Shown here: positions 1 to 64,000 of the stretch, in pieces
How the letters are laid out: the number at the start of each line of letters is the position of its first letter
Position numbering within the stretch: the first letter of the stretch is position 1
Source of the DNA: a virus
Length of the DNA: 64,000 bases
Virus record (IMG/VR): IMGVR_UViG_3300032236_000815
Span: 24,585-88,584 of that record
Reading direction: 5' to 3' (one strand)
The notes under the pieces: model-generated
What the model saw: only the letters and a program-made list of their open reading frames with translations
Databases searched by the model: none
What the model was told of the DNA's origin: nothing
Program-made: the position numbers and the translations under genes

Positions 1-2
1 TA

Positions 3-3000
3 GGTAGTTCATGGACAGCAGGTAACGCATTACCTAACACAAACTTCTTAGCATTAACATACGGTAACGGTGTTTATGTTGCAGTTGGTGGTACAACTAC
101 TACTCCAGCTATTGCATCAAGTACAGACGGTGTAACATGGGTTAACAGAACCGCAGTTGGTTCAGTGACTTATACATCGGTTGCATACGGCAACGGATAT
201 TTCATTGCAATTGCAAGCGGAAGTAACGTAACTGCTCTAAGTACAAACGGTGTTTCATGGTCGTTAGGCGGTGTATTGCCAAGTTCAACAACTTGGTCAA
301 GTATTACATACGGTAACGGACGTTTTGTTGCTATTGCAAGCAACGGTGTTGCGGTAGCTTACAGTTATAACCAAGGTACAACATGGTATTCAAGTACTAA
401 CGTTGGTAGCCCAGGTTTACCATATACACAAAACTGGACTAAAGTTCGTTACGGTGCAGGACAATTTATGGCGGTTGCCGCAAGTCCAAACGTAACATTA
501 ACTGCTACTGCCGCAAGTACTAACTTGATTACATTAAGCAGTACTGCTAACGTTAACGTTGGTAATACTTTAATTCCAACAAGTGTGACAGAAGCTACAA
601 CAGCTACAGCTACTACTCACGCAACAGCAACTTCAGCATCTGGAGCAATTATTACTAACGGTGTATTGACAGCTAGCAATAGTACAGGCACATTAACAAA
701 CGGTATGTTGTTGACAAGCTCTGGTACAATCGTAGCAGGTACATACATTCAAAGTACAAATACTGCATCATTTAACAGTATGATTAATACTACATTGATG
801 ACAGTGTTCAGTGGAACTGCGCCAAGTGTAGGTATGACAGTTACTGGTGCTGGTTATGCATCTGGTACATACGTAACTAACGTAAACGTTGCTACATTTA
901 CTGGATTTATCAGCAACGGTAACTCGGGCGTGGCTGGTACACAGCTAACAGCCGCAACTATAACATCTGGTACACTAAACACATTCCAGTTAATTACTGG
1001 CGGTACTGTAAGTGCTAACACTTATATTAGTGGTAATACACAGTTTAACACAAACAACGGTAGCTTAACTGGTAGCACACTAACATTAGGCACTGTATCT
1101 GGTTCAGTTGCTTTAGGTCAAGCAGTTGCAGGTACTGGTATTCCAACTGGTACATATATAACTGCGTTTGGTTCAGGCGGCGCAGGCGGTAACGGTACAT
1201 ATACTGTAGCAGGTCCTGGTATTCCAGCAGCCGCAACAGGCACAATTTCTGTAGTTGGTATTGTTTATACATTAAACAACAGCCAAGCAGTTGGTACAGG
1301 TGCAAGCCAAACATCGTTTACAGCAACTAGCTATAACGTAACTAACAGTCAATCGGTTGGTTCTGCCGCATCGCAAATTACATCAACTGGTACTAGCTAT
1401 GTATTAGCTGGCCCAGGTACTGCATCGACACAAACTCAAACATCTGCAACTATTACTGGTACTAACGATTTAGTAACTGTTGGTAGTACAGCAGGTATGA
1501 CAGTTGGCGAACCAATTGCGTTTACATACTTTACAATTAGTACAACGTTAACTGCTACAAACAGTTCAGGTAACCTGTTAACAGTTGCATCAACTAGCGG
1601 CTTTACAGTTGGCGGAAGTATTATATTCACAGCAGTAACACAAAGTGGTTTATTAACTGCAAGTGCAAGTACAGGTAACTTGTTAACATTGAGCAGTACT
1701 AGTGGTTTAGTTAACGGTGAGACAATTGTATTCACCAGCGTAACACAAGCTACTACATTAACAGCAACTACTCCAAGTGCATCAACATTTACTGGTTACA
1801 TTGCAGGTACAACATTGACTGTTGGTACTGTTGGTTCTGGTACGATTGCAATTGGTCAAGTATTAACTGGATCAACAACAGTTGCTGGTACTTACATTGT
1901 TGCTAACATCAGTGGTTCTGGTAACGGTTCTACATGGCAAGTAAGCGTAAGTCAAACAGTTGGTAGCTCAGGTTCACTACAAGCATTGACTGGTACAGGT
2001 AACTTGATTACATTGAACACATCAACTGGTATGGTTGTTGGTGAATCATTTGTAGTAGGTACAAACGTCGGTAACTTGTTAACATCAAGCACATACTACA
2101 TTACTAAGATTATTGGTAACCAAATTGCAGTTGGTACAAGTTCAGGCGCAACTAGCGACTTTACAGTTTCTAATACAACTGGACAAAGCGTATCTGTAAC
2201 TGCTGGTACAGTATTTGGCGGCATCACAAGTGGTACAACTTATTATGTAACAAGCATAAGTGGTAGCCAAATCACTATCAGTGCATCTTACTCTGGTGCT
2301 AACTTGACATTGACCAACGCCGCTGGAGCATGGACTTATGCATCAGGCGCCGCTTTTGGTGGTATTACAAGTGGTACAACATACTATATCTTAAGTATTC
2401 CAACACCAGGTACAAACGGTACAATTACTGTAAGTACAAGTTATGGTGGTAGCGTACAAGCTGTAACAAGTGCCAACGGTGCTTGGACAGCAGTTGAAGG
2501 TAGTGTGTTTGGTAACTTAGTATCAGGTACAACTTATTACATTAGCGAGGTTATTGGTAGCACACAAATTGCGCTTTCAACATCTTACGGAGCAACTACT
2601 AACTTTACACTAGCAAGCCAAAACGGTAGCTGGAGTACAACAGCTGGTAGTATATTAGGTAACTTAGTATCTGGTAACACATACTACATTACAAGTATTA
2701 GCGGTAACAACGTAACTGTAAGTACAAGTTTAGGCGGATCAACATTCAGCTTAATTAGCGATACAGGTGCATGGACTGCCGTAATTGGTAATGCGTATGC
2801 CGCTACAAGTTGGGACGGTATTAACTGGAGTACACAACTATTAGGCACAAGCAATAGTTGGAGTGCATTGACATACGGTAACCCAATCAGTGCTACTTTA
2901 GGCGCTCAACCAACTTGGGTAACATTAAGTAATGCGGCCGGTACAACTACCGCAGTAAGTACAAGAGCAGGTGCTACACCATTAGGCCGTGTAACTGCTA

Positions 3001-4247
3001 AGAGTGGTGTAATTACTGAAATCCGTATGATTGAACCAGGTAGCGGTTATGCAAAAGGTAACGTTTCTGCAACTACAATTACAACTAACGTGATTACAGT
3101 TGATGATACTACTAACTTACAAAACAATCAACCAGTTACATTTAATCAAAGTTCAGGTGGTATTGTAGCTGGTACAGTATACTATGTTCTATACGGTAGT
3201 ATTACAGTTAGTAGCTTCCAGATTACAACAGCCTCTGGTGGTACAACAGCAATATCGTTAACAACTAGTGCGCCAACTGGTATGATTTATCGTGCAGGTG
3301 CAATTGTCACACAGATTGATCCTAACAAGGTATTGACTGCGGCAATTAACCCACGTCAAGGTGACGGTGCATTAGGTAACCCAAGCTTCGGTAATAGAGG
3401 TACAGGTAACTCTACTGCTACAGCAAGTACATCAGGTGACGGATATGCTGATTTATTCCAAACTGGCGGATACTTAAACGTGGCTAATTTGTTTAGTTTA
3501 CCAACACCGGGATCAAACGTACAGTTTGCAAGTATTCCAGGTGTATGGTATAAACTGGTTACAGTTACAAACGTATTAGGTATTGCTGGCGCATACACAG
3601 CACAGATTCAAATTAATCCAAACATGAGTGCATTGTTGGCACCCCCACACAATGATATCATTACAACAAGATTAAAATACTCACAAGTACGTTTAACAGG
3701 ACATGACTTCTTGTATATTGGTACAGGTAACCAAGTACAGACGAATTATCCAAACGTAATTACAACTAATGCAATCCAAGCTAACCAAACTTACAGTTTA
3801 GGCGGTGGTCGTGTGTTCTACACCAGTACTGACCAAGACGGTAACTTTAACGTTGGTGGATTGTTTGGAGTTCAACAAGCAACTGGTACAGCTAGTTTGA
3901 ACGCTACAGCGTTTAACTTAGCAGGTTTACAATCATTGCAGTTGGGCGCAGTTAGTTTAGGTGTTGGTTCAGCTACAGTTACTCAATTCAGTACTGACCC
4001 ATACTTTACTGCTAACAGCGATAATATTGTTCCAACCCAAAAGGCTATTAAGTCTTACATTACCAGCCAAATTGGTGGCGGAGCAAGTACATTGAACGTA
4101 AATACTTTGACAGCGGGTGTAATTTACTTGAGTGGTAATACAATTACAACTACATCAGGCGGACAAATCATTGTATCGGCAAAAATGAACTTTACAGGTG
4201 GCGTAGACGGAAGTCCAGTGTCGCTTGCATACTTTATGACAAAATAA
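3..4247 (+). CDS. Large tail fibre/baseplate-type virion protein, 5'-truncated (frame is open from the window edge; 165 is not the real start)
   Basis: Thr/Gly/Ser-rich; propeller-like W.S..YGNG.FVA repeats and S.DG..W boxes; C-terminal SQVRLTGHDFL.IGTG...VFYTSTDQDGNF.VG block typical of T4-like aquatic phage structural proteins; frame 3 has no stop from base 3. Confidence 0.75.
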   Translation, partial: GSSWTAGNALPNTNFLALTYGNGVYVAVGGTTTTPAIASSTDGVTWVNRTAVGSVTYTSVAYGNGYFIAIASGSNVTALSTNGVSWSLGGVLPSSTTWSSITYGNGRFVAIASNGVAVAYSYNQGTTWYSSTNVGSPGLPYTQNWTKVRYGAGQFMAVAASPNVTLTATAASTNLITLSSTANVNVGNTLIPTSVTEATTATATTHATATSASGAIITNGVLTASNSTGTLTNGMLLTSSGTIVAGTYIQSTNTASFNSMINTTLMTVFSGTAPSVGMTVTGAGYASGTYVTNVNVATFTGFISNGNSGVAGTQLTAATITSGTLNTFQLITGGTVSANTYISGNTQFNTNNGSLTGSTLTLGTVSGSVALGQAVAGTGIPTGTYITAFGSGGAGGNGTYTVAGPGIPAAATGTISVVGIVYTLNNSQAVGTGASQTSFTATSYNVTNSQSVGSAASQITSTGTSYVLAGPGTASTQTQTSATITGTNDLVTVGSTAGMTVGEPIAFTYFTISTTLTATNSSGNLLTVASTSGFTVGGSIIFTAVTQSGLLTASASTGNLLTLSSTSGLVNGETIVFTSVTQATTLTATTPSASTFTGYIAGTTLTVGTVGSGTIAIGQVLTGSTTVAGTYIVANISGSGNGSTWQVSVSQTVGSSGSLQALTGTGNLITLNTSTGMVVGESFVVGTNVGNLLTSSTYYITKIIGNQIAVGTSSGATSDFTVSNTTGQSVSVTAGTVFGGITSGTTYYVTSISGSQITISASYSGANLTLTNAAGAWTYASGAAFGGITSGTTYYILSIPTPGTNGTITVSTSYGGSVQAVTSANGAWTAVEGSVFGNLVSGTTYYISEVIGSTQIALSTSYGATTNFTLASQNGSWSTTAGSILGNLVSGNTYYITSISGNNVTVSTSLGGSTFSLISDTGAWTAVIGNAYAATSWDGINWSTQLLGTSNSWSALTYGNPISATLGAQPTWVTLSNAAGTTTAVSTRAGATPLGRVTAKSGVITEIRMIEPGSGYAKGNVSATTITTNVITVDDTTNLQNNQPVTFNQSSGGIVAGTVYYVLYGSITVSSFQITTASGGTTAISLTTSAPTGMIYRAGAIVTQIDPNKVLTAAINPRQGDGALGNPSFGNRGTGNSTATASTSGDGYADLFQTGGYLNVANLFSLPTPGSNVQFASIPGVWYKLVTVTNVLGIAGAYTAQIQINPNMSALLAPPHNDIITTRLKYSQVRLTGHDFLYIGTGNQVQTNYPNVITTNAIQANQTYSLGGGRVFYTSTDQDGNFNVGGLFGVQQATGTASLNATAFNLAGLQSLQLGAVSLGVGSATVTQFSTDPYFTANSDNIVPTQKAIKSYITSQIGGGASTLNVNTLTAGVIYLSGNTITTTSGGQIIVSAKMNFTGGVDGSPVSLAYFMTK

Positions 4248-4259
4248 CGGAGAAATAAC

Positions 4260-4580
4260 ATGGCATCAGGACGAGTCGCATCGGTTGCACCAAACGCAAC
4301 ATCAATCACAACAATTTACCCAGTACCAACTGGGTACTATGGCATCTATAATGTTAGTATCACAAATACTAACACTACGCCAGTAACCATTCGTTTAGCA
4401 GTAGCCGCAGGCGCTACACCAAACGCTAACGAATACATCGAGTACAATGCAACTATTGTACCTAACGGTGTACTAGAGCGTACAGGTATTGTTGCTGCCG
4501 CTGGTACATACATTGTTGGTTATGCAAGTGCTTCACTTGTAAACTTTAATGTATGGGGCATTGAGACATCAACATCATAA
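4260..4580 (+). CDS. Small virion structural protein (fibre-associated)
   Basis: 106 aa beta-rich, GGAG RBS, sits between fibre genes. Confidence 0.55.
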   Translation: MASGRVASVAPNATSITTIYPVPTGYYGIYNVSITNTNTTPVTIRLAVAAGATPNANEYIEYNATIVPNGVLERTGIVAAAGTYIVGYASASLVNFNVWGIETSTS

Positions 4581-4592
4581 GAGAGAATTTAA

Positions 4593-5465
4593 ATGGCAAG
4601 ATATAATACCCAACTAGGTATGGCAACAAGTCCAACTACTGGACTTATACAGTACGTAACTAGTGCAACTACAATAACTACACCGTATCAAGGTCTGTAT
4701 ACAGAAATTGGATCAACTACTGCGGCAATATTTACTATTAACTTGCCAACGCCAGCGAGTTTCCCAGGAACTACGCAGACATTTTTTAATAACTCTGCTT
4801 ACGCAGTTACTTTATCTATTACTGGTGGTATTTTTACAGGTAGTATCGGCTCAGCTGGTACAAATTTTATTTTAAATCCAACTGCTACAGTTACAATATT
4901 TTCAGACGGTACAAACTATGTTTGTATGAGCGGTACTGGCGGCGCCCAAGCTGTAAGTACGTTGTCTGCTAGTTCAACTGTAAACTTGAGCCCATCTAAT
5001 GCTAACGTAACACTTAGCCCAACTGGTTCAGGACAAGTGTTTATTAGTCCAGCAACAACTGGTTCTATCAGTAACATGACATTTACTGCTGGCGGTTTAA
5101 CAACATTACAACAAACTACTGAAGTTCTTGCTACTATTGCAAGCCCAGGCGGCACAGCTACACTAAACTATAACACTACTGACATTTGGTATTTGACTGG
5201 TTTAAGTGCAAACTTTACAGCCGCATTTACTAACGTGCCAACAACATTGCTAAGAACTGTTACTATGACATTGATTTTAGTGCAAGGTGGTACAGCGTAT
5301 ATTCCAAACGCGGTAACAATTAACGGTACAAGTTATAGTATTACATGGCCAGCTGGTATTGTTCCAACTGGAACAGCTAACAGGGTTAACATTGCAACAT
5401 TCTTTATTGTCAATGCTACAGCCGCACCTAACTATGTGTTAGGACAAATCAGTGAATACGGTTAA
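4593..5465 (+). CDS. Tail fibre-like protein; C-terminal domain paralogous to 51917..52579
   Basis: Thr-rich; NVPTT..RTVT.TL.L.QGGT.YIPN...INGTSYSI.W..GI.P.G.AN shared with 51917..52579. Confidence 0.65.
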   Translation: MARYNTQLGMATSPTTGLIQYVTSATTITTPYQGLYTEIGSTTAAIFTINLPTPASFPGTTQTFFNNSAYAVTLSITGGIFTGSIGSAGTNFILNPTATVTIFSDGTNYVCMSGTGGAQAVSTLSASSTVNLSPSNANVTLSPTGSGQVFISPATTGSISNMTFTAGGLTTLQQTTEVLATIASPGGTATLNYNTTDIWYLTGLSANFTAAFTNVPTTLLRTVTMTLILVQGGTAYIPNAVTINGTSYSITWPAGIVPTGTANRVNIATFFIVNATAAPNYVLGQISEYG

Positions 5466-5487
5466 TCAATAATTTAGGAGAATAAGA

Positions 5488-7158
5488 ATGCCAATTACAA
5501 GTACCGTTGGAGGAACAGTTGAGTTAAAAGGACTTGGCGGCGCCCACCCAGGAGTTGCACCAGTAGATACTTCGGCTAGTACAGCCGCAGGCTCTATCGG
5601 AACTATGACAGTAACCGCAGGCGGCTGGGTAAGTTCAGGAACTACACCACCAGGCTATCCGTCAGGATATTATCCACTCAGCATTTCAAGTGTATCTGGA
5701 AGCCGTGTAGCATTTGATCCGTTTGGTCAAGGCGCTATCACTTATACACTTCCAAACGCACTTAGCGGTACTATAACATCTGTTAGTGGCGCAACTGTAA
5801 CCATCAGCGGATCTACATCCGGTATGGCTCAAGGTAGCGACTTTACAGTATATTTTTCAGGTGGTGGTACAAACGCTCAACAGTCTACATATGGTGGAGT
5901 ATGGCCAGGAACATGGTATGTTGCCAGTGTTGTTAGCGGAAACCAAGTTACACTAGCAACTACTTACGGTAATGCTATTGCAAATAGTCCAACTACATTC
6001 CAAAGTTATAACACTAGCTATACAGTAAGCGGTTTGAATTATGTTAGCGGAGCATTACCTAGCGGATTGTCGTTTAACTCAAGTACAGGAACTGTAAGCG
6101 GAGCCATTTCTATTAACTCAACTAGTAACCCAGGTTATAATAATGGAATGCTTTTAAACTATCCACCTAGCGGCGGCCTATACGACGGAAGAACTGTTCC
6201 AACAACCTCATACCAATTTAAAGTACGTGCTACTGATGCGTTAGGTATTAATCAAACAGATCGTCAATATAGTATTAACTTGAGTGTGCCATATGCATAT
6301 CGTCAAGTTATCACAACAACTTACTTGCAAGCTGGTTATGCAAACAGCTCATGTTGGCAAACTACTTGCCGTACAACAAACTCGACAGACACTACTATCG
6401 ACTTGGGTTCAAGTGGTTACCAGGAAGTTGCTCATAACTACCAGATGAGTGCTCACAACTTAACTCGTTCGTTCACATTTGGTGCAGGATCGGCTCACTG
6501 TGCCGCGGCAAGTAACGTTATTGCATTTAATATGCGTACTGAAACTGCTAATACTGCGGGTTATTCACGTGGTTATCCAGTAAGTCAAAATAACTGTTCT
6601 ACACTACGTCAAGAATATTACTATGCATGGTGTACAAGCCCAGCGGCAACTACAGTATATGAAATGAATTTGACAACCGAACAAGGTTATACTGCTCCTA
6701 CTTCATGCCCAGGCCCTAATGCATTAACTGGAAATAGCTGGGACGGTTATGGTGTTTGGATGAGTCAAAACTACAACATGACTTACTCTAATCGAACAGT
6801 TACCAGCCGTGGCGGTACTACTGTTACTGGTGATGCTCAAGGTAAAGTAATGGAAGGTAAGATTAACGCTTACGGTGGCCGTGAAGGTTGCCCAAGCACA
6901 AACTGGCGTAGAACTGTTCAAAGTACTAACACCAGTGTTGATGCGGCTGGCGCAAAACCTTACAACTCAGGCGAAGAAAACAACATGACTGGCCAAGATT
7001 GGGGATATTGTATCGGATTCTACGGACCTGCAGGACACGTTAATACATCATTTAAATTTATCTATGCTACAGAAGCAGGGTATGGAACTAATGCTAGTTT
7101 GGAAGCTAAAGGCGGACACGCAGGTAACAGTTCAGGAACCACATGTTGGCGAGATTAA
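5488..7158 (+). CDS. Tail fibre/adhesin with putative Ig-like domain and Cys-rich C-terminal repeat domain
   Basis: SGALPSGLSFNSSTGTVSG...YQFKVRATD Ig-like signature; Cys-rich C-terminal half. Confidence 0.6.
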   Translation: MPITSTVGGTVELKGLGGAHPGVAPVDTSASTAAGSIGTMTVTAGGWVSSGTTPPGYPSGYYPLSISSVSGSRVAFDPFGQGAITYTLPNALSGTITSVSGATVTISGSTSGMAQGSDFTVYFSGGGTNAQQSTYGGVWPGTWYVASVVSGNQVTLATTYGNAIANSPTTFQSYNTSYTVSGLNYVSGALPSGLSFNSSTGTVSGAISINSTSNPGYNNGMLLNYPPSGGLYDGRTVPTTSYQFKVRATDALGINQTDRQYSINLSVPYAYRQVITTTYLQAGYANSSCWQTTCRTTNSTDTTIDLGSSGYQEVAHNYQMSAHNLTRSFTFGAGSAHCAAASNVIAFNMRTETANTAGYSRGYPVSQNNCSTLRQEYYYAWCTSPAATTVYEMNLTTEQGYTAPTSCPGPNALTGNSWDGYGVWMSQNYNMTYSNRTVTSRGGTTVTGDAQGKVMEGKINAYGGREGCPSTNWRRTVQSTNTSVDAAGAKPYNSGEENNMTGQDWGYCIGFYGPAGHVNTSFKFIYATEAGYGTNASLEAKGGHAGNSSGTTCWRD

Positions 7159-7196
7159 CCTGCTAAATATTCAACAATTTTTAGCAAGAGGAATTT

Positions 7197-8060
7197 ATGA
7201 TAGATAGAATTAAACAATTTAATGATCGAAGTGTTGACGTTGATTTGCATTCAGATACTAGTATGATGTCTGATTCGGACAAACAGCATATTATTAAAGC
7301 GTTGAATAAAGAATGGACTAACCCAAAATTTAAAATGCGTTGGTTCGTTGGGCAAGCCCAGGTAACTATCTATGCAAAATATCGTCAATTCTTAATGGAA
7401 CTAAAAAGCCGCGAAGAAGGTATTGAAGATCTTGAGTATAAAATGGAACAATGGTCCATTGATATTGCTCGCCACGAGATGATTGCATCTGAAGCAGTTG
7501 ACGATTTAGACAAAAGAATGGCAAAACTTGAAATTAAAAAGTTAAGTCGTGATTTAAGTCGTAGTCGTCGAATTGTAGAAGGTTGGTATTTAGAGCGTCA
7601 ATTATATTGTGATTTAATTAACGAATTTTTGGCAAGCCCCGAAGCACTACTTCCCGATAATAGTGGTAGAACTTATGCAGATATCATTAATACAGATGAA
7701 GAAGATGTATACGAAGAATTGCTATGGACTCATAGACTAGCAAAGCAAGCCGCTTGTGATTTAATGTTTTACGGAAAGATCAATAGCGGTAACATGGATG
7801 CTATTCTTAGTATGCATCCAGACCAGCAAGCACAAACGTTTGCACTAGCAACAAATTTTAGTATGCAAGTTCAAAGCTATTTGCTAGAGTTACAAGATCA
7901 AGCACAAACACATGCTAGCCTAGGCAAACCATTTAACAACGGTGATCTAGCATTGCCCAGAGCATTTAACAGAGCTCCTCCAGCAGAAGACATTACTAAA
8001 ATAGATAATCCTCAGCAATCAACAGAAATTAAGGATATGTTAAATGTATATAATATTTGA
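7197..8060 (+). CDS. Hypothetical protein (coiled-coil; possible fibre assembly factor)
   Basis: GAGG RBS, TAAATA upstream; helical charged composition. Confidence 0.45.
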   Translation: MIDRIKQFNDRSVDVDLHSDTSMMSDSDKQHIIKALNKEWTNPKFKMRWFVGQAQVTIYAKYRQFLMELKSREEGIEDLEYKMEQWSIDIARHEMIASEAVDDLDKRMAKLEIKKLSRDLSRSRRIVEGWYLERQLYCDLINEFLASPEALLPDNSGRTYADIINTDEEDVYEELLWTHRLAKQAACDLMFYGKINSGNMDAILSMHPDQQAQTFALATNFSMQVQSYLLELQDQAQTHASLGKPFNNGDLALPRAFNRAPPAEDITKIDNPQQSTEIKDMLNVYNI

Positions 8061-8598
8061 ATCTAGACGACACGACGAACCTAAAATTAAAGATTACGGT
8101 AAGTTTTGGTTTTATCTCATAGGCTATATTGCTCCAGAAGATGAAGCAAGTGTCGATTTATCAGATTTTAGTTATACTGAAATTTCCGAAGCTGTAGCAA
8201 ATGCTGATTTATTAGCACCATCGAATGACGGTGTTGCAGTTGTTAGACAGCTTAAAGAAAATATGACTCGTGCTGATTTTGTTGGTCCAACTGGTTTGAA
8301 CTACGGCGACAATCAAGGTAAGAAAGAATATTACGTTTTAACAGACGAAGATAAAACTAATTGCTGTACTTTGTTAAGAGAAATAATGAAGTTACAAATT
8401 GCCAATCACGGCCATCGTAAAGATCCTATAGAATTAGAAGCACTAAAAACGGCTATTGATCAGTTGCCAACTAGCGATTTAAATTCTACTCAAATGTTTA
8501 TGAGTACATATTTTGAATTTGAAACTGCATATACTCAGTTTAAAACCAAACAACCAGTTATTAATATCAAATTCAAGTTTGATGGCGACGGTTTTTAA
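8044..8598 (+). CDS. Hypothetical protein
   Basis: 184-aa ORF overlapping previous stop, AAGGA RBS. Confidence 0.5.
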   Translation: MYIIFESRRHDEPKIKDYGKFWFYLIGYIAPEDEASVDLSDFSYTEISEAVANADLLAPSNDGVAVVRQLKENMTRADFVGPTGLNYGDNQGKKEYYVLTDEDKTNCCTLLREIMKLQIANHGHRKDPIELEALKTAIDQLPTSDLNSTQMFMSTYFEFETAYTQFKTKQPVINIKFKFDGDGF

Positions 8599-8620
8599 AC
8601 CAATCCACTTCTAAAATTTT

Positions 8621-8659
8621 AAAAGAGATGCTAAACTAAGTAAGTTAGCATCTTTTTTT
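8621..8659 (+). terminator. Intrinsic terminator
   Basis: AGATGCTAA/TTAGCATCT stem followed by T-run. Confidence 0.65.
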
Positions 8660-8669
8660 ACGGCGGCGT

Positions 8670-10352
8670 ATGTCTAAAATCTTTAGTATTCCAATTAATC
8701 CAAAATTAAACGCTGATCAATTCAATCAGTTTTATAAATTCTTAGCAGAATACAAAGACTATATCCGCGACATTTATTTCACCAGTAGAATCGCACCATT
8801 TATGCAAGACGCAATGGGCGATGTATTTGTTATCCACGAAGATCATTCTTATCTAATTGAAACAGCCTTGCATATTCAACGCACATTAGGGATTCCCGTT
8901 AGTGCTACATTTAACAATATACAAGTTGCACCAACACAAAAGAATTTAGACATTTTCATTAGTAATTTTAAACCATTATATGATGCAGGAGTACGTAGTG
9001 CTACAATTCCTCATACACATTGGATGGCAACGGGACAGATTAAAGCGGCCTTTCCTGAATTATATGTTAAGAACACTATCCTAAGAGAAGTACATACTGC
9101 ACAGGAAGTAGTTAATTTAGCACAATACGGATTTGATTACATAAACTTAGACCGAGATCTAATGCGTGACCATGATAAATTACGAGAAATAAAACGAGCA
9201 AAAGAATATATTAAAAAAACATTAGGTAAGGATATTGCAATTAGTTTGCTTGCCAACGAAGGGTGTGCAGGCGGATGCAGTATGATGGAGGAACATTATC
9301 ATTTTAACAATATACGTGAAGGTGTAAACAGTCCTCAATACTTCAATGATACAATCAGCCGTGTAAGTTGCCCTAATTGGAATGTACAAGATTCATCTAT
9401 ATTTCTTAAACAAGCTAATTTTACTCCTTGGAAAGCAGACTGGGACGAGTTTGTTAATGACCTTGGAATAGATAGCATTAAAATGCATGGAAGAGAAGGT
9501 ATAACTAGGCTATTTGAAACTATGGAAATTGTTCGTAGATACGCTGCCGGGGAAGAATTTCTATATCCAGGATTTGAAAGATATTTAGAAGAAACTAATC
9601 TTGTTGAAAAACCTATTAACATATGGCGCAACAAGATTAAAACATGTCGGTTTGAATGCTGGGATTGTAACTATTGCGACAAAGTATATGAAAAGAAATC
9701 TGATATAGAATTTTCAGAGTTGGTAAAACATGCCGCAGATTGTGTATTAAAATCAGGTGTACCCACTGTAAGAGTTGATGCTCCAGGATTGACTAGTGTT
9801 AGAGTACAAACGCTATTGAACTTACTAGCGCAAGGTGTTAATACATACTTAGAAATAGGTGCCGCTCAAGGAGCAACATTCTGTGCAGTATTAAAAGACA
9901 ATCCGATTCGTGCTATTGCTGTTGATAACTGGAAACAAAATATCCAACCAGCAAATGGTCAAGTTACAATGCCGGCAAACTCTTTAAATACTTTTATTAA
10001 AAACTTTGAAAAATATAAAGGCAATTCAAATATTAGCATTATTGATCAAGATTTATTTGAAGTAGATGTAACACCGTTTGCTGGAACAATTAAAATGATG
10101 TTCTATGACGGCCCGCACGAAGAAGAAGTAACTAAACGTGCTATGATGCATTATGCTCCAGCATTAGAAAACGAGGCAATTGTAGTATTTGATGATGCAA
10201 ACTGGCCGACAGTTGTTGCAGGTGCAAAAGCAGGTATTAAAGAAGCTGGGTTTGAAGTAGCATACGAAAAGTTAATGTTAAACGACTTAGAAGATCCTAA
10301 TGCTTGGTGGAACGGAGTATATGTAACAGTTATTAGGAAAATAAATGATTAA
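8670..10352 (+). CDS. U32-family (Fe-S) protein fused to a class I SAM methyltransferase (Methyltransf_24-like)
   Basis: LLANEGCAGGC, SCP.W, IKMHGRE and CRFECWDCNYC; C-terminal YLEIGAAQG, FYDGPH, VFDD motifs. Confidence 0.7.
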   Translation: MSKIFSIPINPKLNADQFNQFYKFLAEYKDYIRDIYFTSRIAPFMQDAMGDVFVIHEDHSYLIETALHIQRTLGIPVSATFNNIQVAPTQKNLDIFISNFKPLYDAGVRSATIPHTHWMATGQIKAAFPELYVKNTILREVHTAQEVVNLAQYGFDYINLDRDLMRDHDKLREIKRAKEYIKKTLGKDIAISLLANEGCAGGCSMMEEHYHFNNIREGVNSPQYFNDTISRVSCPNWNVQDSSIFLKQANFTPWKADWDEFVNDLGIDSIKMHGREGITRLFETMEIVRRYAAGEEFLYPGFERYLEETNLVEKPINIWRNKIKTCRFECWDCNYCDKVYEKKSDIEFSELVKHAADCVLKSGVPTVRVDAPGLTSVRVQTLLNLLAQGVNTYLEIGAAQGATFCAVLKDNPIRAIAVDNWKQNIQPANGQVTMPANSLNTFIKNFEKYKGNSNISIIDQDLFEVDVTPFAGTIKMMFYDGPHEEEVTKRAMMHYAPALENEAIVVFDDANWPTVVAGAKAGIKEAGFEVAYEKLMLNDLEDPNAWWNGVYVTVIRKIND

Positions 10353-11871
10353 AAAAGTTAAAAAAATTATAGTATTTGGTGGCGGAACTAGCGGTTGGCT
10401 AACAGCCGCCTACTTAGTTAAAAACTTAACTATACCTGCAGAAGTTGTTCTTATCGAAGATGCAAGTGCAGGCCCTATTGGAGTAGGTGAAGGTACACAA
10501 CCATTTACTGCTAGATTTTTATACGAAGCTGGAATACCGCCTAAGGCATGGATGAAGTCTAGTCAAGCGGTATTTAAATACGGTGTAGAAATTACAGGAT
10601 TTAACGAAGAACCATATTTTGTCGATAACGATGTGCCAACAAATTGCATGATTGGTCAAGGGTTATTTGTCAGCGATTATTTTGTCGACAGACCATACAG
10701 CGAAGTACGAGATTGGCACCCAGCATATCAGCTTGCTAAAAATAATATTAGTAGCAAATACGACGATTACCTAGATGCTAATCACGGTTCGGGTCCTGAT
10801 AGCTACGGTGCAGTACATTTTAATGCATTTGATATTATTAAAACAATCAAAGAAATCATACTAGATAAAATTACATACGTCGACACACGCATTTCAGATG
10901 TAAAACAAGATAAAGATGGCATAACAAAACTAGTAGCACAGGACGGTAGCGAATATATTGCAGATTTATATTTGGATTGTACAGGTTTTTCTAGTTTACT
11001 ATTAGAAAAGACACTAGGATCTCCGTTTACCAACTATTCGCCTTGGCTCCCATGCGATAGTGCTGTAGCAATGCCTACTGAATTTAAAGATAAGCGAGCA
11101 GAAATGCATCCTTATACAAAATCAACAGCTATGACTTCTGGGTGGAGATGGACTATTCCTACCTTCACGCGAATAGGCAATGGTTACGTTTACAGTAGTA
11201 AACACATTACGCCCGAGCAAGCTGAGAAAGAGCTACGTGAAAGTATTGGCGAATTTAATGCTCCTGCAAAACATCTTAAAATGAAATGCGGAGTACACAA
11301 AGAAATCGCAGTTAAAAATGTGTGTGCTGTTGGACTAAGTGCTGGATTCATTGAGCCTTTAGAAGCGACTGGCATTACGTTTACAACAGCAACAGTACAA
11401 AGCATTGCAGAAATATTAAACATCAACGGCAACGTGTGGAATGACTATGCAAGAACAAATCTAAATGCTGGATTTTACGAAATGACTACTGAAATTTTTG
11501 CATTTGTATGGGCACACTATTATTTTAGTAGTAAAAATGATACACCATTCTGGCAAGATATTAGAAATATGAAAATTTCTGACTTACCACAAGAAGTACA
11601 AGACATATTAAATGTATTTTTAGAAAGACCACTGCCGTTTATTTTCTTAAAACCAAACAGCATGTTCTGTACATTCCAATGGTTTACGATGTTACATGCT
11701 GGAGGCGCATATAAAAATGTTACTAGTAGCTTAACTCCTAAGCAAAAAGAATACAGTAAATATTTCTTAGATTCTCACTCGGCTCGAGTCGAGCTGGCGA
11801 AGAAGATGTTTCCTAATCAATACGAATATTTACAATCTTGGTACAGCGACTGGGAATCAGAGGAGATATAA
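10345..11871 (+). CDS. Flavin-dependent halogenase (tryptophan halogenase family)
   Basis: GGGTSG, IGVGEGT, Lys in FKYG, WRWTIP, FIEPLEATG. Confidence 0.88.
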   Translation: MIKKVKKIIVFGGGTSGWLTAAYLVKNLTIPAEVVLIEDASAGPIGVGEGTQPFTARFLYEAGIPPKAWMKSSQAVFKYGVEITGFNEEPYFVDNDVPTNCMIGQGLFVSDYFVDRPYSEVRDWHPAYQLAKNNISSKYDDYLDANHGSGPDSYGAVHFNAFDIIKTIKEIILDKITYVDTRISDVKQDKDGITKLVAQDGSEYIADLYLDCTGFSSLLLEKTLGSPFTNYSPWLPCDSAVAMPTEFKDKRAEMHPYTKSTAMTSGWRWTIPTFTRIGNGYVYSSKHITPEQAEKELRESIGEFNAPAKHLKMKCGVHKEIAVKNVCAVGLSAGFIEPLEATGITFTTATVQSIAEILNINGNVWNDYARTNLNAGFYEMTTEIFAFVWAHYYFSSKNDTPFWQDIRNMKISDLPQEVQDILNVFLERPLPFIFLKPNSMFCTFQWFTMLHAGGAYKNVTSSLTPKQKEYSKYFLDSHSARVELAKKMFPNQYEYLQSWYSDWESEEI

Positions 11872-12302
11872 TGTTAAACCAATTAAATTCAAATCAATAT
11901 ACAATATACACAGTACAAACTCGAGGCAAGAAAAACGATGCTTATGAAGATTCAAAAATTGACAGAGATCGTTTTAAATTACGTCGATGGGTTGAAGCAT
12001 TGTTAGCAGATAGGGAAGTTATCATGTTCTGGACTGAAGAGGATACAGATTACATGATGGTTGGAACTACAAAAGTTAATCCTGGTGAAGGATTTGCTGA
12101 GTTGCCAAAAGATTTGCCAACAATAAAATGTAACGTAAACGGCAAAGAAGTTGACGAGCCGCAATTTATTACTTTTCACTGCGTACCTGGAAGGGAAATT
12201 GCTACAGTCGATGTTGATCACATAACAAAGTTCATAGTTAGTATTGAAGGTCTTGTAGAATTAACACAAAAAGTACTAAGGGAAGAAGCAAATGGTTCGT
12301 GA
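11871..12302 (+). CDS. Hypothetical protein (start reassigned to ATG 11871)
   Basis: AGGAG RBS directly upstream of ATG 11871. Confidence 0.55.
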   Translation: MLNQLNSNQYTIYTVQTRGKKNDAYEDSKIDRDRFKLRRWVEALLADREVIMFWTEEDTDYMMVGTTKVNPGEGFAELPKDLPTIKCNVNGKEVDEPQFITFHCVPGREIATVDVDHITKFIVSIEGLVELTQKVLREEANGS

Positions 12303-12864
12303 TGATTTTATTGGTATCTTTGACAATGTACTCACTCCTGCCGAATGTGGTGAGTTAATTGATTATTTTGTAAAAATGCGAAAACTAAATTTAGTTTACA
12401 AACGTCCAGATGCTCCTCATGAAAAGAAGGACGAAACAGTATATCCGTTCGAACCAGATTCTTTACATTTTGTTGGCACAAATCCAGTAGTACAAAGTAT
12501 TATGGAAAAAGTCTGGAAGTGTTATAACGAATATTGTGATAATTTCAGTATCCTGACACTAAAAAATGAACAGGGTGTAACTGGTATGCGTGTACAACGT
12601 ACCCAGCCAGGCGGTGGATACCATCAGTGGCATTATGAAAATCAAGGAATAATGCATTCAAATAGATTTTTAGTTTTTCAAATCTATCTTAATACAGTTA
12701 CAGAAGGCGGCGAGACTGAATTCTTGTATCAAAAAACTAGAGTAAATGCACAGCAAGGCAGGGTGTTGCTATGGCCAGCGGCATTTACACATACACATAG
12801 AGGAAATCAACCATTAAGCGGCGACAAATATATTGTTACCGGATGGATTGAATACTTAAACTAA
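12292..12864 (+). CDS. 2OG-Fe(II) oxygenase (prolyl-hydroxylase-like)
   Basis: WHYE, YLN...GGETEF, THTHRG, KYIVTGW. Confidence 0.88.
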   Translation: MVRDDFIGIFDNVLTPAECGELIDYFVKMRKLNLVYKRPDAPHEKKDETVYPFEPDSLHFVGTNPVVQSIMEKVWKCYNEYCDNFSILTLKNEQGVTGMRVQRTQPGGGYHQWHYENQGIMHSNRFLVFQIYLNTVTEGGETEFLYQKTRVNAQQGRVLLWPAAFTHTHRGNQPLSGDKYIVTGWIEYLN

Positions 12865-12865
12865 C

Positions 12866-14047
12866 ATGAAAAAACGTCTCGGAATTATCGGAGTAGGATC
12901 AGCAGGTATACTAAGTCTAAGTTACTTCTGTGCCCACTTGGATAATACATGGGAAGTTGTTAGTATTAACGATCCTAACGGTAAAATATTAGGAATTGGA
13001 GAAAGTTCTAACCCGAGTTTTGTTTCAGCATTAGAAGCAGGGCTTGGATTTAATATGTATGACGATATTAAAGAGCTAGATGCTACATATAAATTTGGCA
13101 CAATGTGGAAAACTTGGAGAGACAAAGAGTTTATATCTCCACTGCTAGGTGGTAATACTGCTATACATTTTAACAATTTTAAATTAAAAGAATTTGCTAT
13201 TCCTAGGTTACATCAACGTTGGCCGCATAAGTTTAGCGAGCTATCGGGTAAGGTAGAAGAACTTATCGGCCACGCTTCTCATGTTGATGTTGTTGTAGAC
13301 GGCGTTAATCATCAGTACAATTATATTATAGATTGCAGAGGTTTCCCTACAGAATGGGACGATTATAATATTTGTGAAAATATGCCAGTTAATCATGCAC
13401 TAGTACACAACAAAGATCTACCCGGCGATTGGATGTACACAGGACACCGTGCCCACAAAAATGGTTGGATGTTTGAAATCCCGTTAACTAACAGACAAAG
13501 CTATGGATATTTGTTTAACAATAACATAACTACAGTAGAAGATGCTAAGAAAGATTTTAGTCAAGAAATCGATGTGCCAGTTGATCAGCTACAAAATATA
13601 GAATATAAGTTTCAAAGTTTTTATACTACTAAACTTTTAGATGGTAGAATTTTAAAAAATGGAAATAGAGCTATTTTCTTTGAACCTATTAGTGCTACTA
13701 GTTTGTTTATGTATGATCAAGCTAATCGAATATTCCTTAGCTACTTAAATCACAGTATTGAAACTCCTGAAAGAGTTAATAAAGAATTTATAAATGTAGC
13801 AAGTGCATTGCGCGAGTTAATTTGCTGGTTCTATCACGGTGGCAGTACATATGATACACCGTTTTGGCAAGCAACGAAAGAAAAAACTCGACCAGTAGTA
13901 GAAAATAGTCAGATGATGAAAATGTTAAAACATAGTTATGCTGAGTGGATTGCTAAAGATAGTCCTATGTATGCTGACAAATTTTTCTTCGAACCGCATT
14001 TAATGTTACAACTAGACAAAAACTTTCAATATAATTATTTCAAATGA
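12866..14047 (+). CDS. Second, shorter tryptophan halogenase-family flavoprotein
   Basis: GVGSAG, LGIGES, ATYKFG, GWMFEIP, FFEPISAT. Confidence 0.8.
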   Translation: MKKRLGIIGVGSAGILSLSYFCAHLDNTWEVVSINDPNGKILGIGESSNPSFVSALEAGLGFNMYDDIKELDATYKFGTMWKTWRDKEFISPLLGGNTAIHFNNFKLKEFAIPRLHQRWPHKFSELSGKVEELIGHASHVDVVVDGVNHQYNYIIDCRGFPTEWDDYNICENMPVNHALVHNKDLPGDWMYTGHRAHKNGWMFEIPLTNRQSYGYLFNNNITTVEDAKKDFSQEIDVPVDQLQNIEYKFQSFYTTKLLDGRILKNGNRAIFFEPISATSLFMYDQANRIFLSYLNHSIETPERVNKEFINVASALRELICWFYHGGSTYDTPFWQATKEKTRPVVENSQMMKMLKHSYAEWIAKDSPMYADKFFFEPHLMLQLDKNFQYNYFK

Positions 14048-14661
14048 CATATAAATTATCAAATGACCCATTCGTAACTGCCGCAACTATGCCGCCTTTT
14101 GCTAAACTAGGGCAAGTGTTTACACCTGAAGAGATGAATCGCATGTGTGCATATTTTACAAGCAAAGGTACGGAGCCTGGACTAATCGGAAAAACTGACG
14201 GTGATACCATGGATACTGGGTTACGTAAGTCGGGTATTAAAATGCACGAATATACTGCTGATACTGCTTGGATTTTTGAAAGATTGAATACTGCAATATC
14301 CGATGGCAACAGTCATTTTTTCAGATTTAATATTGTAGGATACGACTACTTACAATATACAGAATATAATGCACCAGACGAACGCTATGGATATCACACA
14401 GATATGCCTTATGGTCCTAATCATAATTTAGAAAAACACTTAATGCGTAAACTGTCTTTTAGTTTAATCTTAAGTGACCCATCAGAGTACGATGGCGGCC
14501 AATTTGAGTTTATGATCGAGTCCGATAAGCCCTGGGCCGTGCCACAAAATAAAGGAGATTTGATTATATTTCCTAGTTGGTTACTACATGAAGTTACACC
14601 GGTAACAAGAGGTCTGAGAAAAAGTCTTGTTGGTTGGTGCTTAGGACCTAAATTTGTATGA
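14044..14661 (+). CDS. 2OG-Fe(II) oxygenase
   Basis: YHTD, RKLSFS..LSDP.EYDGG, FPSW..HEVTPVTRG.RKSLVGW. Confidence 0.9.
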   Translation: MTYKLSNDPFVTAATMPPFAKLGQVFTPEEMNRMCAYFTSKGTEPGLIGKTDGDTMDTGLRKSGIKMHEYTADTAWIFERLNTAISDGNSHFFRFNIVGYDYLQYTEYNAPDERYGYHTDMPYGPNHNLEKHLMRKLSFSLILSDPSEYDGGQFEFMIESDKPWAVPQNKGDLIIFPSWLLHEVTPVTRGLRKSLVGWCLGPKFV

Positions 14662-15236
14662 TAAAAAGATTTCCACTTTATCATAGTGATTTATTTGTTA
14701 TAGAAAATGTTGGATCTGACGAACAGGTAGACGCATTAGTTAAACAAATTGCTATTGAAAAGCAAACAACACCTTCGGATGAGTTTACAAACAGAGGATG
14801 CTGGCGAAGTACAAAATGGTGGAACGATGTTGACTGGTTATGCCAAGCAGTTTGTACGTTAGCCGAAACAGCATCTACCCATTATAAAGAAATTGATTCT
14901 AATTTTGAAAAAGGATCTAAATTTAAACTAGGCATGTGGACTAATGTTAACGATCCTGGTAGCAAAAATGTCATGCACAATCATGTAAGAGATGTTTTTG
15001 CCGCTTGCTATTATATACAATCAGAAGATACTGGCGATTTAAGACTAGTAAATGGAAGTAATCTAATGCAAGATCTAAATCCATCTGCTCCTTTTAGTAG
15101 AGATTTCAGATTTGCTCCAAAAAATCGCACACTTGTATTATGGCCTAGTTGGGTTCCACATGAAGTAGAAACCAATTTAAGTAATAAACAACGTATCAAT
15201 ATAGCGTTCAATGTAAATTTCGACACCGACTCCTAG
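14658..15236 (+). CDS. Putative 2OG-Fe(II) oxygenase (TIGR02466-like)
   Basis: W.NVN..G..N..HNH, WPSWVPHEV, RINIAFN. Confidence 0.85.
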   Translation: MIKRFPLYHSDLFVIENVGSDEQVDALVKQIAIEKQTTPSDEFTNRGCWRSTKWWNDVDWLCQAVCTLAETASTHYKEIDSNFEKGSKFKLGMWTNVNDPGSKNVMHNHVRDVFAACYYIQSEDTGDLRLVNGSNLMQDLNPSAPFSRDFRFAPKNRTLVLWPSWVPHEVETNLSNKQRINIAFNVNFDTDS

Positions 15237-15240
15237 CCCC

Positions 15241-15269
15241 ATAAATAAACGGCACTATAATTATAGTGC
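15241..15269 (+). promoter_or_regulatory. Late-type promoter (ATAAATA) followed by perfect 18-bp palindrome GCACTATAATTATAGTGC
   Basis: Direct reading; palindrome 15252-15269 precedes the AAGGAG RBS of the transporter. Confidence 0.55.
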
Positions 15270-15286
15270 TTTTTTAAGGAGAAACG

Positions 15287-16333
15287 ATGGAGTTTATAAC
15301 TTCGGTCCTGTTAAAGGACATTACATACTTGTGGATGATCTTCTTCATTATGATCACCGCTGGACTAGCTAAAGAGTACGCTCTATTTGCCCCAGCGTTT
15401 GCCTATGTTAGAAATACTTTCCGCAGTAACAAGTTCGTAGTTGTTATCCTAAGTGCGATTGGTGGTATTTTACCAATCGAAGGTCGAGTTACAGTCTCAG
15501 CAGGTTTGCTGGATACTGTAGCACCTAAAGAAGGTCCTGGTCGTGAGAAACTAGGCATTGTAGACTATCTAGCCAACCATCACTATTACATGTGGTCACC
15601 GTTAGAGAAAACTGTAATCCTACCTATCGCGGCATTTGGATTGACTTATGGTGCTTTCCTCGGTCTAGTTGCTCCGTTGCTAATCACTAGTTTGTTGTTT
15701 ATCAGCATCTACATCTGGACACAAGTCAAAGATGAAGAGCTAGTTATTACACCGGGAAACTTTAAATTGAGTGCTGTTCTACGTAACGTGCTTCCAATGT
15801 TTATTGCCCTCGGCGTTTACATTTGGGGCGGCGGCGAAGAGCATGTATTTCCAATTTTTGGTTTACTAACTTTATACTATGTAATCATCACACAACAATG
15901 GAACTACAAGAAATTGTTGGGCTATGTTCGTTGGGATGTACTAGTATGGGTAGGTGCAGTTATTATCTTAGGTAACTATTTCAAATCACATAACGGAGCA
16001 TTTCTAGAGCTAATCAAGAGCGTAGGGTTGAACCCTCATACTTTTGCTGGTATGCTAGCGATATCAGTTATTGGATTTGTCATTAGCTTCTTAATGGGTA
16101 GTTCAGGTAAGTTTATTGCTGTTGCTGTTTTAATGGCACAAGTATTTGGCGTAGAATATTTCTTATGGTTCTTTGCTATTGACTTTACTGGATATCTGTT
16201 AAGCCCTACGCATAAATGTGTTATGATTGGTAACCGTTATTTCGGCACACCAGTTGGCACTTATTATAAAGCCCTAGGTTTATGGGGCGCACTACTTCTG
16301 CTTGTAAGCGGAGTAGTAACATTTTTGATTTAA
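15287..16333 (+). CDS. Inner-membrane transporter, ion-transporter (IT) superfamily, DUF401-like
   Basis: About ten hydrophobic segments; IGGILP and GYLLSPTHKC...YF motifs. Confidence 0.7.
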   Translation: MEFITSVLLKDITYLWMIFFIMITAGLAKEYALFAPAFAYVRNTFRSNKFVVVILSAIGGILPIEGRVTVSAGLLDTVAPKEGPGREKLGIVDYLANHHYYMWSPLEKTVILPIAAFGLTYGAFLGLVAPLLITSLLFISIYIWTQVKDEELVITPGNFKLSAVLRNVLPMFIALGVYIWGGGEEHVFPIFGLLTLYYVIITQQWNYKKLLGYVRWDVLVWVGAVIILGNYFKSHNGAFLELIKSVGLNPHTFAGMLAISVIGFVISFLMGSSGKFIAVAVLMAQVFGVEYFLWFFAIDFTGYLLSPTHKCVMIGNRYFGTPVGTYYKALGLWGALLLLVSGVVTFLI

Positions 16334-16344
16334 AGGAATCACAT

Positions 16345-16935
16345 ATGAAGAAAATCTTCGCAATCTTGGCCTTGGCCGCAACAACATCTGCATTTGCAGA
16401 CAGTGGTGTTAGTTTTGAATTTGAACGCGAGCGCGGTACAGCATCTCCAAACACAATGTCAAACACTATTAAAGTAGCACCATATGTTAAACTAGATAAC
16501 GGTGTTAAACTTGATTTGCAATTCGGCGGTAGCCGTGATGATGGTCAAGTATCTGGTAACAACAATGCGCTTGAAAACACAATTGAAGCTCGTGCTCAAA
16601 GAATGTATGAAGTGTACCCAGGCTTGAAGCTTGGTGCCCGTGTTGGTATCGGCCAAGTAGTTAACGGCACAAACTCAGCAGGCAAGACTGTTGACTTTGG
16701 ATACTATACAATTACACCGAAGGCTGAATATGCCTTCAATGATAAGTTGAGCGCATTGGCTAGCTTCCGTTTCCGTAATGGTTTTAGCGATAGTGACAAC
16801 TATCTAACACGTACAGCTAAAGCTGGTCTAGGTTACAATGTAACTAAGAAAGACACAGTTGAAGTTCAATACTTCCAAAAACGTGGCGATCAAAGCGTTA
16901 ACGGTGTTGAATTAGCTTACTCACGTAGTTTCTAA
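16345..16935 (+). CDS. Outer-membrane beta-barrel protein/porin (KdgM-like size)
   Basis: Signal peptide MKKIFAILALAATTSAFA, amphipathic beta strands, C-terminal LAYSRSF; AAGGA RBS before ATG 16345. Confidence 0.8.
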   Translation: MKKIFAILALAATTSAFADSGVSFEFERERGTASPNTMSNTIKVAPYVKLDNGVKLDLQFGGSRDDGQVSGNNNALENTIEARAQRMYEVYPGLKLGARVGIGQVVNGTNSAGKTVDFGYYTITPKAEYAFNDKLSALASFRFRNGFSDSDNYLTRTAKAGLGYNVTKKDTVEVQYFQKRGDQSVNGVELAYSRSF

Positions 16936-16951
16936 TTATTTAGAAATCAAT

Positions 16952-16977
16952 AAAAAAGGACCCAAAGGTCCTTTTTT
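16952..16977. terminator. Bidirectional intrinsic terminator
   Basis: AAAAAAGGACC-CAAA-GGTCCTTTTTT between convergent genes. Confidence 0.85.
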
Positions 16978-17425
16978 ATATTAAGTCTACTAAATCAAAT
17001 ACTGTTTGAAGTTTAGTACGTATTGTCTTAGAACTAAAACTATTACGCAACCCCTGATGCAACGGTTTAGGAGCTCTATCTATCGTAGCCCATGCCCATG
17101 CGATATGTTCGTCGCTTAATTCAGGTATAAATTCTTTATCTACTACACACAAGTATGTGTGAAAACTAAACACTTTATCATTACTAACAAAAGTTTCTAG
17201 TGGAAGTGTTTTAATTATTGTTGGAAGTGGCCCTATTTCTTCAACCATTTCTCTTTGAAGACCCTGCCACGGAGTTTCGCCTTGTATGTTTGTACCGCCT
17301 ACAAGCCCCCATGTTCCTTCATGCTTACCATGGGCTTTTTGTAATAACAAGAAACGTCGTGTAGACTTAGCGTAGAACAATGCTCCGCTACACACAATAC
17401 GATCTGTTATAGTTCTATTCTCCAT
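16976..17425 (-). CDS. NUDIX hydrolase
   Basis: WGLVGG....GET....LQREMVEEIG Nudix box. Confidence 0.85.
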   Translation of the reverse strand: MENRTITDRIVCSGALFYAKSTRRFLLLQKAHGKHEGTWGLVGGTNIQGETPWQGLQREMVEEIGPLPTIIKTLPLETFVSNDKVFSFHTYLCVVDKEFIPELSDEHIAWAWATIDRAPKPLHQGLRNSFSSKTIRTKLQTVFDLVDLI

Positions 17426-18921
17426 TGGCCTATTTCGTACACTCCGTCAAAGCTCTTGTTCCATGAAATACCATTCCACAAATACTGAACTCCTGTGTAT
17501 ATATTCGTTTGCCATATCATTGTGTCTGGATACTGGCTAGCATTGAAGATAATATTCCATGCAGAGCCTGACCATTCTATAATATCGTTTGCACGAGCTA
17601 TTAAGTCTTCACCGCCTGTAGATTTCCATCCGTCTGCGCCATCTACATTACCAGTATCTCCAATGTCTTCTACTAACAAAAATCTTGTTCCAACAGCTGG
17701 AGTTGTCGTAGTTCCGTGATTTTGAGGATCTAATGGATTGTATGTTTGCGGATTAATGATAGCATCGATTGTGCCAGTACTGTTTGGGCGATAACTACCA
17801 GCGGCATTGTAATGAATACTATTATCTAGATTTCCTTGACTGTCTATACCTGTGTTTGAAACTAGTGTATCAGGATTCCAGTTAACATGTAATACACTAC
17901 TATCTACTGGGTCTATGGCAATAGTACCGATTACTTGGGATCCGTTCGGTTGTGTCAGATAAATTCTACTTGATCCAGCCATGTATTTTCCAGGATAATT
18001 AGAAAATGCTGTTTCCCAATCAACTACAGAACCGATCTTTGCAGGTGCTGGATCTAAATTTGGTTCTCTTGGATATGTTGTGCCACCAGCACTTAACAAA
18101 ACTACAGTCCCTTGATTAGCAGTTGGGCTAGCATACACTTCTATTTTATAATTAGTAATAGTTGTTACAACCACATCTATGAAATCGCCCATACTTGTAG
18201 TTTCAGGCATAGGATCTTGACCTAGCCCTTCAATATAAGTTCCGCTAGTAACAGATGTACTGTTAAGACTGGTAATAATTTTTGTAATAACACCAAGATG
18301 CTTAACCTTAACTGGAGGATTAATGTAAATCGGTGTTTTTAAAGTTAGTGTTGCAATTTCATTTGGGGTATCATTACCTACCGGTACTTGTCTACTAGAC
18401 CAATTTATATCATTAAGTTCTAAAACAGTTAAACTTGTCCAGTCGATATAGTTGTCAGTAGTTTGTAATTCTAAACTTGGATTGAACAATACTAAGATTT
18501 GTTCAAGTATTTGTAATTTTTGTTCAGTGCTAGAACTCCAGATATCAACTTTAAGGGTCAAATCAAATGGTGTTGGCATTAGACGTTCAATAGTATAATT
18601 TTTACCTTCACTAAAATCGTAAGAATTTGTATTAAGGTCAATTCCTCTTTCGCGTACATGTACTTTACCAACAAAACTTTGATCGCTTAGTCTGTCTCTA
18701 CTAAGTGCTAAACTTGTTACATACACAGCAATACGAGGCACGCTATTAACTTTGTTTTCGCTATTTTGTCTAATAATGCTAGCTACTTGTCTATCAGGAT
18801 CTCCATACATTACTGGAATACGATGTAATGTTCCGTCGCCGTATTTTACCACAAAGTTACTAAACACACGCACAACTTGTGTAATATATCTTCTAATTTG
18901 TCCATCGTAAAAAAATTGCAT
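17407..18921 (-). CDS. gp15: Tail completion/sheath stabiliser, T4 gp15-like, with C-terminal extension
   Basis: FFYDGQIRRY, IPVMYG, QKLQILEQILVLFNP. Confidence 0.75.
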   Translation of the reverse strand: MQFFYDGQIRRYITQVVRVFSNFVVKYGDGTLHRIPVMYGDPDRQVASIIRQNSENKVNSVPRIAVYVTSLALSRDRLSDQSFVGKVHVRERGIDLNTNSYDFSEGKNYTIERLMPTPFDLTLKVDIWSSSTEQKLQILEQILVLFNPSLELQTTDNYIDWTSLTVLELNDINWSSRQVPVGNDTPNEIATLTLKTPIYINPPVKVKHLGVITKIITSLNSTSVTSGTYIEGLGQDPMPETTSMGDFIDVVVTTITNYKIEVYASPTANQGTVVLLSAGGTTYPREPNLDPAPAKIGSVVDWETAFSNYPGKYMAGSSRIYLTQPNGSQVIGTIAIDPVDSSVLHVNWNPDTLVSNTGIDSQGNLDNSIHYNAAGSYRPNSTGTIDAIINPQTYNPLDPQNHGTTTTPAVGTRFLLVEDIGDTGNVDGADGWKSTGGEDLIARANDIIEWSGSAWNIIFNASQYPDTMIWQTNIYTGVQYLWNGISWNKSFDGVYEIGQWRIEL

Positions 18922-20498
18922 TAGAAATCCGCCTTAGGTCTAAGTACTTTAGAAATGCTCTGTCTTTGAGCTTCTCTAATATTGTATAATGTTACACTCC
19001 ATTGACCTGCTAGTGGTATAACTTGTTGTCCGCCTGCAATATCTACTAAATTGCCTTGTCGTTGTACATCAGATACTGGATTGGCAGCAGGAGTATCAGG
19101 TACTGGATTACTTGACAATGGAGGTATAGTTCCTGCACCTGTAGTTGAGGTTGGACTGGTAATTATAGGTAAATTAATTTGAATACAATTAGTAGTTATA
19201 CCAGCCGGACTAACATACGTGTAACTAGTTAATAATCCTGTATGCTCACTAACAACATAATCAAGCATAGTTGTATCTTGTTTTAATACCACATATAATC
19301 CAGTAGTATTGAAAGGAATCTTTGTACGAACGACAGTCGCATTTGCTGTCAACGTAACAACATCACTAGCAACAGCATCGTTATAAGTCCAGTTAGTATT
19401 GTTAATGAATCCAGTTTTTAATGTAGCTCTAGAATCGTTATTAGTCATACTCATGCGTACAGCATCTTCAACAGCAATCCATGCATTAGACGTACCATCA
19501 AATCTAAAAAGTCTGTTAGGTAAAAAATCTGTTCTTAAGAAAAAATCATCTGCTTGCGGACTCATGGGAAATTGTATTCCAAATCCAAAATCGTAACCGT
19601 TTGATGGATAACCGTCGCCTAACAAATAACCAGTGTATCCAGTGCGTTGTGGGACAGCATTAACACTACTTGCATGTAATTTATTAGAAACATTACTGGC
19701 TAATAAATCAGTTTCATCAGCAGTTTTAAGTAAAGGTTTACCTGTATTTGGATCTGCTGCCAAGGTATAAAACTGACGTGTTTCATAACCACTATAAGGT
19801 GCATCAGCTTCTGCTTGTGCTACTACTTGATCATTAATAGTCAATTCTTGATTATATGTACTCAATAAATCTTTAAGTGTTGTGCCATCTGTCATTGGAT
19901 CGCCATTCGCATCCAATGCAGGTTTATTAAAGATATCGGCAAACTGTTGATTGTCAGTTACCTTCTTAAGTTTTAATCTATACAAGTGTGGAAACCATGT
20001 TACACTAAAACCTTCGCTAGCACGACCCACATCCTCAATTACATAATATCGCGGTAATGCCATGTCAAAGTCGTTAAGTGCAAAGTCGTCGCGTAAATGC
20101 GGCAACTCTAATACATCGCCGCTTATAGGTTTACGGCCTATATATTTTATAAAATCATTAATATGTACAGTCATGTACAATGTATCGTTATCAATAAACA
20201 ATCCAAATTGACTTAGATTAAAATCAATATTTTGTACATTATACATTCCACGAATACGGTAAATTTCTTGGTCGTATTTTCTATCTCTATTTTCAAGAAA
20301 TAACAAATCTTGGATATTTGTAGGACTTAAGGTTTGATGAGGCTGATCTGCTGTTGCGTTTGCAGAAGCCGTAGTAGCACCTAGATACTTGTGTACATAC
20401 ACATCAGTACCGCCCGCTTGGAACATCTCGCTGGCTTGACGATCTATGAATTTATAGTCGTTGCCTTTTTCTGGTTTGTATAAGGATAATCGTGGCAT
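18921..20498 (-). CDS. gp14: Neck/head-closure protein, T4 gp14-like, extended
   Basis: LSQFGLFI...MTVH...IGRKP..GDVLELP; context with gp13/gp15. Confidence 0.6.
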   Translation of the reverse strand: MPRLSLYKPEKGNDYKFIDRQASEMFQAGGTDVYVHKYLGATTASANATADQPHQTLSPTNIQDLLFLENRDRKYDQEIYRIRGMYNVQNIDFNLSQFGLFIDNDTLYMTVHINDFIKYIGRKPISGDVLELPHLRDDFALNDFDMALPRYYVIEDVGRASEGFSVTWFPHLYRLKLKKVTDNQQFADIFNKPALDANGDPMTDGTTLKDLLSTYNQELTINDQVVAQAEADAPYSGYETRQFYTLAADPNTGKPLLKTADETDLLASNVSNKLHASSVNAVPQRTGYTGYLLGDGYPSNGYDFGFGIQFPMSPQADDFFLRTDFLPNRLFRFDGTSNAWIAVEDAVRMSMTNNDSRATLKTGFINNTNWTYNDAVASDVVTLTANATVVRTKIPFNTTGLYVVLKQDTTMLDYVVSEHTGLLTSYTYVSPAGITTNCIQINLPIITSPTSTTGAGTIPPLSSNPVPDTPAANPVSDVQRQGNLVDIAGGQQVIPLAGQWSVTLYNIREAQRQSISKVLRPKADF

Positions 20499-20540
20499 AA
20501 TGATATTTATCGTTAGCTAAATATGTAAGGAGAGTAAAAA

Positions 20541-21326
20541 ATGGATGATCTAGCACCTTCAAATCAGTCAAATTCAACAACAGAACGTAACAAAGTCTTT
20601 GACTATGTTCGCGATATGCTGGGCAACGGCATGGTAGATGTTGAACTAGATCCTAACCACTACGAAACAGCCCTTGATAGAGCACTAAATCGCTACCGTC
20701 AAAAGAGCCCAAATGCTGTTGAAGAAAGTTACTTATTTTTGGAATTAATCCAGGATCAAAATGAATACAGATTGCCAGATGAAGTTATCACAGTCCGTCA
20801 AGTTTTTCGTAGAGCTATTGGCTCAAGAAGTGGTATGGGTGCGGGCGGTACTTTATTTGAACCGTTTAACTTAGCCTATACTAACACTTATATGATGTCG
20901 GGTAGCATGATGGGCGGGTTGGCAACATACGATGCGTTTGCTGGATATCAAAAATTAGTAGGACGTATGTTCGGTAGTTATATTGAATTTTTATGGAAAC
21001 CTACTAGCCACTTGCTAGATATTTTACAACGTCCATTTGCTCAGGGCGAGCAGATTCTTGTACAAAGTTATAACTATCGTCCGGACTGGGTATTGCTACA
21101 AGATTACCAAGCTAAACAATGGTTACGTGACTACACTCTAGCAGTTTGTAAATCAATGTTGGCACAAGCACGTAGCAAATTTGGCTCTATCGCAGGCCCT
21201 GGATCACCTATAACATTAAACGGTGACAAATTGGCAGCTGAAGCTAAAGAAGAATTTGAGCGTCTTGATAAAGAAATCGACACTTACGTTGCTGGCGGCA
21301 CCGGTTATTACTTTATAACTGGCTAA
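20541..21326 (+). CDS. gp13: Neck protein, T4 gp13-like
   Basis: LG...VDVELD, WLRDYTLA..K..L...RSKF, ITLNG. Confidence 0.8.
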   Translation: MDDLAPSNQSNSTTERNKVFDYVRDMLGNGMVDVELDPNHYETALDRALNRYRQKSPNAVEESYLFLELIQDQNEYRLPDEVITVRQVFRRAIGSRSGMGAGGTLFEPFNLAYTNTYMMSGSMMGGLATYDAFAGYQKLVGRMFGSYIEFLWKPTSHLLDILQRPFAQGEQILVQSYNYRPDWVLLQDYQAKQWLRDYTLAVCKSMLAQARSKFGSIAGPGSPITLNGDKLAAEAKEEFERLDKEIDTYVAGGTGYYFITG

Positions 21327-21334
21327 GAAAAGTC

Positions 21335-21363
21335 TTGCTCTTGTAATAAAACTGTTATATACT
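21335..21363 (+). promoter_or_regulatory. Sigma70-type promoter TTGCTC-N17-TATACT
   Basis: Direct reading upstream of the dNMP kinase. Confidence 0.65.
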
Positions 21364-21384
21364 AGCGTTACTTACGGAGGCGCT

Positions 21385-22089
21385 ATGATTATAGGTGTGT
21401 GCGGTTTTATTGGTTCTGGCAAAGATACTATTGCCGATTACTTAACTAACTTTCACGGATTTCGACGAGAATCTTTTGCTAACAGTTTGAAAGATGCTGT
21501 AGCGCAAGTGTTTGGTTGGGACAGAGTTATGTTAGAAGGGCGTACAAAAGAAGCTCGAGAATGGCGTGAACAGGTAGATCCGTGGTGGTCAGAGCGTTTA
21601 GATATGCCTAATTTAACTCCTAGATGGATCTTACAGTACTGGGGCACAGAAGTATGTCGTAAGGCATTCCATGATGATATATGGATTGCTAGTTTAGAAA
21701 ATAAACTCCGTAATAGTAAAGACGATATTGTTATTAGCGATTGCCGTTTTCCTAACGAAATTAAATCAATCAAATCTGCCGGTGGCATGGTAATTCGTGT
21801 AGTACGTGGCCCTGAACCCGCATGGTACAAAGACGCCGCTGATATGAATGCCGGCGATCGCTGTTTAAATTACGCATTGGCTAAAAGCCGTATGTCTGCT
21901 CTAGGAATTCATGCTAGTGAAACAGCATGGGTTGGAACTAAGTTTGATGCTATCATGGATAATAATAGCACTATTGACGATTTATACAAACAAGTGCAAG
22001 CACTTATAAGTCTGGAACAAGATCCCCTTGACGCCATGTCACGCCATCTTTGTGAAGAATCCGCTGACAGTTTGAACACACAGTCTTAA
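21385..22089 (+). CDS. Deoxynucleoside monophosphate kinase (T4 gp1-like)
   Basis: G..GSGKDT, FA..LK, TPR..LQ..GTE, ISDCRFPNE, HASE. Confidence 0.9.
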   Translation: MIIGVCGFIGSGKDTIADYLTNFHGFRRESFANSLKDAVAQVFGWDRVMLEGRTKEAREWREQVDPWWSERLDMPNLTPRWILQYWGTEVCRKAFHDDIWIASLENKLRNSKDDIVISDCRFPNEIKSIKSAGGMVIRVVRGPEPAWYKDAADMNAGDRCLNYALAKSRMSALGIHASETAWVGTKFDAIMDNNSTIDDLYKQVQALISLEQDPLDAMSRHLCEESADSLNTQS

Positions 22090-22330
22090 GATTAGTATGG
22101 CGGCAGTTATTTAAATTGCCGTCCATATGAAACACATTAAACACTTCTTTATGCGGGCTTCTAAACCCGCATTTATCGCATGTGTTTTTCATTTTATAAC
22201 CTGCACTAGCCCATCGCGGCTCTTTTACACCGCGAATACATAGCCCACACTGACTTCTATAGTAAGGTTTTCCTTCTTTATAGTAATTTACAGCAACGGG
22301 CCCACGTCCGCATAAACACAAAGGTCTCAT
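22004..22330 (-). CDS. Small Zn-binding HNH-endonuclease-like protein
   Basis: CxxC pairs and HMDGN..N....NL..VCSNC. Confidence 0.7.
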   Translation of the reverse strand: MRPLCLCGRGPVAVNYYKEGKPYYRSQCGLCIRGVKEPRWASAGYKMKNTCDKCGFRSPHKEVFNVFHMDGNLNNCRHTNLKTVCSNCQRILHKDGVTWRQGDLVPDL

Positions 22331-22434
22331 ATTTTATTTAAGCCTTTTTAGAGCCTTTTCGGATGCTTATATAAGCGTTGTTTTTCCAAAATACCATAAA
22401 TACATTAAGAACATGTACTCATGGAGATAACACA

Positions 22435-25400
22435 ATGGCTCAATTAAGTTCACCAGGAATTAGCGTAACAGTCGTAGACGAATCGTTCTACACACCGGCA
22501 GCTCCTGGAACCGTACCCCTTATTATAGTTGCTTCTCAAGAAAATAAGAGCAACAGTGCTGGAACAGGAACAGCACCAGGAACACTAAAAGCAAACGCTG
22601 GTAAAGTATATCTACTAACTAGCCAAGCAGATTTAGGCGCAACATTTGGAGTTCCATACTTCCAAACTGATGCAGAAAATAACCCAGTACACGCTGGCGA
22701 ATTAAACGAATATGGTCTAGAGGCGGCTTACAGCTTCTTAGGAGTAAGCAATCGTGCATACGTTGTACGTGCTGACTTAGATACTAAGCAACTTATTGCT
22801 AGAACAAGTGCTCCAACAAGTCCTCCAGCAGATGGTACTTTCTGGTTTGATACAGCAGATACACATTTTGGTGTATTTGAATGGAATAGTGCATCAGCAA
22901 CTACAACAGGCGGTCAAATTTTTACTGACCAAGGAACAGCTGGTAGCCTAAACGTTATTACAAATATTGCGTATGTCAATAACAGTACATACGCTCCGTT
23001 ACCAAGTTACGGAAAAATTGGCGACTATGCAGTTGTTTCAGTAACTAACTGGAACAAGTTATGGTTCAAGAAATATCAAACTAATACATCTGCAGGTACA
23101 TGGGTTGAAGTAGGTACTTCAAACTGGGCCGCAAGTTGGCCAACAATCACAGCCGCTGCCGCTCCAAGTAGCATTAGCACTGGCGACACATTGATTATTA
23201 ATGGTACAACAGTTACTGGTGTAAACACAGTTAGCGCATTAGCAACTGCTATTACTACAGCATTGTCAAGCAGTGGTATTACTGCCGCAGTTATTAACGG
23301 TTACTTACAGATTTATTCAAACGGTACTGCTAGCTACAATTCACACGTAGCAGGTAGCTTAACTGTTTCTGGTACTTTAACAGGAACTGTAAATGCTCCA
23401 GGTGTACTAGGTCTTGTATCTGGTTCATATCTATGCCCAGCACTAACAGTTAGTCCACACTATCAAGTTCCGTTGTACGGCTACTACGACCAAAGTGGTT
23501 ACATCGGTGGCAACCCAACTGGTTCAATTTGGGTTAAGACTACAAGTATTAACTTGGGTGCAAACTGGTTTATTAAGAAATACAATGCGGCTTCTAGCAC
23601 ATGGATTTTACAATCAGCTCAGTTATTTGCAAACAACCAATCAGCATTAGCTGTATTAGACCCAACAGGCGGCGGACAAAACTTGCCAGTTGGTGCAGTT
23701 TATGTAAAATACAATGATGCAGAAAGTGCAACTCCATTGGCTAACTTTAAGATTTATGGACGTACTGGAACTGGTGCTACTAATATTGTATCTAATATTA
23801 TTGGTGCAAGCACCTTTGGTACTGCTACTAACACATTTACAATTAGCCAAAGCGTTCCAGGGTCAAGTACATTAACTAGTCCAATAACTGTAACATTTAA
23901 TACAACTGGCGTAGCTTTAAGCGATGCTCAAGCACTATTAACTGCGTTCACATCTGTAGTAACTGACCCAAATGTTACTGCTAGTCTAAACACAGTATCA
24001 AATACAATCACAATCACACACGTGGGCGGTGGAGATATTCGTTTAGTAGACGGTACAAATACTCCGTTGAGCAAGATTTTCTCAACAAGTACAACAGCTA
24101 ACTACTACTTAGATCCAACTGGTGTATCTAATCACTACATTGCTACTCAGTGGGCCGCAACAGTTAATGGTTCAGGCTTTGCAGTTGCTAGCTTAACACC
24201 TCCAACTAATACTCCAACAGATGGTACATTATGGTATGACAACAATTTAGAAGATGTTGATATCATGGTACACAACGGCACACACTGGGTTGGTTATTTA
24301 AACTATACTCAGAACCAAGCAGGTGGCACAACAACAGATCCAATGGGTCCAATTACTAGTGCTACACAACCAACAACACAAAGCGATGGTACTCCATTAG
24401 CTAACGGTGACTTATGGATCGACACTAGCGATATTGAAAACTATCCAATCATCCACAAGTACAACTACTTGACTAAGAAGTGGGTTGTAATTGATAACAC
24501 TGACCAAGTAACAGGTAACGGTGTTTTATTTGCGGATGCTCGCTGGTCTAATAACAGTACAAGCAATCAGATTCAAACTGGTGCAGGTACTCCTGATTCT
24601 ATCGTGTCATTGCTTTCAAGCGATTACTTAGACTTTGATGCTCCAGATCCTGCACTATATCCAAAAGGTATGTTGCTATGGAACTTACGCCGTTCAGGAT
24701 TTAACGTTAAGCGTTATGTAGTTAACCATGTTGATACAACAGCATTTAACGTTCGCAAGAGCAACGAAATTCAAACTAACTACTATCCAGATCGTTGGGT
24801 AACAGATGCTCCTAACGATGTTATGGGTGTTGGACAATTTGGACGTAAAGCTCAACGTGCTGTAGTATTAAAAGCACTAAACGCATTGATCCAAGGTAAT
24901 CAAAATATTCGTCAACCTGACACAGTTATCTATAACTTGTTAAGTTGCCCAGGATACTTAGAAACAGTTAGCGAACTAATTGGTCTAAACACTGACAACG
25001 GACAAACAGCGTTTATCGTTGCAGACAGTCCAGCTCGTTTAACACCAGATGCTACAACATTAAGCAACTGGGGTAATAACACAATGGGCGCGGCAGTTGA
25101 CGGTCAAGACGGTTTAATTGCTACAGATCCATACACAGCAGTTTACTATCCATGGGGTTATACAACAGACTTGTTAGGTAATAACATTGTTGTTCCTCCA
25201 AGTCACATTATGTTACGTACAATCGCTCTAAGCGATAACGTTTCTTATCCATGGTTTGCACCAGCTGGTGTACGTCGTGGCGGTGTAACAAATGCAAGTA
25301 GCGTAGGTTATGTAGACGGACAAACTGGCGAGTTCCGAACAGTTGCATTGAACGTTGGACAACGTGACACTTTAGCCGCAATCCATGTAAACCCAATTAC

Positions 25401-25791
25401 ATACATTGCAGGTACAGGTTTAGTATGCTACGGACAGAAGACACGTCAGTTAATTGCTAGCTCATTGGATCGTATCAACGTTGCACGTCTAGTAATTTAC
25501 TTACGTTATCAATTGAATCAATTGGCTAAACCATTTGTGTTTGAACCAAACGATACAATTACACGTAACGAAATGAAACAACAAGTTGAAAAACTATTGT
25601 TAGAATTGACGGCAGAACGTGCATTGTATGACTACCTTGTAGTTTGTGATACAAGCAACAATACACCAAGCAGAATCGACAGAAATGAACTTTATGTTGA
25701 CATTGCTATTGAACCAGTTAAAGCAGTTGAATTCATTTACATTCCACTACGCTTAGAAAATACTGGCGCAATCAAAGGCCTTGGAAAATAA
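22435..25791 (+). CDS. gp18: Tail sheath protein, with large internal insertion
   Basis: SPGISVTVVDES N-terminus; PWFAPAG.RRG, LDRINVARL, FEPND..TR, IEPVKAVEFIYI; GGAG RBS before ATG 22435. Confidence 0.95.
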   Translation: MAQLSSPGISVTVVDESFYTPAAPGTVPLIIVASQENKSNSAGTGTAPGTLKANAGKVYLLTSQADLGATFGVPYFQTDAENNPVHAGELNEYGLEAAYSFLGVSNRAYVVRADLDTKQLIARTSAPTSPPADGTFWFDTADTHFGVFEWNSASATTTGGQIFTDQGTAGSLNVITNIAYVNNSTYAPLPSYGKIGDYAVVSVTNWNKLWFKKYQTNTSAGTWVEVGTSNWAASWPTITAAAAPSSISTGDTLIINGTTVTGVNTVSALATAITTALSSSGITAAVINGYLQIYSNGTASYNSHVAGSLTVSGTLTGTVNAPGVLGLVSGSYLCPALTVSPHYQVPLYGYYDQSGYIGGNPTGSIWVKTTSINLGANWFIKKYNAASSTWILQSAQLFANNQSALAVLDPTGGGQNLPVGAVYVKYNDAESATPLANFKIYGRTGTGATNIVSNIIGASTFGTATNTFTISQSVPGSSTLTSPITVTFNTTGVALSDAQALLTAFTSVVTDPNVTASLNTVSNTITITHVGGGDIRLVDGTNTPLSKIFSTSTTANYYLDPTGVSNHYIATQWAATVNGSGFAVASLTPPTNTPTDGTLWYDNNLEDVDIMVHNGTHWVGYLNYTQNQAGGTTTDPMGPITSATQPTTQSDGTPLANGDLWIDTSDIENYPIIHKYNYLTKKWVVIDNTDQVTGNGVLFADARWSNNSTSNQIQTGAGTPDSIVSLLSSDYLDFDAPDPALYPKGMLLWNLRRSGFNVKRYVVNHVDTTAFNVRKSNEIQTNYYPDRWVTDAPNDVMGVGQFGRKAQRAVVLKALNALIQGNQNIRQPDTVIYNLLSCPGYLETVSELIGLNTDNGQTAFIVADSPARLTPDATTLSNWGNNTMGAAVDGQDGLIATDPYTAVYYPWGYTTDLLGNNIVVPPSHIMLRTIALSDNVSYPWFAPAGVRRGGVTNASSVGYVDGQTGEFRTVALNVGQRDTLAAIHVNPITYIAGTGLVCYGQKTRQLIASSLDRINVARLVIYLRYQLNQLAKPFVFEPNDTITRNEMKQQVEKLLLELTAERALYDYLVVCDTSNNTPSRIDRNELYVDIAIEPVKAVEFIYIPLRLENTGAIKGLGK

Positions 25792-25804
25792 TTAGGAGAA
25801 TACA

Positions 25805-26428
25805 ATGGCAATCGCAGCCTTATCAAACTTTACAGTACCTCTAGCATCAGACCAAAGTGCAAGTTCACAAGGTCTTTTGATGCCAAAACTAAAGTACAGA
25901 TTCCGTCTGAACTTTGAAAATTTTGGTGTAAGTACTCCAACAACAGAACTAACTAAACAAGTTTCAGATTGTGCTCGTCCAAACGTTAAGTTTGCTGACC
26001 AAGTTATTGAAATTTATAACAGTAAAATTCACTATGCTGGTAAACCAGCTTGGGAAGCAATCGCTGTTAAACTACGTGACGATGTCACCGGTCAAGTTAG
26101 CAAGCTAGTTGGTGAACAAAACCAGAAACAATTCGACTTCTTTGAACAAAGTAGTGCGGCTAGTGCAGGTGACTATAAGTTTACACTACGCATTGAAATG
26201 TTAGACGGTGGAAATGGATCTAATGCTCCTAATGTTCTAGAAACATGGGAATGTTATGGTTGCTACTTAGAGTCAACAAACTGGCAGACATTGGACTACA
26301 AAGAACAAGGTCCTGCTATGATTGACCTAAGCATTCGTTTTGACAACGCTGTTCAAACAACTGGTGGCGCAATTGGTTCACCAACAAGTGTACAGACAAA
26401 ACGTGGTACAAGTACTTTAGGTTCATAA
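25805..26428 (+). CDS. gp19: Tail tube protein
   Basis: Follows sheath; YRFR..F, RP.V.F, YAGK..W, W...GC. Confidence 0.85.
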   Translation: MAIAALSNFTVPLASDQSASSQGLLMPKLKYRFRLNFENFGVSTPTTELTKQVSDCARPNVKFADQVIEIYNSKIHYAGKPAWEAIAVKLRDDVTGQVSKLVGEQNQKQFDFFEQSSAASAGDYKFTLRIEMLDGGNGSNAPNVLETWECYGCYLESTNWQTLDYKEQGPAMIDLSIRFDNAVQTTGGAIGSPTSVQTKRGTSTLGS

Positions 26429-26430
26429 TA

Positions 26431-26456
26431 AAACAGCCTACGAAAGTAGGCTTTTT
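26431..26456 (+). terminator. Intrinsic terminator
   Basis: AGCCTAC-GAAA-GTAGGCT then TTTT. Confidence 0.85.
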
Positions 26457-26504
26457 ATTGACTATTCATTAACTACGTATATTATTTTCTAAATAAATAA
26501 TAGC

Positions 26505-27749
26505 ATGGCCTTCACAAAAACTTCTAATTTACACTCCGATCAGTCAGTAATTCTAGCTGACTATGCACACGCGGCACGAGTATTTGGTGATCAAGGATTT
26601 AGACTTGCACCTAAATTTGATTTTTTATTCCACTGTAGTTTTAAAATTAATACTGCCGCACTAAAAAATGCAAATATTGTACAACGATACGGACAAGAAA
26701 TTAACCTGATGGTGAAGAGTATTGATTTACCTAATTTTACAATACAAACAGAAACACTAAATCAGTATAATAGAAAAAAGAACATACAGTATCAACATAG
26801 TTTCGGAGAAGTTACAGTTAAATTCCATGACGATAATATGGGATTAATTAATCAACTCTGGCAAAACTATTATAGCTATTACTACGCCGATAGTACCAGT
26901 GCTCAGAATTTAGGAGCATACACTAGGAATGCCACGCAGAATAGTGACCATATTCCTACACCTTACGGATTAGATAATAAAAGCACTAATCCTTTCTTTA
27001 GTCAAATTAAGGTATATCAAATGGCAAGACACGAATATGTCTGCTACACTTTAATTAATCCTATTATAACTAGCTTTGATCATGCAAGAGTAGATTACAG
27101 TTCTAATAAGACTCGAGAATTTTCAATGAAGTTTAAATTTGAAGCAGTGACTTATAGTGTAGGAGCAGTCGGCGCTGGAGACCCAGAAGGGTTTGAATTA
27201 TCTCACTATGATACTGCACCTAGTCCTTTACAAGGTGTTAATCCAGATCCTACAGTAATCGATCCAAGTTTTGTGCAGGCCCTCGATACTGCGGCACTTG
27301 CTCCAGGTATACTTAACAATGCAATAAGTCAGATCAATGCTAACCAGAACGCACAAGCAAATGGTGCCGCATCAAACGGCGGTAGTAGTGGAATAAATGT
27401 TGGATCCATACTAGGTGGATTAGCCGCAGGTGCCGCGGCAATTGGTATCGGTGGTCGACTTATTAGTAGCATTGGGAATCTTGCTAGCGGAATTGGCCTG
27501 CCTGATATATCATTCCCAGGCTTAGGAGGAAGTAGTACTGCTACTACCGAAGCAACTCCTAGTGCAGTTAATACAGATACTGCTGCCGCACAAGCTGACG
27601 CAGGTGGACAGGGTGCCGCACCTAACGATCAAACAACTACAACTGATCCTAACGCAGACACCGGCGGTGGTGGTGGTGATGGAACAAGTCAAGATCCAGC
27701 AGCCGACTACGGCGGATCAAGTAGCATGGACGAACAATCAGGAACATAA
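26505..27749 (+). CDS. Tube-fold baseplate protein (gp48/gp54-like) with low-complexity tail
   Basis: VKSIDLP, NQYNRK, FHDD, L.NP.ITSF tube-like pattern. Confidence 0.6.
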   Translation: MAFTKTSNLHSDQSVILADYAHAARVFGDQGFRLAPKFDFLFHCSFKINTAALKNANIVQRYGQEINLMVKSIDLPNFTIQTETLNQYNRKKNIQYQHSFGEVTVKFHDDNMGLINQLWQNYYSYYYADSTSAQNLGAYTRNATQNSDHIPTPYGLDNKSTNPFFSQIKVYQMARHEYVCYTLINPIITSFDHARVDYSSNKTREFSMKFKFEAVTYSVGAVGAGDPEGFELSHYDTAPSPLQGVNPDPTVIDPSFVQALDTAALAPGILNNAISQINANQNAQANGAASNGGSSGINVGSILGGLAAGAAAIGIGGRLISSIGNLASGIGLPDISFPGLGGSSTATTEATPSAVNTDTAAAQADAGGQGAAPNDQTTTTDPNADTGGGGGDGTSQDPAADYGGSSSMDEQSGT

Positions 27750-27751
27750 TT

Positions 27752-28120
27752 ATGGCAGCAGGAAATTTACCAGCAAAACAACAAACATCTGTACAATCAG
27801 TTAGATCATTCTTTGACAATTATTTTATAAAACAAAATAGTTTTCCGGCCGCTGAGATAGATGCAGTTATTGGTTTCTTTACTAAACGTGGTTTTGATCA
27901 ACCTAGTGCTCGTAGTGTAAGCATAATAATGCTAAATCAAGCTCGTACAGAAAACGTAAGTGTATTTCAATTTTTAGATACACTAAAAGGTTTAACAGAT
28001 GTTCAACTAGGACAATTGGTTGCTCAAGTGTTAAACACCTATAGAGAAAATACAAGTTATCTAGGTTATAGAATACAACCAGTAACCGATACGTACGAAA
28101 GTAGAAATATTTTAGTATAA
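27752..28120 (+). CDS. Hypothetical protein
   Basis: 122-aa ORF in structural operon. Confidence 0.5.
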   Translation: MAAGNLPAKQQTSVQSVRSFFDNYFIKQNSFPAAEIDAVIGFFTKRGFDQPSARSVSIIMLNQARTENVSVFQFLDTLKGLTDVQLGQLVAQVLNTYRENTSYLGYRIQPVTDTYESRNILV

Positions 28121-28121
28121 T

Positions 28122-28550
28122 ATGGCCAAATTTGCTCGTGGAAAGTATGTAATGAAACACCCAGAGAAGTATGTAGGAACTAAACAGCCTACATACCGTT
28201 CGAGCTGGGAATGGAGTTTCATGAACTTTTGCGACAACAATAAAAGCATAATGAAGTGGGCAAGCGAAGCTGTACAGATACCCTACCGCGATCCACTTAC
28301 TAATCGCCAAACAGTTTATGTTCCAGATTTTTTCATACAGTATCAAGATAAATTTGGAAGAATACTTACTGAACTAATTGAAATAAAACCTGCTAGTCAG
28401 ACTATTTTGGAACGTGTGGGTAAGAACAAATATAATCAAGCACAGTATGTTAAGAATCAAGCTAAATGGGCTAGTGCTAAACTTTGGTGTAATCAACAAG
28501 GTATAAAGTTTAGGATTCTAAACGAAAATGATATATTCAGTCAGACATAA
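28122..28550 (+). CDS. gp4: Head completion nuclease, T4 gp4-like (TnsA-type fold)
   Basis: YRSSWE, WASE..IPY, YVPDF, LIEIKP, KW..A..WC. Confidence 0.88.
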   Translation: MAKFARGKYVMKHPEKYVGTKQPTYRSSWEWSFMNFCDNNKSIMKWASEAVQIPYRDPLTNRQTVYVPDFFIQYQDKFGRILTELIEIKPASQTILERVGKNKYNQAQYVKNQAKWASAKLWCNQQGIKFRILNENDIFSQT

Positions 28551-28564
28551 GCATAAGTAATATT

Positions 28565-29047
28565 ATGACTAAAAAACTTGAAGAAATCCTCAACTTACCT
28601 GAAAGCAAAAAGATTGTAAAACAGGAAGAAAAGAAACAAGCAAAGGCAGAGCTTGCTCAACCGTTTTTGCGTGACATGTCAGAATATGACAAAATTTCTG
28701 CGGCGCTTCCACAAGTAAAAGGGCTAGGTGATGCAGGCGATGCCGAGCTAGATGCACTAGCTCAAAAAGCACAAGATGCGTATGACGATATCATGGACTT
28801 GGGCATGAACGTTGAAGCTAGATATAGCGGCCGTTTGTTTGAAGTAGCCGCAAGTATGTTAGGACATGCTATCAGTGCTAAGAGTGCCAAGTTAGACAAA
28901 AAGCTGAAAATGATCGATTTACAGCTTAAGAAACAGAAATTAGACCAGGATACAGTAGCCGCAGATGAAGGAATTAATATCCAAGGTGAAGGCTTTATTG
29001 TTACAGATCGTAATAGTTTGCTGGAAAAATTAAAGAATATGAAATAA
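28565..29047 (+). CDS. Hypothetical helical protein, possibly terminase small subunit
   Basis: R.FEVA..ML helical core, position upstream of terminase large subunit; function is inference. Confidence 0.4.
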   Translation: MTKKLEEILNLPESKKIVKQEEKKQAKAELAQPFLRDMSEYDKISAALPQVKGLGDAGDAELDALAQKAQDAYDDIMDLGMNVEARYSGRLFEVAASMLGHAISAKSAKLDKKLKMIDLQLKKQKLDQDTVAADEGINIQGEGFIVTDRNSLLEKLKNMK

Positions 29048-29068
29048 ATATAGTACTAGGACTATAAC

Positions 29069-29692
29069 ATGAAATCATTTAAAGAATATTTAACCGAGAG
29101 CAAAAAAGTTTACGAATTTAAAGTAAAAGTTGCTGGTGACTGCCCAAAAGACTGCACAAGTCTAGTTAAAGCGGCTCTATCAGAATTTAACGTAAGTTCA
29201 GTAAGTGCTCCTCGTCGTACGCCAATCCAGGAACATCACAGCGAGTTCCCTGAGCATAAAAACATCCATATGACTATTATCGATGTTACCACAGATTATC
29301 CAGCAACTAGTTTACAAATTCGTGAAAGAGTTGCAAGCGGCCTTGGCTTGGCACAGTCTTCTGTTAAAGTTAAATCTATGTTTGAAGAACGCGAACATGC
29401 AATTAATCATGCAAATGATGAAACAACCGGCGAAGCCATTCTTGGTGTTGATTACGAAGCAAGCGATAATCAAGATTTAGTTGGTGAAAAGCGTAAGTTA
29501 AATTTCCTACAAGAATTAAACAAAGAAAAACATCAAGGTACCGAGTATACAGGAGTTAATGACCAACTTCTTGCAAAAGGTCAACCTAAACATGTTAAAG
29601 AAACCCCGGCTAAACAAGTAGAGTCAAAAACAAAATTCGTTAATTTGTTTACTAAGACTAAACACGTAGATCCAGTTAAAGGAGTCAAATAA
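29069..29692 (+). CDS. Putative internal head/prohead core protein
   Basis: N-terminus MKSFKEYLTES resembles the T4 capsid-targeting sequence. Confidence 0.5.
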   Translation: MKSFKEYLTESKKVYEFKVKVAGDCPKDCTSLVKAALSEFNVSSVSAPRRTPIQEHHSEFPEHKNIHMTIIDVTTDYPATSLQIRERVASGLGLAQSSVKVKSMFEEREHAINHANDETTGEAILGVDYEASDNQDLVGEKRKLNFLQELNKEKHQGTEYTGVNDQLLAKGQPKHVKETPAKQVESKTKFVNLFTKTKHVDPVKGVK

Positions 29693-30498
29693 TGAATTTT
29701 CAAGAATTGGCAGCAAAATTAAAAGCAATAGAAGAAAACGCAACTGCTGGCGCTACCGGTAGCGGAAACGTTGCATCAGCCGCAATTGGTGCTAGTACAC
29801 CAGAGATAGATGACGGTATGGAAGAAGCAATTACTAGTGCTCCTCCAGTTGCACCGACAAAAGATGATGGTCCTGATACAGCAGAATGCGGAATGATGCC
29901 TATGCCTCCAATGATGCCTCATCCAGAAAAACAACAAGACAATGTTACAATGAATGTAAGTATGAATGGATCAGGCGAAGGCGGAATTCGTAGCTTGATG
30001 GATATTTTACGTAACATTGAAAAAGGTGCAGACACTGCACACCCACATGATGTTAGTGCATTGTTTGGCGAACCAAGTAGCGACCACGAACACGAAGAGC
30101 CAATCATGGGCGGCAAAGTGGATATTATGTCTTTAGAACAAGACATGGAAGAAAATATTGAAGACGGAAAGACTTGGGGCAATAGTACCCACGGTGATTC
30201 AGGCGCACACACAATGGGCATTAAATCAGTTACTCCAAAAGGTAATGATTTGTCCAGCACCGGCGGAACTGAATTTCCAAAAGTAAACGGCGGCGGCAAC
30301 CCGATGAGCGAATCATTAGTTGGACGTTTACAAGCAATGTACCAACAAATCAAAGAAGCAGACGACAATAAAACTATGAGTCGTGCGGCTAAAGGTGTAA
30401 TGAAATACGGTAAAGACGGTATGCAAGCACTTGCCAAAGCTGGTAAAGAAGGCAAGAACTTAGACAAAGTTAGAGACAAATACAACAAATACGATTAA
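29692..30498 (+). CDS. Putative internal head protein (acidic, low complexity)
   Basis: MNFQELAAKLKAIEE N-terminus; largely disordered composition. Confidence 0.45.
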   Translation: MNFQELAAKLKAIEENATAGATGSGNVASAAIGASTPEIDDGMEEAITSAPPVAPTKDDGPDTAECGMMPMPPMMPHPEKQQDNVTMNVSMNGSGEGGIRSLMDILRNIEKGADTAHPHDVSALFGEPSSDHEHEEPIMGGKVDIMSLEQDMEENIEDGKTWGNSTHGDSGAHTMGIKSVTPKGNDLSSTGGTEFPKVNGGGNPMSESLVGRLQAMYQQIKEADDNKTMSRAAKGVMKYGKDGMQALAKAGKEGKNLDKVRDKYNKYD

Positions 30499-30535
30499 TA
30501 AATTCGTCGCAGTTAGCACTCTGTCCGATAGTGCC

Positions 30536-30563
30536 AAATAGACTCTTCGGAGTCTATTTTTTT
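30536..30563 (+). terminator. Intrinsic terminator with cUUCGg tetraloop
   Basis: AAATAGACTC-TTCG-GAGTCTATTT then T-run. Confidence 0.9.
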
Positions 30564-30577
30564 CGGTAAATAAATTT

Positions 30578-32179
30578 ATGGCAAAATCATTAGATGGCGT
30601 TCTAACCAAAAAGGCGCATACAAGAGAAAAGTTTTCAGAACAAGAGATTCTGGACATGGCCACCTGCATGGATCCAGAGTCTGGGTATTTGCATTTTGCT
30701 AAGAACTTTTTTCACATTCAGCATCCTGTTAAAGGTAAAGTAAAATTTGAACCTTTTGAATATCAGGAAAGATTACTAAGCGCATATCACGGATATCGTT
30801 TTAATATCAATATGCTACCACGCCAAAGTGGTAAAACTACTTGTGCATCGGCTTACTTGTTATGGTATGCTATGTTTCATCCAGATCAAACGATTCTAAT
30901 TGCCGCACACAAATACACAGGCGCACAGGAAATTATGCAACGTATCCGCTATGGATACGAACTATGCCCGGATCACATACGTGCGGGTGTGGTAAACTAC
31001 AACAAAGGGAGTATCGAATTTGATAACGGCTCAAGAATTGTATCAGCTACTACTACCGGCAATACTGGTCGTGGTATGTCAATATCCTTATTATACTGTG
31101 ACGAGTTTGCATTCTTGCAACCTAATATTGCAGAAGAGTTCTGGACATCTATCAGCCCAACACTAGCAACTGGTGGTAGAGCAATTATTACTTCAACACC
31201 TAATAGTGACGAAGACACATTTGCTATCATCTGGAAAGAAAGTCAAGACCAATTTGACTTACACGGTAATACTCGTGAAGACGGTCTAGGTCGTAACGGC
31301 TTCCACGGATTTAAAGCAGAGTGGTGGGAACATCCAGATCGCGGAGAAGAATGGAAAGCAACTGAAATGGGACGCATCGGCGAAGAACGTTTCCGTCGTG
31401 AGTATGGTTGCGAGTTCTTGGTATTTGACGAAACACTAGTTAACTCGCTTAAACTTGCAGAACTTGTTGGTAGAGAACCTATACTAAAAATGGGGCAAGT
31501 TCGTTGGTATAAGAAACCAACAAAAGGTCATGTTTACCTTGTAGCATTAGATCCTAGTTTAGGAACTGGCGGAGACTATGGTGCTATTGAAGTGTTTGAA
31601 ATGCCCAGTATGACACAAGTTGCTGAATGGCAACACAACATTACACCTATTCAGCAACAAGTTAAAATCTTACGAGACGTGCTGAAATATATCGCAGATG
31701 AGCTAGAAGGCGAATCCTACGATCAAATCTACTGGAGTGTAGAAAATAACACCGTGGGTGAAAGTGCGTTAGTTGTTATAGATAACTTAGGGGAAGAAAC
31801 ATTCCCAGGACTGTTCTTAAGCGAACCTATACGCAAAGGACATGTTAAAAAATTCCGCAAGGGATTTAATACTACATTTGGTACTAAAATTAGCACTTGT
31901 GCTAAGGTTAAGTATCTGATTGAAGAAGACAAAATGGTGCTTAATAGCCGCCCCTTAATTAGCGAACTTAAAACTTACATTGCCAAAGGCACTAGTTTTG
32001 CGGCTAAAGAAGGGCAACACGATGACTTAGTATCCTCATTATTGCTAATAGTCCGTATGGGATTATTGCTAGCAGAATGGGATCCTACTGTGCTAGACCG
32101 CTTGAGCGTAACTAGCGACTGGGTAACTGAAGAAGACTTCGAACCGCCCTTACCGATATTCATATCAACCGGTATGTGA
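30578..32179 (+). CDS. gp17: Terminase large subunit
   Basis: PRQSGKTT Walker A, LLYCDEFAF, ITSTPN, FRREYGCEF, LDPSLG, HDDLV. Confidence 0.96.
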   Translation: MAKSLDGVLTKKAHTREKFSEQEILDMATCMDPESGYLHFAKNFFHIQHPVKGKVKFEPFEYQERLLSAYHGYRFNINMLPRQSGKTTCASAYLLWYAMFHPDQTILIAAHKYTGAQEIMQRIRYGYELCPDHIRAGVVNYNKGSIEFDNGSRIVSATTTGNTGRGMSISLLYCDEFAFLQPNIAEEFWTSISPTLATGGRAIITSTPNSDEDTFAIIWKESQDQFDLHGNTREDGLGRNGFHGFKAEWWEHPDRGEEWKATEMGRIGEERFRREYGCEFLVFDETLVNSLKLAELVGREPILKMGQVRWYKKPTKGHVYLVALDPSLGTGGDYGAIEVFEMPSMTQVAEWQHNITPIQQQVKILRDVLKYIADELEGESYDQIYWSVENNTVGESALVVIDNLGEETFPGLFLSEPIRKGHVKKFRKGFNTTFGTKISTCAKVKYLIEEDKMVLNSRPLISELKTYIAKGTSFAAKEGQHDDLVSSLLLIVRMGLLLAEWDPTVLDRLSVTSDWVTEEDFEPPLPIFISTGM

Positions 32180-32189
32180 TAAATATAAC

Positions 32190-34703
32190 ATGAACACGAA
32201 TTTAGATAAAATAGCATTGGACTTGTATGGAAAGATTGAAACACGCTTTCCTAACATTAAAATTGGTGACGAAAACGCCAAAGTTCTAAGCAAAAAAAGC
32301 GATATTCCAAACGCTCGCTTCTTTGAGTTTGAATACAAAGAAAACGGCAAAGGCTTTGGAACTGTTGCTATTACATTAGATGAAGACGACGGAATAGTTG
32401 TACAAATCAGCGGAGACCTAGCAGATAGCCAACACCATGGTGCTTTTAGATTCATCCGTAGTTTTAGACAATTTGCTAAAGATCGTTTGTTAAATTTTGA
32501 TGTGCAAAATATCGGCAAAGATAATTTAGATAAACGTGATTACGAATTTAGAGCAAAACCCAAGGAAGAACCGATGGAACCTATAATGGAAAACAAAATG
32601 TTTGGTACAGCTAAAATGAGCTACCAAGATTTAGGCGAAGCAAGGTTGGTTGTTAAACATAGCCAGCCAGTTAATACAGATATTGCCGCTGGACGTACAA
32701 TGCATATTGAAAGCATTTACATCGAAAACGCAGAAGGTGAGCGTTTTAAATATCCATACAAACATTTAAATGGTGCTCGTGCTTTAGCAGAACACATTAA
32801 AGCAGGCGGCAATCCATATGATCCGATCGGACAACACATTGCTAGTTTAAGCGAAGAATTAGCTCAACTACGCAAGTTTAAAAATTATGTAGGACGCAAC
32901 GATACATTATCAGAGGCCATGGATGATATTAATCAGCAGGTTGCTGAACGAATCGAAGCCGTGAAAAAAGAAGTTCATAATCTACAACGTCCTACATACT
33001 ATGCTCAGTTTGCAGAATCGTTTACTGCAAATGAAAATCAAGAAATCCCAGAAGAAATTCTTAATGACTGGATTGATCGTTTAACAGTTCGTTCTTTCAA
33101 TGAAGAATTAAAAACAGCATTTCCTTATATCTATCGACTAGTAGGAGAACAAGCCGCTCCGATTAAAGAGCTAGCACCTGACGATATCTTAAGTGAATTA
33201 CGCTCAGAAGAAAAAGATGAAAAGGGCAACGTAGTTCGTTGGAAAGAAGAAGGCGAGTGGAAAAAAGCTGAAAAGAAAGATGGCCGCGGCAAAGTTACTA
33301 ATTTAAGTGATAAAGCTCGTCGTGAAACAGAAAAAATGACTAAAGAAGAAATCGAATTAGAGAATTTTTTCAATAGTATAGTTGAAGACGAAGAAAGTCA
33401 AGATGGTGAAAATACATTGTTTAGTCCTAATAAGGCTACACAACAAGCCGCAATTGACAAGTTTAATGAAATCATGAAGACTGAATTAAAAGGCGGTCCT
33501 AATGGTATTAATATCATTGACAGTTTGAAAGGCCTTATTGACGATCCAGAGTTCTTGGAAAAGATGAAAAATATCGATCCAGATTTAGATGCACGTGGTG
33601 CAATTCAACAAGAACTAAATGGCATGGCTAAAGATGATTCAGAACTTGCTAGAATTATTCCACAGTTAGATTTTAAAGGCGATGGCGGCGAAGCACCGAC
33701 AGGCGGAGAGCAAGCTCCTCCACCAGAGGCTCCATTAGCACCAAGTCCAGCACCAGAAGCAGGCGCAGTTCCTCCAGGTGCTCCGGCGGCTCCTCCAGCA
33801 CCGGGCGCAGAAGCGGGCGCAGTTCCTCCAGAAGGTGCTCCTCCAGCACCAGCACCAGTTGCTGAAAGTATGAACACATCAAGACTAAAAGCTAAGTTCA
33901 TTAAAGCTCGTGAATGCGGTGCTGAGTTAGATCACAAAATGGATTTTGGTCACAAAACAATGACATTGCACGATGCTATTCGTGAATGCGGACTAACTCC
34001 AATGGAATGCGGTTTTGCATCCGAAGAAGATCTTGGACAAGATGCAAGCGGTATTGACCAAATGCTTAAGAGTGTTTCAGGTTTTTGGAATCGTGAAGAA
34101 AAGAATTTTACAATCGGCGGAACTCGTGCCAAAACTAGAATTGCTAAAGGATTCAAAGACGGTGAATTCCCTAATGCTACCGAGCAAGAACTACAGCATG
34201 TATTCCATATGATTGATAAAATGGATCCTAGCGAAGAGCATGGACACCATGACGAACTAAGTCGAATTAAACAACTAGCACACGGACACGATAGCGAAGT
34301 AGATGAAGGTAGTGACGATCAAGAATTTGCTAGTATGATGCAACAGTTTATAGACAAACATCAAGGAGCAGATGTTGATGGTATGTTAGATCAATATCTA
34401 AAAAGCCATCCAGATGCTAAAGTAACACGCAACCATACCAGTAGTGGAACAATTAATGGTAAGTCTGCAAGTTACGATGATGCTATGAAACAAATGCCTA
34501 AAATTAGTTTTGGAGGACAAGACTTTGATATGAATAATCCAGATCAAATGGGTAAAAACATTCAAGGCATGATGGGAAATATGATGGGCAAGGCACAAGG
34601 TCAAATGCCTAATCAGAACGTACAATTTCCAGGTGGGCAGATGAATCCATCTGACATGATGAAGGGCATCATGAGCAAAATTAATTTTGGAGATCAAAAA
34701 TGA
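32190..34703 (+). CDS. Large hypothetical virion/prohead-associated protein
   Basis: 837 aa, acidic, Pro/Ala linker, DELSRIKQLA motif; TAAATA promoter. Confidence 0.5.
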   Translation: MNTNLDKIALDLYGKIETRFPNIKIGDENAKVLSKKSDIPNARFFEFEYKENGKGFGTVAITLDEDDGIVVQISGDLADSQHHGAFRFIRSFRQFAKDRLLNFDVQNIGKDNLDKRDYEFRAKPKEEPMEPIMENKMFGTAKMSYQDLGEARLVVKHSQPVNTDIAAGRTMHIESIYIENAEGERFKYPYKHLNGARALAEHIKAGGNPYDPIGQHIASLSEELAQLRKFKNYVGRNDTLSEAMDDINQQVAERIEAVKKEVHNLQRPTYYAQFAESFTANENQEIPEEILNDWIDRLTVRSFNEELKTAFPYIYRLVGEQAAPIKELAPDDILSELRSEEKDEKGNVVRWKEEGEWKKAEKKDGRGKVTNLSDKARRETEKMTKEEIELENFFNSIVEDEESQDGENTLFSPNKATQQAAIDKFNEIMKTELKGGPNGINIIDSLKGLIDDPEFLEKMKNIDPDLDARGAIQQELNGMAKDDSELARIIPQLDFKGDGGEAPTGGEQAPPPEAPLAPSPAPEAGAVPPGAPAAPPAPGAEAGAVPPEGAPPAPAPVAESMNTSRLKAKFIKARECGAELDHKMDFGHKTMTLHDAIRECGLTPMECGFASEEDLGQDASGIDQMLKSVSGFWNREEKNFTIGGTRAKTRIAKGFKDGEFPNATEQELQHVFHMIDKMDPSEEHGHHDELSRIKQLAHGHDSEVDEGSDDQEFASMMQQFIDKHQGADVDGMLDQYLKSHPDAKVTRNHTSSGTINGKSASYDDAMKQMPKISFGGQDFDMNNPDQMGKNIQGMMGNMMGKAQGQMPNQNVQFPGGQMNPSDMMKGIMSKINFGDQK

Positions 34704-35686
34704 AAAGAATAGATGAATCACAACTATCAGCACGAGTAGCACAACTACGTGAAAAGATGGTTGCTTTAGAAGGTGACACTGCTTCACAAGTTGGCAATGT
34801 TATTGGACAAGCCGCAAGAACAGGAGCAAACGTTGTAACTGCACCTGTACGCGGAGCATGGGACATGGCTAAATCAATAGCTGGCGGTGCAGCCGATGCA
34901 GCCAAAGGAGCATGGAACGGTTTTACTGGCGGTGGACTAGATCCGTTGCATCCAATTGATTCTGCAACTAATGCCGCAAATAATTTTTCTCAAGCTGGGA
35001 AACCTGCGGCGGGCGGTGCGGCAGCTCCAGCTGGCGCAACAGCACCTGGTACTAAACCTGCGGCACCGGCAGCTCCTGCGGCTAAGCCAGCCGCTGGCAA
35101 ATCAGATCCTGCTGTTCTAAAACTTCAACAAGATTTAATTGCTAAAGGTGCAAAAATTAAAGCTGACGGTATTATGGGACCAGCTACACAAGCGGCACAA
35201 AAACAATTTGGTGGAGCACCTGCGGCGGCAACTCCAGCGGCAACTCCAGCGGCAACTCCAGCGGCAACTCCAGCGGCACCAGCGGCAACTCCAGCGGCAA
35301 CTCCAGCGGCACCAGCAGGCATGCAAGCAGTCGGCGATGACGAAGGCAACACAACTATTACTCGTCCAGACGGAAGCACAATGGTTGTCGGACCAGATGG
35401 TAAACAAATTATGCCTGGTTCAAATCCTAACTTGCCACAGAATAAAGGTGTTATGAACACTATCAGTAACAAGCTACAAGGTAAAGGCGAATTCCAAAAA
35501 CCAACAGGATTTATTCCACCAACTCCTGCGCCTGCGGCAGCACCTGCGGCAGCACCTGCGGCAGCACCTGCGGTACAAGCCCCAACAGCAGATAACAAAC
35601 CTCAACCACAAGGCGCAACCGTTTGGACAGAATCTACTGGATTCGATGAAGTTCAACGTTTGGTAAGTTTAGTTCACTATCGTTAA
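34700..35686 (+). CDS. Ala/Pro-rich protein with peptidoglycan-binding domain (PG_binding_1-like)
   Basis: VLKLQQDL...G..IKADGIMGPATQAA. Confidence 0.72.
   Translation: MKRIDESQLSARVAQLREKMVALEGDTASQVGNVIGQAARTGANVVTAPVRGAWDMAKSIAGGAADAAKGAWNGFTGGGLDPLHPIDSATNAANNFSQAGKPAAGGAAAPAGATAPGTKPAAPAAPAAKPAAGKSDPAVLKLQQDLIAKGAKIKADGIMGPATQAAQKQFGGAPAAATPAATPAATPAATPAAPAATPAATPAAPAGMQAVGDDEGNTTITRPDGSTMVVGPDGKQIMPGSNPNLPQNKGVMNTISNKLQGKGEFQKPTGFIPPTPAPAAAPAAAPAAAPAVQAPTADNKPQPQGATVWTESTGFDEVQRLVSLVHYR
35225..35317 (+). repeat. 12-nt coding tandem repeat (ACTCCAGCGGCA)n encoding TPAA
   Basis: Direct reading; about six copies with 9-nt variants; related CCTGCGGCAGCA x3 near 35531-35573. Confidence 0.9.
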
Positions 35687-35724
35687 AACGAATAAAAAAT
35701 ACCACATTTAGGGCAAGATTTTAC

Positions 35725-35753
35725 TTGCTCTTATAAATAAAAGCGTATACAAT
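35725..35753 (+). promoter_or_regulatory. Sigma70-type promoter TTGCTC-N17-TACAAT with a late TATAAATA box nested in the spacer
   Basis: Direct reading upstream of gp32. Confidence 0.7.
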
Positions 35754-35841
35754 AACATGTATGCGCTTTTGTTTTATGTAGATCATATAACAATACTAGG
35801 CAAATAAAAAGCACATAAAGGCTAACAATAGGAGATATATT

Positions 35842-36834
35842 ATGGCAACTTTAGCTGAAATTAGAGCAAAACTAAAAGCATCTGAGCAAAAAGGTTCAGA
35901 CAACAATCGTTCAGGCGGTGACAAATCAATTTACCCGTTCTGGAATCTTAAAGAAGGTGGCGAATCTACACTTAGATTTTTACCAGATGGTAACACCGAC
36001 AACACTTTTTTCTGGGTAGAACGTGCAATGATCAAATTGCCATTCGCTGGAATCAAAGGTGAATCAGAAAGCAAACCCGTTACAGTACAAGTACCATGCG
36101 TAGAAATGTATGGCGATTCTTGCCCAATCTTGGCAGAAGTACGTGGCTGGTTCAAAGACCCTTCATTAGAAGACATGGGTCGTAAATACTGGAAGAAGCG
36201 TTCTTATATTTTCCAAGGTTTCGTTGTTGAAGACGGACTAGGCGAAAAATCAGAAGACCAACCAGAAAATCCAATCCGCCGTTTCATTATCGGTCCACAA
36301 ATTTTCCAATCAATTCGTTCAGCACTTGTTGATCCAGAGTTGGAAGACTTGCCAACTGACTACGTACATGGGTTGGACTATCGCATGAAGAAGACTTCAA
36401 AAGGTGGCTATGCTGACTACTCAACATCTAGTTGGGCACGTCGTGAGCGTCCACTAAGCGATGCTGAACAAGCGGCTATTGAAACAAACGGCTTGTATAA
36501 CTTGTCAGACTTTTTGCCTAAGAAACCAGGCGAAGTAGAATTGAAAGTTATGAAAGAAATGTTTGAAGCTTCAGTAGACGGCGAGCCATATGATATGGAA
36601 CGTTGGGGTCAATACTTCAAGCCAGCAGGCATGAGCCAACAAACTGGCGATCCTGTAAAGCAAACTCCTAAAGCCTCTGCTCCAGTAGCAGAAGACAGCT
36701 ACGAAGACGAAGCACCTGCTCCAGTAGCAAAGGCAGCACCTGCACCATCAGCACCAAAAGCTGATGCAACAGCAGGCGGCGATTCACGTGCTCAAGACAT
36801 CTTGGCAATGATTCGCAATCGTCAAAAGCAATAA
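35842..36834 (+). CDS. gp32: Single-stranded DNA-binding protein
   Basis: LRFLPD, C...G..CPI, YW.KR.Y, YADY..S, acidic linker. Confidence 0.88.
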   Translation: MATLAEIRAKLKASEQKGSDNNRSGGDKSIYPFWNLKEGGESTLRFLPDGNTDNTFFWVERAMIKLPFAGIKGESESKPVTVQVPCVEMYGDSCPILAEVRGWFKDPSLEDMGRKYWKKRSYIFQGFVVEDGLGEKSEDQPENPIRRFIIGPQIFQSIRSALVDPELEDLPTDYVHGLDYRMKKTSKGGYADYSTSSWARRERPLSDAEQAAIETNGLYNLSDFLPKKPGEVELKVMKEMFEASVDGEPYDMERWGQYFKPAGMSQQTGDPVKQTPKASAPVAEDSYEDEAPAPVAKAAPAPSAPKADATAGGDSRAQDILAMIRNRQKQ

Positions 36835-36902
36835 AAAGTACAGCTCCCGGTCTTGTTCCTATAAGGTCCTCCGGGGGCGTTTTCATTTAGGAGAATTAAT
36901 TT

Positions 36903-37958
36903 ATGGCCACAAAAGCCTTCGATTTATCGAAATTTAGAAAGACCTTGACTAAGTCTATTGACGGTCTAGGCATCGGGTTTAATGACCCGACAGATTGGGT
37001 TAGTACAGGCAACTTTGCTTTGAACTACTTAATCAGTGGTGACTTTAACAAAGGCATTCCTTTGGGCAAGGTTACTGTATTTGCCGGCGAGTCAGGTGCT
37101 GGTAAGTCATACATTTGTTCAGGCAACATTGTTAAGAACGCACAAGAGCAAGGCATTTATGTTATCCTAGTTGATAGCGAAAACGCCTTGGATGAAAAAT
37201 GGTTACACGCACTAGGTGTAGACACAAGCGAAGACAAGCTATTGAAACTTAACATGGCTATGATCGATGACGTTGCTAAAACTATTCATGAATTTATGTC
37301 AGAGTACAAGGCAATGGAAAACCGTCCTAAGGTCTTGTTTGTTATCGACTCATTGGGCATGTTGTTGACTCCAACAGACATTAACCAGTTTGAAGCAGGT
37401 GATTTGAAAGGTGATATGGGTCGTAAACCTAAAGCACTTACAGCACTTGTTCGTAACTGTGTAAACATGTTTGGTAACTATAATGTAGGTATGGTATGTA
37501 CTAATCACACATACGCAAGTCAAGACATGTTCGATCCAGATGACAAAATTTCAGGCGGACAAGGATTTGTTTACGCAAGTTCTATCGTAGTTGCTATGAA
37601 GAAGTTGAAGTTGAAAGAAGACGAAGACGGTAACAAAGTTTCAGAAGTCAACGGTATTCGTGCCGCTTGTAAGATTATGAAAACTCGTTACGCAAAGCCT
37701 TTTGAAACATTACAAGTTAAAATTCCATACGAAACAGGTATGAATCCTTACAGCGGTTTGGTTGACTTGTGCGAGAAAGCCGGCTTGTTAAAACAAGAAG
37801 GTAACAGACTCAAGTGGGTTGATCCGGAAACAGGTGAAGAGTTCAAATTCTACCGAAAAGAATGGAAAGATGATAAATTAGATATGTTAATGAATAAATT
37901 TCATATAGCATATAATACAACTACCATTCCCGAGGAGAACGAAGAAAATGTTGAATGA
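36903..37958 (+). CDS. uvsX: RecA-like recombinase
   Basis: GESGAGKS, DSENA, IDSLG, TNHTY, SGG.G..YASS. Confidence 0.93.
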   Translation: MATKAFDLSKFRKTLTKSIDGLGIGFNDPTDWVSTGNFALNYLISGDFNKGIPLGKVTVFAGESGAGKSYICSGNIVKNAQEQGIYVILVDSENALDEKWLHALGVDTSEDKLLKLNMAMIDDVAKTIHEFMSEYKAMENRPKVLFVIDSLGMLLTPTDINQFEAGDLKGDMGRKPKALTALVRNCVNMFGNYNVGMVCTNHTYASQDMFDPDDKISGGQGFVYASSIVVAMKKLKLKEDEDGNKVSEVNGIRAACKIMKTRYAKPFETLQVKIPYETGMNPYSGLVDLCEKAGLLKQEGNRLKWVDPETGEEFKFYRKEWKDDKLDMLMNKFHIAYNTTTIPEENEENVE

Positions 37959-38193
37959 AACACAAATTGGTGACATCTGGTTGCTATTCGCAGATTATAT
38001 TGATAAGAAAGTTATCGACAGCGTAGCAGAGCGTTATGTAGATTTACTAGCCGATTTCGGAACTAGTGACCGTGTAATGCAAAATGCAACAGGTGTTGAC
38101 AGTGTTTTAGATGCCGCAATCGACTACTACTTAGATGAAGAAGATGACGGCGAAGAAGACGACAACTACAACGAAGAAGACGAGGATTATTAA
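37948..38193 (+). CDS. Small acidic hypothetical protein
   Basis: 81 aa, Asp/Glu tail, between uvsX and uvsY. Confidence 0.6.
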   Translation: MLNETQIGDIWLLFADYIDKKVIDSVAERYVDLLADFGTSDRVMQNATGVDSVLDAAIDYYLDEEDDGEEDDNYNEEDEDY

Positions 38194-38648
38194 TGGGTTG
38201 GTATACCGATATTGCTAAAGACATCAGTAACATCCCTGATGCTGTGCTATACTTTGAAGCAGAACTAGTGGAAGCTCGTAAAGAGGTTAAACTCACTGGT
38301 AATGTTGAACGAGCAAGTGCGGCCATGCCAGGAATTGTTGAGCATCGCTTCGGCCAGTTACAAGAAATCGAAGCAATATTGGAATACCTTAACATTGAAC
38401 TTCGTAGACTTAAGAGCAGTTTTTTCCGTAAGTATTTGGAAAGCTATCAACGTGCTCTTAGTAGTCGAGATTGCGAAAGATTTGTTGAAGGTGAGGCAGA
38501 CGTTGTTGATATGGAAAAAATTATCAACGAATTTGCCTTGCTACGCAACAAATGGCTAGGAATTACAAAAGCACTAGACCAAAAACAATGGCAAATTACA
38601 AATATTGTAAAATTACGTGTTGCTGGTATGGAAGATGCAAGTATCTAA
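38193..38648 (+). CDS. uvsY: Recombination mediator
   Basis: Helical protein with K.LD.K.WQI.NIVKLR.AG C-terminus, next to uvsX. Confidence 0.75.
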   Translation: MGWYTDIAKDISNIPDAVLYFEAELVEARKEVKLTGNVERASAAMPGIVEHRFGQLQEIEAILEYLNIELRRLKSSFFRKYLESYQRALSSRDCERFVEGEADVVDMEKIINEFALLRNKWLGITKALDQKQWQITNIVKLRVAGMEDASI

Positions 38649-39510
38649 GAAAATATTGTTTAACGGGTGTAGTTTTGTTCACGGTGACGACTTAATGTGG
38701 CCGTATACAATGGTCGAACACTACGATAAAACAAACCCAGACTATTTAAAAATATTAAAACAATTTAATATATCAGGTCTTACTGAAAAAACAGAAATTT
38801 TTGAAAATGTTGAAAATATTGCACGATATGGAGCAACTAACGACCTGATTACATTTTCAACAATTGAATTTTTTAATAATATCCCCCAAGAAGAGCGATC
38901 AAACTATGTAGCATGTATAGGTTGGTCAGATCCTTGTAGAATTATGGTGCCTAACACATGGGCAGATCCAGCTGAGGATTTTTCTAAAGATAATAACATA
39001 GAAAATCTCCAAAAAATGTGGTTCCATTTGAATTTATACACAATGAATGGTAACGACAGTGACGTGCAACAAAAATATAAATCTTTGGCAGACGAATATG
39101 TACGTCAGTTCGACGATGCATACTGGTTTAAAGAACATATTAAAAATATTCTAATTCTTGAGAACTACTTTAAGGCAAACAACATAGAATTTGTCTTTTG
39201 GAACAGTATTGGCTTTCCTTTAAAAGCAGTTGACCAGTACACAAAAGATATTTTCCTAAATTTAGTTGATTGGTCACATTGGATCAATTGGGTGGACCTT
39301 AAAGTTCAATACATGGTCACAGGAACACAAATTCCTCCAGGGTTCAGTCACCCTTATGACCAAAAATTAGGAGTTTTTTGCTCTATGCTTGAAGTAATAG
39401 GCGAACCACAAGCATGGACACGCACTAAGCATCCTGGTCCTGAAGCTGTAAGTTTATGGACAAAGATTATTTTGAAACATTTAGTCAGAAAAAACATAAT
39501 TAATGGTTGA
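38635..39510 (+). CDS. SGNH-hydrolase-like hypothetical protein
   Basis: NGCSFVHG, IGWS...R, C-terminal HPG. Confidence 0.6.
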   Translation: MQVSKKILFNGCSFVHGDDLMWPYTMVEHYDKTNPDYLKILKQFNISGLTEKTEIFENVENIARYGATNDLITFSTIEFFNNIPQEERSNYVACIGWSDPCRIMVPNTWADPAEDFSKDNNIENLQKMWFHLNLYTMNGNDSDVQQKYKSLADEYVRQFDDAYWFKEHIKNILILENYFKANNIEFVFWNSIGFPLKAVDQYTKDIFLNLVDWSHWINWVDLKVQYMVTGTQIPPGFSHPYDQKLGVFCSMLEVIGEPQAWTRTKHPGPEAVSLWTKIILKHLVRKNIING

Positions 39511-39535
39511 CTTTTGTGTTAGCATCTGCTAACAT
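39507..39535 (+). promoter_or_regulatory. Sigma70-type promoter TTGACT-N17-TAACAT overlapped by inverted repeat TGTTAGCA-TC-TGCTAACA
   Basis: Direct reading; inverted repeat 39517-39534. Confidence 0.5.
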
Positions 39536-39542
39536 TACTAAT

Positions 39543-40745
39543 ATGACTACTGTTGATAATTTATTACTGAGAATTGTTAATTTTACTGAACCTGCTATTG
39601 AAGAACAAATTCATGCTAGGGATAGTAAGGTATTAAGAAGCCTTGCTTTGTCGGTTTCCAATGGAGTGTTTATCACTGAAAACCAAAGTAAACTACTAAT
39701 TAAAATTCTTAAAGAAAATTCTAAAAAAATAATAAATTTTTCAGAAGAAATTGAAGAGCGAGTAACAGAACCTAGTTGGTCACGAAATTTTCGAGAAATT
39801 GAACAAGTACGTAAACTGTACATAGGTAAAAATTCTGATGATGAATTAGTATTAGTAATTGAAACGACCTTCAACTCGCAAATTCGTAAAATTCTTAATG
39901 ACATATCAAAAAATTGCGAAGGTGTCATTGCCGCGTCTAATGGCAAAAAGTATATAACTGACCTAACCGAAAAAAATATCGTAATTTTAATGGACGCACT
40001 GGCATCCCATGATTTCGATATCGACGAAAAAATAAAAAAACACTACGAAATCATAAAAAGTTGGTCGGAACAAGATGTTATAGATCAGTTCAAGTTAACT
40101 AACATAACTAACACTAACTTTCAAAAACACATCACCGAAGACCTTGGCATTTCGACCGCAATCGACCAAAATATCATTAATGACAGAAGTGTAAGATACC
40201 AATTTTTTACAGAAAATCCAAAAAATCTTGGAGAGTCGTTAACCGAGTACATTGCCAACAGACCTAATACTAAGCTATGGGTTGATAAAAATCAACACTC
40301 ACTAACAGACGTGGTATCAAGTTTAATAGAATTAAAAAGATTGCCAATTTTAGTGGTCTTTGATACTGTAGTTAATGAAAAATACCTCGAAAATTTGAAA
40401 ATTTTGTCGGAAGCACTGGAAGCTAATAACATAGACGACCGAGTTGGTGTTTACTTTAGATTAGAAAATGACGACATGGGCAAACAGTTTAATCAGTTGA
40501 TTAAACAAAAACAATACAACTACGAGCTTGGTACAAACACTGTAGTTACCGCAGTACAAAGTGGAAAATTACCGAAATTTTTCATAAAAAATGCATGGCG
40601 TCCTATGAGTGTAATAGCACTTGATAGCCGTATGGGTTTACGTCATGGCAAAACTGCTGTATACTCTAATTGTTGTGACCTTATAGTTGAATGGGCAGAA
40701 CAACCTAACTTATTAGAACAAAAGAAAATCGGATCATGGCGGTAA
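39543..40745 (+). CDS. Hypothetical protein upstream of uvsW
   Basis: Long ORF; first ATG at 39543. Confidence 0.6.
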   Translation: MTTVDNLLLRIVNFTEPAIEEQIHARDSKVLRSLALSVSNGVFITENQSKLLIKILKENSKKIINFSEEIEERVTEPSWSRNFREIEQVRKLYIGKNSDDELVLVIETTFNSQIRKILNDISKNCEGVIAASNGKKYITDLTEKNIVILMDALASHDFDIDEKIKKHYEIIKSWSEQDVIDQFKLTNITNTNFQKHITEDLGISTAIDQNIINDRSVRYQFFTENPKNLGESLTEYIANRPNTKLWVDKNQHSLTDVVSSLIELKRLPILVVFDTVVNEKYLENLKILSEALEANNIDDRVGVYFRLENDDMGKQFNQLIKQKQYNYELGTNTVVTAVQSGKLPKFFIKNAWRPMSVIALDSRMGLRHGKTAVYSNCCDLIVEWAEQPNLLEQKKIGSWR

Positions 40746-42205
40746 AATTAGTAATTTGCGACGAAGTAAATATCAAGTTTGAGAACTTGTCGCTAGATGC
40801 ACGAAAGAAATTAGCAAACACTTTTAAGTACGAAGATCCAACTGCAAGATATAGACCTGCATATAAACTAGGTCGTTGGGACGGCAAGGTATCGATGTTT
40901 GGACTTGGTGGCAACGGTTATCTTAGTCAGCTAGAAAAGTGCCTTGGCATACTTGCAGACATGGATATTGACATCGATGAACTGGAAGATTTGCGTACTA
41001 CAAGTAAAATTGAGTTTACTCCGGTAACTGCTAATTACTGGGCTGACCAAGGAAAAGTATGGCCCGAAGGTCATAGATTTGCAGGACAACCGATTGTATT
41101 GCGTGACGATCAAACTGAGGTAGTCAACAGATTTTTTACAAATACTCAAGCCTTACAAGAAGTAGCAACCGGTGCTGGTAAGACTATTATGACAGCAACT
41201 TTAGCTCATTGTGCAGAGAAATATGGACGCACAATCACTATTGTTCCTAACAAAGATTTGGTCACGCAGACTGAAGAAGACTTTATTAACGTTGACTTAG
41301 ATGTAGGTGTTTACTACGGTGACCGTAAAGATTTAGGTAAGACACACACCATTTGTACTTGGCAGTCGCTTAACATTTTAGACAAAAAATCTAAGAACTG
41401 GGATGCAGATATAGCATATACATTGGCTGAATTCTTAGACGGAGTTAAGACGGTTATTGTCGACGAAGTACACATGGCCAAAGCAGAAGTACTGAAAAAC
41501 CTACTAACACAAAACTTGTGCAATGCTCCGATCCGTTGGGGATTAACTGGAACAGTTCCTAAAGACGAATTCGAAAGCGAGCCTATTTTTGCTTCAATCG
41601 GCCCAGTAGTCGGCGGCATTAAGGCACACGAATTACAAGAGATGGGTGTGCTCAGTAACTTGCACGTAAACATTTTACAACTTATAGATTTACCAGAATA
41701 TAAGACATATCAAGAAGAATTAAAATATCTTGTTACTAACAAAGACAGGATGACATATTTTAGTAAACTAGTTCAAGGCTTAGCAGAGACAGGCAATACA
41801 TTAATTCTAGTCAATAGAATTGATACAGGCAAATTATTAACAGAAATGATAGAAGGCGCTGTTTTTATTTCAGGCGAAGTAAAAGGCACGAAACGAAAAG
41901 AGGAGTACAAAGAACATGCAACAACTGATAACAAGATTACTGTGGCGACTTTTGGTGTGGCCGCTGTGGGTATTAATATCCCCCGTATTTTTAATCTGGT
42001 TCTTTTGGAGCCCGGAAAGAGCTTTGTCCGCGTTATACAATCAATTGGGCGCGGCATTAGAAAAGCAGAAGACAAAGACTTTGTACAAATCTGGGACGTT
42101 ACGTCGACCTGTAAATTCGCCAAGCGTCACCTCACTACGAGGAAGAAATTTTACAAGGATGCCAAGTATCCGTTTACAATACAAAAAGTGGACTGGCAAA
42201 AATAA
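40736..42205 (+). CDS. uvsW: SF2 DNA helicase
   Basis: ATGAGKT, DEVH, GLTGT, QSIGRGIR. Confidence 0.93.
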   Translation: MAVKLVICDEVNIKFENLSLDARKKLANTFKYEDPTARYRPAYKLGRWDGKVSMFGLGGNGYLSQLEKCLGILADMDIDIDELEDLRTTSKIEFTPVTANYWADQGKVWPEGHRFAGQPIVLRDDQTEVVNRFFTNTQALQEVATGAGKTIMTATLAHCAEKYGRTITIVPNKDLVTQTEEDFINVDLDVGVYYGDRKDLGKTHTICTWQSLNILDKKSKNWDADIAYTLAEFLDGVKTVIVDEVHMAKAEVLKNLLTQNLCNAPIRWGLTGTVPKDEFESEPIFASIGPVVGGIKAHELQEMGVLSNLHVNILQLIDLPEYKTYQEELKYLVTNKDRMTYFSKLVQGLAETGNTLILVNRIDTGKLLTEMIEGAVFISGEVKGTKRKEEYKEHATTDNKITVATFGVAAVGINIPRIFNLVLLEPGKSFVRVIQSIGRGIRKAEDKDFVQIWDVTSTCKFAKRHLTTRKKFYKDAKYPFTIQKVDWQK

Positions 42206-42211
42206 GGAATC

Positions 42212-42718
42212 ATGCAGATATTAACATTAGATAACAAAACGTTTTCATTAAACAATTTACCAGATGAGGTAGATGAAAGTACAAGATTTGCAGTCTTGGA
42301 TAACAGCGATCCTCAAGCGCCTGACTTCTTTTTTATGCCTCTAATATTTTTAGAAAGTTTTAATGCACCGGCAATGGTATTAAGAATTGGCGAAGACGAA
42401 GTGGTTATGCCTATTGATTGGTGCATAGCAGTAGGTGATAGTACAAGTGCTTGCGACATAGAAATTCTACCATTAACTAGTTTAAACGATAGAGGCTTCG
42501 AAGCACTATGTTTTAATCCGCTAAGTTCTTTTAGGGTAGAGTTTAAAAAGATAGAAATTGTTAATTTTTACAATGATGTTAAATGGTACTTTCCAAAGAT
42601 GAAAAATGGTCAATTATTAGCAACGCCATTGCACGGAGGAGACAAACCTTTATGCTCATACTTTGTTAAAGAAATTAGCAAACAGAATGAAATAATTCAA
42701 TTGGATAAGATATTATGA
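42212..42718 (+). CDS. Hypothetical beta-rich protein
   Basis: AAGGA RBS, 168 aa. Confidence 0.55.
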   Translation: MQILTLDNKTFSLNNLPDEVDESTRFAVLDNSDPQAPDFFFMPLIFLESFNAPAMVLRIGEDEVVMPIDWCIAVGDSTSACDIEILPLTSLNDRGFEALCFNPLSSFRVEFKKIEIVNFYNDVKWYFPKMKNGQLLATPLHGGDKPLCSYFVKEISKQNEIIQLDKIL

Positions 42719-43359
42719 CATTAAAAATTGCATACTTCCAGCCAACAATTTTAGCAATTGATCAAGTTCCTCATGCAGAGTTTAGTAGGATTTATAGTCT
42801 AGCAGAGCAGTTACATAGCCATCCAGAGCTTAACGATGCCGACAATCCTTTGATTAGTATCCGCGGTGGACAACAGATTCAAGTGTATCCTAATAAGGTT
42901 AGCCTTGATGTTAGTTGGTTGATCACTTGGTTAGAATCTATCTGTCAAGGATATCTAGAACTTGTCACGGCACAGTCTGGAGTAGAAGAATTAAAGTTCG
43001 TTAAACCTCAAATTATCAGTGCATGGACCATTCGACAATACGAAGGTGATTACCAAGAAATGCACACGCATCCGCTCGGTAATTTGAGTGGAAACATTTA
43101 TATAACTGCTCCGGATCTACATGAAGACAGCAAACCGAGCGATAGTCAAATATCTTTTAGAATGCCACATACTAAAGATATTGGTAGATTTATCATGAAT
43201 GATACATGGAAATTTAGCCCAGAACCAGGAGCAGTAATTTTATTCCCAAGCCACTTACCTCATATGGTTTATCCGTGGAGAGGTACTGGTAGCAGAACAG
43301 TGTTGGCATTTGATGCTCGGTTGGTACCACGTGAGGAGTTTATCGATGGGAAGTCTTAA
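42715..43359 (+). CDS. Putative 2OG-Fe(II) oxygenase (TIGR02466-like)
   Basis: HTH...LSG..Y, FPSHLPH.VYP, RTVLAFD. Confidence 0.82.
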   Translation: MTLKIAYFQPTILAIDQVPHAEFSRIYSLAEQLHSHPELNDADNPLISIRGGQQIQVYPNKVSLDVSWLITWLESICQGYLELVTAQSGVEELKFVKPQIISAWTIRQYEGDYQEMHTHPLGNLSGNIYITAPDLHEDSKPSDSQISFRMPHTKDIGRFIMNDTWKFSPEPGAVILFPSHLPHMVYPWRGTGSRTVLAFDARLVPREEFIDGKS

Positions 43360-43627
43360 ACCAGGTGCAACTCTTGTACACGAACGTGTAAAAAATGTAG
43401 TTTATTCCAGAGAATTGGGTGCAGATCCTAGTACACGAAAAGTAGTCGGTTGGGATTATGATCCTGCCAATCCAACCTATGATCCACGTACTAGCGGACG
43501 ACAAGAGTTGGAAGAACATAACGAATGGATTAAAATTCGGTTGGAAGCAAAAACCAATCCCACTTTACAAAAGGCGGTGGATCGTGTTAAAATGTTGTAT
43601 AAACTAAGCAAAGAAAAATATGAGTGA
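43346..43627 (+). CDS. Hypothetical protein
   Basis: GAGGAG RBS before ATG 43346. Confidence 0.6.
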   Translation: MGSLKPGATLVHERVKNVVYSRELGADPSTRKVVGWDYDPANPTYDPRTSGRQELEEHNEWIKIRLEAKTNPTLQKAVDRVKMLYKLSKEKYE

Positions 43628-44099
43628 AAAAGTTGAACTGAAAGAGAAATTGGCCGCAGTGGATCAAAACATCCGCGAGCTATGGGACGCCATGACTCCA
43701 GAGCAACAAAAAGCACTTAAGAATGAATACTTTATTCTTAATAGATATGTTAGTAGTGTTCAAGGACAAAAACGTGAAATACAAGAACATTTTGTATTAA
43801 CTGTTAATGAATATTTTAACAAACATTGGAATAGTTTACAGAAGCATCCTAAACTTATGTGGATGTTGTTGTGTATGTGTAGCTACAACGGAGAGAAACA
43901 ATTCTTTCACGAGTGGATAGGGCATAAAAAACGTGCGGGTTCAAATACTAAGAAAATTCGGTTCTTAGAAGAGATTTATCCTAATAAAAAACAAGACGAG
44001 TTAGAACTGTTAAGTAAGATTAGTACTGATAAAGAATTAAAAGAACTAGCTCGTGCATATGGACTAGACGAAGCAACAATCGCTAAAAAATTAAAATGA
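43620..44099 (+). CDS. Possible clamp-loader small subunit (gp62-like)
   Basis: FILNRYVS, NE..N, H.WI pattern and size resemble gp62; replication context. Confidence 0.45.
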   Translation: MSEKVELKEKLAAVDQNIRELWDAMTPEQQKALKNEYFILNRYVSSVQGQKREIQEHFVLTVNEYFNKHWNSLQKHPKLMWMLLCMCSYNGEKQFFHEWIGHKKRAGSNTKKIRFLEEIYPNKKQDELELLSKISTDKELKELARAYGLDEATIAKKLK

Positions 44100-44791
44100 T
44101 GGCACTGGCTAATCAACCTTATATTTGTGGACATTGTGGTAAAGGCTTCATGCAAGAGAAGACTTTATTCGTTCATGTTTGTGAACAAAAACGCAGACAC
44201 ATGGCTCAAAAAGAAAAACATGTAGTACTTGCGTTTGACACATTTCAAAAATTTTATAAGTTAAATCAGCCAAATAGCAAGCAGGAAAAAACCTATGAAG
44301 AATTTTGTAAGAGTCCTTATTATAACGCTTTTGTTAAGTTTGGCAGCTTTGTCAGTAACGTTAATCCTCTCTATCCATCACAATTCATTGACTGGATTGT
44401 ACGAAGCGGTGTCAAACTCGATCACTGGTGCAAAGACGAACTCTACGAACAATACGTCCTCGAACTTATCAAAAGAGAACCCGTCGAAGTCGCATTAGAG
44501 CGCAGTATAAGTCATATGCTGGCGTGGGCAAACGACAACAACGCACCTTGGAATCATTACTTTTTATATGTTAGTTTAAGTCGTGCTTGTTATGATATTA
44601 AAGATGGAAAAATTAGTCCTTGGATTATTTTAAATAGTAATAATGGCAAAGCAATGTTGCAAAAGTTCAGCGATGAGCAATTGAAACATGTACAAAATAT
44701 TATCGATCCGCCGTTCTGGGTAAGTAAATTTAAAAAATTACCAGCAGACGTTGCATTGGTAAAGGAAGTAGTCAAGGAGTCTAATATATGA
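44096..44791 (+). CDS. C2H2-type zinc-finger hypothetical protein
   Basis: YICGHCGKGF..E..L..H.C N-terminus. Confidence 0.6.
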   Translation: MMALANQPYICGHCGKGFMQEKTLFVHVCEQKRRHMAQKEKHVVLAFDTFQKFYKLNQPNSKQEKTYEEFCKSPYYNAFVKFGSFVSNVNPLYPSQFIDWIVRSGVKLDHWCKDELYEQYVLELIKREPVEVALERSISHMLAWANDNNAPWNHYFLYVSLSRACYDIKDGKISPWIILNSNNGKAMLQKFSDEQLKHVQNIIDPPFWVSKFKKLPADVALVKEVVKESNI

Positions 44792-44952
44792 ACAATCCCG
44801 TGACTTGGTTATTGTACGATGGTACTATTTTAGAAGAAATTCCTGAACAAAACAGATGTGCGGATATATGGCGTCTTGTTAATCCAGAGACAGACAAGCC
44901 ATACGATCCTAACAAAGACGAACCTAAACAGTGGATACACACGGACTACTAA
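44788..44952 (+). CDS. Small hypothetical protein (54 aa; not in ORF track)
   Basis: AAGGAG RBS, ATGA overlap with previous stop; MNNPVTWLLYDG...WIHTDY. Confidence 0.6.
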   Translation: MNNPVTWLLYDGTILEEIPEQNRCADIWRLVNPETDKPYDPNKDEPKQWIHTDY

Positions 44953-44953
44953 T

Positions 44954-45526
44954 ATGCCAGATATTGATATCGATTTTGCAGACAGAACAAAGGCTTTAGA
45001 TGTTTTAAAGCATATCGATGCACGACTAGATAGTAGTTCTAAAAAACACAACACTGGTGTATATTGTACTTCGATCCCGTATAATCCAATTACAGGAATA
45101 AGTACATTAGACTACAAAGAAGCAGAAGATAGAGGTTATTTTAAGATAGACTTTTTGAATGTTAGTGTCTACGAAAAAGTAAGAGATAAGGCACATCTTA
45201 CACAATTAATGGAGACTGAACCACTATGGGATTTACTGTTACAGGACGAGTTTACAAATTTACTATTCCACGTAAATGGGCATGGCTACTTGATGAGACA
45301 GATGAAACCTACTTCAATCGAAGAATTGGCAATGTGTCTAGCTTTGATCCGCCCAGCGAAGAAGCATCTTATTGGGAAGACTTGGCAGGAGATTGCGAAG
45401 ACGATTTGGGAGAAGCCGGAGAACGGTGATTACTACTTTAAGAAAGCACATGCCATTGCTTACGCACACGTGATAGTAGTTCAGATGAATTTAATTTGCG
45501 AGAATGTTAGCTACGAGTTTAGTTAA
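44954..45526 (+). CDS. Minimal DNA polymerase III alpha (DnaE)-like catalytic core, 190 aa
   Basis: PDIDIDF, KHNTG, KIDFL, LALIRP, FKKAHAIAYA in DnaE order. Confidence 0.82.
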   Translation: MPDIDIDFADRTKALDVLKHIDARLDSSSKKHNTGVYCTSIPYNPITGISTLDYKEAEDRGYFKIDFLNVSVYEKVRDKAHLTQLMETEPLWDLLLQDEFTNLLFHVNGHGYLMRQMKPTSIEELAMCLALIRPAKKHLIGKTWQEIAKTIWEKPENGDYYFKKAHAIAYAHVIVVQMNLICENVSYEFS

Positions 45527-45897
45527 CGTACTTTTCGCACCAATTGAACACTTTTACGTTTAACACGTTTTAAAGTTAAGTTCATTAAATTAACAACAGG
45601 CCCTAATACAACTCTAGTATCCTTGCTGTTAAATGTTTTTATAGCATAGGCAAATGGGTGAATTTGATCCCTACAAAAAATATTAATAGGATATTGACGG
45701 TTACTTTCCCACCACCATATTTCTCCTATTTCTAAAAATTGTGCTCTTTCCTCAGGAGTTTTAATAGAGTTGAGGTCGTAAAAACTAGTTACGAATTGGT
45801 CCTGGTTTATTATAATTCCTACATACTCGTTTTCACCATAATTAATTACGCTGATAAACGGTAGATTTTGTTCGATATCGTCTCTTAGTTTTGCCAT
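45523..45897 (-). CDS. Hypothetical protein
   Basis: 124 aa, WWWESNR motif, fills gap. Confidence 0.6.
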   Translation of the reverse strand: MAKLRDDIEQNLPFISVINYGENEYVGIIINQDQFVTSFYDLNSIKTPEERAQFLEIGEIWWWESNRQYPINIFCRDQIHPFAYAIKTFNSKDTRVVLGPVVNLMNLTLKRVKRKSVQLVRKVR

Positions 45898-45923
45898 AAA
45901 TACTATTAAAGGGTCCTTGCCAA

Positions 45924-46766
45924 ATGCAAAAAATTCAAAGTTATTTATATCCTAACAGACACATACTAATAGCTGATTTGGCAGGCTTCATCGTGGAGAA
46001 CACAATCGTGTATGCAAAGACAGTAAAAATCTATAAAGGCGTTGATAACGTCATCCAGTTCGACATACAAAATGCCGACCAGAAACGATTGGACTTAGTT
46101 ACAAGTCCCTTAGTGACCGCGATTGAGATGAACGTGATGGATATTAGCGGTAAAGCTCTTGCTAGTAGCCCGTATACCGTAACACCAAGTTCTATTAAAG
46201 GCATCGCTACAGTTACAATTCCAAGCAGTGATTTAACTGATATTCAACACCAGAGTTTACAATACAGCGTAACTGCTACTGACGGTGATGGTAATAATAT
46301 CCCGTTATATACTGACAGTAGATTCAGTGCAGTGGGCACTATTGAAGTTGTAAAGAGCGCAGTTCCAACAACTCGTGCGGCAACAGTATACGATCGTTTT
46401 AGCGGTGAAATTAACTACATGGGTAATGTTATTAATCATACCAGCGCATTTAAGAGCAAGTTTTACGAAGCAGTTCCGACCACTACTTTGACTGTTACAG
46501 CCCATGTTACCAATTTTACAGGTACAATTTATATCGAAGGAACAGAAGACAGCACAATCAGCGTTGAATCTTTTAGAGATGCTACTCATATTTCTTCAAC
46601 CACTTATACTAGATATACAGGTACTGTTACATTCCCTACATTGCAAATTGGTAAAAACAACTTCTTCAGAGTTAGCTGGGTTTACCCAGATATTTGGCAA
46701 TGGGGAAGTCAGCAAAACGCCCTTCCTGTTTACGGAACGGTTGATACAGTTACCGTTAGCTCTTGA
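45924..46766 (+). CDS. Hypothetical beta-rich (probably structural) protein
   Basis: ATAAATA box upstream; Thr/Val-rich. Confidence 0.5.
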   Translation: MQKIQSYLYPNRHILIADLAGFIVENTIVYAKTVKIYKGVDNVIQFDIQNADQKRLDLVTSPLVTAIEMNVMDISGKALASSPYTVTPSSIKGIATVTIPSSDLTDIQHQSLQYSVTATDGDGNNIPLYTDSRFSAVGTIEVVKSAVPTTRAATVYDRFSGEINYMGNVINHTSAFKSKFYEAVPTTTLTVTAHVTNFTGTIYIEGTEDSTISVESFRDATHISSTTYTRYTGTVTFPTLQIGKNNFFRVSWVYPDIWQWGSQQNALPVYGTVDTVTVSS

Positions 46767-46791
46767 TTTTAATCAATTAATCCGTTATAAT
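46763..46791 (+). promoter_or_regulatory. Sigma70-type promoter TTGATT-N17-TATAAT, 5 nt before primase ATG
   Basis: Direct reading. Confidence 0.7.
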
Positions 46792-46796
46792 TAGGT

Positions 46797-47786
46797 ATGA
46801 GCCTAATAGCGGATACACTACTACAATACTTACCCGGAAAGCGTAAACAAACTCCAAGTGGTTGGATTTCGTTTAATGCTGTCTGTTGTGACGACAAAAG
46901 ACAACGTGGAGGTTTTATTGTAAATGGCGGTGATGCTGTTAGCTATCATTGTTTCAATTGCGGATTTAAATGTAGCTGGCAACCGGGCAGACACATAAGT
47001 AGAAATATGAATAAGTTCATGCGGGATTTAAATATTCCGGATGATACTATTGCTCAATTAAGACTAGAAGCACTAAAACACGACAGCAATAACAATACTG
47101 AAGTTCGCAGTATTATTCCAAAGTTTGATGTACGTGCAATGCCAATCGATAGCGAACCTATCACACACTGGCTAGACAATCCTCCAGAAAAACTTATACC
47201 TGTATTAGAATACATGGTGAATAGAAAACTTTTTCCTGAAGATTTTCCTTTCTATTGGACACCTAAAATTGGATTCAGTAACCGCTTGATTATTCCATTT
47301 TACCACGATGGCATCATTGTAGGTTATACTGCCCGTGCAATTAACGCAGACGCAAATCCAAGATACTTGAGCGAACAACAGCCCGGATATGTGTTTAATT
47401 TAGATCGACAACACGATGAAAGATCTTTCGTGATTGTGCTAGAAGGACCTATAGATGCAATAAGTATTGATGGGTGTGCGTTGATGGGCAGTGAGATCAA
47501 AGACAGTCAAAACTGGTTGCTAAAACAGTTGGGTAAAGAAATCGTTCTTGTACCAGACAGAGATCACGAAGGCCCTAAATGTGTAGAACAAGCGATTGAA
47601 CATGGGTGGAGTGTTAGTATGCCCGACTGGCCCGAAGGTGTTAAAGACGTTAACGATGCAGTTCGTAAAATTGGCAAGTTAGCAACTCTATGGCTAATTG
47701 TTCAAGCAACAGAATCTAATAGTCTTAAAATACAGCTAAGAGCAAAGAAGTGGTTTCCAAAGGATGACAATGAAAAGAATAATTAA
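46797..47786 (+). CDS. gp61: DNA primase (T4 gp61-like)
   Basis: YHCFNCG Zn finger, RLIIPF, TOPRIM EGPIDA and PDRD, KDVND. Confidence 0.9.
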   Translation: MSLIADTLLQYLPGKRKQTPSGWISFNAVCCDDKRQRGGFIVNGGDAVSYHCFNCGFKCSWQPGRHISRNMNKFMRDLNIPDDTIAQLRLEALKHDSNNNTEVRSIIPKFDVRAMPIDSEPITHWLDNPPEKLIPVLEYMVNRKLFPEDFPFYWTPKIGFSNRLIIPFYHDGIIVGYTARAINADANPRYLSEQQPGYVFNLDRQHDERSFVIVLEGPIDAISIDGCALMGSEIKDSQNWLLKQLGKEIVLVPDRDHEGPKCVEQAIEHGWSVSMPDWPEGVKDVNDAVRKIGKLATLWLIVQATESNSLKIQLRAKKWFPKDDNEKNN

Positions 47787-47883
47787 TTTTTTATTATGGC
47801 CGTGGCACAAATGGCAAGCCAAACGAGCATTTAATAAACGCCTAAAAGAATTGAGAGAACGTGATCCGTTCATTTATAAATGA
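47770..47883 (+). CDS. Small basic protein (37 aa; not in ORF track)
   Basis: AAGGA RBS; MKRIINFLLWPWHKW...RERDPFIYK; ATGA coupling to next gene. Confidence 0.6.
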   Translation: MKRIINFLLWPWHKWQAKRAFNKRLKELRERDPFIYK

Positions 47884-49349
47884 TTAGTTGGGGTATATCA
47901 GCAAACAGTCATGATGCGGCATTAGCTGTATTTCTTGACGAGAAATTAGTATTTGCTAGTCATAGCGAGCGTTATAGCGGCATTAAAAACGATAGAGATT
48001 TGTGCAAAGGTCTAGTTGCAGATGCAAAAAGATTTGGTTCTCCAGACAAAGTTTATTGGTACGAAAAGCCTCTTAAGAAAACAATTCGTCAATTATTTGC
48101 AGGGCAAGGTTGGAAACGCCGTGACAATGATATAGAAATTTACATGGCAAGATATGAAATCGATGCTCCTATTACCTATGTAGATCATCACCATAGCCAT
48201 GCGGCATTAGGATATTATACTAGTGGATTCGATGATGCCGCGGTCTTAGTTATAGACGCAATTGGCGAATTTGAAACTATGACTATATGGCAGGGCAAAG
48301 GCGACAAACTTAAAAAGATTTGGAGTCAAAGTTATCCACATAGCATAGGTTTGTTTTATTCTGCTATGACACAGCGCATTGGACTAAAGCCTAACGAAGA
48401 CGAATACATTACAATGGGTATGGCCGCATATGGCGAGGCTTGGAAATTCACTAGCATGATGCGTACTGACTTTGTTAAAGATTTTAGCAAAGCAACATTC
48501 AAACGTAACTTCCACAGAGGTTGTCAAGACTGGGCCCCGGGTGTATGGGTCAGTGAATATTTTGATCTTGCGGCATCTACTCAGTATATCTATGAACGAT
48601 ATTTTGAACATGCTCTTGAAAAAGCAAAAGAGTTGACCAAGAGTAATAATTTAGTACTTATGGGCGGGTGTGCATTAAATTGCCTTGCTAATCGTATTAC
48701 TGGTAGATACTTTGATAAAACATGGATCTACCCTAATCCAGGAGACGCAGGTTCTGCTATTGGTGCAGTACTGGCAAAACATCCTAACTGGAAAGACTAT
48801 ACAGACTGGTCCGATACATTCTTAGGATACGACATGGGATACCGGTCTTCAAACGAAGATATTGTATCTTACTTAGAAGAAAATAAAATCTGCGGTGTTG
48901 CTAGAGGTAAAGCAGAGTTTGGCCCACGGGCGCTAGGAAATAGATCATTACTAGCAGATCCCCGTGGAGATGATATAAAGGATAAAGTAAATGCTATTAA
49001 ACAAAGACAAGAATTTAGACCATTTGCTCCCGCGATTTTGGAGGAGCTATGTGACACTTACTTTGATATGCCTCCTGGCTGGGATAACAGTAGGTATATG
49101 CAGGTCGTCGCTCGTTGCAGGGTTCCTGACTTATTACCTGCTATCGTGCATAGGGACGGCACTAGTCGTGTCCAAACTGTCCCAAATGACGGAAGCCCCT
49201 TCAGAAAACTCTTAGAGTTGTGGTATGCAAAAACTGGGTGTCCTATGTTGCTTAACACTAGTTTGAACATCAAAGGACAGCCTATGGTTAATAATCATGC
49301 AGATGCAAAAAACTTTGAACGCCATTATGGTGTTAAAGTGTTTAATTAA
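47880..49349 (+). CDS. Carbamoyltransferase (NodU/CmcH family)
   Basis: HDAA, HH.SHA, GGCALNC, PGDAG, EFGPRALGNRS, FRPFAP, LNTSLN. Confidence 0.94.
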   Translation: MISWGISANSHDAALAVFLDEKLVFASHSERYSGIKNDRDLCKGLVADAKRFGSPDKVYWYEKPLKKTIRQLFAGQGWKRRDNDIEIYMARYEIDAPITYVDHHHSHAALGYYTSGFDDAAVLVIDAIGEFETMTIWQGKGDKLKKIWSQSYPHSIGLFYSAMTQRIGLKPNEDEYITMGMAAYGEAWKFTSMMRTDFVKDFSKATFKRNFHRGCQDWAPGVWVSEYFDLAASTQYIYERYFEHALEKAKELTKSNNLVLMGGCALNCLANRITGRYFDKTWIYPNPGDAGSAIGAVLAKHPNWKDYTDWSDTFLGYDMGYRSSNEDIVSYLEENKICGVARGKAEFGPRALGNRSLLADPRGDDIKDKVNAIKQRQEFRPFAPAILEELCDTYFDMPPGWDNSRYMQVVARCRVPDLLPAIVHRDGTSRVQTVPNDGSPFRKLLELWYAKTGCPMLLNTSLNIKGQPMVNNHADAKNFERHYGVKVFN

Positions 49350-49364
49350 AGTGTATAATAAGAA

Positions 49365-50780
49365 ATGGCTCAAAATATAAATTACGGATATGATGTACAG
49401 AAATTGTACTTAGAAATGATGTTAAGCGATGCGGAAACATTTGTACGTTGTCAGAGTATTTTTGACCACACATTGTTTGATCGCAAGTTGCAAGACTCGG
49501 CAGAGTTTATTAACAAGTATGTAGAAGAATATAGTGTACTACCTACATTTGACATTGTAAATGCGTCTACTGGTGGCAATTTAAAGGTACCTGAAGGTGT
49601 TAGAGAAGCAAACTATGATTGGGTATTAAATGACTTTGAAACCTTTATTAGACACAAAGGTCTCGAGAGAGCAATTTTAGAAAGTGCCGACTTACTAGAA
49701 AAAGGTGAGTATGGTCCGGTCGAAGAAAAGATCAAAAAAGCAGTACAAATCGGGTTACAACGTGACATGGGTACTGATTATTTTGAAGACCCGAGAGCAC
49801 GTCTTGCAAGGATCAAGGACAAAAATGGACAAATATCGACAGGTTGGAAGAGCATCGACGACAAACTGTATGGTGGCTTTAATCGCGGTGAGCTCAATAT
49901 TTGGGCTGGTGGTTCTGGTGCAGGAAAATCCTTATTTTTGGCAAATCTTGGTGTCAATTATGCTCTCGCTGGTCTCAATGTTCTTTACCTTACATTAGAA
50001 CTTTCAGAGGACTTGGTGTGTATGCGTATTGATGCGATGACCACTGGAATCCCCACAAGAGAAATTTTCAAGAGCATCGATGACGTTGAAATGAAGGTTA
50101 AGATGATCGGTAAAAAATCCGGAAATCTTCAGGTCAAATACATGCCTTCGGGTAAAACTGCCAACGACATTCGTGCTTATATGAAAGAGTATGAAGTCAA
50201 ATTAGGACACAAGATTGATGTGTTGCTTGTGGACTATATGGACTTGATTATGCCTTTGAGCAAGCGAATCAGTGCTGAAAACTTGTTCGTGAAAGACAAA
50301 TATGTATCGGAAGAATTACGAAATTTAGCAGTAGAAAAGAACTGTGTGTTTGTAACTGCGGCACAGTTGAACCGTGGTGCCGTTGAAGAAGTTGAGTTCG
50401 ATCACTCGCATATCTCAGGTGGTTTGAGTAAGATTCAGACAGCAGATAACGTGTTTGGTATCTTTACAAGTCGTGCTATGCGTGAGCGTGGACGCTATCA
50501 AATTCAGTTGATGAAGACACGTTCTAGTAGTGGCGTTGGCATGAAGATTGACTTGGAGTTTAACATAGATACATTGCGTATTACGGACCTAGAAGAACAA
50601 GATGGATATGGAAGTGGAACGCAAAGTGCAGGTAGTACATTACTGAACAGTATTAAACAAAGACAAACAATAGCTCAAGAAAATCCAACAGATGGTGTAG
50701 CAGTACCAAAAGTTCGTGCTCAAGTTGAAAGTTCTAAGTTAAGAGATTTGTTGGCAAACCTGCCCGGTGACGAGTTGTAA
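49365..50780 (+). CDS. gp41: Replicative DnaB-like helicase
   Basis: GGSGAGKS, TLELSE, VDYMD, TAAQLNR, MKTR. Confidence 0.92.
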   Translation: MAQNINYGYDVQKLYLEMMLSDAETFVRCQSIFDHTLFDRKLQDSAEFINKYVEEYSVLPTFDIVNASTGGNLKVPEGVREANYDWVLNDFETFIRHKGLERAILESADLLEKGEYGPVEEKIKKAVQIGLQRDMGTDYFEDPRARLARIKDKNGQISTGWKSIDDKLYGGFNRGELNIWAGGSGAGKSLFLANLGVNYALAGLNVLYLTLELSEDLVCMRIDAMTTGIPTREIFKSIDDVEMKVKMIGKKSGNLQVKYMPSGKTANDIRAYMKEYEVKLGHKIDVLLVDYMDLIMPLSKRISAENLFVKDKYVSEELRNLAVEKNCVFVTAAQLNRGAVEEVEFDHSHISGGLSKIQTADNVFGIFTSRAMRERGRYQIQLMKTRSSSGVGMKIDLEFNIDTLRITDLEEQDGYGSGTQSAGSTLLNSIKQRQTIAQENPTDGVAVPKVRAQVESSKLRDLLANLPGDEL

Positions 50781-50846
50781 TCCTCTTGTAATATGATTTT
50801 GCTGATGTTATAATAAATACGCATATAATTAAATCGGAAGCGAATC

Positions 50847-51290
50847 ATGGAACTACACCACATCAGAGATCTGACCGACCCACTGGTCAAAATCATTAAG
50901 GACGACCCAGTTCGTCCGCACATCCCACTCGAGCAACGTATCAACGAAGCCGCAGAAATTCTTATCCTTAAAGCTGGGGAGGAAGTTCTGGCGGCCACTT
51001 GTATGCAGTGGTTAACTGAAGTTCCAGAAGACGAAGAAGATCTTGTTGAAATCTCAAAAGACAAAAATGTTGCGGTATTTTACACTATTTGGAGCTATAG
51101 TCCAGGTGCAGGACAGAAGCTACTTAAACAAGCCGCAGAATGGTTGCTTCGCGATTATAAAGACATTAAAGGTATTGTAACTTTAAGTCCACAAACAGAA
51201 ATGGCCAAGCGATTCCATCTAAAAAATGGTGCAAAAATTCGCCGTCAAAACCCAACAAGCGTTAACTACGAATACTATTTCAAGGAATAG
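50847..51290 (+). CDS. Hypothetical protein, possible GNAT-like fold
   Basis: FYTIWS...GAG.KLL and A.RFH.KNG resemble acetyl-CoA-binding motifs. Confidence 0.5.
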   Translation: MELHHIRDLTDPLVKIIKDDPVRPHIPLEQRINEAAEILILKAGEEVLAATCMQWLTEVPEDEEDLVEISKDKNVAVFYTIWSYSPGAGQKLLKQAAEWLLRDYKDIKGIVTLSPQTEMAKRFHLKNGAKIRRQNPTSVNYEYYFKE

Positions 51291-51325
51291 TTTTAGGTAA
51301 ATACTAGTCAATAAGGACTAGTTTT

Positions 51326-51895
51326 ATGACAACGCCGCAAAGGTCTGTTAGGTTACAGAGATTCCATTCAGTTGAATTATTAGGAAATAGCGCCAATTCT
51401 GGCGAAGTTTTCTATGATGCCGACCAAAATACTTTACGTGTTTTTGATGGACAAACAACCGGCGGATTTAGCTTATTAAAAGCCGATTTAAGTAATGCTA
51501 CAGGGATAGTTGGTGGTGTAACAGTCGGTACGGCACCTCCAGCAAAAGCCAAAGCTGGCATTATGTGGCTTAATTCCAATACCGGTGCATTGTACGTTTA
51601 TTACACAGATAGCACTAATAATAGCTACTGGGTTCAGACTGAAACATTTTCAACAGGTATAACAGATGTTGCCGTAACTGCCAACATAGAAGGCGGCACC
51701 TCTGCTACATCATATAGCCGAAGCGAAGTTAGATTAGACGGCGGCACAAGCATATCTACATATTCATTAAGTCAGGCAAATACTGCCTTAGACGGTGGCG
51801 GATCAGTATCAGCATATAACAGTCAAACAGATCTACTCGTAGACGGTGGAGGTTCCGTCGCGGTGTATAATAGTACAAACTACAGTGGTAGTTAA
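51326..51895 (+). CDS. Fibre-associated protein with four (D/E)GG.S...Y repeats
   Basis: GEVFYD....LRVFDG...GG; G.MWLNS.TG.LYVYY. Confidence 0.55.
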   Translation: MTTPQRSVRLQRFHSVELLGNSANSGEVFYDADQNTLRVFDGQTTGGFSLLKADLSNATGIVGGVTVGTAPPAKAKAGIMWLNSNTGALYVYYTDSTNNSYWVQTETFSTGITDVAVTANIEGGTSATSYSRSEVRLDGGTSISTYSLSQANTALDGGGSVSAYNSQTDLLVDGGGSVAVYNSTNYSGS

Positions 51896-51916
51896 TTTTA
51901 ATAATGGAGCCCATAA

Positions 51917-52579
51917 ATGGCAAATAAAATTCAATTAAGACGTGACACAGCGGCAAGCTGGACTACAAATAATCCGACGCTGAGTCAAGGCGAACCTGGA
52001 TTAGAAACAGATACCTTTAAAATTAAGTACGGCGATGGTACAACTCCTTGGAACAGTTTAAGTTATCCTTCTGGAAGTAGCTACTCATTACCAACTGCAA
52101 CTACTAGTGTTTTAGGCGGAGTTAAAGTTGACGGTACAACAATTACTGTAAACAATGGTGTGATCAGTGCCGCATCACAAGGCGGTTCTTATAATAATAT
52201 TACCTTAACTGGAACAACAACAGTTCAAGAAATTACCGAAGTCGTTAATACAAAGACAGGCGCAACTGGTGTTGTTACACACGATTACGCTACTGGGTCT
52301 ATTTTTTATCATTCAAATATTATTTCAAGTTTTACTGTAAATTTAATTAATGTTCCAAATACTACTAACAGAACTGTTACGTTGACGTTAGTTTTACAAC
52401 AAGGCGGAACTAACTACATTCCAAACGGATTCCAAATTAACGGAACTAGTTATAGTATCGGTTGGGCGGGCGGTATCACTCCAAGTGGTGTTGCTAACAA
52501 AATCAACTATGTAACATTCTTCCTATTAAATGTTAACAGTACATGGACTGTTAACGGCAACCTAAGCTCATACGGTTAA
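51917..52579 (+). CDS. Short fibre with Mtd_N/hyaluronidase-type N-terminus
   Basis: IQLRRDTAA.W...NP.L..GEPGLETDT.KIKYGDG...WNSL.Y. Confidence 0.8.
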   Translation: MANKIQLRRDTAASWTTNNPTLSQGEPGLETDTFKIKYGDGTTPWNSLSYPSGSSYSLPTATTSVLGGVKVDGTTITVNNGVISAASQGGSYNNITLTGTTTVQEITEVVNTKTGATGVVTHDYATGSIFYHSNIISSFTVNLINVPNTTNRTVTLTLVLQQGGTNYIPNGFQINGTSYSIGWAGGITPSGVANKINYVTFFLLNVNSTWTVNGNLSSYG

Positions 52580-52587
52580 TATAAACT

Positions 52588-53235
52588 ATGTCACTGATTT
52601 TTCCTAGTAACCCTACATTAAACCAAACTTTTACCTCTAATGGTACTACTTGGTTTTGGGATAGTGTAGCCTGGACTGTACTTCCTACAGATAGTCCTAG
52701 TTTTAACAATATTACAGTTGGTAATACTGTTCAAGCTAACAACTTCTACGGGACAATGTTTGGTCCAGTAGTAGGTAATGTTACAGGAAACTTAACAGGT
52801 AATGTTACAGGAAACTTAACAGGTAATGTAAATGCTACATCCGTCGTGGCAAATACATTAACTGGTGCAATTAGTACTGCCGCACAACCAAATATTACTA
52901 GTTTAGGTACGTTAAATTCTTTAACAGTTCAGGGTGCAATTACTGCCAGTAATATTGCGGCAATCATAACAACTCCGGCACAGCCTTATATTACAAGTGT
53001 AGGAACTTTATCAAGTCTTGCAGTTACCGCAGGTATAACAGCTTCTACACTAACCGGAACTATTAATACTGCTACACAACCTAATATAACAAGTGTGGGA
53101 ACATTAACAAGTGTATCAACAACCGGAGCAATTCGAGTAAACGGGCAAACTATAGTGGATTCTAGTGGTAATGTGTACGCAGGATCAATCAAACTTAAAT
53201 CGCTATCAATAGCGATGGCAGCGGCTCTGTCATAA
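52588..53235 (+). CDS. Fibre shaft-like protein
   Basis: GNVT/GNLT and AQPNITS.GTL repeats; C-terminal KSLSIAMAAALS. Confidence 0.7.
   Translation: MSLIFPSNPTLNQTFTSNGTTWFWDSVAWTVLPTDSPSFNNITVGNTVQANNFYGTMFGPVVGNVTGNLTGNVTGNLTGNVNATSVVANTLTGAISTAAQPNITSLGTLNSLTVQGAITASNIAAIITTPAQPYITSVGTLSSLAVTAGITASTLTGTINTATQPNITSVGTLTSVSTTGAIRVNGQTIVDSSGNVYAGSIKLKSLSIAMAAALS
52774..52829 (+). repeat. 24-nt coding tandem repeat GGTAATGTTACAGGAAACTTAACA x2.3
   Basis: Direct reading. Confidence 0.85.
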
Positions 53236-53263
53236 CCCGATAAATATACTACTAGGAGCGACG

Positions 53264-54124
53264 ATGTCAGTACAGATTAAATTAAGAAGAGATACAGCGG
53301 CAAATTGGGTTAACGTAAACCCAATTTTAGGTGCCGGTGAACCAGGCTTAGAAACCGATACAAATAAGATCAAGTACGGTGATGGGCAAAGCCGTTGGAA
53401 TTCTCTTCCATACCCTACTGTAACATTCCCGACTACAATTGCCGCGGCTAGTTTAGCCGCAAACGTTGCTGGTGGAGCCGCAAATCAGATTCTTTATCAA
53501 ACTCAAGCAGGTACTACTGGATTTATTACAGCGCCAACACAAATTGGTTTCTTACAATGGACTGGTTCAGGTTATAGCTGGAGTACAGGCGGTTACGCAC
53601 AAGGTTCTCAAATTTCAGGTACAATTTTAGCATCAAATATTGTAACTTCTAGTCTTACTACAGTTGGTACCTTAACAGGATTAACTGTCACAGGCGCTAT
53701 CCAAGCTAATGGTGGAGTTGCCGGTAATGTCACAGGAAATTTAACTGGAAATGTAACTGGAAATGTAACTGGAAACGCAACTACAGCAACCGCATTACAA
53801 AATTCAAGAACAATTAACGGTGTAGCATTTGATGGTACACAAAATATTACTGTCACTGCGGTAGCAACCAGCGCACCTGCAAATAGTCTTACTGGAAACA
53901 CTCTAGCAAGCGGTGTTACTACAAGTAGTTTAACTAGTGTAGGCACATTGAGTAGTTTAACTGTAAATGGTACAACTACCCATACTGGAGGAGCAGTTTC
54001 AATAACATACGGTACTGGAAATGCACTGTCAGTTACTGGAAATGCTAGTGTTTCTGGCGTATTATCGGTGGGCGGAACAAACATAAAATCATTGGCTCTA
54101 GCTTTCGCCGCGGCAATGAGTTAA
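53264..54124 (+). CDS. Fibre protein with Mtd_N-type N-terminus
   Basis: IKLRRDTAANW...GEPGLETDT; RTINGVAFDGT.NI; C-terminal KSLALAFAAAMS. Confidence 0.8.
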   Translation: MSVQIKLRRDTAANWVNVNPILGAGEPGLETDTNKIKYGDGQSRWNSLPYPTVTFPTTIAAASLAANVAGGAANQILYQTQAGTTGFITAPTQIGFLQWTGSGYSWSTGGYAQGSQISGTILASNIVTSSLTTVGTLTGLTVTGAIQANGGVAGNVTGNLTGNVTGNVTGNATTATALQNSRTINGVAFDGTQNITVTAVATSAPANSLTGNTLASGVTTSSLTSVGTLSSLTVNGTTTHTGGAVSITYGTGNALSVTGNASVSGVLSVGGTNIKSLALAFAAAMS

Positions 54125-54153
54125 ACAATAAATATAAGATCACGGAGAATTAA

Positions 54154-57100
54154 ATGGCAAAGAGTCAACTTAGACAATACGTTTTTACACCAGGGAATGC
54201 CGGAGCAGGCACTGTAGAAGTACCGGGTAAAATCGACCTACAACAATTATTGATTATTACTAACACAACTAGTAATCAAATCATATACAACTTTGCAGAT
54301 CCTGTATATTCAGGAACAACTGTAACTTTTAATCGTGCAAACGATTCTAGTTTTCCTACAGCGTTAGACAACGCGGATGGTACAACTACGATTACATTGA
54401 GTGTTAGCACTTCTACTCAAAGTTCAACAGATAAGTTACAGATTTTTTACGAACAGCCATATCAATATGTACGTATTCCAGAAGTTGGCACTGATGCATT
54501 TGAACGCACTCGTGTTGCTCCTCCACAGTCTATGCTTGACGCTGACTTTGAATACGGACTACAGCCAACTAAGTGGTTAACTATTAGTCAACAGCGTGGA
54601 TATCCTTCCATTTATGAAATTCCAGGAACAGACATAGCAGTAACGGCTGTAACAACAGATGCTAGCTCAGGTGCAGGCGGCCTTTCTACAGCTGAATCTG
54701 TTATTACTGTAACCACTGGCTTAGCACACGGCTACTCCGTAGGTACTCCGTTTACAATCAAAGGTATGAACAGTGCCATCATAGGCTATGACCGTTCTGA
54801 AGGTTCTTTCATTGTATATCAAGTGTTAAGCTCGACACAGTTTACCTATATTGCCAAAGGTAAAGTTGGTTTTACAAGCGGCGACAACATTTGGACTGCA
54901 TTCGTACAATTACGTCAAGGCGGCTTCTATACAGGTTCTTCAATTAACGCAGTTATCAACACTACAGCATTAGCTACAAATAGTTCAGGTAACTTAGTTA
55001 CTGTTGGTACAACAGCTGGTATGACTGTCGGTAGCCCAGTTACATTAGGACAAGTAATTACTAACTGTATAGCAACAAGTAGCTCAGGTAATCAAATTAC
55101 GCTAGGAACTACGCTAGGTTTAGCAGTAGGTATGCCAATGGTATTTTCTGGATCTAGCTTTGGTGGTATCACTAGCGGAACAACATACTATGTACTAACT
55201 ATTGTTGATACCAAAACTATTACAATGAGTACTACACAAAACGGTAGTGTATTTGTTCCAACAACAGCACAGAACGGTAATATGAACGTTACTGCTGGCG
55301 CAAGTTTTGGCGGACTAGTAGCTAATAATAATACTGCTGGTAATACATATTATATTACTAGTATTCCAACACCAGGTACAAACGGTACAGTTACATTGAG
55401 TACTAACCTTCAATATACAACTACAATTACCAACACAAACAGTATCACTAACGGTGTTAAATTTGCAAACTATACTTACCAAGGTCAAACAGTTGGTGGA
55501 ACAACTAACATGACAGTGGGTGAATCAGTAGCTATTAGTGGTAGTACCATTGGTAACTTGGTAGCTGGTACATATTACATCTATCAGATTTTAGATAATA
55601 ACTATGCTATCTTAACTGCAACACAAGGTGGTGCACCATTTGTACAAACTACAGCCGCTGGTTCGATGAACGTTACTGTAGGTACAAACGTTACCTTAAC
55701 AACTGTGGCCGCTAACAGCGGATTCTTATCGTTCACAGCAGTTTGCCCTCCAACATTTACATTCTCTACTCCAGCTACAACTGCTGGTTTTACTGCATCA
55801 TTAAGCGGTAGTACATTGACTGTAACCAGCGTTGCTAGCGGTTCGTTAGCTGTTGGACAAGCTATTGCGTTGAGTACTGGTAATACTGTGCCAAGCGGTA
55901 CTGTAATTTTAGCTCAAGTTTCTGGTACTACCGGTCAAGCTGGTCAGTATACTGTAACTACAAGCACAGGTAGTATCAGCAGTAATGCTAACTTTATTTC
56001 AGTAGCTACACAAGCAACAATCACTGTGAACACTACTACTCCACACGGTTTAGTAGCAGGCGATACTATTAACGTAGTAGTTACATCTGACAACGGTACA
56101 AACAACCATTTACTTGCAAACGGTCCATTCTTTGTTGAATCTACCACAGCAAACACTGTCAACGGTCAGTCAGTTATTAACCAGTTTACATATACTGCAC
56201 GTGGTGTGGGTATATTAACTAGTGGTACAACTATCTTAGCTCAATTATATGCTCGTCCAGATAGCTATTATTCACACAGACCATTCGATGGCGGTGTACA
56301 ATTAGGAACAGGTTTGCCAAGCTATGGCTCACAAGCTATACGTATGAGCAAGAAGTATATTCGTTATCAATCTGGTAAAGGTATTAACTTTAACACTGGT
56401 TTGCTAATGGCTCCTAACTACTTTGTACGTAGTGTATATGCTAACGGTACTACAGTCGGTAGTACGGTAACTGTAGTAACCGATGACGTGGATCACGGTA
56501 TGCAAGTAGGTGCAACATTTACTCTAAGCGGTGTAACAACTAGCGGTTATAATGGTACTTACGTAGTTAGTGGTATTATTGACGAACGTACAATTCAATT
56601 TGTTTCTACAAACGTTTTAGGTTCAGCACAAGGTGCAATTATCAGCGATCCATGCTTGTTAAGTTTAGTATCATGGGGCGGCGCCGCAGTTCGTTCTGGA
56701 ACATACGATGAGCAAAACGGTGTGTTCTGGCAATATGACGGCCAAGTAATTAGTTGTGTACGCCGTTCTAGCACATTCCAGTTAGCTGGTACTATTACTG
56801 TTATTCAAGGTAGCGGACAAATTATTGGTCAGAATACTCGCTTTACTTCACAACTATATGTAGGTTGTAAGATTGTTATTCGTGGTATGAGCCATACAGT
56901 AACTCACGTTATCAGCGATACATTGATGTATGTTAACCCACAATGGCGTGGTGCTAACAGTGTATCAGGTATTAAGGCAACACGTACAATTGATTATGTT
57001 GTACCACAAAGTAAGTGGAACGTGGACCGTTGCGATGGTTCAAATGGCCCTTACAATCCAAGCGGATATCAGATTAACCCAAGTAAGATGCAGATGGTTG

Positions 57101-58863
57101 GCTTACAATGGACTTGGTATGGTGCTGGATTTATTGACTGGATGATTCGTGGTCCAGAAGGTAGATACATTACTGTACATCGTTTACGTAACAACAACTT
57201 GAACAACGAAGCTTGGATGCGAGCAGGTAACATGCCTGTACGTTTTGAAGTAAGTAACGAAGGTGGTGCTAATAATCTAGCACAAAACGTGCTAGTTGGT
57301 GAAACAAACACAATATATCTAAACGATGTAAGCAGTTTCCCAGCATCAGGTACTATAATGATTGATAACGAGTTTATCACTTACGGAAGTAAGAGTGCTA
57401 GTTTGAATACATTAAACTACCTAGCACGAGCTCAACCAATAGCACCGTGGGCAACTGGTGGATATCGTACATTCACAGCAGGTGCCGCGGCAGCTCACTC
57501 AGCAGGTACTGGTGTTGTTGTAATTGGACAAACAGCTAGTCCAGTCGTAAGTCACTGGGGTGCGGCGTTTGTACAAGACGGCGGATTTGACTCAGATCGT
57601 TCATACATTTTCAACTACAGTCAGCCTAACGTTAACATTTCAACTAAGAAGACTACAGCGTTTGCTGTGCGTCTAGCACCTAGCGTAAGTAACGCTCTTC
57701 CAGGAGATCTTGGACAGCGTGAACTTATTAACCGTGCGAGTTTCTTGCTACAACAGCTAGAATCTAGTGCGGGTACTGGTGGCGGTAACGCGGCCTTGGT
57801 TATTGAAGGTATTATTAACCCAAGTAATATGCCAACTCCAAGCAACATCAGCTTTGCTAGTTTGAACTCTATAGCCAACCCAACTGGACAGCCAAGTTTC
57901 AGTCAAGTTGCTACAGGATCAACCATGGTGTTTGCTGGCGCAGTCAACAACTACTTGATAGTACCTATTGCATTACCACTTGGTTCTACAACTATTCCGT
58001 TGACTCTAAACCCAGCTACACAAGCACCAGCAGTATCAGTGGCAGACGACATTTTCTTCCCAAGCACAACTGGTGCGTTGAACGGTTTAACTCGTGTGAG
58101 CACACTAGCAACTAGTTCTGCTACATTCACAAGTACTATCTCAACTAGTACAACTGCTAGTATCACAACTGGTTCTATTGCTGGTACTGTATTCACTGCT
58201 ACAACAGTCGGTTCAGGTACACTACAAGCTGGTATGGTTCTAAGCGGCGGCGGTATTGCTACTGGTACATATCTTGTTGCTCCAATCGCAGGCGGCACAG
58301 GTTCAGGATCTACTTGGACAGTAAGTATTAGCCAAACAACAACAGCAGGTTCAAGTACTGCTACATTGTATGCTCTAAGCACTACAATTGGTACTGGTAC
58401 TATCCTAGTTGGTAGTGCAGTAACCGGTGGTACAATTGCCGCTGGTACATACATTGCTAACCAAGTTAGTGGTACAACTGGTGGTACTGGTGTGTATGCG
58501 TTGATTAACATTGCAGGTAACACTCCAGCAAGTGGACAAAACCCAACAGGTTCTACCTACTACGGTGTAACTGTTAACCAAGGTGTAATTACCTTTGTTC
58601 CAAGCACAAGCACTGGTACAGTTATTAACATTAGTCGTAACACTTACGCACTACCTGGTGAAACTGTATTCTCGTACATTAACGCTCCAGCTAACAAGGA
58701 CGCATTGGACTTGACAGCATTTAAAGAATTGACCAATACACCAATCGGCGGACGCGGTTGCTATCCGAACGGTTGTGACGTATTATTTGTTAATGCTTAC
58801 ATTACACAAGGTTCACCAATTAACCAGAACTTAGTTCTACGTTGGGGTGAAGCTCAAGCGTAA
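54154..58863 (+). CDS. Large virion structural/fibre protein (1569 aa)
   Basis: DADFEYGLQ.TKW, YIRYQSGKG, W.WYGAG motifs; same repeat modules as the first gene. Confidence 0.75.
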   Translation: MAKSQLRQYVFTPGNAGAGTVEVPGKIDLQQLLIITNTTSNQIIYNFADPVYSGTTVTFNRANDSSFPTALDNADGTTTITLSVSTSTQSSTDKLQIFYEQPYQYVRIPEVGTDAFERTRVAPPQSMLDADFEYGLQPTKWLTISQQRGYPSIYEIPGTDIAVTAVTTDASSGAGGLSTAESVITVTTGLAHGYSVGTPFTIKGMNSAIIGYDRSEGSFIVYQVLSSTQFTYIAKGKVGFTSGDNIWTAFVQLRQGGFYTGSSINAVINTTALATNSSGNLVTVGTTAGMTVGSPVTLGQVITNCIATSSSGNQITLGTTLGLAVGMPMVFSGSSFGGITSGTTYYVLTIVDTKTITMSTTQNGSVFVPTTAQNGNMNVTAGASFGGLVANNNTAGNTYYITSIPTPGTNGTVTLSTNLQYTTTITNTNSITNGVKFANYTYQGQTVGGTTNMTVGESVAISGSTIGNLVAGTYYIYQILDNNYAILTATQGGAPFVQTTAAGSMNVTVGTNVTLTTVAANSGFLSFTAVCPPTFTFSTPATTAGFTASLSGSTLTVTSVASGSLAVGQAIALSTGNTVPSGTVILAQVSGTTGQAGQYTVTTSTGSISSNANFISVATQATITVNTTTPHGLVAGDTINVVVTSDNGTNNHLLANGPFFVESTTANTVNGQSVINQFTYTARGVGILTSGTTILAQLYARPDSYYSHRPFDGGVQLGTGLPSYGSQAIRMSKKYIRYQSGKGINFNTGLLMAPNYFVRSVYANGTTVGSTVTVVTDDVDHGMQVGATFTLSGVTTSGYNGTYVVSGIIDERTIQFVSTNVLGSAQGAIISDPCLLSLVSWGGAAVRSGTYDEQNGVFWQYDGQVISCVRRSSTFQLAGTITVIQGSGQIIGQNTRFTSQLYVGCKIVIRGMSHTVTHVISDTLMYVNPQWRGANSVSGIKATRTIDYVVPQSKWNVDRCDGSNGPYNPSGYQINPSKMQMVGLQWTWYGAGFIDWMIRGPEGRYITVHRLRNNNLNNEAWMRAGNMPVRFEVSNEGGANNLAQNVLVGETNTIYLNDVSSFPASGTIMIDNEFITYGSKSASLNTLNYLARAQPIAPWATGGYRTFTAGAAAAHSAGTGVVVIGQTASPVVSHWGAAFVQDGGFDSDRSYIFNYSQPNVNISTKKTTAFAVRLAPSVSNALPGDLGQRELINRASFLLQQLESSAGTGGGNAALVIEGIINPSNMPTPSNISFASLNSIANPTGQPSFSQVATGSTMVFAGAVNNYLIVPIALPLGSTTIPLTLNPATQAPAVSVADDIFFPSTTGALNGLTRVSTLATSSATFTSTISTSTTASITTGSIAGTVFTATTVGSGTLQAGMVLSGGGIATGTYLVAPIAGGTGSGSTWTVSISQTTTAGSSTATLYALSTTIGTGTILVGSAVTGGTIAAGTYIANQVSGTTGGTGVYALINIAGNTPASGQNPTGSTYYGVTVNQGVITFVPSTSTGTVINISRNTYALPGETVFSYINAPANKDALDLTAFKELTNTPIGGRGCYPNGCDVLFVNAYITQGSPINQNLVLRWGEAQA

Positions 58864-58869
58864 TCAAAC

Positions 58870-58894
58870 AAAAAGCTCCGAAAGGAGCTTTTTT
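58870..58894. terminator. Bidirectional intrinsic terminator
   Basis: AAAAAGCTCC-GAAA-GGAGCTTTTTT. Confidence 0.9.
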
Positions 58895-58895
58895 G

Positions 58896-59474
58896 TTATC
58901 TAAATATCTTGGCAGGTTTAAGCCCTAGTTGCGGCCTACCGTCCCATGCTAGATTGCTATTAGCGCCTGCTTGATCCACATAGTGTAAGAACACTTGTAC
59001 TTGTTCCCTACCTTGATATGGTTCACGCCAGTGTTCAATCTCAGGCCCAGGATACACGCACATATCTCCAGGATATAACAGTACAGGTTCTCCCGCCATG
59101 TAGATTGCCCACGGTTCAGGATCTATACTAATGTTAAGTGTAGCTGATATTTCACAGCTGGGACGATCCTTGTGCCGAACCATCTCCGCACCATGCCAAT
59201 AGATTCGGGCATAACTGTAAGTGGGCACAACATCTAATCCGCTAGCTTCGGCCACTTGATCTCTTAACACAGTTAATAAACTTTCAGTGACCACAGGAGC
59301 ATAACAACTCCAACAGTTAAACTCAACAGGGTCCAATCCACTAAAATAACTACGATCCGTCAAGGGCACGTTATTGGTAAAATACTGATTGTTCTTCATC
59401 ATTTGCAAACTGGTGTGAACCAAGTCTAGCACAGGTTGGGCAACAGCGCCCCGTATGATCTTATAAGTTTCCAT
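58896..59474 (-). CDS. 2OG-Fe(II) oxygenase-like protein
   Basis: PTYSYARIY, HKDRPSCEIS, HWRE, QVFLHYV. Confidence 0.82.
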   Translation of the reverse strand: METYKIIRGAVAQPVLDLVHTSLQMMKNNQYFTNNVPLTDRSYFSGLDPVEFNCWSCYAPVVTESLLTVLRDQVAEASGLDVVPTYSYARIYWHGAEMVRHKDRPSCEISATLNISIDPEPWAIYMAGEPVLLYPGDMCVYPGPEIEHWREPYQGREQVQVFLHYVDQAGANSNLAWDGRPQLGLKPAKIFR

Positions 59475-59502
59475 ATGATATTTAACATGCGATAAATACT
59501 CA

Positions 59503-60219
59503 ATGCGATTATTTGAATTTGCCCCACAAACTACAGCTCAACCTACACCACCATTAGCAACTACTCCTTTGGGTAGTGTACTGGAACGTACAGCCAAGGC
59601 AGCTGGTATTGTTGGAGTGGAACTAGCACAGTTATTGGGCCAATGCCACGTTGAGACCATAGGTTATCAGACACTTAAAGAACTGCCCAACAAATGGCAA
59701 CAGCACTACGAACCACCTTCAAAGACAGCCACTATGCTGGGCAACACACAGCCCGGAGATGGACCTAAGTTTATTGGGCGCGGATTCATACAAGTTACTG
59801 GCAGATACAACTATGATCAGTTTGCCCAGAACTCGGGTATTGACGTAGTTAACCATCCAGAGCTATTAGAAAAGCCAGACACAGCGGCCAAAGCTACTGT
59901 GGACTTTTGGCTAAATCGTGTACGTCCTTTGGTCAAAGATTTTACTCGAACAGACTCAGTGACCAAGATCATTAACCACGCTAAGAAGCATGCCGCGGAA
60001 CGTAAGACAGCATTTAAGCAGTATGCTAGTGCATTACCTACTCCACCTAAAACTCAACCCGCTACACAGCTAGCACAAGCCAAAAAGCCCCAACTACAAG
60101 CAGGTAGTCCAGTGAATACTACCAAGCCTAAACCACAAACAAAACCCGCGGCTCCCAAACCTGCAACACCTCCACCTAAAGCAGACTTGGGCCAATTTAT
60201 CAAGCAGAAAGGTTTCTAA
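59503..60219 (+). CDS. Glycoside hydrolase family 19 lysin/chitinase-like
   Basis: HVET, LGN..PGDG.KF.GRGFIQVTGR.NY, VTK.IN. Confidence 0.9.
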   Translation: MRLFEFAPQTTAQPTPPLATTPLGSVLERTAKAAGIVGVELAQLLGQCHVETIGYQTLKELPNKWQQHYEPPSKTATMLGNTQPGDGPKFIGRGFIQVTGRYNYDQFAQNSGIDVVNHPELLEKPDTAAKATVDFWLNRVRPLVKDFTRTDSVTKIINHAKKHAAERKTAFKQYASALPTPPKTQPATQLAQAKKPQLQAGSPVNTTKPKPQTKPAAPKPATPPPKADLGQFIKQKGF

Positions 60220-60247
60220 ACTATAAGTATATGACGGAGAACAAGTC

Positions 60248-60667
60248 ATGTACGATACCCACGCTAGAACAATAGTTAAAGCAGTAACATTTAGAATTCA
60301 AACCATTGCCCTACACTGGGTAATTACCTACTTGTTTACAGGTAGTGCTTCAAAGAGCACCACAATGGTGTTTACCATCACTACAATCAACATGATCTAC
60401 TACTGGCTACAAGAACGCTGGTTTGCCCGCATAAGTTATGGTTGGGCAGGTACAGATCTCAAACGCCGCAGTCTAGTTAAAGCAGTCTTATACAAGACAT
60501 GGAGTCTAGCTGTAAGTCTAATAGTGGGCTATATAGTACTGGGCAACATGGGCGATGCCGGCTTGTTAACTGTGATTAAACAGACTATTGCCCTAGCTGA
60601 CTTCTACGTATTTGAACGTGTTTGGAATAAGATTACGTGGGGAAGAACAAGCGAAGCTCAAAGCTAA
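60248..60667 (+). CDS. Tandem DUF2061-like membrane protein
   Basis: Two copies of R...KA..(F/Y)....ER.W..I.(Y/W)G. Confidence 0.75.
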   Translation: MYDTHARTIVKAVTFRIQTIALHWVITYLFTGSASKSTTMVFTITTINMIYYWLQERWFARISYGWAGTDLKRRSLVKAVLYKTWSLAVSLIVGYIVLGNMGDAGLLTVIKQTIALADFYVFERVWNKITWGRTSEAQS

Positions 60668-60734
60668 ATTTTTAGTTAGCGAAGCTCGGAAAAAAATTCC
60701 TATAGCTACGAAGTAGCAAGCGGTAAAACGCGAA

Positions 60735-60956
60735 CTAGCGTTCCCGCTCATTAGCCCTTTTGCATATACCTTTAATCAAACGGTGTCTCTCACTAGAATC
60801 CACCCTAGACTCACTTATACGCTCAATATCCTCTATGGCTGTTTCCAAGATCTCTATACGATTCAGAGCCGTGTAATAGCGATCTCTCAAAGTGGACGCT
60901 TGAAAGATGCTGACTAATCCTGCGATTAGTTTGGTTAACCATATGTGTGTATTCAC
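60735..60956 (-). CDS. Hypothetical protein
   Basis: 73 aa, coupled to upstream gene. Confidence 0.5.
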   Translation of the reverse strand: MNTHIWLTKLIAGLVSIFQASTLRDRYYTALNRIEILETAIEDIERISESRVDSSERHRLIKGICKRANERER

Positions 60957-61174
60957 TAGCGTTTATAGTAGTAAGCTATGGATGCTATTAGCGTAGATAA
61001 CACTAGAGCAGTATTCAAGTCTAATTCACCAGTTAATCTTCCTAGTATAACAATCATTAGTACTAGTGTAATAAATGGTAAAAAGCATAAGAAGATCAGC
61101 TTAGACAATCCAATTAAGAAAAATCCTAATTTTTGTCCGAAAGCATAACCTTTAGTTTCTTGCATGGTAGTCAT
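60956..61174 (-). CDS. Small membrane protein (start reassigned to ATG 61174)
   Basis: AGGA RBS; two hydrophobic segments. Confidence 0.55.
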   Translation of the reverse strand: MTTMQETKGYAFGQKLGFFLIGLSKLIFLCFLPFITLVLMIVILGRLTGELDLNTALVLSTLIASIAYYYKR

Positions 61175-61218
61175 AAAATGGGTCCTGTAAACTTTAAAAA
61201 ATCTAGCGCAAAAAAATT

Positions 61219-61440
61219 TTACGAAGTACTTATGGGTAAGCCCGTGGCTAAATCTAACCCTGGATCTACTAGTGGGCATGAGTCTCCGTATAGTAAGTAA
61301 AACTCTGTGAATATTCTTCCGTCTGGCACCCAAAAGCGTATACGATTAATGTGTATTTCACAAGCTAAGTTATGGTGTTTAATAAAGGCGAGCACATCCT
61401 TGTATATGGGATTACGGGTTAAAACATAGTATTGACGCAT
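61219..61440 (-). CDS. Hypothetical protein (MRQYYVL...)
   Basis: ATG 2 nt after the upstream small ORF stop. Confidence 0.55.
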   Translation of the reverse strand: MRQYYVLTRNPIYKDVLAFIKHHNLACEIHINRIRFWVPDGRIFTEFYLLYGDSCPLVDPGLDLATGLPISTS

Positions 61441-61442
61441 GG

Positions 61443-61550
61443 TTAGTCTAGTTTGAGTATACGCTGTAGCCAGTAGCCAAATGCATGTATAGGCGGGATT
61501 ACCAATACTGTACACACTATGGTTAAGAGAATCCAAAGAAAGTTGTTCAT
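61443..61550 (-). CDS. Small membrane peptide (35 aa; not in ORF track)
   Basis: MNNFLWILLTIVCTVLVIPPIHAFGYWLQRILKLD; TAAGTA box 4 nt upstream. Confidence 0.5.
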   Translation of the reverse strand: MNNFLWILLTIVCTVLVIPPIHAFGYWLQRILKLD

Positions 61551-61788
61551 ACAGTACTTATAGTAGGGGGCCGAAACATCAGCCCAAATAGGTTCTTGCA
61601 GACCTATTTAGATTGCTCGCGAAAAAATTAAAAGAAGTACTTATAGATTTAGAGGGGTGAAAATACTTCGGTACCCATGCGCTATAGCTAGTTGTTGCTA
61701 TTTTACAACACTTACGCCTGGTGCCCCCTGGTACTCGGTCGGTGGTCGAAATAATTCTTTTTGAAATATATTTTTCGATTTTGAAATC

Positions 61789-61934
61789 AAAAAAAATCCT
61801 AGGAACTTGCCGGGAGCGAATCGGGCTTATGGGTTCCTAGGACCTAACTACCAGACAACCTAGTGGGAGCGAATCACGTCAGCTGTCCTACTACTAGCTA
61901 GGGCTTATGGGTTATAGCTTATGTGCCCTAGCTA
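61789..61934 (-). ncRNA. Putative structured antisense-type RNA: three hairpins, two identical AUUCGCUCC loops, ending in a U8 terminator
   Basis: Stems 61895-61904/61925-61934, 61854-61859/61882-61887, 61797-61806/61833-61842; G-U pair and U-tract favour the minus strand. Confidence 0.65.
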
Positions 61935-61946
61935 TGCTGTAGCCTG

Positions 61947-62837
61947 TTAGCGGCTACGCATACATGTTACCTCTACTACACTCTGCCACTTGTTAGGCAT
62001 GCTCACACGGATGTCAGCTACCTTGAGTACCATACGCAAGCTGAGCTCGCGCATACGTTCAGCATTGGCTACAATGAACTCTACCACTTCCTGCTTCTCT
62101 GCGTCCTCTAGCTTGTATGCGTCCAACATACCACAGTCACGGACTACCTGCTTGATACGCAATAGCTTCTCACGTGTAGTATCAATAGTCAAGTCCAAGT
62201 AGTGGCAACGTGACTCCAGTGCTTCCAAATGATCACGCAACTTCTTTGACTTAACATGATCAAACTTGATGTTACTGATAAAGATAGCACCACCTTTGAA
62301 CTCAAAGCTGTTGGGCATGCCTTCTTGCTTGAGTGAGCGGCTGTCCGTATTCCAATGGATCATACGCTTCTTGCCTGAGTCCAAAGCTGCCTTTAGAATG
62401 TTCAAGGATAGGTCATCCAACAATACGCTATCACAGTCATCGAACACTAGGATACACTTAGGATCAGCAAACTCGTAGAGCTTCTTGTACAAACCAATGG
62501 CACTCATTGCGCCCTTAACCACTTCATACTTCTTGAGCTTGGAGTCCTGCGCTACATTAGCGAACACATCATGCTTGCTCAAGACTTTCTCAACACCAAA
62601 GCTCTTACCAACACCCGGGGGTCCTGTGACAATCATAGCACGTACATCACCCTTCTTAACCGCACGAGTCATGTCTTCCAAGATGTCAAAACGTTGGCCC
62701 AACCGTGCCATAATCTCGTCATCTGTTTCCTGTTTGAGTTGAGCTTCTTTGGCCTTCAAATAGTCCTTGTCTGTTTCCAAACTAGTGACTTCTGCTTTGG
62801 CATTTAGCAACATCGCGCTCGTTACAACCTTACCCAT
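61947..62837 (-). CDS. AAA+/P-loop ATPase (early gene)
   Basis: GPPGVGKS, LVFDDCD, FISN, ALESR. Confidence 0.85.
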   Translation of the reverse strand: MGKVVTSAMLLNAKAEVTSLETDKDYLKAKEAQLKQETDDEIMARLGQRFDILEDMTRAVKKGDVRAMIVTGPPGVGKSFGVEKVLSKHDVFANVAQDSKLKKYEVVKGAMSAIGLYKKLYEFADPKCILVFDDCDSVLLDDLSLNILKAALDSGKKRMIHWNTDSRSLKQEGMPNSFEFKGGAIFISNIKFDHVKSKKLRDHLEALESRCHYLDLTIDTTREKLLRIKQVVRDCGMLDAYKLEDAEKQEVVEFIVANAERMRELSLRMVLKVADIRVSMPNKWQSVVEVTCMRSR

Positions 62838-62859
62838 TTTCGCTCCTTATAAAGTGTTT

Positions 62860-62888
62860 ATTATACTACCTAATGTTCTTACTTGCAA
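62860..62888 (-). promoter_or_regulatory. Early promoter TTGCAA-N17-TATAAT inside a 12-bp inverted repeat
   Basis: Direct reading; arms CCTAATGTTCTT/AAGAACATTAGG. Confidence 0.75.
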
Positions 62889-62941
62889 TGATTAAGAGCA
62901 AGAACATTAGGAGTAGATGAAATAAAGTAAACCAGTTCATA

Positions 62942-63262
62942 TTAGTCTAAACGGCTACCGGCATAAGCGCGGAGTCCAAGTCCTTGTAGATATGTAGCCA
63001 ATGCTTCTGCACCCGCTTCTTTTACTGATACTGACTGAGTTGGGAGTTTTGCTGGATCCCAGAAGCTAAGGCATTTTGGTTTGTAGTCTTTGCGAAAGCC
63101 TGCCTTGATCAGCTCTTTTGCTTGAGCTGAGTTAGTACGGTCCACGTATACATCAACCCAACCAAAGCCACATGCGTCACGCTCGCCTACTCGTTGATAC
63201 ATTTCGATGCCTGCTTGGCGAGCAAGTTCAAAGCCTGGAAGTACTTGTTCTGCTGTAATCAT
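62942..63262 (-). CDS. Hypothetical early protein
   Basis: CGFGWV...QS...KE.GA.A....L...G.RA...SRLD; GGAGCGA RBS. Confidence 0.7.
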   Translation of the reverse strand: MITAEQVLPGFELARQAGIEMYQRVGERDACGFGWVDVYVDRTNSAQAKELIKAGFRKDYKPKCLSFWDPAKLPTQSVSVKEAGAEALATYLQGLGLRAYAGSRLD

Positions 63263-63295
63263 AGTTCGCTCCTATTAATTGCTGTTGAAGTAGTT

Positions 63296-63324
63296 ATTAT
63301 ACTACCAAAGGGTAGGGTTGTCAA
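63296..63324 (-). promoter_or_regulatory. Consensus early promoter TTGACA-N17-TATAAT
   Basis: Direct reading. Confidence 0.88.
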
Positions 63325-63445
63325 TAGCCTTTCGTTTAGAGTGGGCTTTGATGCCTTCCTCTACGAACAGGCTCGCGCCCAGGATGCCTAAGAATGCCCA
63401 CAAAGGCCAAGTGAAGTAAAATGCTTCTAATAGGGTTTGTAACAT
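63302..63445 (-). CDS. Small membrane protein (47 aa; not in ORF track)
   Basis: GGAGCGA RBS; MLQTLLEAFYFTWPLWAFLGILGASLFV... Confidence 0.65.
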   Translation of the reverse strand: MLQTLLEAFYFTWPLWAFLGILGASLFVEEGIKAHSKRKAIDNPTLW

Positions 63446-63472
63446 AGTATCGCTCCTTTGTTATTAGTCTTA

Positions 63473-63501
63473 ATTATAAGCTCAAACTGCCTGGATGTCA
63501 A
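63473..63501 (-). promoter_or_regulatory. Consensus early promoter TTGACA-N17-TATAAT
   Basis: Direct reading. Confidence 0.88.
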
Positions 63502-64000
63502 TCACTTTGCGGACGAATCCAGTGGTATCTTTCTTAGCACGACCCTTAGCCTTCAAGCCTGCAATCACGTTCTTCTTGTCCAAAAAGCGCAAGTCAGTTT
63601 CGTCAGCATTAATAACTTCACGACCCATATATGTCTCTGGGAGCCGATCAAACACCATTGCCACATTCATGCCTTGTGCAATCGCTCGGGCTACATCACT
63701 ATCGTTGCCGTCTGCGGCACTGAATGTAAGGTGGTAGTTAGGCAAGTGGCTAACCTTACGACCCAAGACCTTAGTGTAGTCGTAGAACTGTACTTGAGGG
63801 AACTTTTCAAAAATGCCTGTCTTTTCAAACGCCAAGTCACTAGTACCATTGAGGCGGAACACTGGAGTCAAACCCAGCTTCGTTGCCATCTTAATACCTT
63901 TCACAATGTCTGCTTCTAAGTCTGCCATGAACGCATCTTTGTTTTCAAAGAAGTACTTGGTCTTGCGGATGCGAGCCTGCTGAATCATGTTGGTGTTCTC
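63482..64000 (-). CDS. Phage Gp88-like protein, 5'-truncated
   Basis: RLNGTSD, FYDYTK, NYHLTFS, D..DLRFLD, GLKAKG.A; frame open to window edge. Confidence 0.75.
   Translation of the reverse strand, partial: ENTNMIQQARIRKTKYFFENKDAFMADLEADIVKGIKMATKLGLTPVFRLNGTSDLAFEKTGIFEKFPQVQFYDYTKVLGRKVSHLPNYHLTFSAADGNDSDVARAIAQGMNVAMVFDRLPETYMGREVINADETDLRFLDKKNVIAGLKAKGRAKKDTTGFVRKVIDIQAV

What the first reader, a model, noticed from the sequence alone, without database searches (positions are those of the whole stretch)
489..2789. Nested (matryoshka) domain architecture in the giant fibre protein
Seen: repeat type A occurs as four N-halves in a row (NL.T..ST.G..VG..I.F), one complete copy, then exactly four C-halves (FG....GTTYY...I....I..S...G......G.W). 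Repeat type B (F...I....LT.....G....G....G....GTYI) occurs as three N-halves, one complete copy, then three C-halves (Y.(V/L)..SQ), and this block is itself inserted inside an A copy, at the same site where a single B copy interrupts the innermost A. The whole insert appears to split one propeller blade (WTKVRYGAGQFMAVA ... YAATSWDGINWS). Inference: the chain goes out and returns, each domain being built from two distant segments, giving a branched stalk grown by recursive insertion rather than tandem duplication.
Basis: partly seen in the sequence, partly recalled or inferred. Interest (0 to 1): 0.78.

Follow-up and report, generated by a model that had tools for sequence, protein, structure and literature searches.

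The report
Nested barrel domains in phage fibre
A giant tail-fibre protein of an uncultured marine giant phage carries small barrel domains inserted one inside another like Russian dolls, so the chain runs out along a rod and back again, an arrangement so far described mainly in cyanobacterial RNA polymerase.

Summary
The window's first ORF is the last 1414 aa of a 4301-aa fibre protein. A profile built only from six contiguous type-A copies outside the region hits the region as N-half-only four times, once complete, then C-half-only four times. Type B gives three N-parts, one near-complete copy and short C-strands. The whole 777-aa block sits inside one Asp-box propeller blade.

- Two AlphaFold2 models contain barrels made of distant segments (A4n+A4c, A3n+A3c).
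- A fragment-complementation prediction pairs the N-half array with the C-half array antiparallel (ipSAE 0.72; best control 0.00).
- A covariation score trained on contiguous copies favours the nested pairing.
- Homologues gain or lose matched halves, with depths of 2, 5, 7 and 13.

The B nest is not resolved structurally. How layers are added is not shown.

The closest known case is the recursively nested Si3 insertion of cyanobacterial RNA polymerase, described at six levels. This is a different fold in a different setting, and a homologue reaches 13 levels. I rate it a new variant of a known kind.

The parts
3..4247 (+). C-terminal 1414 aa of the 4301-aa giant fibre gene; the gene starts 8659 bases upstream of the window, at G000:C1:15926.
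   Evidence: phrog_9851 'tail fiber protein' matches residues 1220-1356 of the window part (E 6e-47). That part alone is shared with cyanophage and Pelagibacter phage tail fibres.
435..491 (+). First part of the split propeller blade (WTKVRYGAGQFMAVAASPN).
   Evidence: An intact neighbouring blade has 10 aa where this one has 777.
492..590 (+). A1 N-half (outermost A barrel, first part).
   Evidence: profile positions 1-20/29 only.
591..638 (+). First strand of A2 (EATTATATTHATATSA), after which the B nest is inserted.
   Evidence: By analogy with the A5 first strand, which model 2 places in the A5 barrel (range 103..258).
639..1049 (+). B1, B2 and B3 N-parts (three B copies lacking their last strand).
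   Evidence: profile 4-48, 2-49, 3-50 of 68; i-E 7.5e-5 to 4.4e-9.
1050..1241 (+). B4, the innermost, near-complete B copy.
   Evidence: profile 2-55 of 68, i-E 2e-11.
1242..1451 (+). Three short returning strands assigned to B3, B2 and B1 (YTLNNSQ, YNVTNSQ, YVLAGPG).
   Evidence: 1 of 3 found by the C-strand profile; read by eye. In one search, P0011 has one contiguous B where this block sits.
1452..1739 (+). A2 (rest), A3 and A4 N-halves in a row.
   Evidence: The interface covers residues 346-441 of alignment A1 numbering.
1740..1784 (+). First strand of A5 (VTQATTLTATTPSAS).
   Evidence: a barrel match spans model-2 residues 103..258 with 75-76 aligned residues, i.e. this strand plus A5 with B looped out.
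1785..1976 (+). Single complete B barrel inserted after the first strand of A5.
   Evidence: i-E 1.2e-27; ranges 454..526 and 115..187, Z 6-7 to domain-II-type barrels. pLDDT 80-91 in the 10-residue blocks.
1977..2183 (+). A5, innermost A barrel (remaining strands, contiguous).
2184..2795 (+). A4, A3, A2 and A1 C-halves, in that order.
   Evidence: profile 27-66 only; pairing.
2796..2831 (+). Second part of the split blade with its Asp-box (YAATSWDGINWS).

Best explanation
The region is a recursively nested domain insertion. A 777-aa block is plugged into a loop of one Asp-box propeller blade of a 4301-aa phage fibre protein.

Five small beta-barrels of type A are each inserted into the loop between the third and fourth strand of the previous one. 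The chain therefore lays down the first strands of A1 to A5 on the way out and the remaining strands of A5 to A1 on the way back. Every neighbouring pair of barrels is joined by two chain crossings, and both ends of the insert meet in the blade.

A second barrel type, B, is inserted after the first strand of A2 as its own four-deep nest. It is also inserted, as a single copy, after the first strand of A5.

Inferred, not shown: the result is a rod of about five barrels projecting from the propeller, with a side branch and a B barrel at the tip. The rod would extend or stiffen the reach of surface-exposed, possibly glycan-binding, modules. Its length would change in evolution by matched loss or gain of inner layers.
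For: Sequence evidence:
- Profiles from contiguous copies split cleanly into N-only and C-only matches in mirror order. The same holds for B N-parts.

Structure models:
- AF2 model of the balanced sub-nest (406 aa, 14-row alignment): mean pLDDT 79.7, pTM 0.58.
- Barrels in that model are built from distant segments: 67..307 (9n71_B, Z 8.3, rmsd 2.7, 74 aligned) and 31..357 (7anu_B Z 7.1; 4iw3_B Z 6.8). The range 103..258 (9jlf_E Z 8.2) has B looped out.
- The 806-aa model shows the same split ranges (406..645 Z 8.8; 371..696 Z 5.4-6.2).

Complementation prediction:
- N-array fragment against C-array fragment: ipSAE 0.72 (three runs 0.72, 0.76, 0.70), best of 3 controls 0.00.
- The mark was reached by 58 of 80 solved complexes and 2 of 110 mismatched pairs. 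These counts hold only roughly, because my own alignment was used.
- The runs agree in at least 91% of contacts, and the partner's pLDDT is at least 84.
- The lowest-error contacts are antiparallel: A4n with A4c, A3n with A3c, linker with linker.

Covariation, independent of structure predictors:
- The pairing score was trained on 690 non-redundant contiguous copies.
- In 43 of 48 homologues with at least 4 split pairs, nested pairing has mean z 0.81-1.08 and is above the permutation mean in 84-93%. Reversed pairing has mean z -0.26 to -0.49.
- In P0005 (12 split pairs) z is 3.73, and 0 of 5000 permutations reach the nested score.

Homologues:
- P0030 lacks exactly A3n-A4n-B-A5-A4c-A3c, and P0011 has one contiguous B in place of the B nest.
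- Nests of 7+7 halves occur in P0016 and P0018, and 13+13 in P0005.
- Inside the split blade, 21 of 33 proteins found by the regex have equal counts, and all 21 are properly nested.
Against: - All structural evidence is prediction. No coordinates were available to me, only aligned ranges and the contact list.
- The B nest is poorly modelled (pLDDT mostly under 50). Only 1 of its 3 returning strands is found by profile.
- The pairing of the outermost A1 halves rests on profiles and counts alone.
- Automatic counts are unequal by 1-3 in 12 of 33 split-blade intervals. Over whole proteins only 20 of 48 A strings are exactly balanced. I attribute this to weak N-half detection but did not curate each case.
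- The covariation score for the window's own protein is not significant on its own (z 0.55; 6 of 24 permutations reach it). The homologues are not independent samples.
- Barrel matches at Z about 8 are in the range the tool calls common for models without a clear match.
- Function and location on the virion are untested.
Confidence: 0.85

Rival explanations
1. Domain swapping between subunits. The fibre is an oligomer, and the N-halves of one chain complete barrels with the C-halves of a neighbouring chain, so the nest is an intertwined multi-chain rod rather than a single-chain hairpin.
For: Many phage fibres are trimers with intertwined chains (recalled knowledge, no call). The complementation prediction shows only that N-array and C-array fragments fit each other, not that they belong to one chain.
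Against: The innermost copy is contiguous and the linkers between halves are about 10 aa, which fits intrachain closure. Monomer AF2 models close the barrels within one chain with pLDDT about 80. The insert sits in a loop of a propeller blade, a fold that is normally a single chain (recalled).
Confidence: 0.08
2. Two independent tandem arrays. The N-type units and the C-type units are separate small domains or a continuous beta-solenoid, and their likeness to the halves of the contiguous A domain is only ancestry.
For: The N-type and C-type units are each regular tandem repeats with their own linkers (consensus sequences).
Against: N-units are only about 25-35 aa. Their numbers track each other across depths 2, 5, 7 and 13. 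Both predictors pair them. Covariation learned on contiguous copies favours the mirror pairing.
Confidence: 0.04
3. Assembly or annotation artefact, or degenerating low-complexity repeats without a defined fold.
For: The sequence is rich in T, S and G and is repetitive. The record is a metagenomic fragment (CheckV completeness 24).
Against: There is one uninterrupted 4301-codon frame. The search returned 48 proteins of 2679-5441 aa, the window's own included; the 47 others come from separate contigs and sources, and the closest ones have the same layout. The repeats are diverged, so collapse or expansion by an assembler is unlikely (pairwise identities 0.25-0.74 in P0005).
Confidence: 0.03

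Closest known systems
Si3 insertion of cyanobacterial RNA polymerase beta' (RpoC2): nested sandwich-barrel hybrid motifs
   Same: Small beta domains of one family are inserted recursively into one another inside a loop of a host domain. The result is an elongated arm in which several domains are built from distant chain segments. [quoted passage not shown] PMC13114784 (passages read) describes a six-level recursive insertion in Prochlorococcus RpoC2. Si3 chains were the top Foldseek rows for the 806-aa model, with 575-651 aligned columns.
   Different: Those Foldseek rows are not significant (E 0.011-0.046, TM about 0.06), and they are not among the rows listed for the A-only model. The best structural matches of A and B are EF-Tu-domain-2-like, FCCH-like and phage plug-in barrels, not SBHMs. 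The host is a virion fibre propeller, not an enzyme's trigger loop. Two barrel families are nested in one another. The depth reaches 13 in a homologue.
Plug-in beta-barrel domains of phage structural proteins (tail tube of Acinetobacter phage Mystique 9n71_B; phage FCWL1 head-to-tail protein 9jlf_E; P22 coat I-domain 2m5s)
   Same: They have the same kind of small barrel, and they are the best VIA-align matches: Z 8.3-8.8, 8.2-8.4 and 6.0, with 73-76 aligned residues. These domains also occur on virion proteins.
   Different: The matches are to stretches of about 80 residues within one chain; nothing in the calls shows these domains nested in copies of themselves. Z about 8 is within the range the tool calls common. 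No sequence similarity to any solved structure was found.
Tail fibre proteins of T4-like cyanophages and Pelagibacter phage Mosig (S-SSM7, S-CAM1, P-SSM5)
   Same: They share the C-terminal module of about 140 aa (43-52% identity in the 15 rows listed, E down to 7e-32; phrog_9851). They also share the marine T4-like setting.
   Different: Nothing in 50,697 phage records matches the nested region at E<=1e-5. All 31 matching records cover only about 10% of the query.
Out-and-back needle of T4 gp37-type long tail fibre tips
   Same: The chain runs to a distal tip and returns, so both ends lie at the base (recalled knowledge, no call).
   Different: That needle is a trimeric intertwined beta structure, not a series of discrete barrels each completed by a returning segment. 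It was not tested here.

Membership tests
Recursively nested same-family domain insertion (architecture class exemplified by RNAP Si3) | The halves of one domain family are separated in sequence, with N-parts first and C-parts afterwards in mirror order. | tested here: met
   four N-only matches, one complete copy, four C-only matches; the window's own protein string is ([[[((()))).
Recursively nested same-family domain insertion (architecture class exemplified by RNAP Si3) | The separated parts complete one another in three dimensions. | tested here: met
   Predictions only. AF2 barrel ranges 67..307, 31..357, 103..258 and 406..645, 371..696. Complementation ipSAE 0.72 against 0.00 for the best of 3 controls, with antiparallel contacts. 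Covariation.
Recursively nested same-family domain insertion (architecture class exemplified by RNAP Si3) | Layers are gained or lost as matched pairs among relatives. | tested here: met
   P0030 and P0011. Depths 7 and 13. In one search, 21 of 33 split-blade intervals are balanced, and the remaining 12 are off by 1-3 in automatic calls.
SBHM (sandwich-barrel hybrid motif) fold, homology to Si3 | Significant structural or sequence match to SBHM domains. | tested here: inconclusive
   Foldseek gives E 0.011-0.046 with TM about 0.06 to 8gzh_Z, 8emb and 9dvs. No Si3 chain is among the rows listed by the VIA-align wide searches or by Foldseek on model 2.
E1_FCCH (PF16190) | A Pfam match above the gathering score. 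| tested here: not met
   Pfam scan of the 1414-aa window part gave no family at E<=1 except RVP at 0.11. The resemblance is structural only: 4p22_B Z 7.3-8.1, and a viral cluster annotated E1_FCCH at cosine 0.90.
phrog_9851 tail fiber protein | A profile match. | tested here: met
   E 6e-47 over residues 1220-1356 of the window part, profile positions 943-1078 of 1092. This covers the C-terminal module only, not the nest.
BNR / Asp-box beta-propeller (host domain) | Repeated blades, each ending in an S-x-D-x-G-x-x-W box. | tested here: inconclusive
   Blade and Asp-box motifs are read directly in the sequence. There is no Pfam BNR match. The propeller itself was not modelled.

The most novel reading that the evidence does not exclude
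This fibre family builds rods by a principle not described for virion proteins. One barrel family is inserted into itself again and again, five deep here and 13 deep in a relative. That is about twice the six levels highlighted for cyanobacterial RNA polymerase. Every joint of the rod is therefore double-stranded, both chain ends stay in the host propeller, and rod length evolves by matched indels. If so, these are the deepest self-nested proteins known, and they offer a natural system for asking how such recursion arises and folds.
Probability: 0.5. Interest if true: 0.78.

Novelty: new variant of a known kind. Interest (0 to 1): 0.64.

Why it matters
Nested insertion of a domain into copies of itself is rare. 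In the papers I could read it is showcased essentially by one case, cyanobacterial RNA polymerase Si3 at six levels.

A second, unrelated instance has now turned up: a different fold, on a virion protein, with two interleaved barrel families and depths from 2 to 13 among relatives. This shows that the architecture is a repeatable evolutionary solution. It lets a protein grow a long projection out of a loop without moving the chain ends.

Four consequences follow:
- Protein evolution gains a graded natural series for asking how matched halves are added.
- Folding studies gain an extreme case of non-local contact order.
- Phage biology gains a candidate new way to set the reach and stiffness of receptor-binding appendages.
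- Protein designers gain a template for double-linked rods.

Tried and rejected
Mirror-tree test. I correlated pairwise identities among N-halves with those among C-halves. In P0005 r was 0.61 for nested pairing (1 of 5000 permutations reach it) but also 0.50 for the reversed mapping (0.6%). In five other proteins neither mapping was consistently significant. The test does not discriminate, and it does not show how layers are added.

Length test for matched B strands. I compared the number of consecutive B N-parts with the length of the following segment. Over 165 runs the correlation was r 0.08, too noisy because runs are interrupted in many homologues. Only the clean cases are suggestive: 1 copy gives about 17 aa, 2 copies 33 aa, 4 copies 84-90 aa, 6 copies 111 aa.

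First covariation run. It permuted halves across different nests of a protein, which could inflate the signal. The first within-chain version had too strict an enclosure rule and found only 7 chains, with mixed z values. One search, with the corrected rule, is the result I rely on.

PDB sequence searches with the A and B profiles gave nothing significant (best E 0.44 and 0.57). Foldseek against the PDB gave no match at E<=0.001 for either model. Pfam gave nothing for the window part.

Literature. Three searches found no paper describing nested domains in phage fibres:
- nested domain / tail fiber / jumbo phage;
- recursive insertion / nested insertion / domain-within-domain / matryoshka / bacteriophage / beta-barrel;
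- discontinuous domain / tail fiber / domain insertion / AlphaFold / giant.
The nesting-depth distribution of PMC13114784 (its Figure 2a and any tables) could hold deeper cases that I could not see.

Wider family. Among 145 further representative proteins carrying the A module, the smaller of the longest N-run and longest C-run was 0 in 26, 1 in 85, 2 in 33 and 4 in 1. Deep nests are therefore not a general property of the module. Several proteins show long C-runs with few N-halves detected (for example 11 C and 1 N in P0075). I did not resolve these.

Full report
WHAT IS THERE. The window opens inside a long gene. Frame +3 is open from base 3 to the stop at 4247. The window is G000:C1:24585-88584 of an 88,584-base virus record with a CheckV completeness of 24. 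In that record the frame continues upstream to an ATG at 15926, giving a 4301-aa protein. Numbering conversions: full-length residue = window-part residue + 2887, and alignment A1 residue = full-length residue - 3026.

The setting is a fibre gene cluster:
- The C-terminal 137 aa match phrog_9851 'tail fiber protein' (E 6e-47).
- The gene upstream is a 2651-aa ORF of the same phrog (3e-135), and two of the small ORFs just downstream match tail-fibre phrogs.
- Among 50,697 phage records, only the C-terminal module of about 140 aa finds relatives. These are T4-like cyanophages and Pelagibacter phage Mosig, at 43-52% identity in the 15 rows listed. Nothing matches the nested region.

THE OBSERVATION. 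I built a profile from six contiguous type-A copies that lie outside the finding's region. Inside the region it matched with its N-terminal third only at residues 3055, 3372 and 3405. At 3441-3483 it matched over profile 2-50, which is not cleanly N-only. It matched completely at 3550-3614, and with its C-terminal part only at 3670, 3721 and 3772 plus the match at 3602-3663.

I then made split N and C profiles from 192 contiguous A copies, and B profiles from 110 contiguous B copies, all taken from homologues. With these the layout is ([[[((()))): five A N-halves, including a clean one at 3442-3466, and five A C-halves.

For type B, a profile seeded on the single complete copy finds three copies that stop at profile position 48-50 of 68. 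It also finds one that reaches position 55, and the complete copy. The returning B strands are short. One of three is found by profile, two of three carry Y.(V/L)..SQ, and the third resembles the last strand of the innermost copy.

The block interrupts a propeller blade. The neighbouring blade has 10 aa between its YG.G.F.A strand and its Asp-box, whereas this one has 777 aa.

DO THE HALVES PAIR?

First model. An AF2 model of 806 aa (15-row alignment A1) had mean pLDDT 61 and pTM 0.39. The A nest scored 60-91 and the B nest mostly under 50. The best match (9n71_B, Z 8.8, rmsd 2.6) aligns 74 residues spread over model residues 406..645, which is A4's N-half plus A4's C-half. Other rows span 371..696, which is A3's two halves. 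The single B aligns as a contiguous barrel at 454..526.

Second model. An AF2 model of the balanced sub-nest A2-A4 + B + A5 (406 aa, 14-row alignment A4) reached mean pLDDT 79.7 and pTM 0.58. Its barrel matches were:
- 67..307, corresponding to A4;
- 31..357, corresponding to A3;
- 115..187, corresponding to B;
- 103..258, corresponding to A5 together with the strand that precedes B.

The last match shows that the 'linker' T(Q/E)xTT.TAT is the first strand of the next barrel. It also shows that B is inserted after that strand. The same site hosts the B nest in A2.

Complementation prediction. I asked a different predictor whether the three N-halves (A1 residues 340-450) and the three C-halves (592-745), given as separate chains, fit together.
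- The score was ipSAE 0.72 (runs 0.72, 0.76, 0.70), and the best of 3 controls scored 0.00.
- The mark was reached by 58 of 80 solved complexes and 2 of 110 mismatched pairs. These counts hold only roughly, since my own alignment was used.
- The runs agree in at least 91% of contacts, and the partner's pLDDT is at least 84.
- The model supports binding; it does not show it.
- The lowest-error contacts are 387-389 with 667-670 and 397-403 with 651-657 (A3n with A3c). They also include 422 with 618 and 436-437 with 608-610 (A4n with A4c), and 377 with 689 (linker with linker).

A TEST THAT DOES NOT USE STRUCTURE PREDICTORS. From 748 contiguous A copies (690 after removing pairs at 80% identity or more) I took the N-column/C-column pairs with the highest corrected mutual information. 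I used their log-odds tables to score every N-half against every C-half within a nest. The split halves were not in the training set.

Within single nests, 43 of 48 homologues have at least 4 split pairs. In these the nested pairing lies above the permutation mean in 84, 88 and 93% of cases (10, 20 and 40 column pairs; mean z 0.81, 0.83, 1.08). The reversed pairing lies below the mean (mean z -0.49, -0.26, -0.40). In P0005, with 12 split pairs, z is 3.73 and none of 5000 permutations reaches the nested score.

Two limits apply. The homologues are related, so these are not 43 independent trials. For the window's own protein alone the score is not significant (z 0.55; 6 of 24 permutations).

HOMOLOGUES. 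A search with the region returned 48 proteins of 2679-5441 aa, the window's own included. Aligned to the window's segment, P0030 lacks exactly A3n-A4n-B-A5-A4c-A3c, so its A2 is contiguous. P0011 has one contiguous B where the window has the B nest.

Other members have deeper nests: 7 N-halves then 7 C-halves in P0016 and P0018. P0005 has 13 N-halves (residues 818-1267) directly followed by 13 C-halves (1268-1892).

By automatic calls, 20 of 48 whole-protein A strings are exactly balanced, and the rest are off by 1-3. Inside the split blade, which my regular expression finds in 33 of 48 proteins, 21 have equal counts and all 21 are properly nested:
- 5+5 in 10 proteins;
- 6+6 in 8 proteins;
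- 7+7, 2+2 and 10+10 in one protein each.
The other 12 are off by 1-3. I did not curate these by hand.

The A module itself is widespread. It hits 1758 representative proteins at E<=0.001, 280 at E<=1e-10 and 37 at E<=1e-30, out of 1.84 billion. In 145 further representatives, however, tandem complete copies are the rule, and only one protein has a nest of depth 4. P0049 is an almost purely tandem array. Both architectures therefore exist for one module, and the deep nest is a speciality of this fibre's propeller insert.

WHAT THE BARRELS ARE. No Pfam family matches, and no solved structure matches by sequence. By structure:
- A resembles plug-in barrels of phage tail-tube and head-to-tail proteins, the FCCH barrel of E1 enzymes and domain 2 of EF-Tu (Z 6-8.8).
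- B resembles domain II of translation GTPases and a protein of Arthrobacter phage Bridgette (8eci_2: Z 6.2, rmsd 1.8, 33% identity over 58 residues).
- A language-model look-up placed the B+A5 segment next to a viral cluster annotated E1_FCCH (cosine 0.90, a lead only).
The tool notes that Z about 8 is common for models without a clear match, so I claim only a common small-barrel fold.

HOW IT PROBABLY WORKS. Shown by prediction and sequence statistics: a single chain lays down the first strands of successive barrels on the way out and completes them in reverse order on the way back. Both ends of the insert are thereby returned to the blade.

Inferred: five barrels in series form a rod standing on the propeller. 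Each joint is crossed twice by the chain, which should make the rod stiffer than beads on a single string. The B nest forms a side branch at the second barrel, and a B barrel sits beside the tip. Such an insert can be lengthened without disturbing the host fold, which would explain why depth varies among relatives. A role in reach or in host-surface binding is plausible for a fibre, but I did not test it.

COMPARISON WITH WHAT IS KNOWN. The top Foldseek rows for the large model were the Si3 insertion of cyanobacterial RNA polymerase. They were not significant (E 0.011-0.046, TM about 0.06) but had 575-651 aligned columns.

[quoted passage not shown] A 2026 survey of domain insertions over 2.7 million classified domains presents the six-level nest of Prochlorococcus RpoC2 as its example of extreme recursion (PMC13114784, passages read).

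The phage case is the same kind of architecture. It differs in four ways: it has another fold, it sits on a virion protein, it interleaves two barrel families, and a homologue reaches 13 levels. Three literature searches found nothing on nested domains in phage fibres.

WHAT REMAINS OPEN:
- the structure of the B nest;
- the pairing of the outermost A1 halves, which rests on profiles and counts only;
- intrachain closure versus swapping between subunits;
- the mutational route by which layers are added (the mirror-tree test was not discriminating);
- the function.

I confirmed in part that A and B modules occur in three further ORFs of the record.

VERDICT. This is a new variant of a known but rare architecture, of real interest to protein evolution and to the structural biology of phage fibres.

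Noticed in passing
L007:7943-15895 (G000:C1:7943-15895, upstream of the window): The neighbouring 2651-aa fibre gene (phrog_9851, E 3e-135) carries another nest style. One A N-half at residue 1546 and one C-half at 1908 enclose four complete tandem A copies, giving the string (()()()()).
   Followed up: partly
window 54154-58860 (G000:C1:78738-83444): A further long ORF carries A and B modules, including a two-deep A nest, string ())[[. DNA of the nest's C-halves (window 2355-2437) is 82-83% identical to two short stretches in this gene.
   Followed up: partly
full-length protein residues about 2690-2930 (upstream of the window; L006): An earlier blade of the same propeller (WVDVVYGGG ... KFVTIASG) also appears to be split. 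Its insert is a different one, made of repeats with G.G/NGSGY(T/S)S.P motifs that look like Ig-like domains. I read this by eye in the translation only.
   Followed up: no
full-length protein N-terminus (residues about 1-420; L006): Repeated W..G..Y..GD.V.Y.G..Y.C...H units are present. The collection's precomputed Pfam label for this protein and most homologues is PF02839 (CBM_5_12, carbohydrate binding), seen.
   Followed up: no
P0049 (2945 aa) and P0050-P0058 (homologues and representatives): These proteins consist of long runs of A copies, mostly tandem complete copies: from about 12 to about 30 N-halves and 13 to 33 C-halves called, with up to 34 matched stretches. They are the tandem counterpart of the nested form.
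   Followed up: partly
P0075, P0078, P0094, P0060 (representatives): These proteins show long runs of A C-halves with almost no N-halves detected (for example 11 C and 1 N). They may be nests with divergent N-halves or a different arrangement.
   Followed up: no
window 4260-8060: Four ORFs lie directly after the giant gene. The 106-aa and 290-aa ORFs match tail-fibre phrogs (11338, 9017). The 556-aa and 287-aa ORFs match phrogs of unknown function (1417, 1409).
   Followed up: partly

Follow-up and report, generated by a model that had tools for sequence, protein, structure and literature searches.

An array of putative early genes in an uncultured large myovirus ends in a conserved, structured RNA element whose hairpin loops are complementary to an extended Shine-Dalgarno (SD) sequence placed ahead of the genes of that same array. 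The loop and this ribosome-binding site (RBS) tag probably base-pair to control early protein synthesis. From the sequence comparisons presented below, it appears reasonably likely that the element works as a multivalent anti-RBS which, from the shared 3′ UTR and terminator, pairs with the tag of the gene class and limits the translation or the stability of early mRNAs. The original prediction had proposed such a complementarity between 3′-UTR loops and an extended SD that marks a class of genes. It is upheld by the recurrence of tag and anti-tag together in related phages, by a loop that stays fixed while its stems co-vary, and by a second tag/loop pair in another lineage.

The source record is an 88,584-nt IMG/VR virus contig, and the window is its last 64 kb (64,000 nt). 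CheckV gives a completeness of 24% for the record, and matches to tail sheath, tail tube and large terminase indicate that it comes from a large myovirus. The right end of the window carries four co-directional genes on the minus strand. One of them, truncated by the end of the record, encodes a GP88-domain protein. It is followed by a 47-aa gene (63302–63445; RBS AGGAGCGA at 63450–63457; promoter TTGACA-17-TATAAT at 63473–63501), by a 106-aa gene without Pfam family (62942–63262; RBS AGGAGCGA at 63266–63273; promoter TTGACA-17-TATAAT at 63296–63324) and, as the final gene of the array, by the gene of a 296-aa AAA-ATPase (61947–62837, Pfam AAA/AAA_16; RBS AGGAGCGA at 62840–62847; promoter TTGCAA-17-TATAAT at 62860–62888). 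Each of the three visible starts is therefore preceded by its own sigma-70-type promoter, then by an A/C-rich leader and then by AGGAGCGA. The common RBS had been correctly recognised in the original prediction, with coordinates displaced by one base. We call these genes early on account of their host-type promoters. Homologues of the ATPase, searched by tblastn in a phage collection, include the T4-type nrdC.10 and a PA5oct protein; those of isolate phages, either PA5oct-like or T4-type, are distant, with identities of at most 48%. The gene context of the PA5oct ATPase locus differs from that of the window. A blastn search of the same collection with 61400–64000 gave no match, and ARAGORN detected neither tRNA nor tmRNA genes in the window.

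Downstream of the ATPase stop codon, the minus strand presents in succession hairpin 1, hairpin 2, hairpin 3 and a U8 tract (61789–61933). Hairpin 1 (61896–61933 in the RNAfold minimum free energy (MFE) structure) is devoid of an anti-RBS loop. Hairpin 2 (61853–61888) has an outer stem GGACAGC/GUUGUC(U) and an inner stem GUG/CAC that closes the loop AUUCGCUCC (61866–61874). The same 9 nt form the loop of hairpin 3 (61797–61842) at 61813–61821, here closed by an inner CCG/CGG stem that is followed by an internal loop and a 10-bp outer stem. Hairpin 3 is G+C-rich and directly precedes, on the transcribed strand, the U8 tract (61789–61796) that completes an intrinsic terminator; a simple terminator scanner missed it because its loop is longer than 8 nt. 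The MFE of 61780–61950(−) is −54.7 kcal/mol, in a structure containing all three hairpins, compared with −43.65 ± 4.15 kcal/mol for shuffled sequences (z = −2.66; 2 of 200 shuffles fold as well). Within hairpin 3, a 3-bp AGC/GCU alternative covers part of the loop in the MFE structure. Sequence and folding thus confirm the three hairpins with their U8 tract after the AAA gene, the identical loops on different stems and the sequence shared by hairpins 1 and 3, as originally described. The shared sequence ACCCATAAGCCC is found at 61823 and at 61901; hairpin 1 in fact contains a 13-nt duplicate, AACCCAUAAGCCC (61901–61913), of the 5′ arm of hairpin 3 (61823–61835). The duplicated ACCCAUAAGCCC is restricted to the lineage of the window, and the first hairpin differs in relatives. 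A cmscan of 60500–64000 on both strands against Rfam (E ≤ 10) returned four matches of chance level and no credible family.

Eight nucleotides of the loop AUUCGCUCC, namely UUCGCUCC, are the Watson-Crick complement of GGAGCGAA. The predicted energies of the duplexes between the loop core and the three early RBSs range from −13.2 to −14.1 kcal/mol, compared with a median of −6.0 kcal/mol over the 76 called genes. Two more genes, at 53264 (−13.8 kcal/mol) and 50847 (−15.3 kcal/mol), also have strong predicted duplexes. The heptamer GGAGCGA occurs six times in the 88.6-kb record, as four RBSs and two antisense copies in the loops. Since the count of six in the window (2.3 ± 1.4 expected) is reached in 2 of 100 shuffles, the local excess is modest by number alone, and the weight of the evidence lies in the placement of the motif and in the relatives rather than in the local count. 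The fourth tag copy, AGGAGCGA at 53254–53261 on the plus strand, is the RBS of a late tail-fibre-like gene (53264–54124, Mtd_N domain), which is a possible extra target and an exception to an "early only" rule. The tag predicted for the early class is thus found at the three early RBSs, but it is not strictly early, in view of this late gene and of scattered tagged genes in a close relative.

The 3′ tail of the canonical 16S rRNA is CACCUCCUUA. This tail pairs with GGAG and not with CGAA, although that of the actual host may differ. Because the canonical tail cannot pair with CGAA, ribosome binding does not account for this extension, which would be an address rather than a means of making a better SD.

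An ATPase-seeded search for relatives gave 70 loci, 65 of which are unique. In about 50 of these 65, one or two hairpins with CCGAUUCGCUCCCGG lie 3′ of the ATPase stop codon and usually close in U7–9. The layout common to these relatives (clade A) is a row of small genes that all have a GGAGCGA(A) RBS and a sigma-70-type promoter of their own, with one or two AUUCGCUCC hairpins at its end. The loop is nearly invariant: among 92 motif copies from 48 sources, 87 are exactly AUUCGCUCC, three are AAUCGCUCC and two, both in locus L051, are GUCGCUCC. The flanks of these copies are highly varied, with 72 distinct 17-nt 5′ flanks. The closing 3-bp stem is nevertheless paired in 96.2% of the cells of the hairpin alignment. 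Double-sided stem changes (CG to UA, GC etc.) number 16, compared with 2.1 ± 1.3 in shuffles (reached in 0 of 500), and pairing is lost once the partner columns are slid. In the MFE structures, the full 9-nt loop is unpaired in 58 of 84 distinct hairpins and partly paired in 26, mostly through a weak alternative. Alignment A1 contains homologues of hairpin 3, likewise in terminal position, from 43 distinct relatives, and the GUG/CAC form of hairpin 2 is also present in L003, L010, L019 and L032. A run of at least five T within 32 nt of the last motif hairpin occurs on the gene-sense strand in 45 of the 48 sources. L028, L056, L058 and a further clade have a distinct terminator after the motif hairpin, which shows that this hairpin is an independent module, tied neither to one gene nor to the terminator. 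On the 5′ side of the hairpins, an internal loop YRUAARYC is semi-conserved and is unexplained by pairing. A second contact envisaged at the outset, ACCCAU in hairpin 3 against AUGGGU of the ATPase leader, was found in 0 of 45 relatives and was rejected.

The positions of the tag are constrained as well. In the 65 unique loci, 209 of the 219 sense-strand GGAGCGA copies stand 0–12 nt before a start codon (ORFs of at least 30 aa), and 87 of the 96 opposite-strand copies do not precede one. In 47 clade-A loci, a crude gene call gave 353 plus-strand ORFs as far as the ATPase; GGAGCGA stands before 150 of them and at least GGAGC before 222, in a set that includes some spurious ORFs and misses genes of less than 45 aa. 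The RBS consensus after GGAG is C (74%), G (57%), A (54%) and A (59%; n = 336), and therefore GGAGCGAA is the complement of loop positions 2–9. The distance from GGAGCGA to the start codon, 1–6 nt, is SD-like. Moreover, an unbiased count retrieved GGAGCGA and the overlapping GAGCGAA as frequent upstream 7-mers whose reverse complement occurs twice in the 3′ tail; apart from promoter hexamers, the sole other 7-mer to pass the same screen was the A-rich AAAAGAA in L010.

Larger contigs show the same arrangement. In G001 (107 kb), 11 forward GGAGCGA copies at 2154–11514 are followed by two reverse copies at 12458 and 12536, and none is found in the other ~94 kb. In G003, a close relative of 383 kb with a CheckV completeness of 100%, nine forward copies at 87658–98121 are followed by two reverse copies at 99091 and 99161. 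Sigma-70-type promoters (TTGAC-N17-19-TAnAAT) accompany these arrays at about one per gene, with 20 forward sites at 1748–11484 in G001 and 24 at 87018–97762 in G003. A simple scanner detected nothing resembling a plus-strand terminator within the L027 array. Outside the arrays of three large relatives, 18 places with 19 GGAGCGA matches were examined, and about half of these matches are RBSs of single genes; no second anti-tag hairpin was seen at these 18 places. L088 has the same 3′ flank CGGCAAG, without a predicted enclosing stem. Scattered genes outside the array also bear the tag in G003, and in some relatives tagged genes lie past the terminator, as do four genes in L038.

A second tag/loop pair occurs in a sister clade, where both partners differ. 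In L053–55, L059, L063 and L072, the tail loops are of the UGCCCUC type and the RBSs read (G)AGGGCA. In L072, the unbiased count gave GAGGGCA as the upstream 7-mer equivalent to GGAGCGA. A search with an ATPase of this clade B reported 250 relatives of the protein and yielded 64 unique loci, whose tails were examined over 272 nt. At least two GCCCUC copies are present in the tail of 36 of them, and 195 of the 211 sense GAGGGC copies of these loci are RBSs; clade B tails have 2–5 hairpins with GCCCUC loops. Three of the 64 have one GCCCUC tail copy, with 7, 7 and 2 GAGGGC RBSs, and the 25 that have no GCCCUC loop have no GAGGGC RBS. The clade-A tag is nearly missing from this whole set (0–2 per locus). 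The base after GAGGGC is A in 166 cases, U in 29, G in 11 and C in 5, and the base before GCCCUC is U in 50 cases, A in 31, C in 11 and G in none; the complementarity of these rank orders is only suggestive.

Crude unbiased screens, together with a search seeded with L051 that reported 178 ATPase relatives, point to two robust tag/loop pairs and to variants of them, namely the GUCGCUCC loops of L051 and the UGCCCUU loops that accompany AAGGGCA RBSs in L223 and L226. L051 fits the pattern in part only, since most of its RBSs read GGAGCA and would form 5 bp with GUCGCUCC before a mismatch. In L244, the loops contain GCCCUC but the 7-mer found most often at its RBSs is AGGAGCA. As both partners are nearly invariant within each clade, true independent co-variation events are few, and the two pairs may reflect a single evolutionary switch. 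The distribution of the element was surveyed in loci where the stop codon of an ATPase homologue is followed by 200 nt or more of sequence, which gave 194 unique tails. UCGCUCC lies no more than 260 nt past the stop in 88 of them; in 35, UUCGCUCC is found 260–1200 nt downstream, beyond an extra gene; 38 are of the clade-B type and 33 are of neither type. This sample is biased, because one of its four source searches used the motif itself. A 15-mer scan of viral contigs gave, among the matches listed, some that have no tag or hairpin context (L099, L101, L104, L116–118); they probably are chance or coding matches and were not counted as members.

The following mechanism can be proposed. Each early gene would be expressed from its own sigma-70-type promoter, with an A/C-rich leader and the private extended SD GGAGCGAA. 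As no terminator-like site was seen inside the array, transcripts from all its promoters should share one end with the hairpins, and a nested set of mRNAs would result, all finishing with the anti-RBS element. Two hairpins would then present AUUCGCUCC in single-stranded form to the GGAGCGAA tags. Pairing may block binding of the 30S subunit, expose the mRNA to decay, or both. A transcript may be paired in cis once it is complete, a stable 3′-end fragment may act in trans, or both may occur; in the first case, only nascent mRNAs would be translated. The outcome would be that early protein synthesis is limited or shut off as a class. Stoichiometric silencing in cis of all sites is impossible, because a transcript has 2 loops for up to 10–24 RBSs, and an 8-bp duplex is short for RNase III. 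We infer that the element is transcribed in the gene sense, that pairing takes place in vivo and that its effect is repressive. A search of sequencing runs retrieved none recorded as RNA, and three runs labelled RNA-Seq, like the best DNA run, consisted of contigs that are probably DNA. RNA–RNA pairing is the best explanation because the sequence at the SD site and its looped complement are both conserved and change together between clades. For repression, the argument comes from the precedents of icaR, of anti-SD (aSD)-like 8-mers and of OppZ/CarZ, as far as the consulted parts of these sources describe them (PMC3868564; PMC12697547; PMC7398697).

Other readings of the same data have to be weighed. 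If pairing is real but serves another purpose than repression, such as protection from nucleases or from defence systems, circularisation, or the coupling of RBS occupancy to termination or read-through, then all the evidence from complementarity and co-variation fits equally. The position of the motif inside or just ahead of the terminator, and the tagged genes past the terminator in relatives such as L038, would also suit such a role. However, the known 3′-located anti-SDs repress or cause decay, according to the portions of the reports at hand (PMC3868564; PMC12697547; PMC7398697), and a pairing limited to the apical loop would not melt the terminator stem; we regard this reading as unlikely, and it is the most serious of the competitors. 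A lower probability is given to a protein site, in which a factor of antitermination, processing or translation, for example, would recognise the hairpins; the RBS tag would be a separate signal and its complementarity to the loops a side effect. RNAs that titrate or recruit proteins also carry several identical loops on variable stems, the loop is invariant even though the phage ATPases are only 60–85% identical, and the YRUAARYC internal loop would find a use. But a protein that binds single-stranded RNA would not read a sequence and its complement alike, the second clade changed both partners with complementarity kept, and loci without the loops are also without the tag. These points make a protein site improbable.

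The hairpins can fold from either strand, and the original prediction had kept as an alternative a plus-strand decoy for an RNA-binding repressor. The GGAGCGAAU loops of such an RNA would mimic early RBSs and, like CsrB, lure away a translational repressor or 30S subunits. The plus-strand genes of the window at 59503–60667 indeed converge on the element, with just a weak terminator-like site between. This alternative is nevertheless disfavoured, to the point of being quite improbable: nearly all sources have the U-tract after the last hairpin as read in the gene sense, many relatives have co-directional flanking genes and a new sense promoter after the U-tract, and the window shows no promoter-like site from which plus-strand transcription would enter the element. 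Slighter still is the probability of a DNA operator GGAGCGAAT, bound by a phage or host protein after each early promoter and, in reverse orientation, where the array ends. A double-stranded site is the same in both orientations and the tag lies ~15–35 bp downstream of each −10 box, but the tag keeps the SD-like spacing to the start codon, and the inverted copies are always in hairpin loops with compensatory stems, which a DNA site does not require. Finally, chance or hitch-hiking complementarity in plain terminator hairpins could invoke the modest 7-mer excess of the window. It has a negligible probability, given a loop almost invariant beside freely varying stems, a second complementary pair in another clade and the joint presence or absence of tag and loop. 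Repressive pairing of the 3′-end loops with the RBS tags remains our preferred reading.

This element resembles several known systems. In Cuckoo RNAs (CcsR/alpha-r14) of Alphaproteobacteria, 2–4 adjacent hairpins share the same anti-SD-like, pyrimidine-rich loop on variable stems (PMC4615179). The same architecture is found here, with two loops in the window, 1–2 in clade A and 2–5 in clade B. However, the Cuckoo loop motif, as given in the available part of that study, is CCUCCUCCC, a generic anti-SD, whereas the phage loops are AUUCGCUCC or GCCCUC; moreover, Cuckoo RNAs are described there as bacterial chromosomal sRNA genes (PMC4615179), whereas the phage element lies in the 3′ UTR and terminator of an operon and matches a private SD extension. 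The OppZ and CarZ sRNAs of Vibrio cholerae derive from 3′ UTRs and inhibit the translation of their own operons (PMC7398697), as is proposed here; the phage element likewise lies in a 3′ UTR including the terminator and is complementary to translation-initiation regions of its operon. According to the text available, OppZ and CarZ have one target site each, are released by RNase E and depend on Hfq (PMC7398697). The phage element differs in having its pairing sequence in hairpin loops, one of which is the terminator loop, and in facing up to about two dozen tagged RBSs.

In Staphylococcus aureus icaR, the 3′-UTR anti-SD motif UCCCCUG base-pairs with the mRNA's own SD region, which blocks initiation and creates a substrate for RNase III (PMC3868564). 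A 3′-UTR/SD complementarity of this kind exists in the phage, where the sharing of one transcript is deduced from the terminator-free array. Unlike the phage element, icaR is, in the part of the report consulted, a single gene with a single motif, without class tag, repeated loops or orthogonal variants (PMC3868564). The C4 antisense RNA of P1/P7 is closer by its origin: it is phage-encoded, has loops complementary to sequences near an RBS of its own operon and exists as lineage-specific variants (in part after PMC12197685). C4 stands upstream of its target, is processed from a precursor and controls ant alone for immunity, whereas the phage element closes an early array with several promoters and would address many genes. 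The analogy to C4 drawn in the original prediction holds for the loop–RBS complementarity, UUCGCUCC against GGAGCGAA, but as an analogy of mechanism only, since the Rfam model of C4 gave no match. Lastly, experiments have shown that aSD-like 8-mers can pair with an RBS hundreds of nucleotides away, with decay promoted and initiation blocked as a result (Gill et al., 2025, preprint, PMC12697547), which is the physical mechanism put forward here for the phages. From the sections consulted, these were synthetic substitutions in Bacillus subtilis, and such 8-mers are depleted in natural genes; those of the phages are conserved, looped and matched to a tag. As far as these sources go, the architecture is closest to Cuckoo/CcsR and the logic to 3′-UTR autoregulatory sRNAs and icaR, and the element belongs to none of these groups because its loop motif differs and no Rfam model matches. 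No description of it was found in the literature searched, which left most subscription journals outside, or in the accessible part of a 2025 review of phage sRNAs (PMC12197685).

More tentatively, and with rather less confidence than for the pairing element itself, these data may be read as an RNA-only temporal switch in a large group of aquatic giant myoviruses. Early mRNAs, made by the host RNA polymerase, would share a private SD address, a multivalent anti-address RNA at their 3′ end would silence the class, and sister lineages would use orthogonal pairs, GGAGCGAA/UUCGCUCC and GAGGGCA/UGCCCUC. To our knowledge, phage early genes are shut off by proteins or by single-target antisense RNAs. 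In T4, the shut-off proteins are RegA and RegB, and base-pairing would do here what T4 does with these two proteins. If true, an address system made of RNA alone would serve the whole early class, and it would be conserved across at least ~160 distinct uncultured phage contigs, a figure from a motif-biased sample. Such a reading explains why an SD extension unable to pair with the canonical 16S tail is conserved. For annotation, the early region of these giant phages has a simple marker in its closely spaced sigma-70-type promoters, its tagged RBSs and the anti-tag hairpin at its end. Natural orthogonal RBS/anti-RBS pairs would provide translation switches for synthetic biology and, in nature, would let co-infecting relatives regulate their early genes independently.

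Of all predicted duplexes with the loop core, i.e., the part of the 9-nt hairpin loop that is complementary to the tag (the extended Shine-Dalgarno sequence containing GGAGCGA), the strongest involves the leader of ORF 50847-51290 on the plus strand (-15.3 kcal/mol). In this region (50825-50850, plus strand), the leader sequence GGAAGCGAAUC lies immediately 5' of the start codon of the ORF, which has a weak malonyl-CoA decarboxylase C-terminal match. The early-gene RBS AGGAGCGA also serves a late, tail-fibre-like gene with an Mtd_N domain (53254-54124, plus strand), so that the tag is not exclusive to the early array. TTAGAAAGGAGCGTCTTCGTCCTC recurs on the minus strand of related loci (L015, L027, L029, L032, L038 and others), where it corresponds to the end of an opposite-strand gene encoding ...EDEDAPF*, an SSB-like acidic tail. 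The recurrence of this gene end accounts for some of the GGAGCG matches found outside RBSs.

Within the anti-RBS element, the alignment of terminal hairpins from relatives (homologues of hairpin 3) shows that the 5' internal loop is semi-conserved, with YRUAARYC located 5' of CCG (61822-61832 in the window, and in relatives). This internal loop has no part in the proposed pairing. Hairpin 1 (61901-61913) and the 5' arm of hairpin 3 (61823-61835), both on the minus strand, are connected by a direct duplication of 13 nt, AACCCAUAAGCCC. The first hairpin differs in relatives, where a CYAAGA-type loop is often found.

Elsewhere in the window, the gene of a 1569-aa fibre and the convergent gene 58896-59474 are separated by a palindromic hairpin (58870-58893) with a perfect 10-bp stem between A5 and T5. 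It looks like a bidirectional terminator.

Directly 3' of the U8 terminator of the anti-RBS element, a second conserved non-coding module, also present in relatives, is observed on the minus strand (~61640-61745). It comprises, in order, a G-rich box with TATA, a small GTTG..CAAC hairpin, and GCGCATGGGTACCGARG and AAGTACTTCTTTTAT (exact 13-mer in five of 44 loci). Using a strict pattern, the G-rich box and TATA were found in 14 of the 44 clade-A loci (related loci carrying the GGAGCGA tag). This module may represent a further type of promoter or an additional small RNA.
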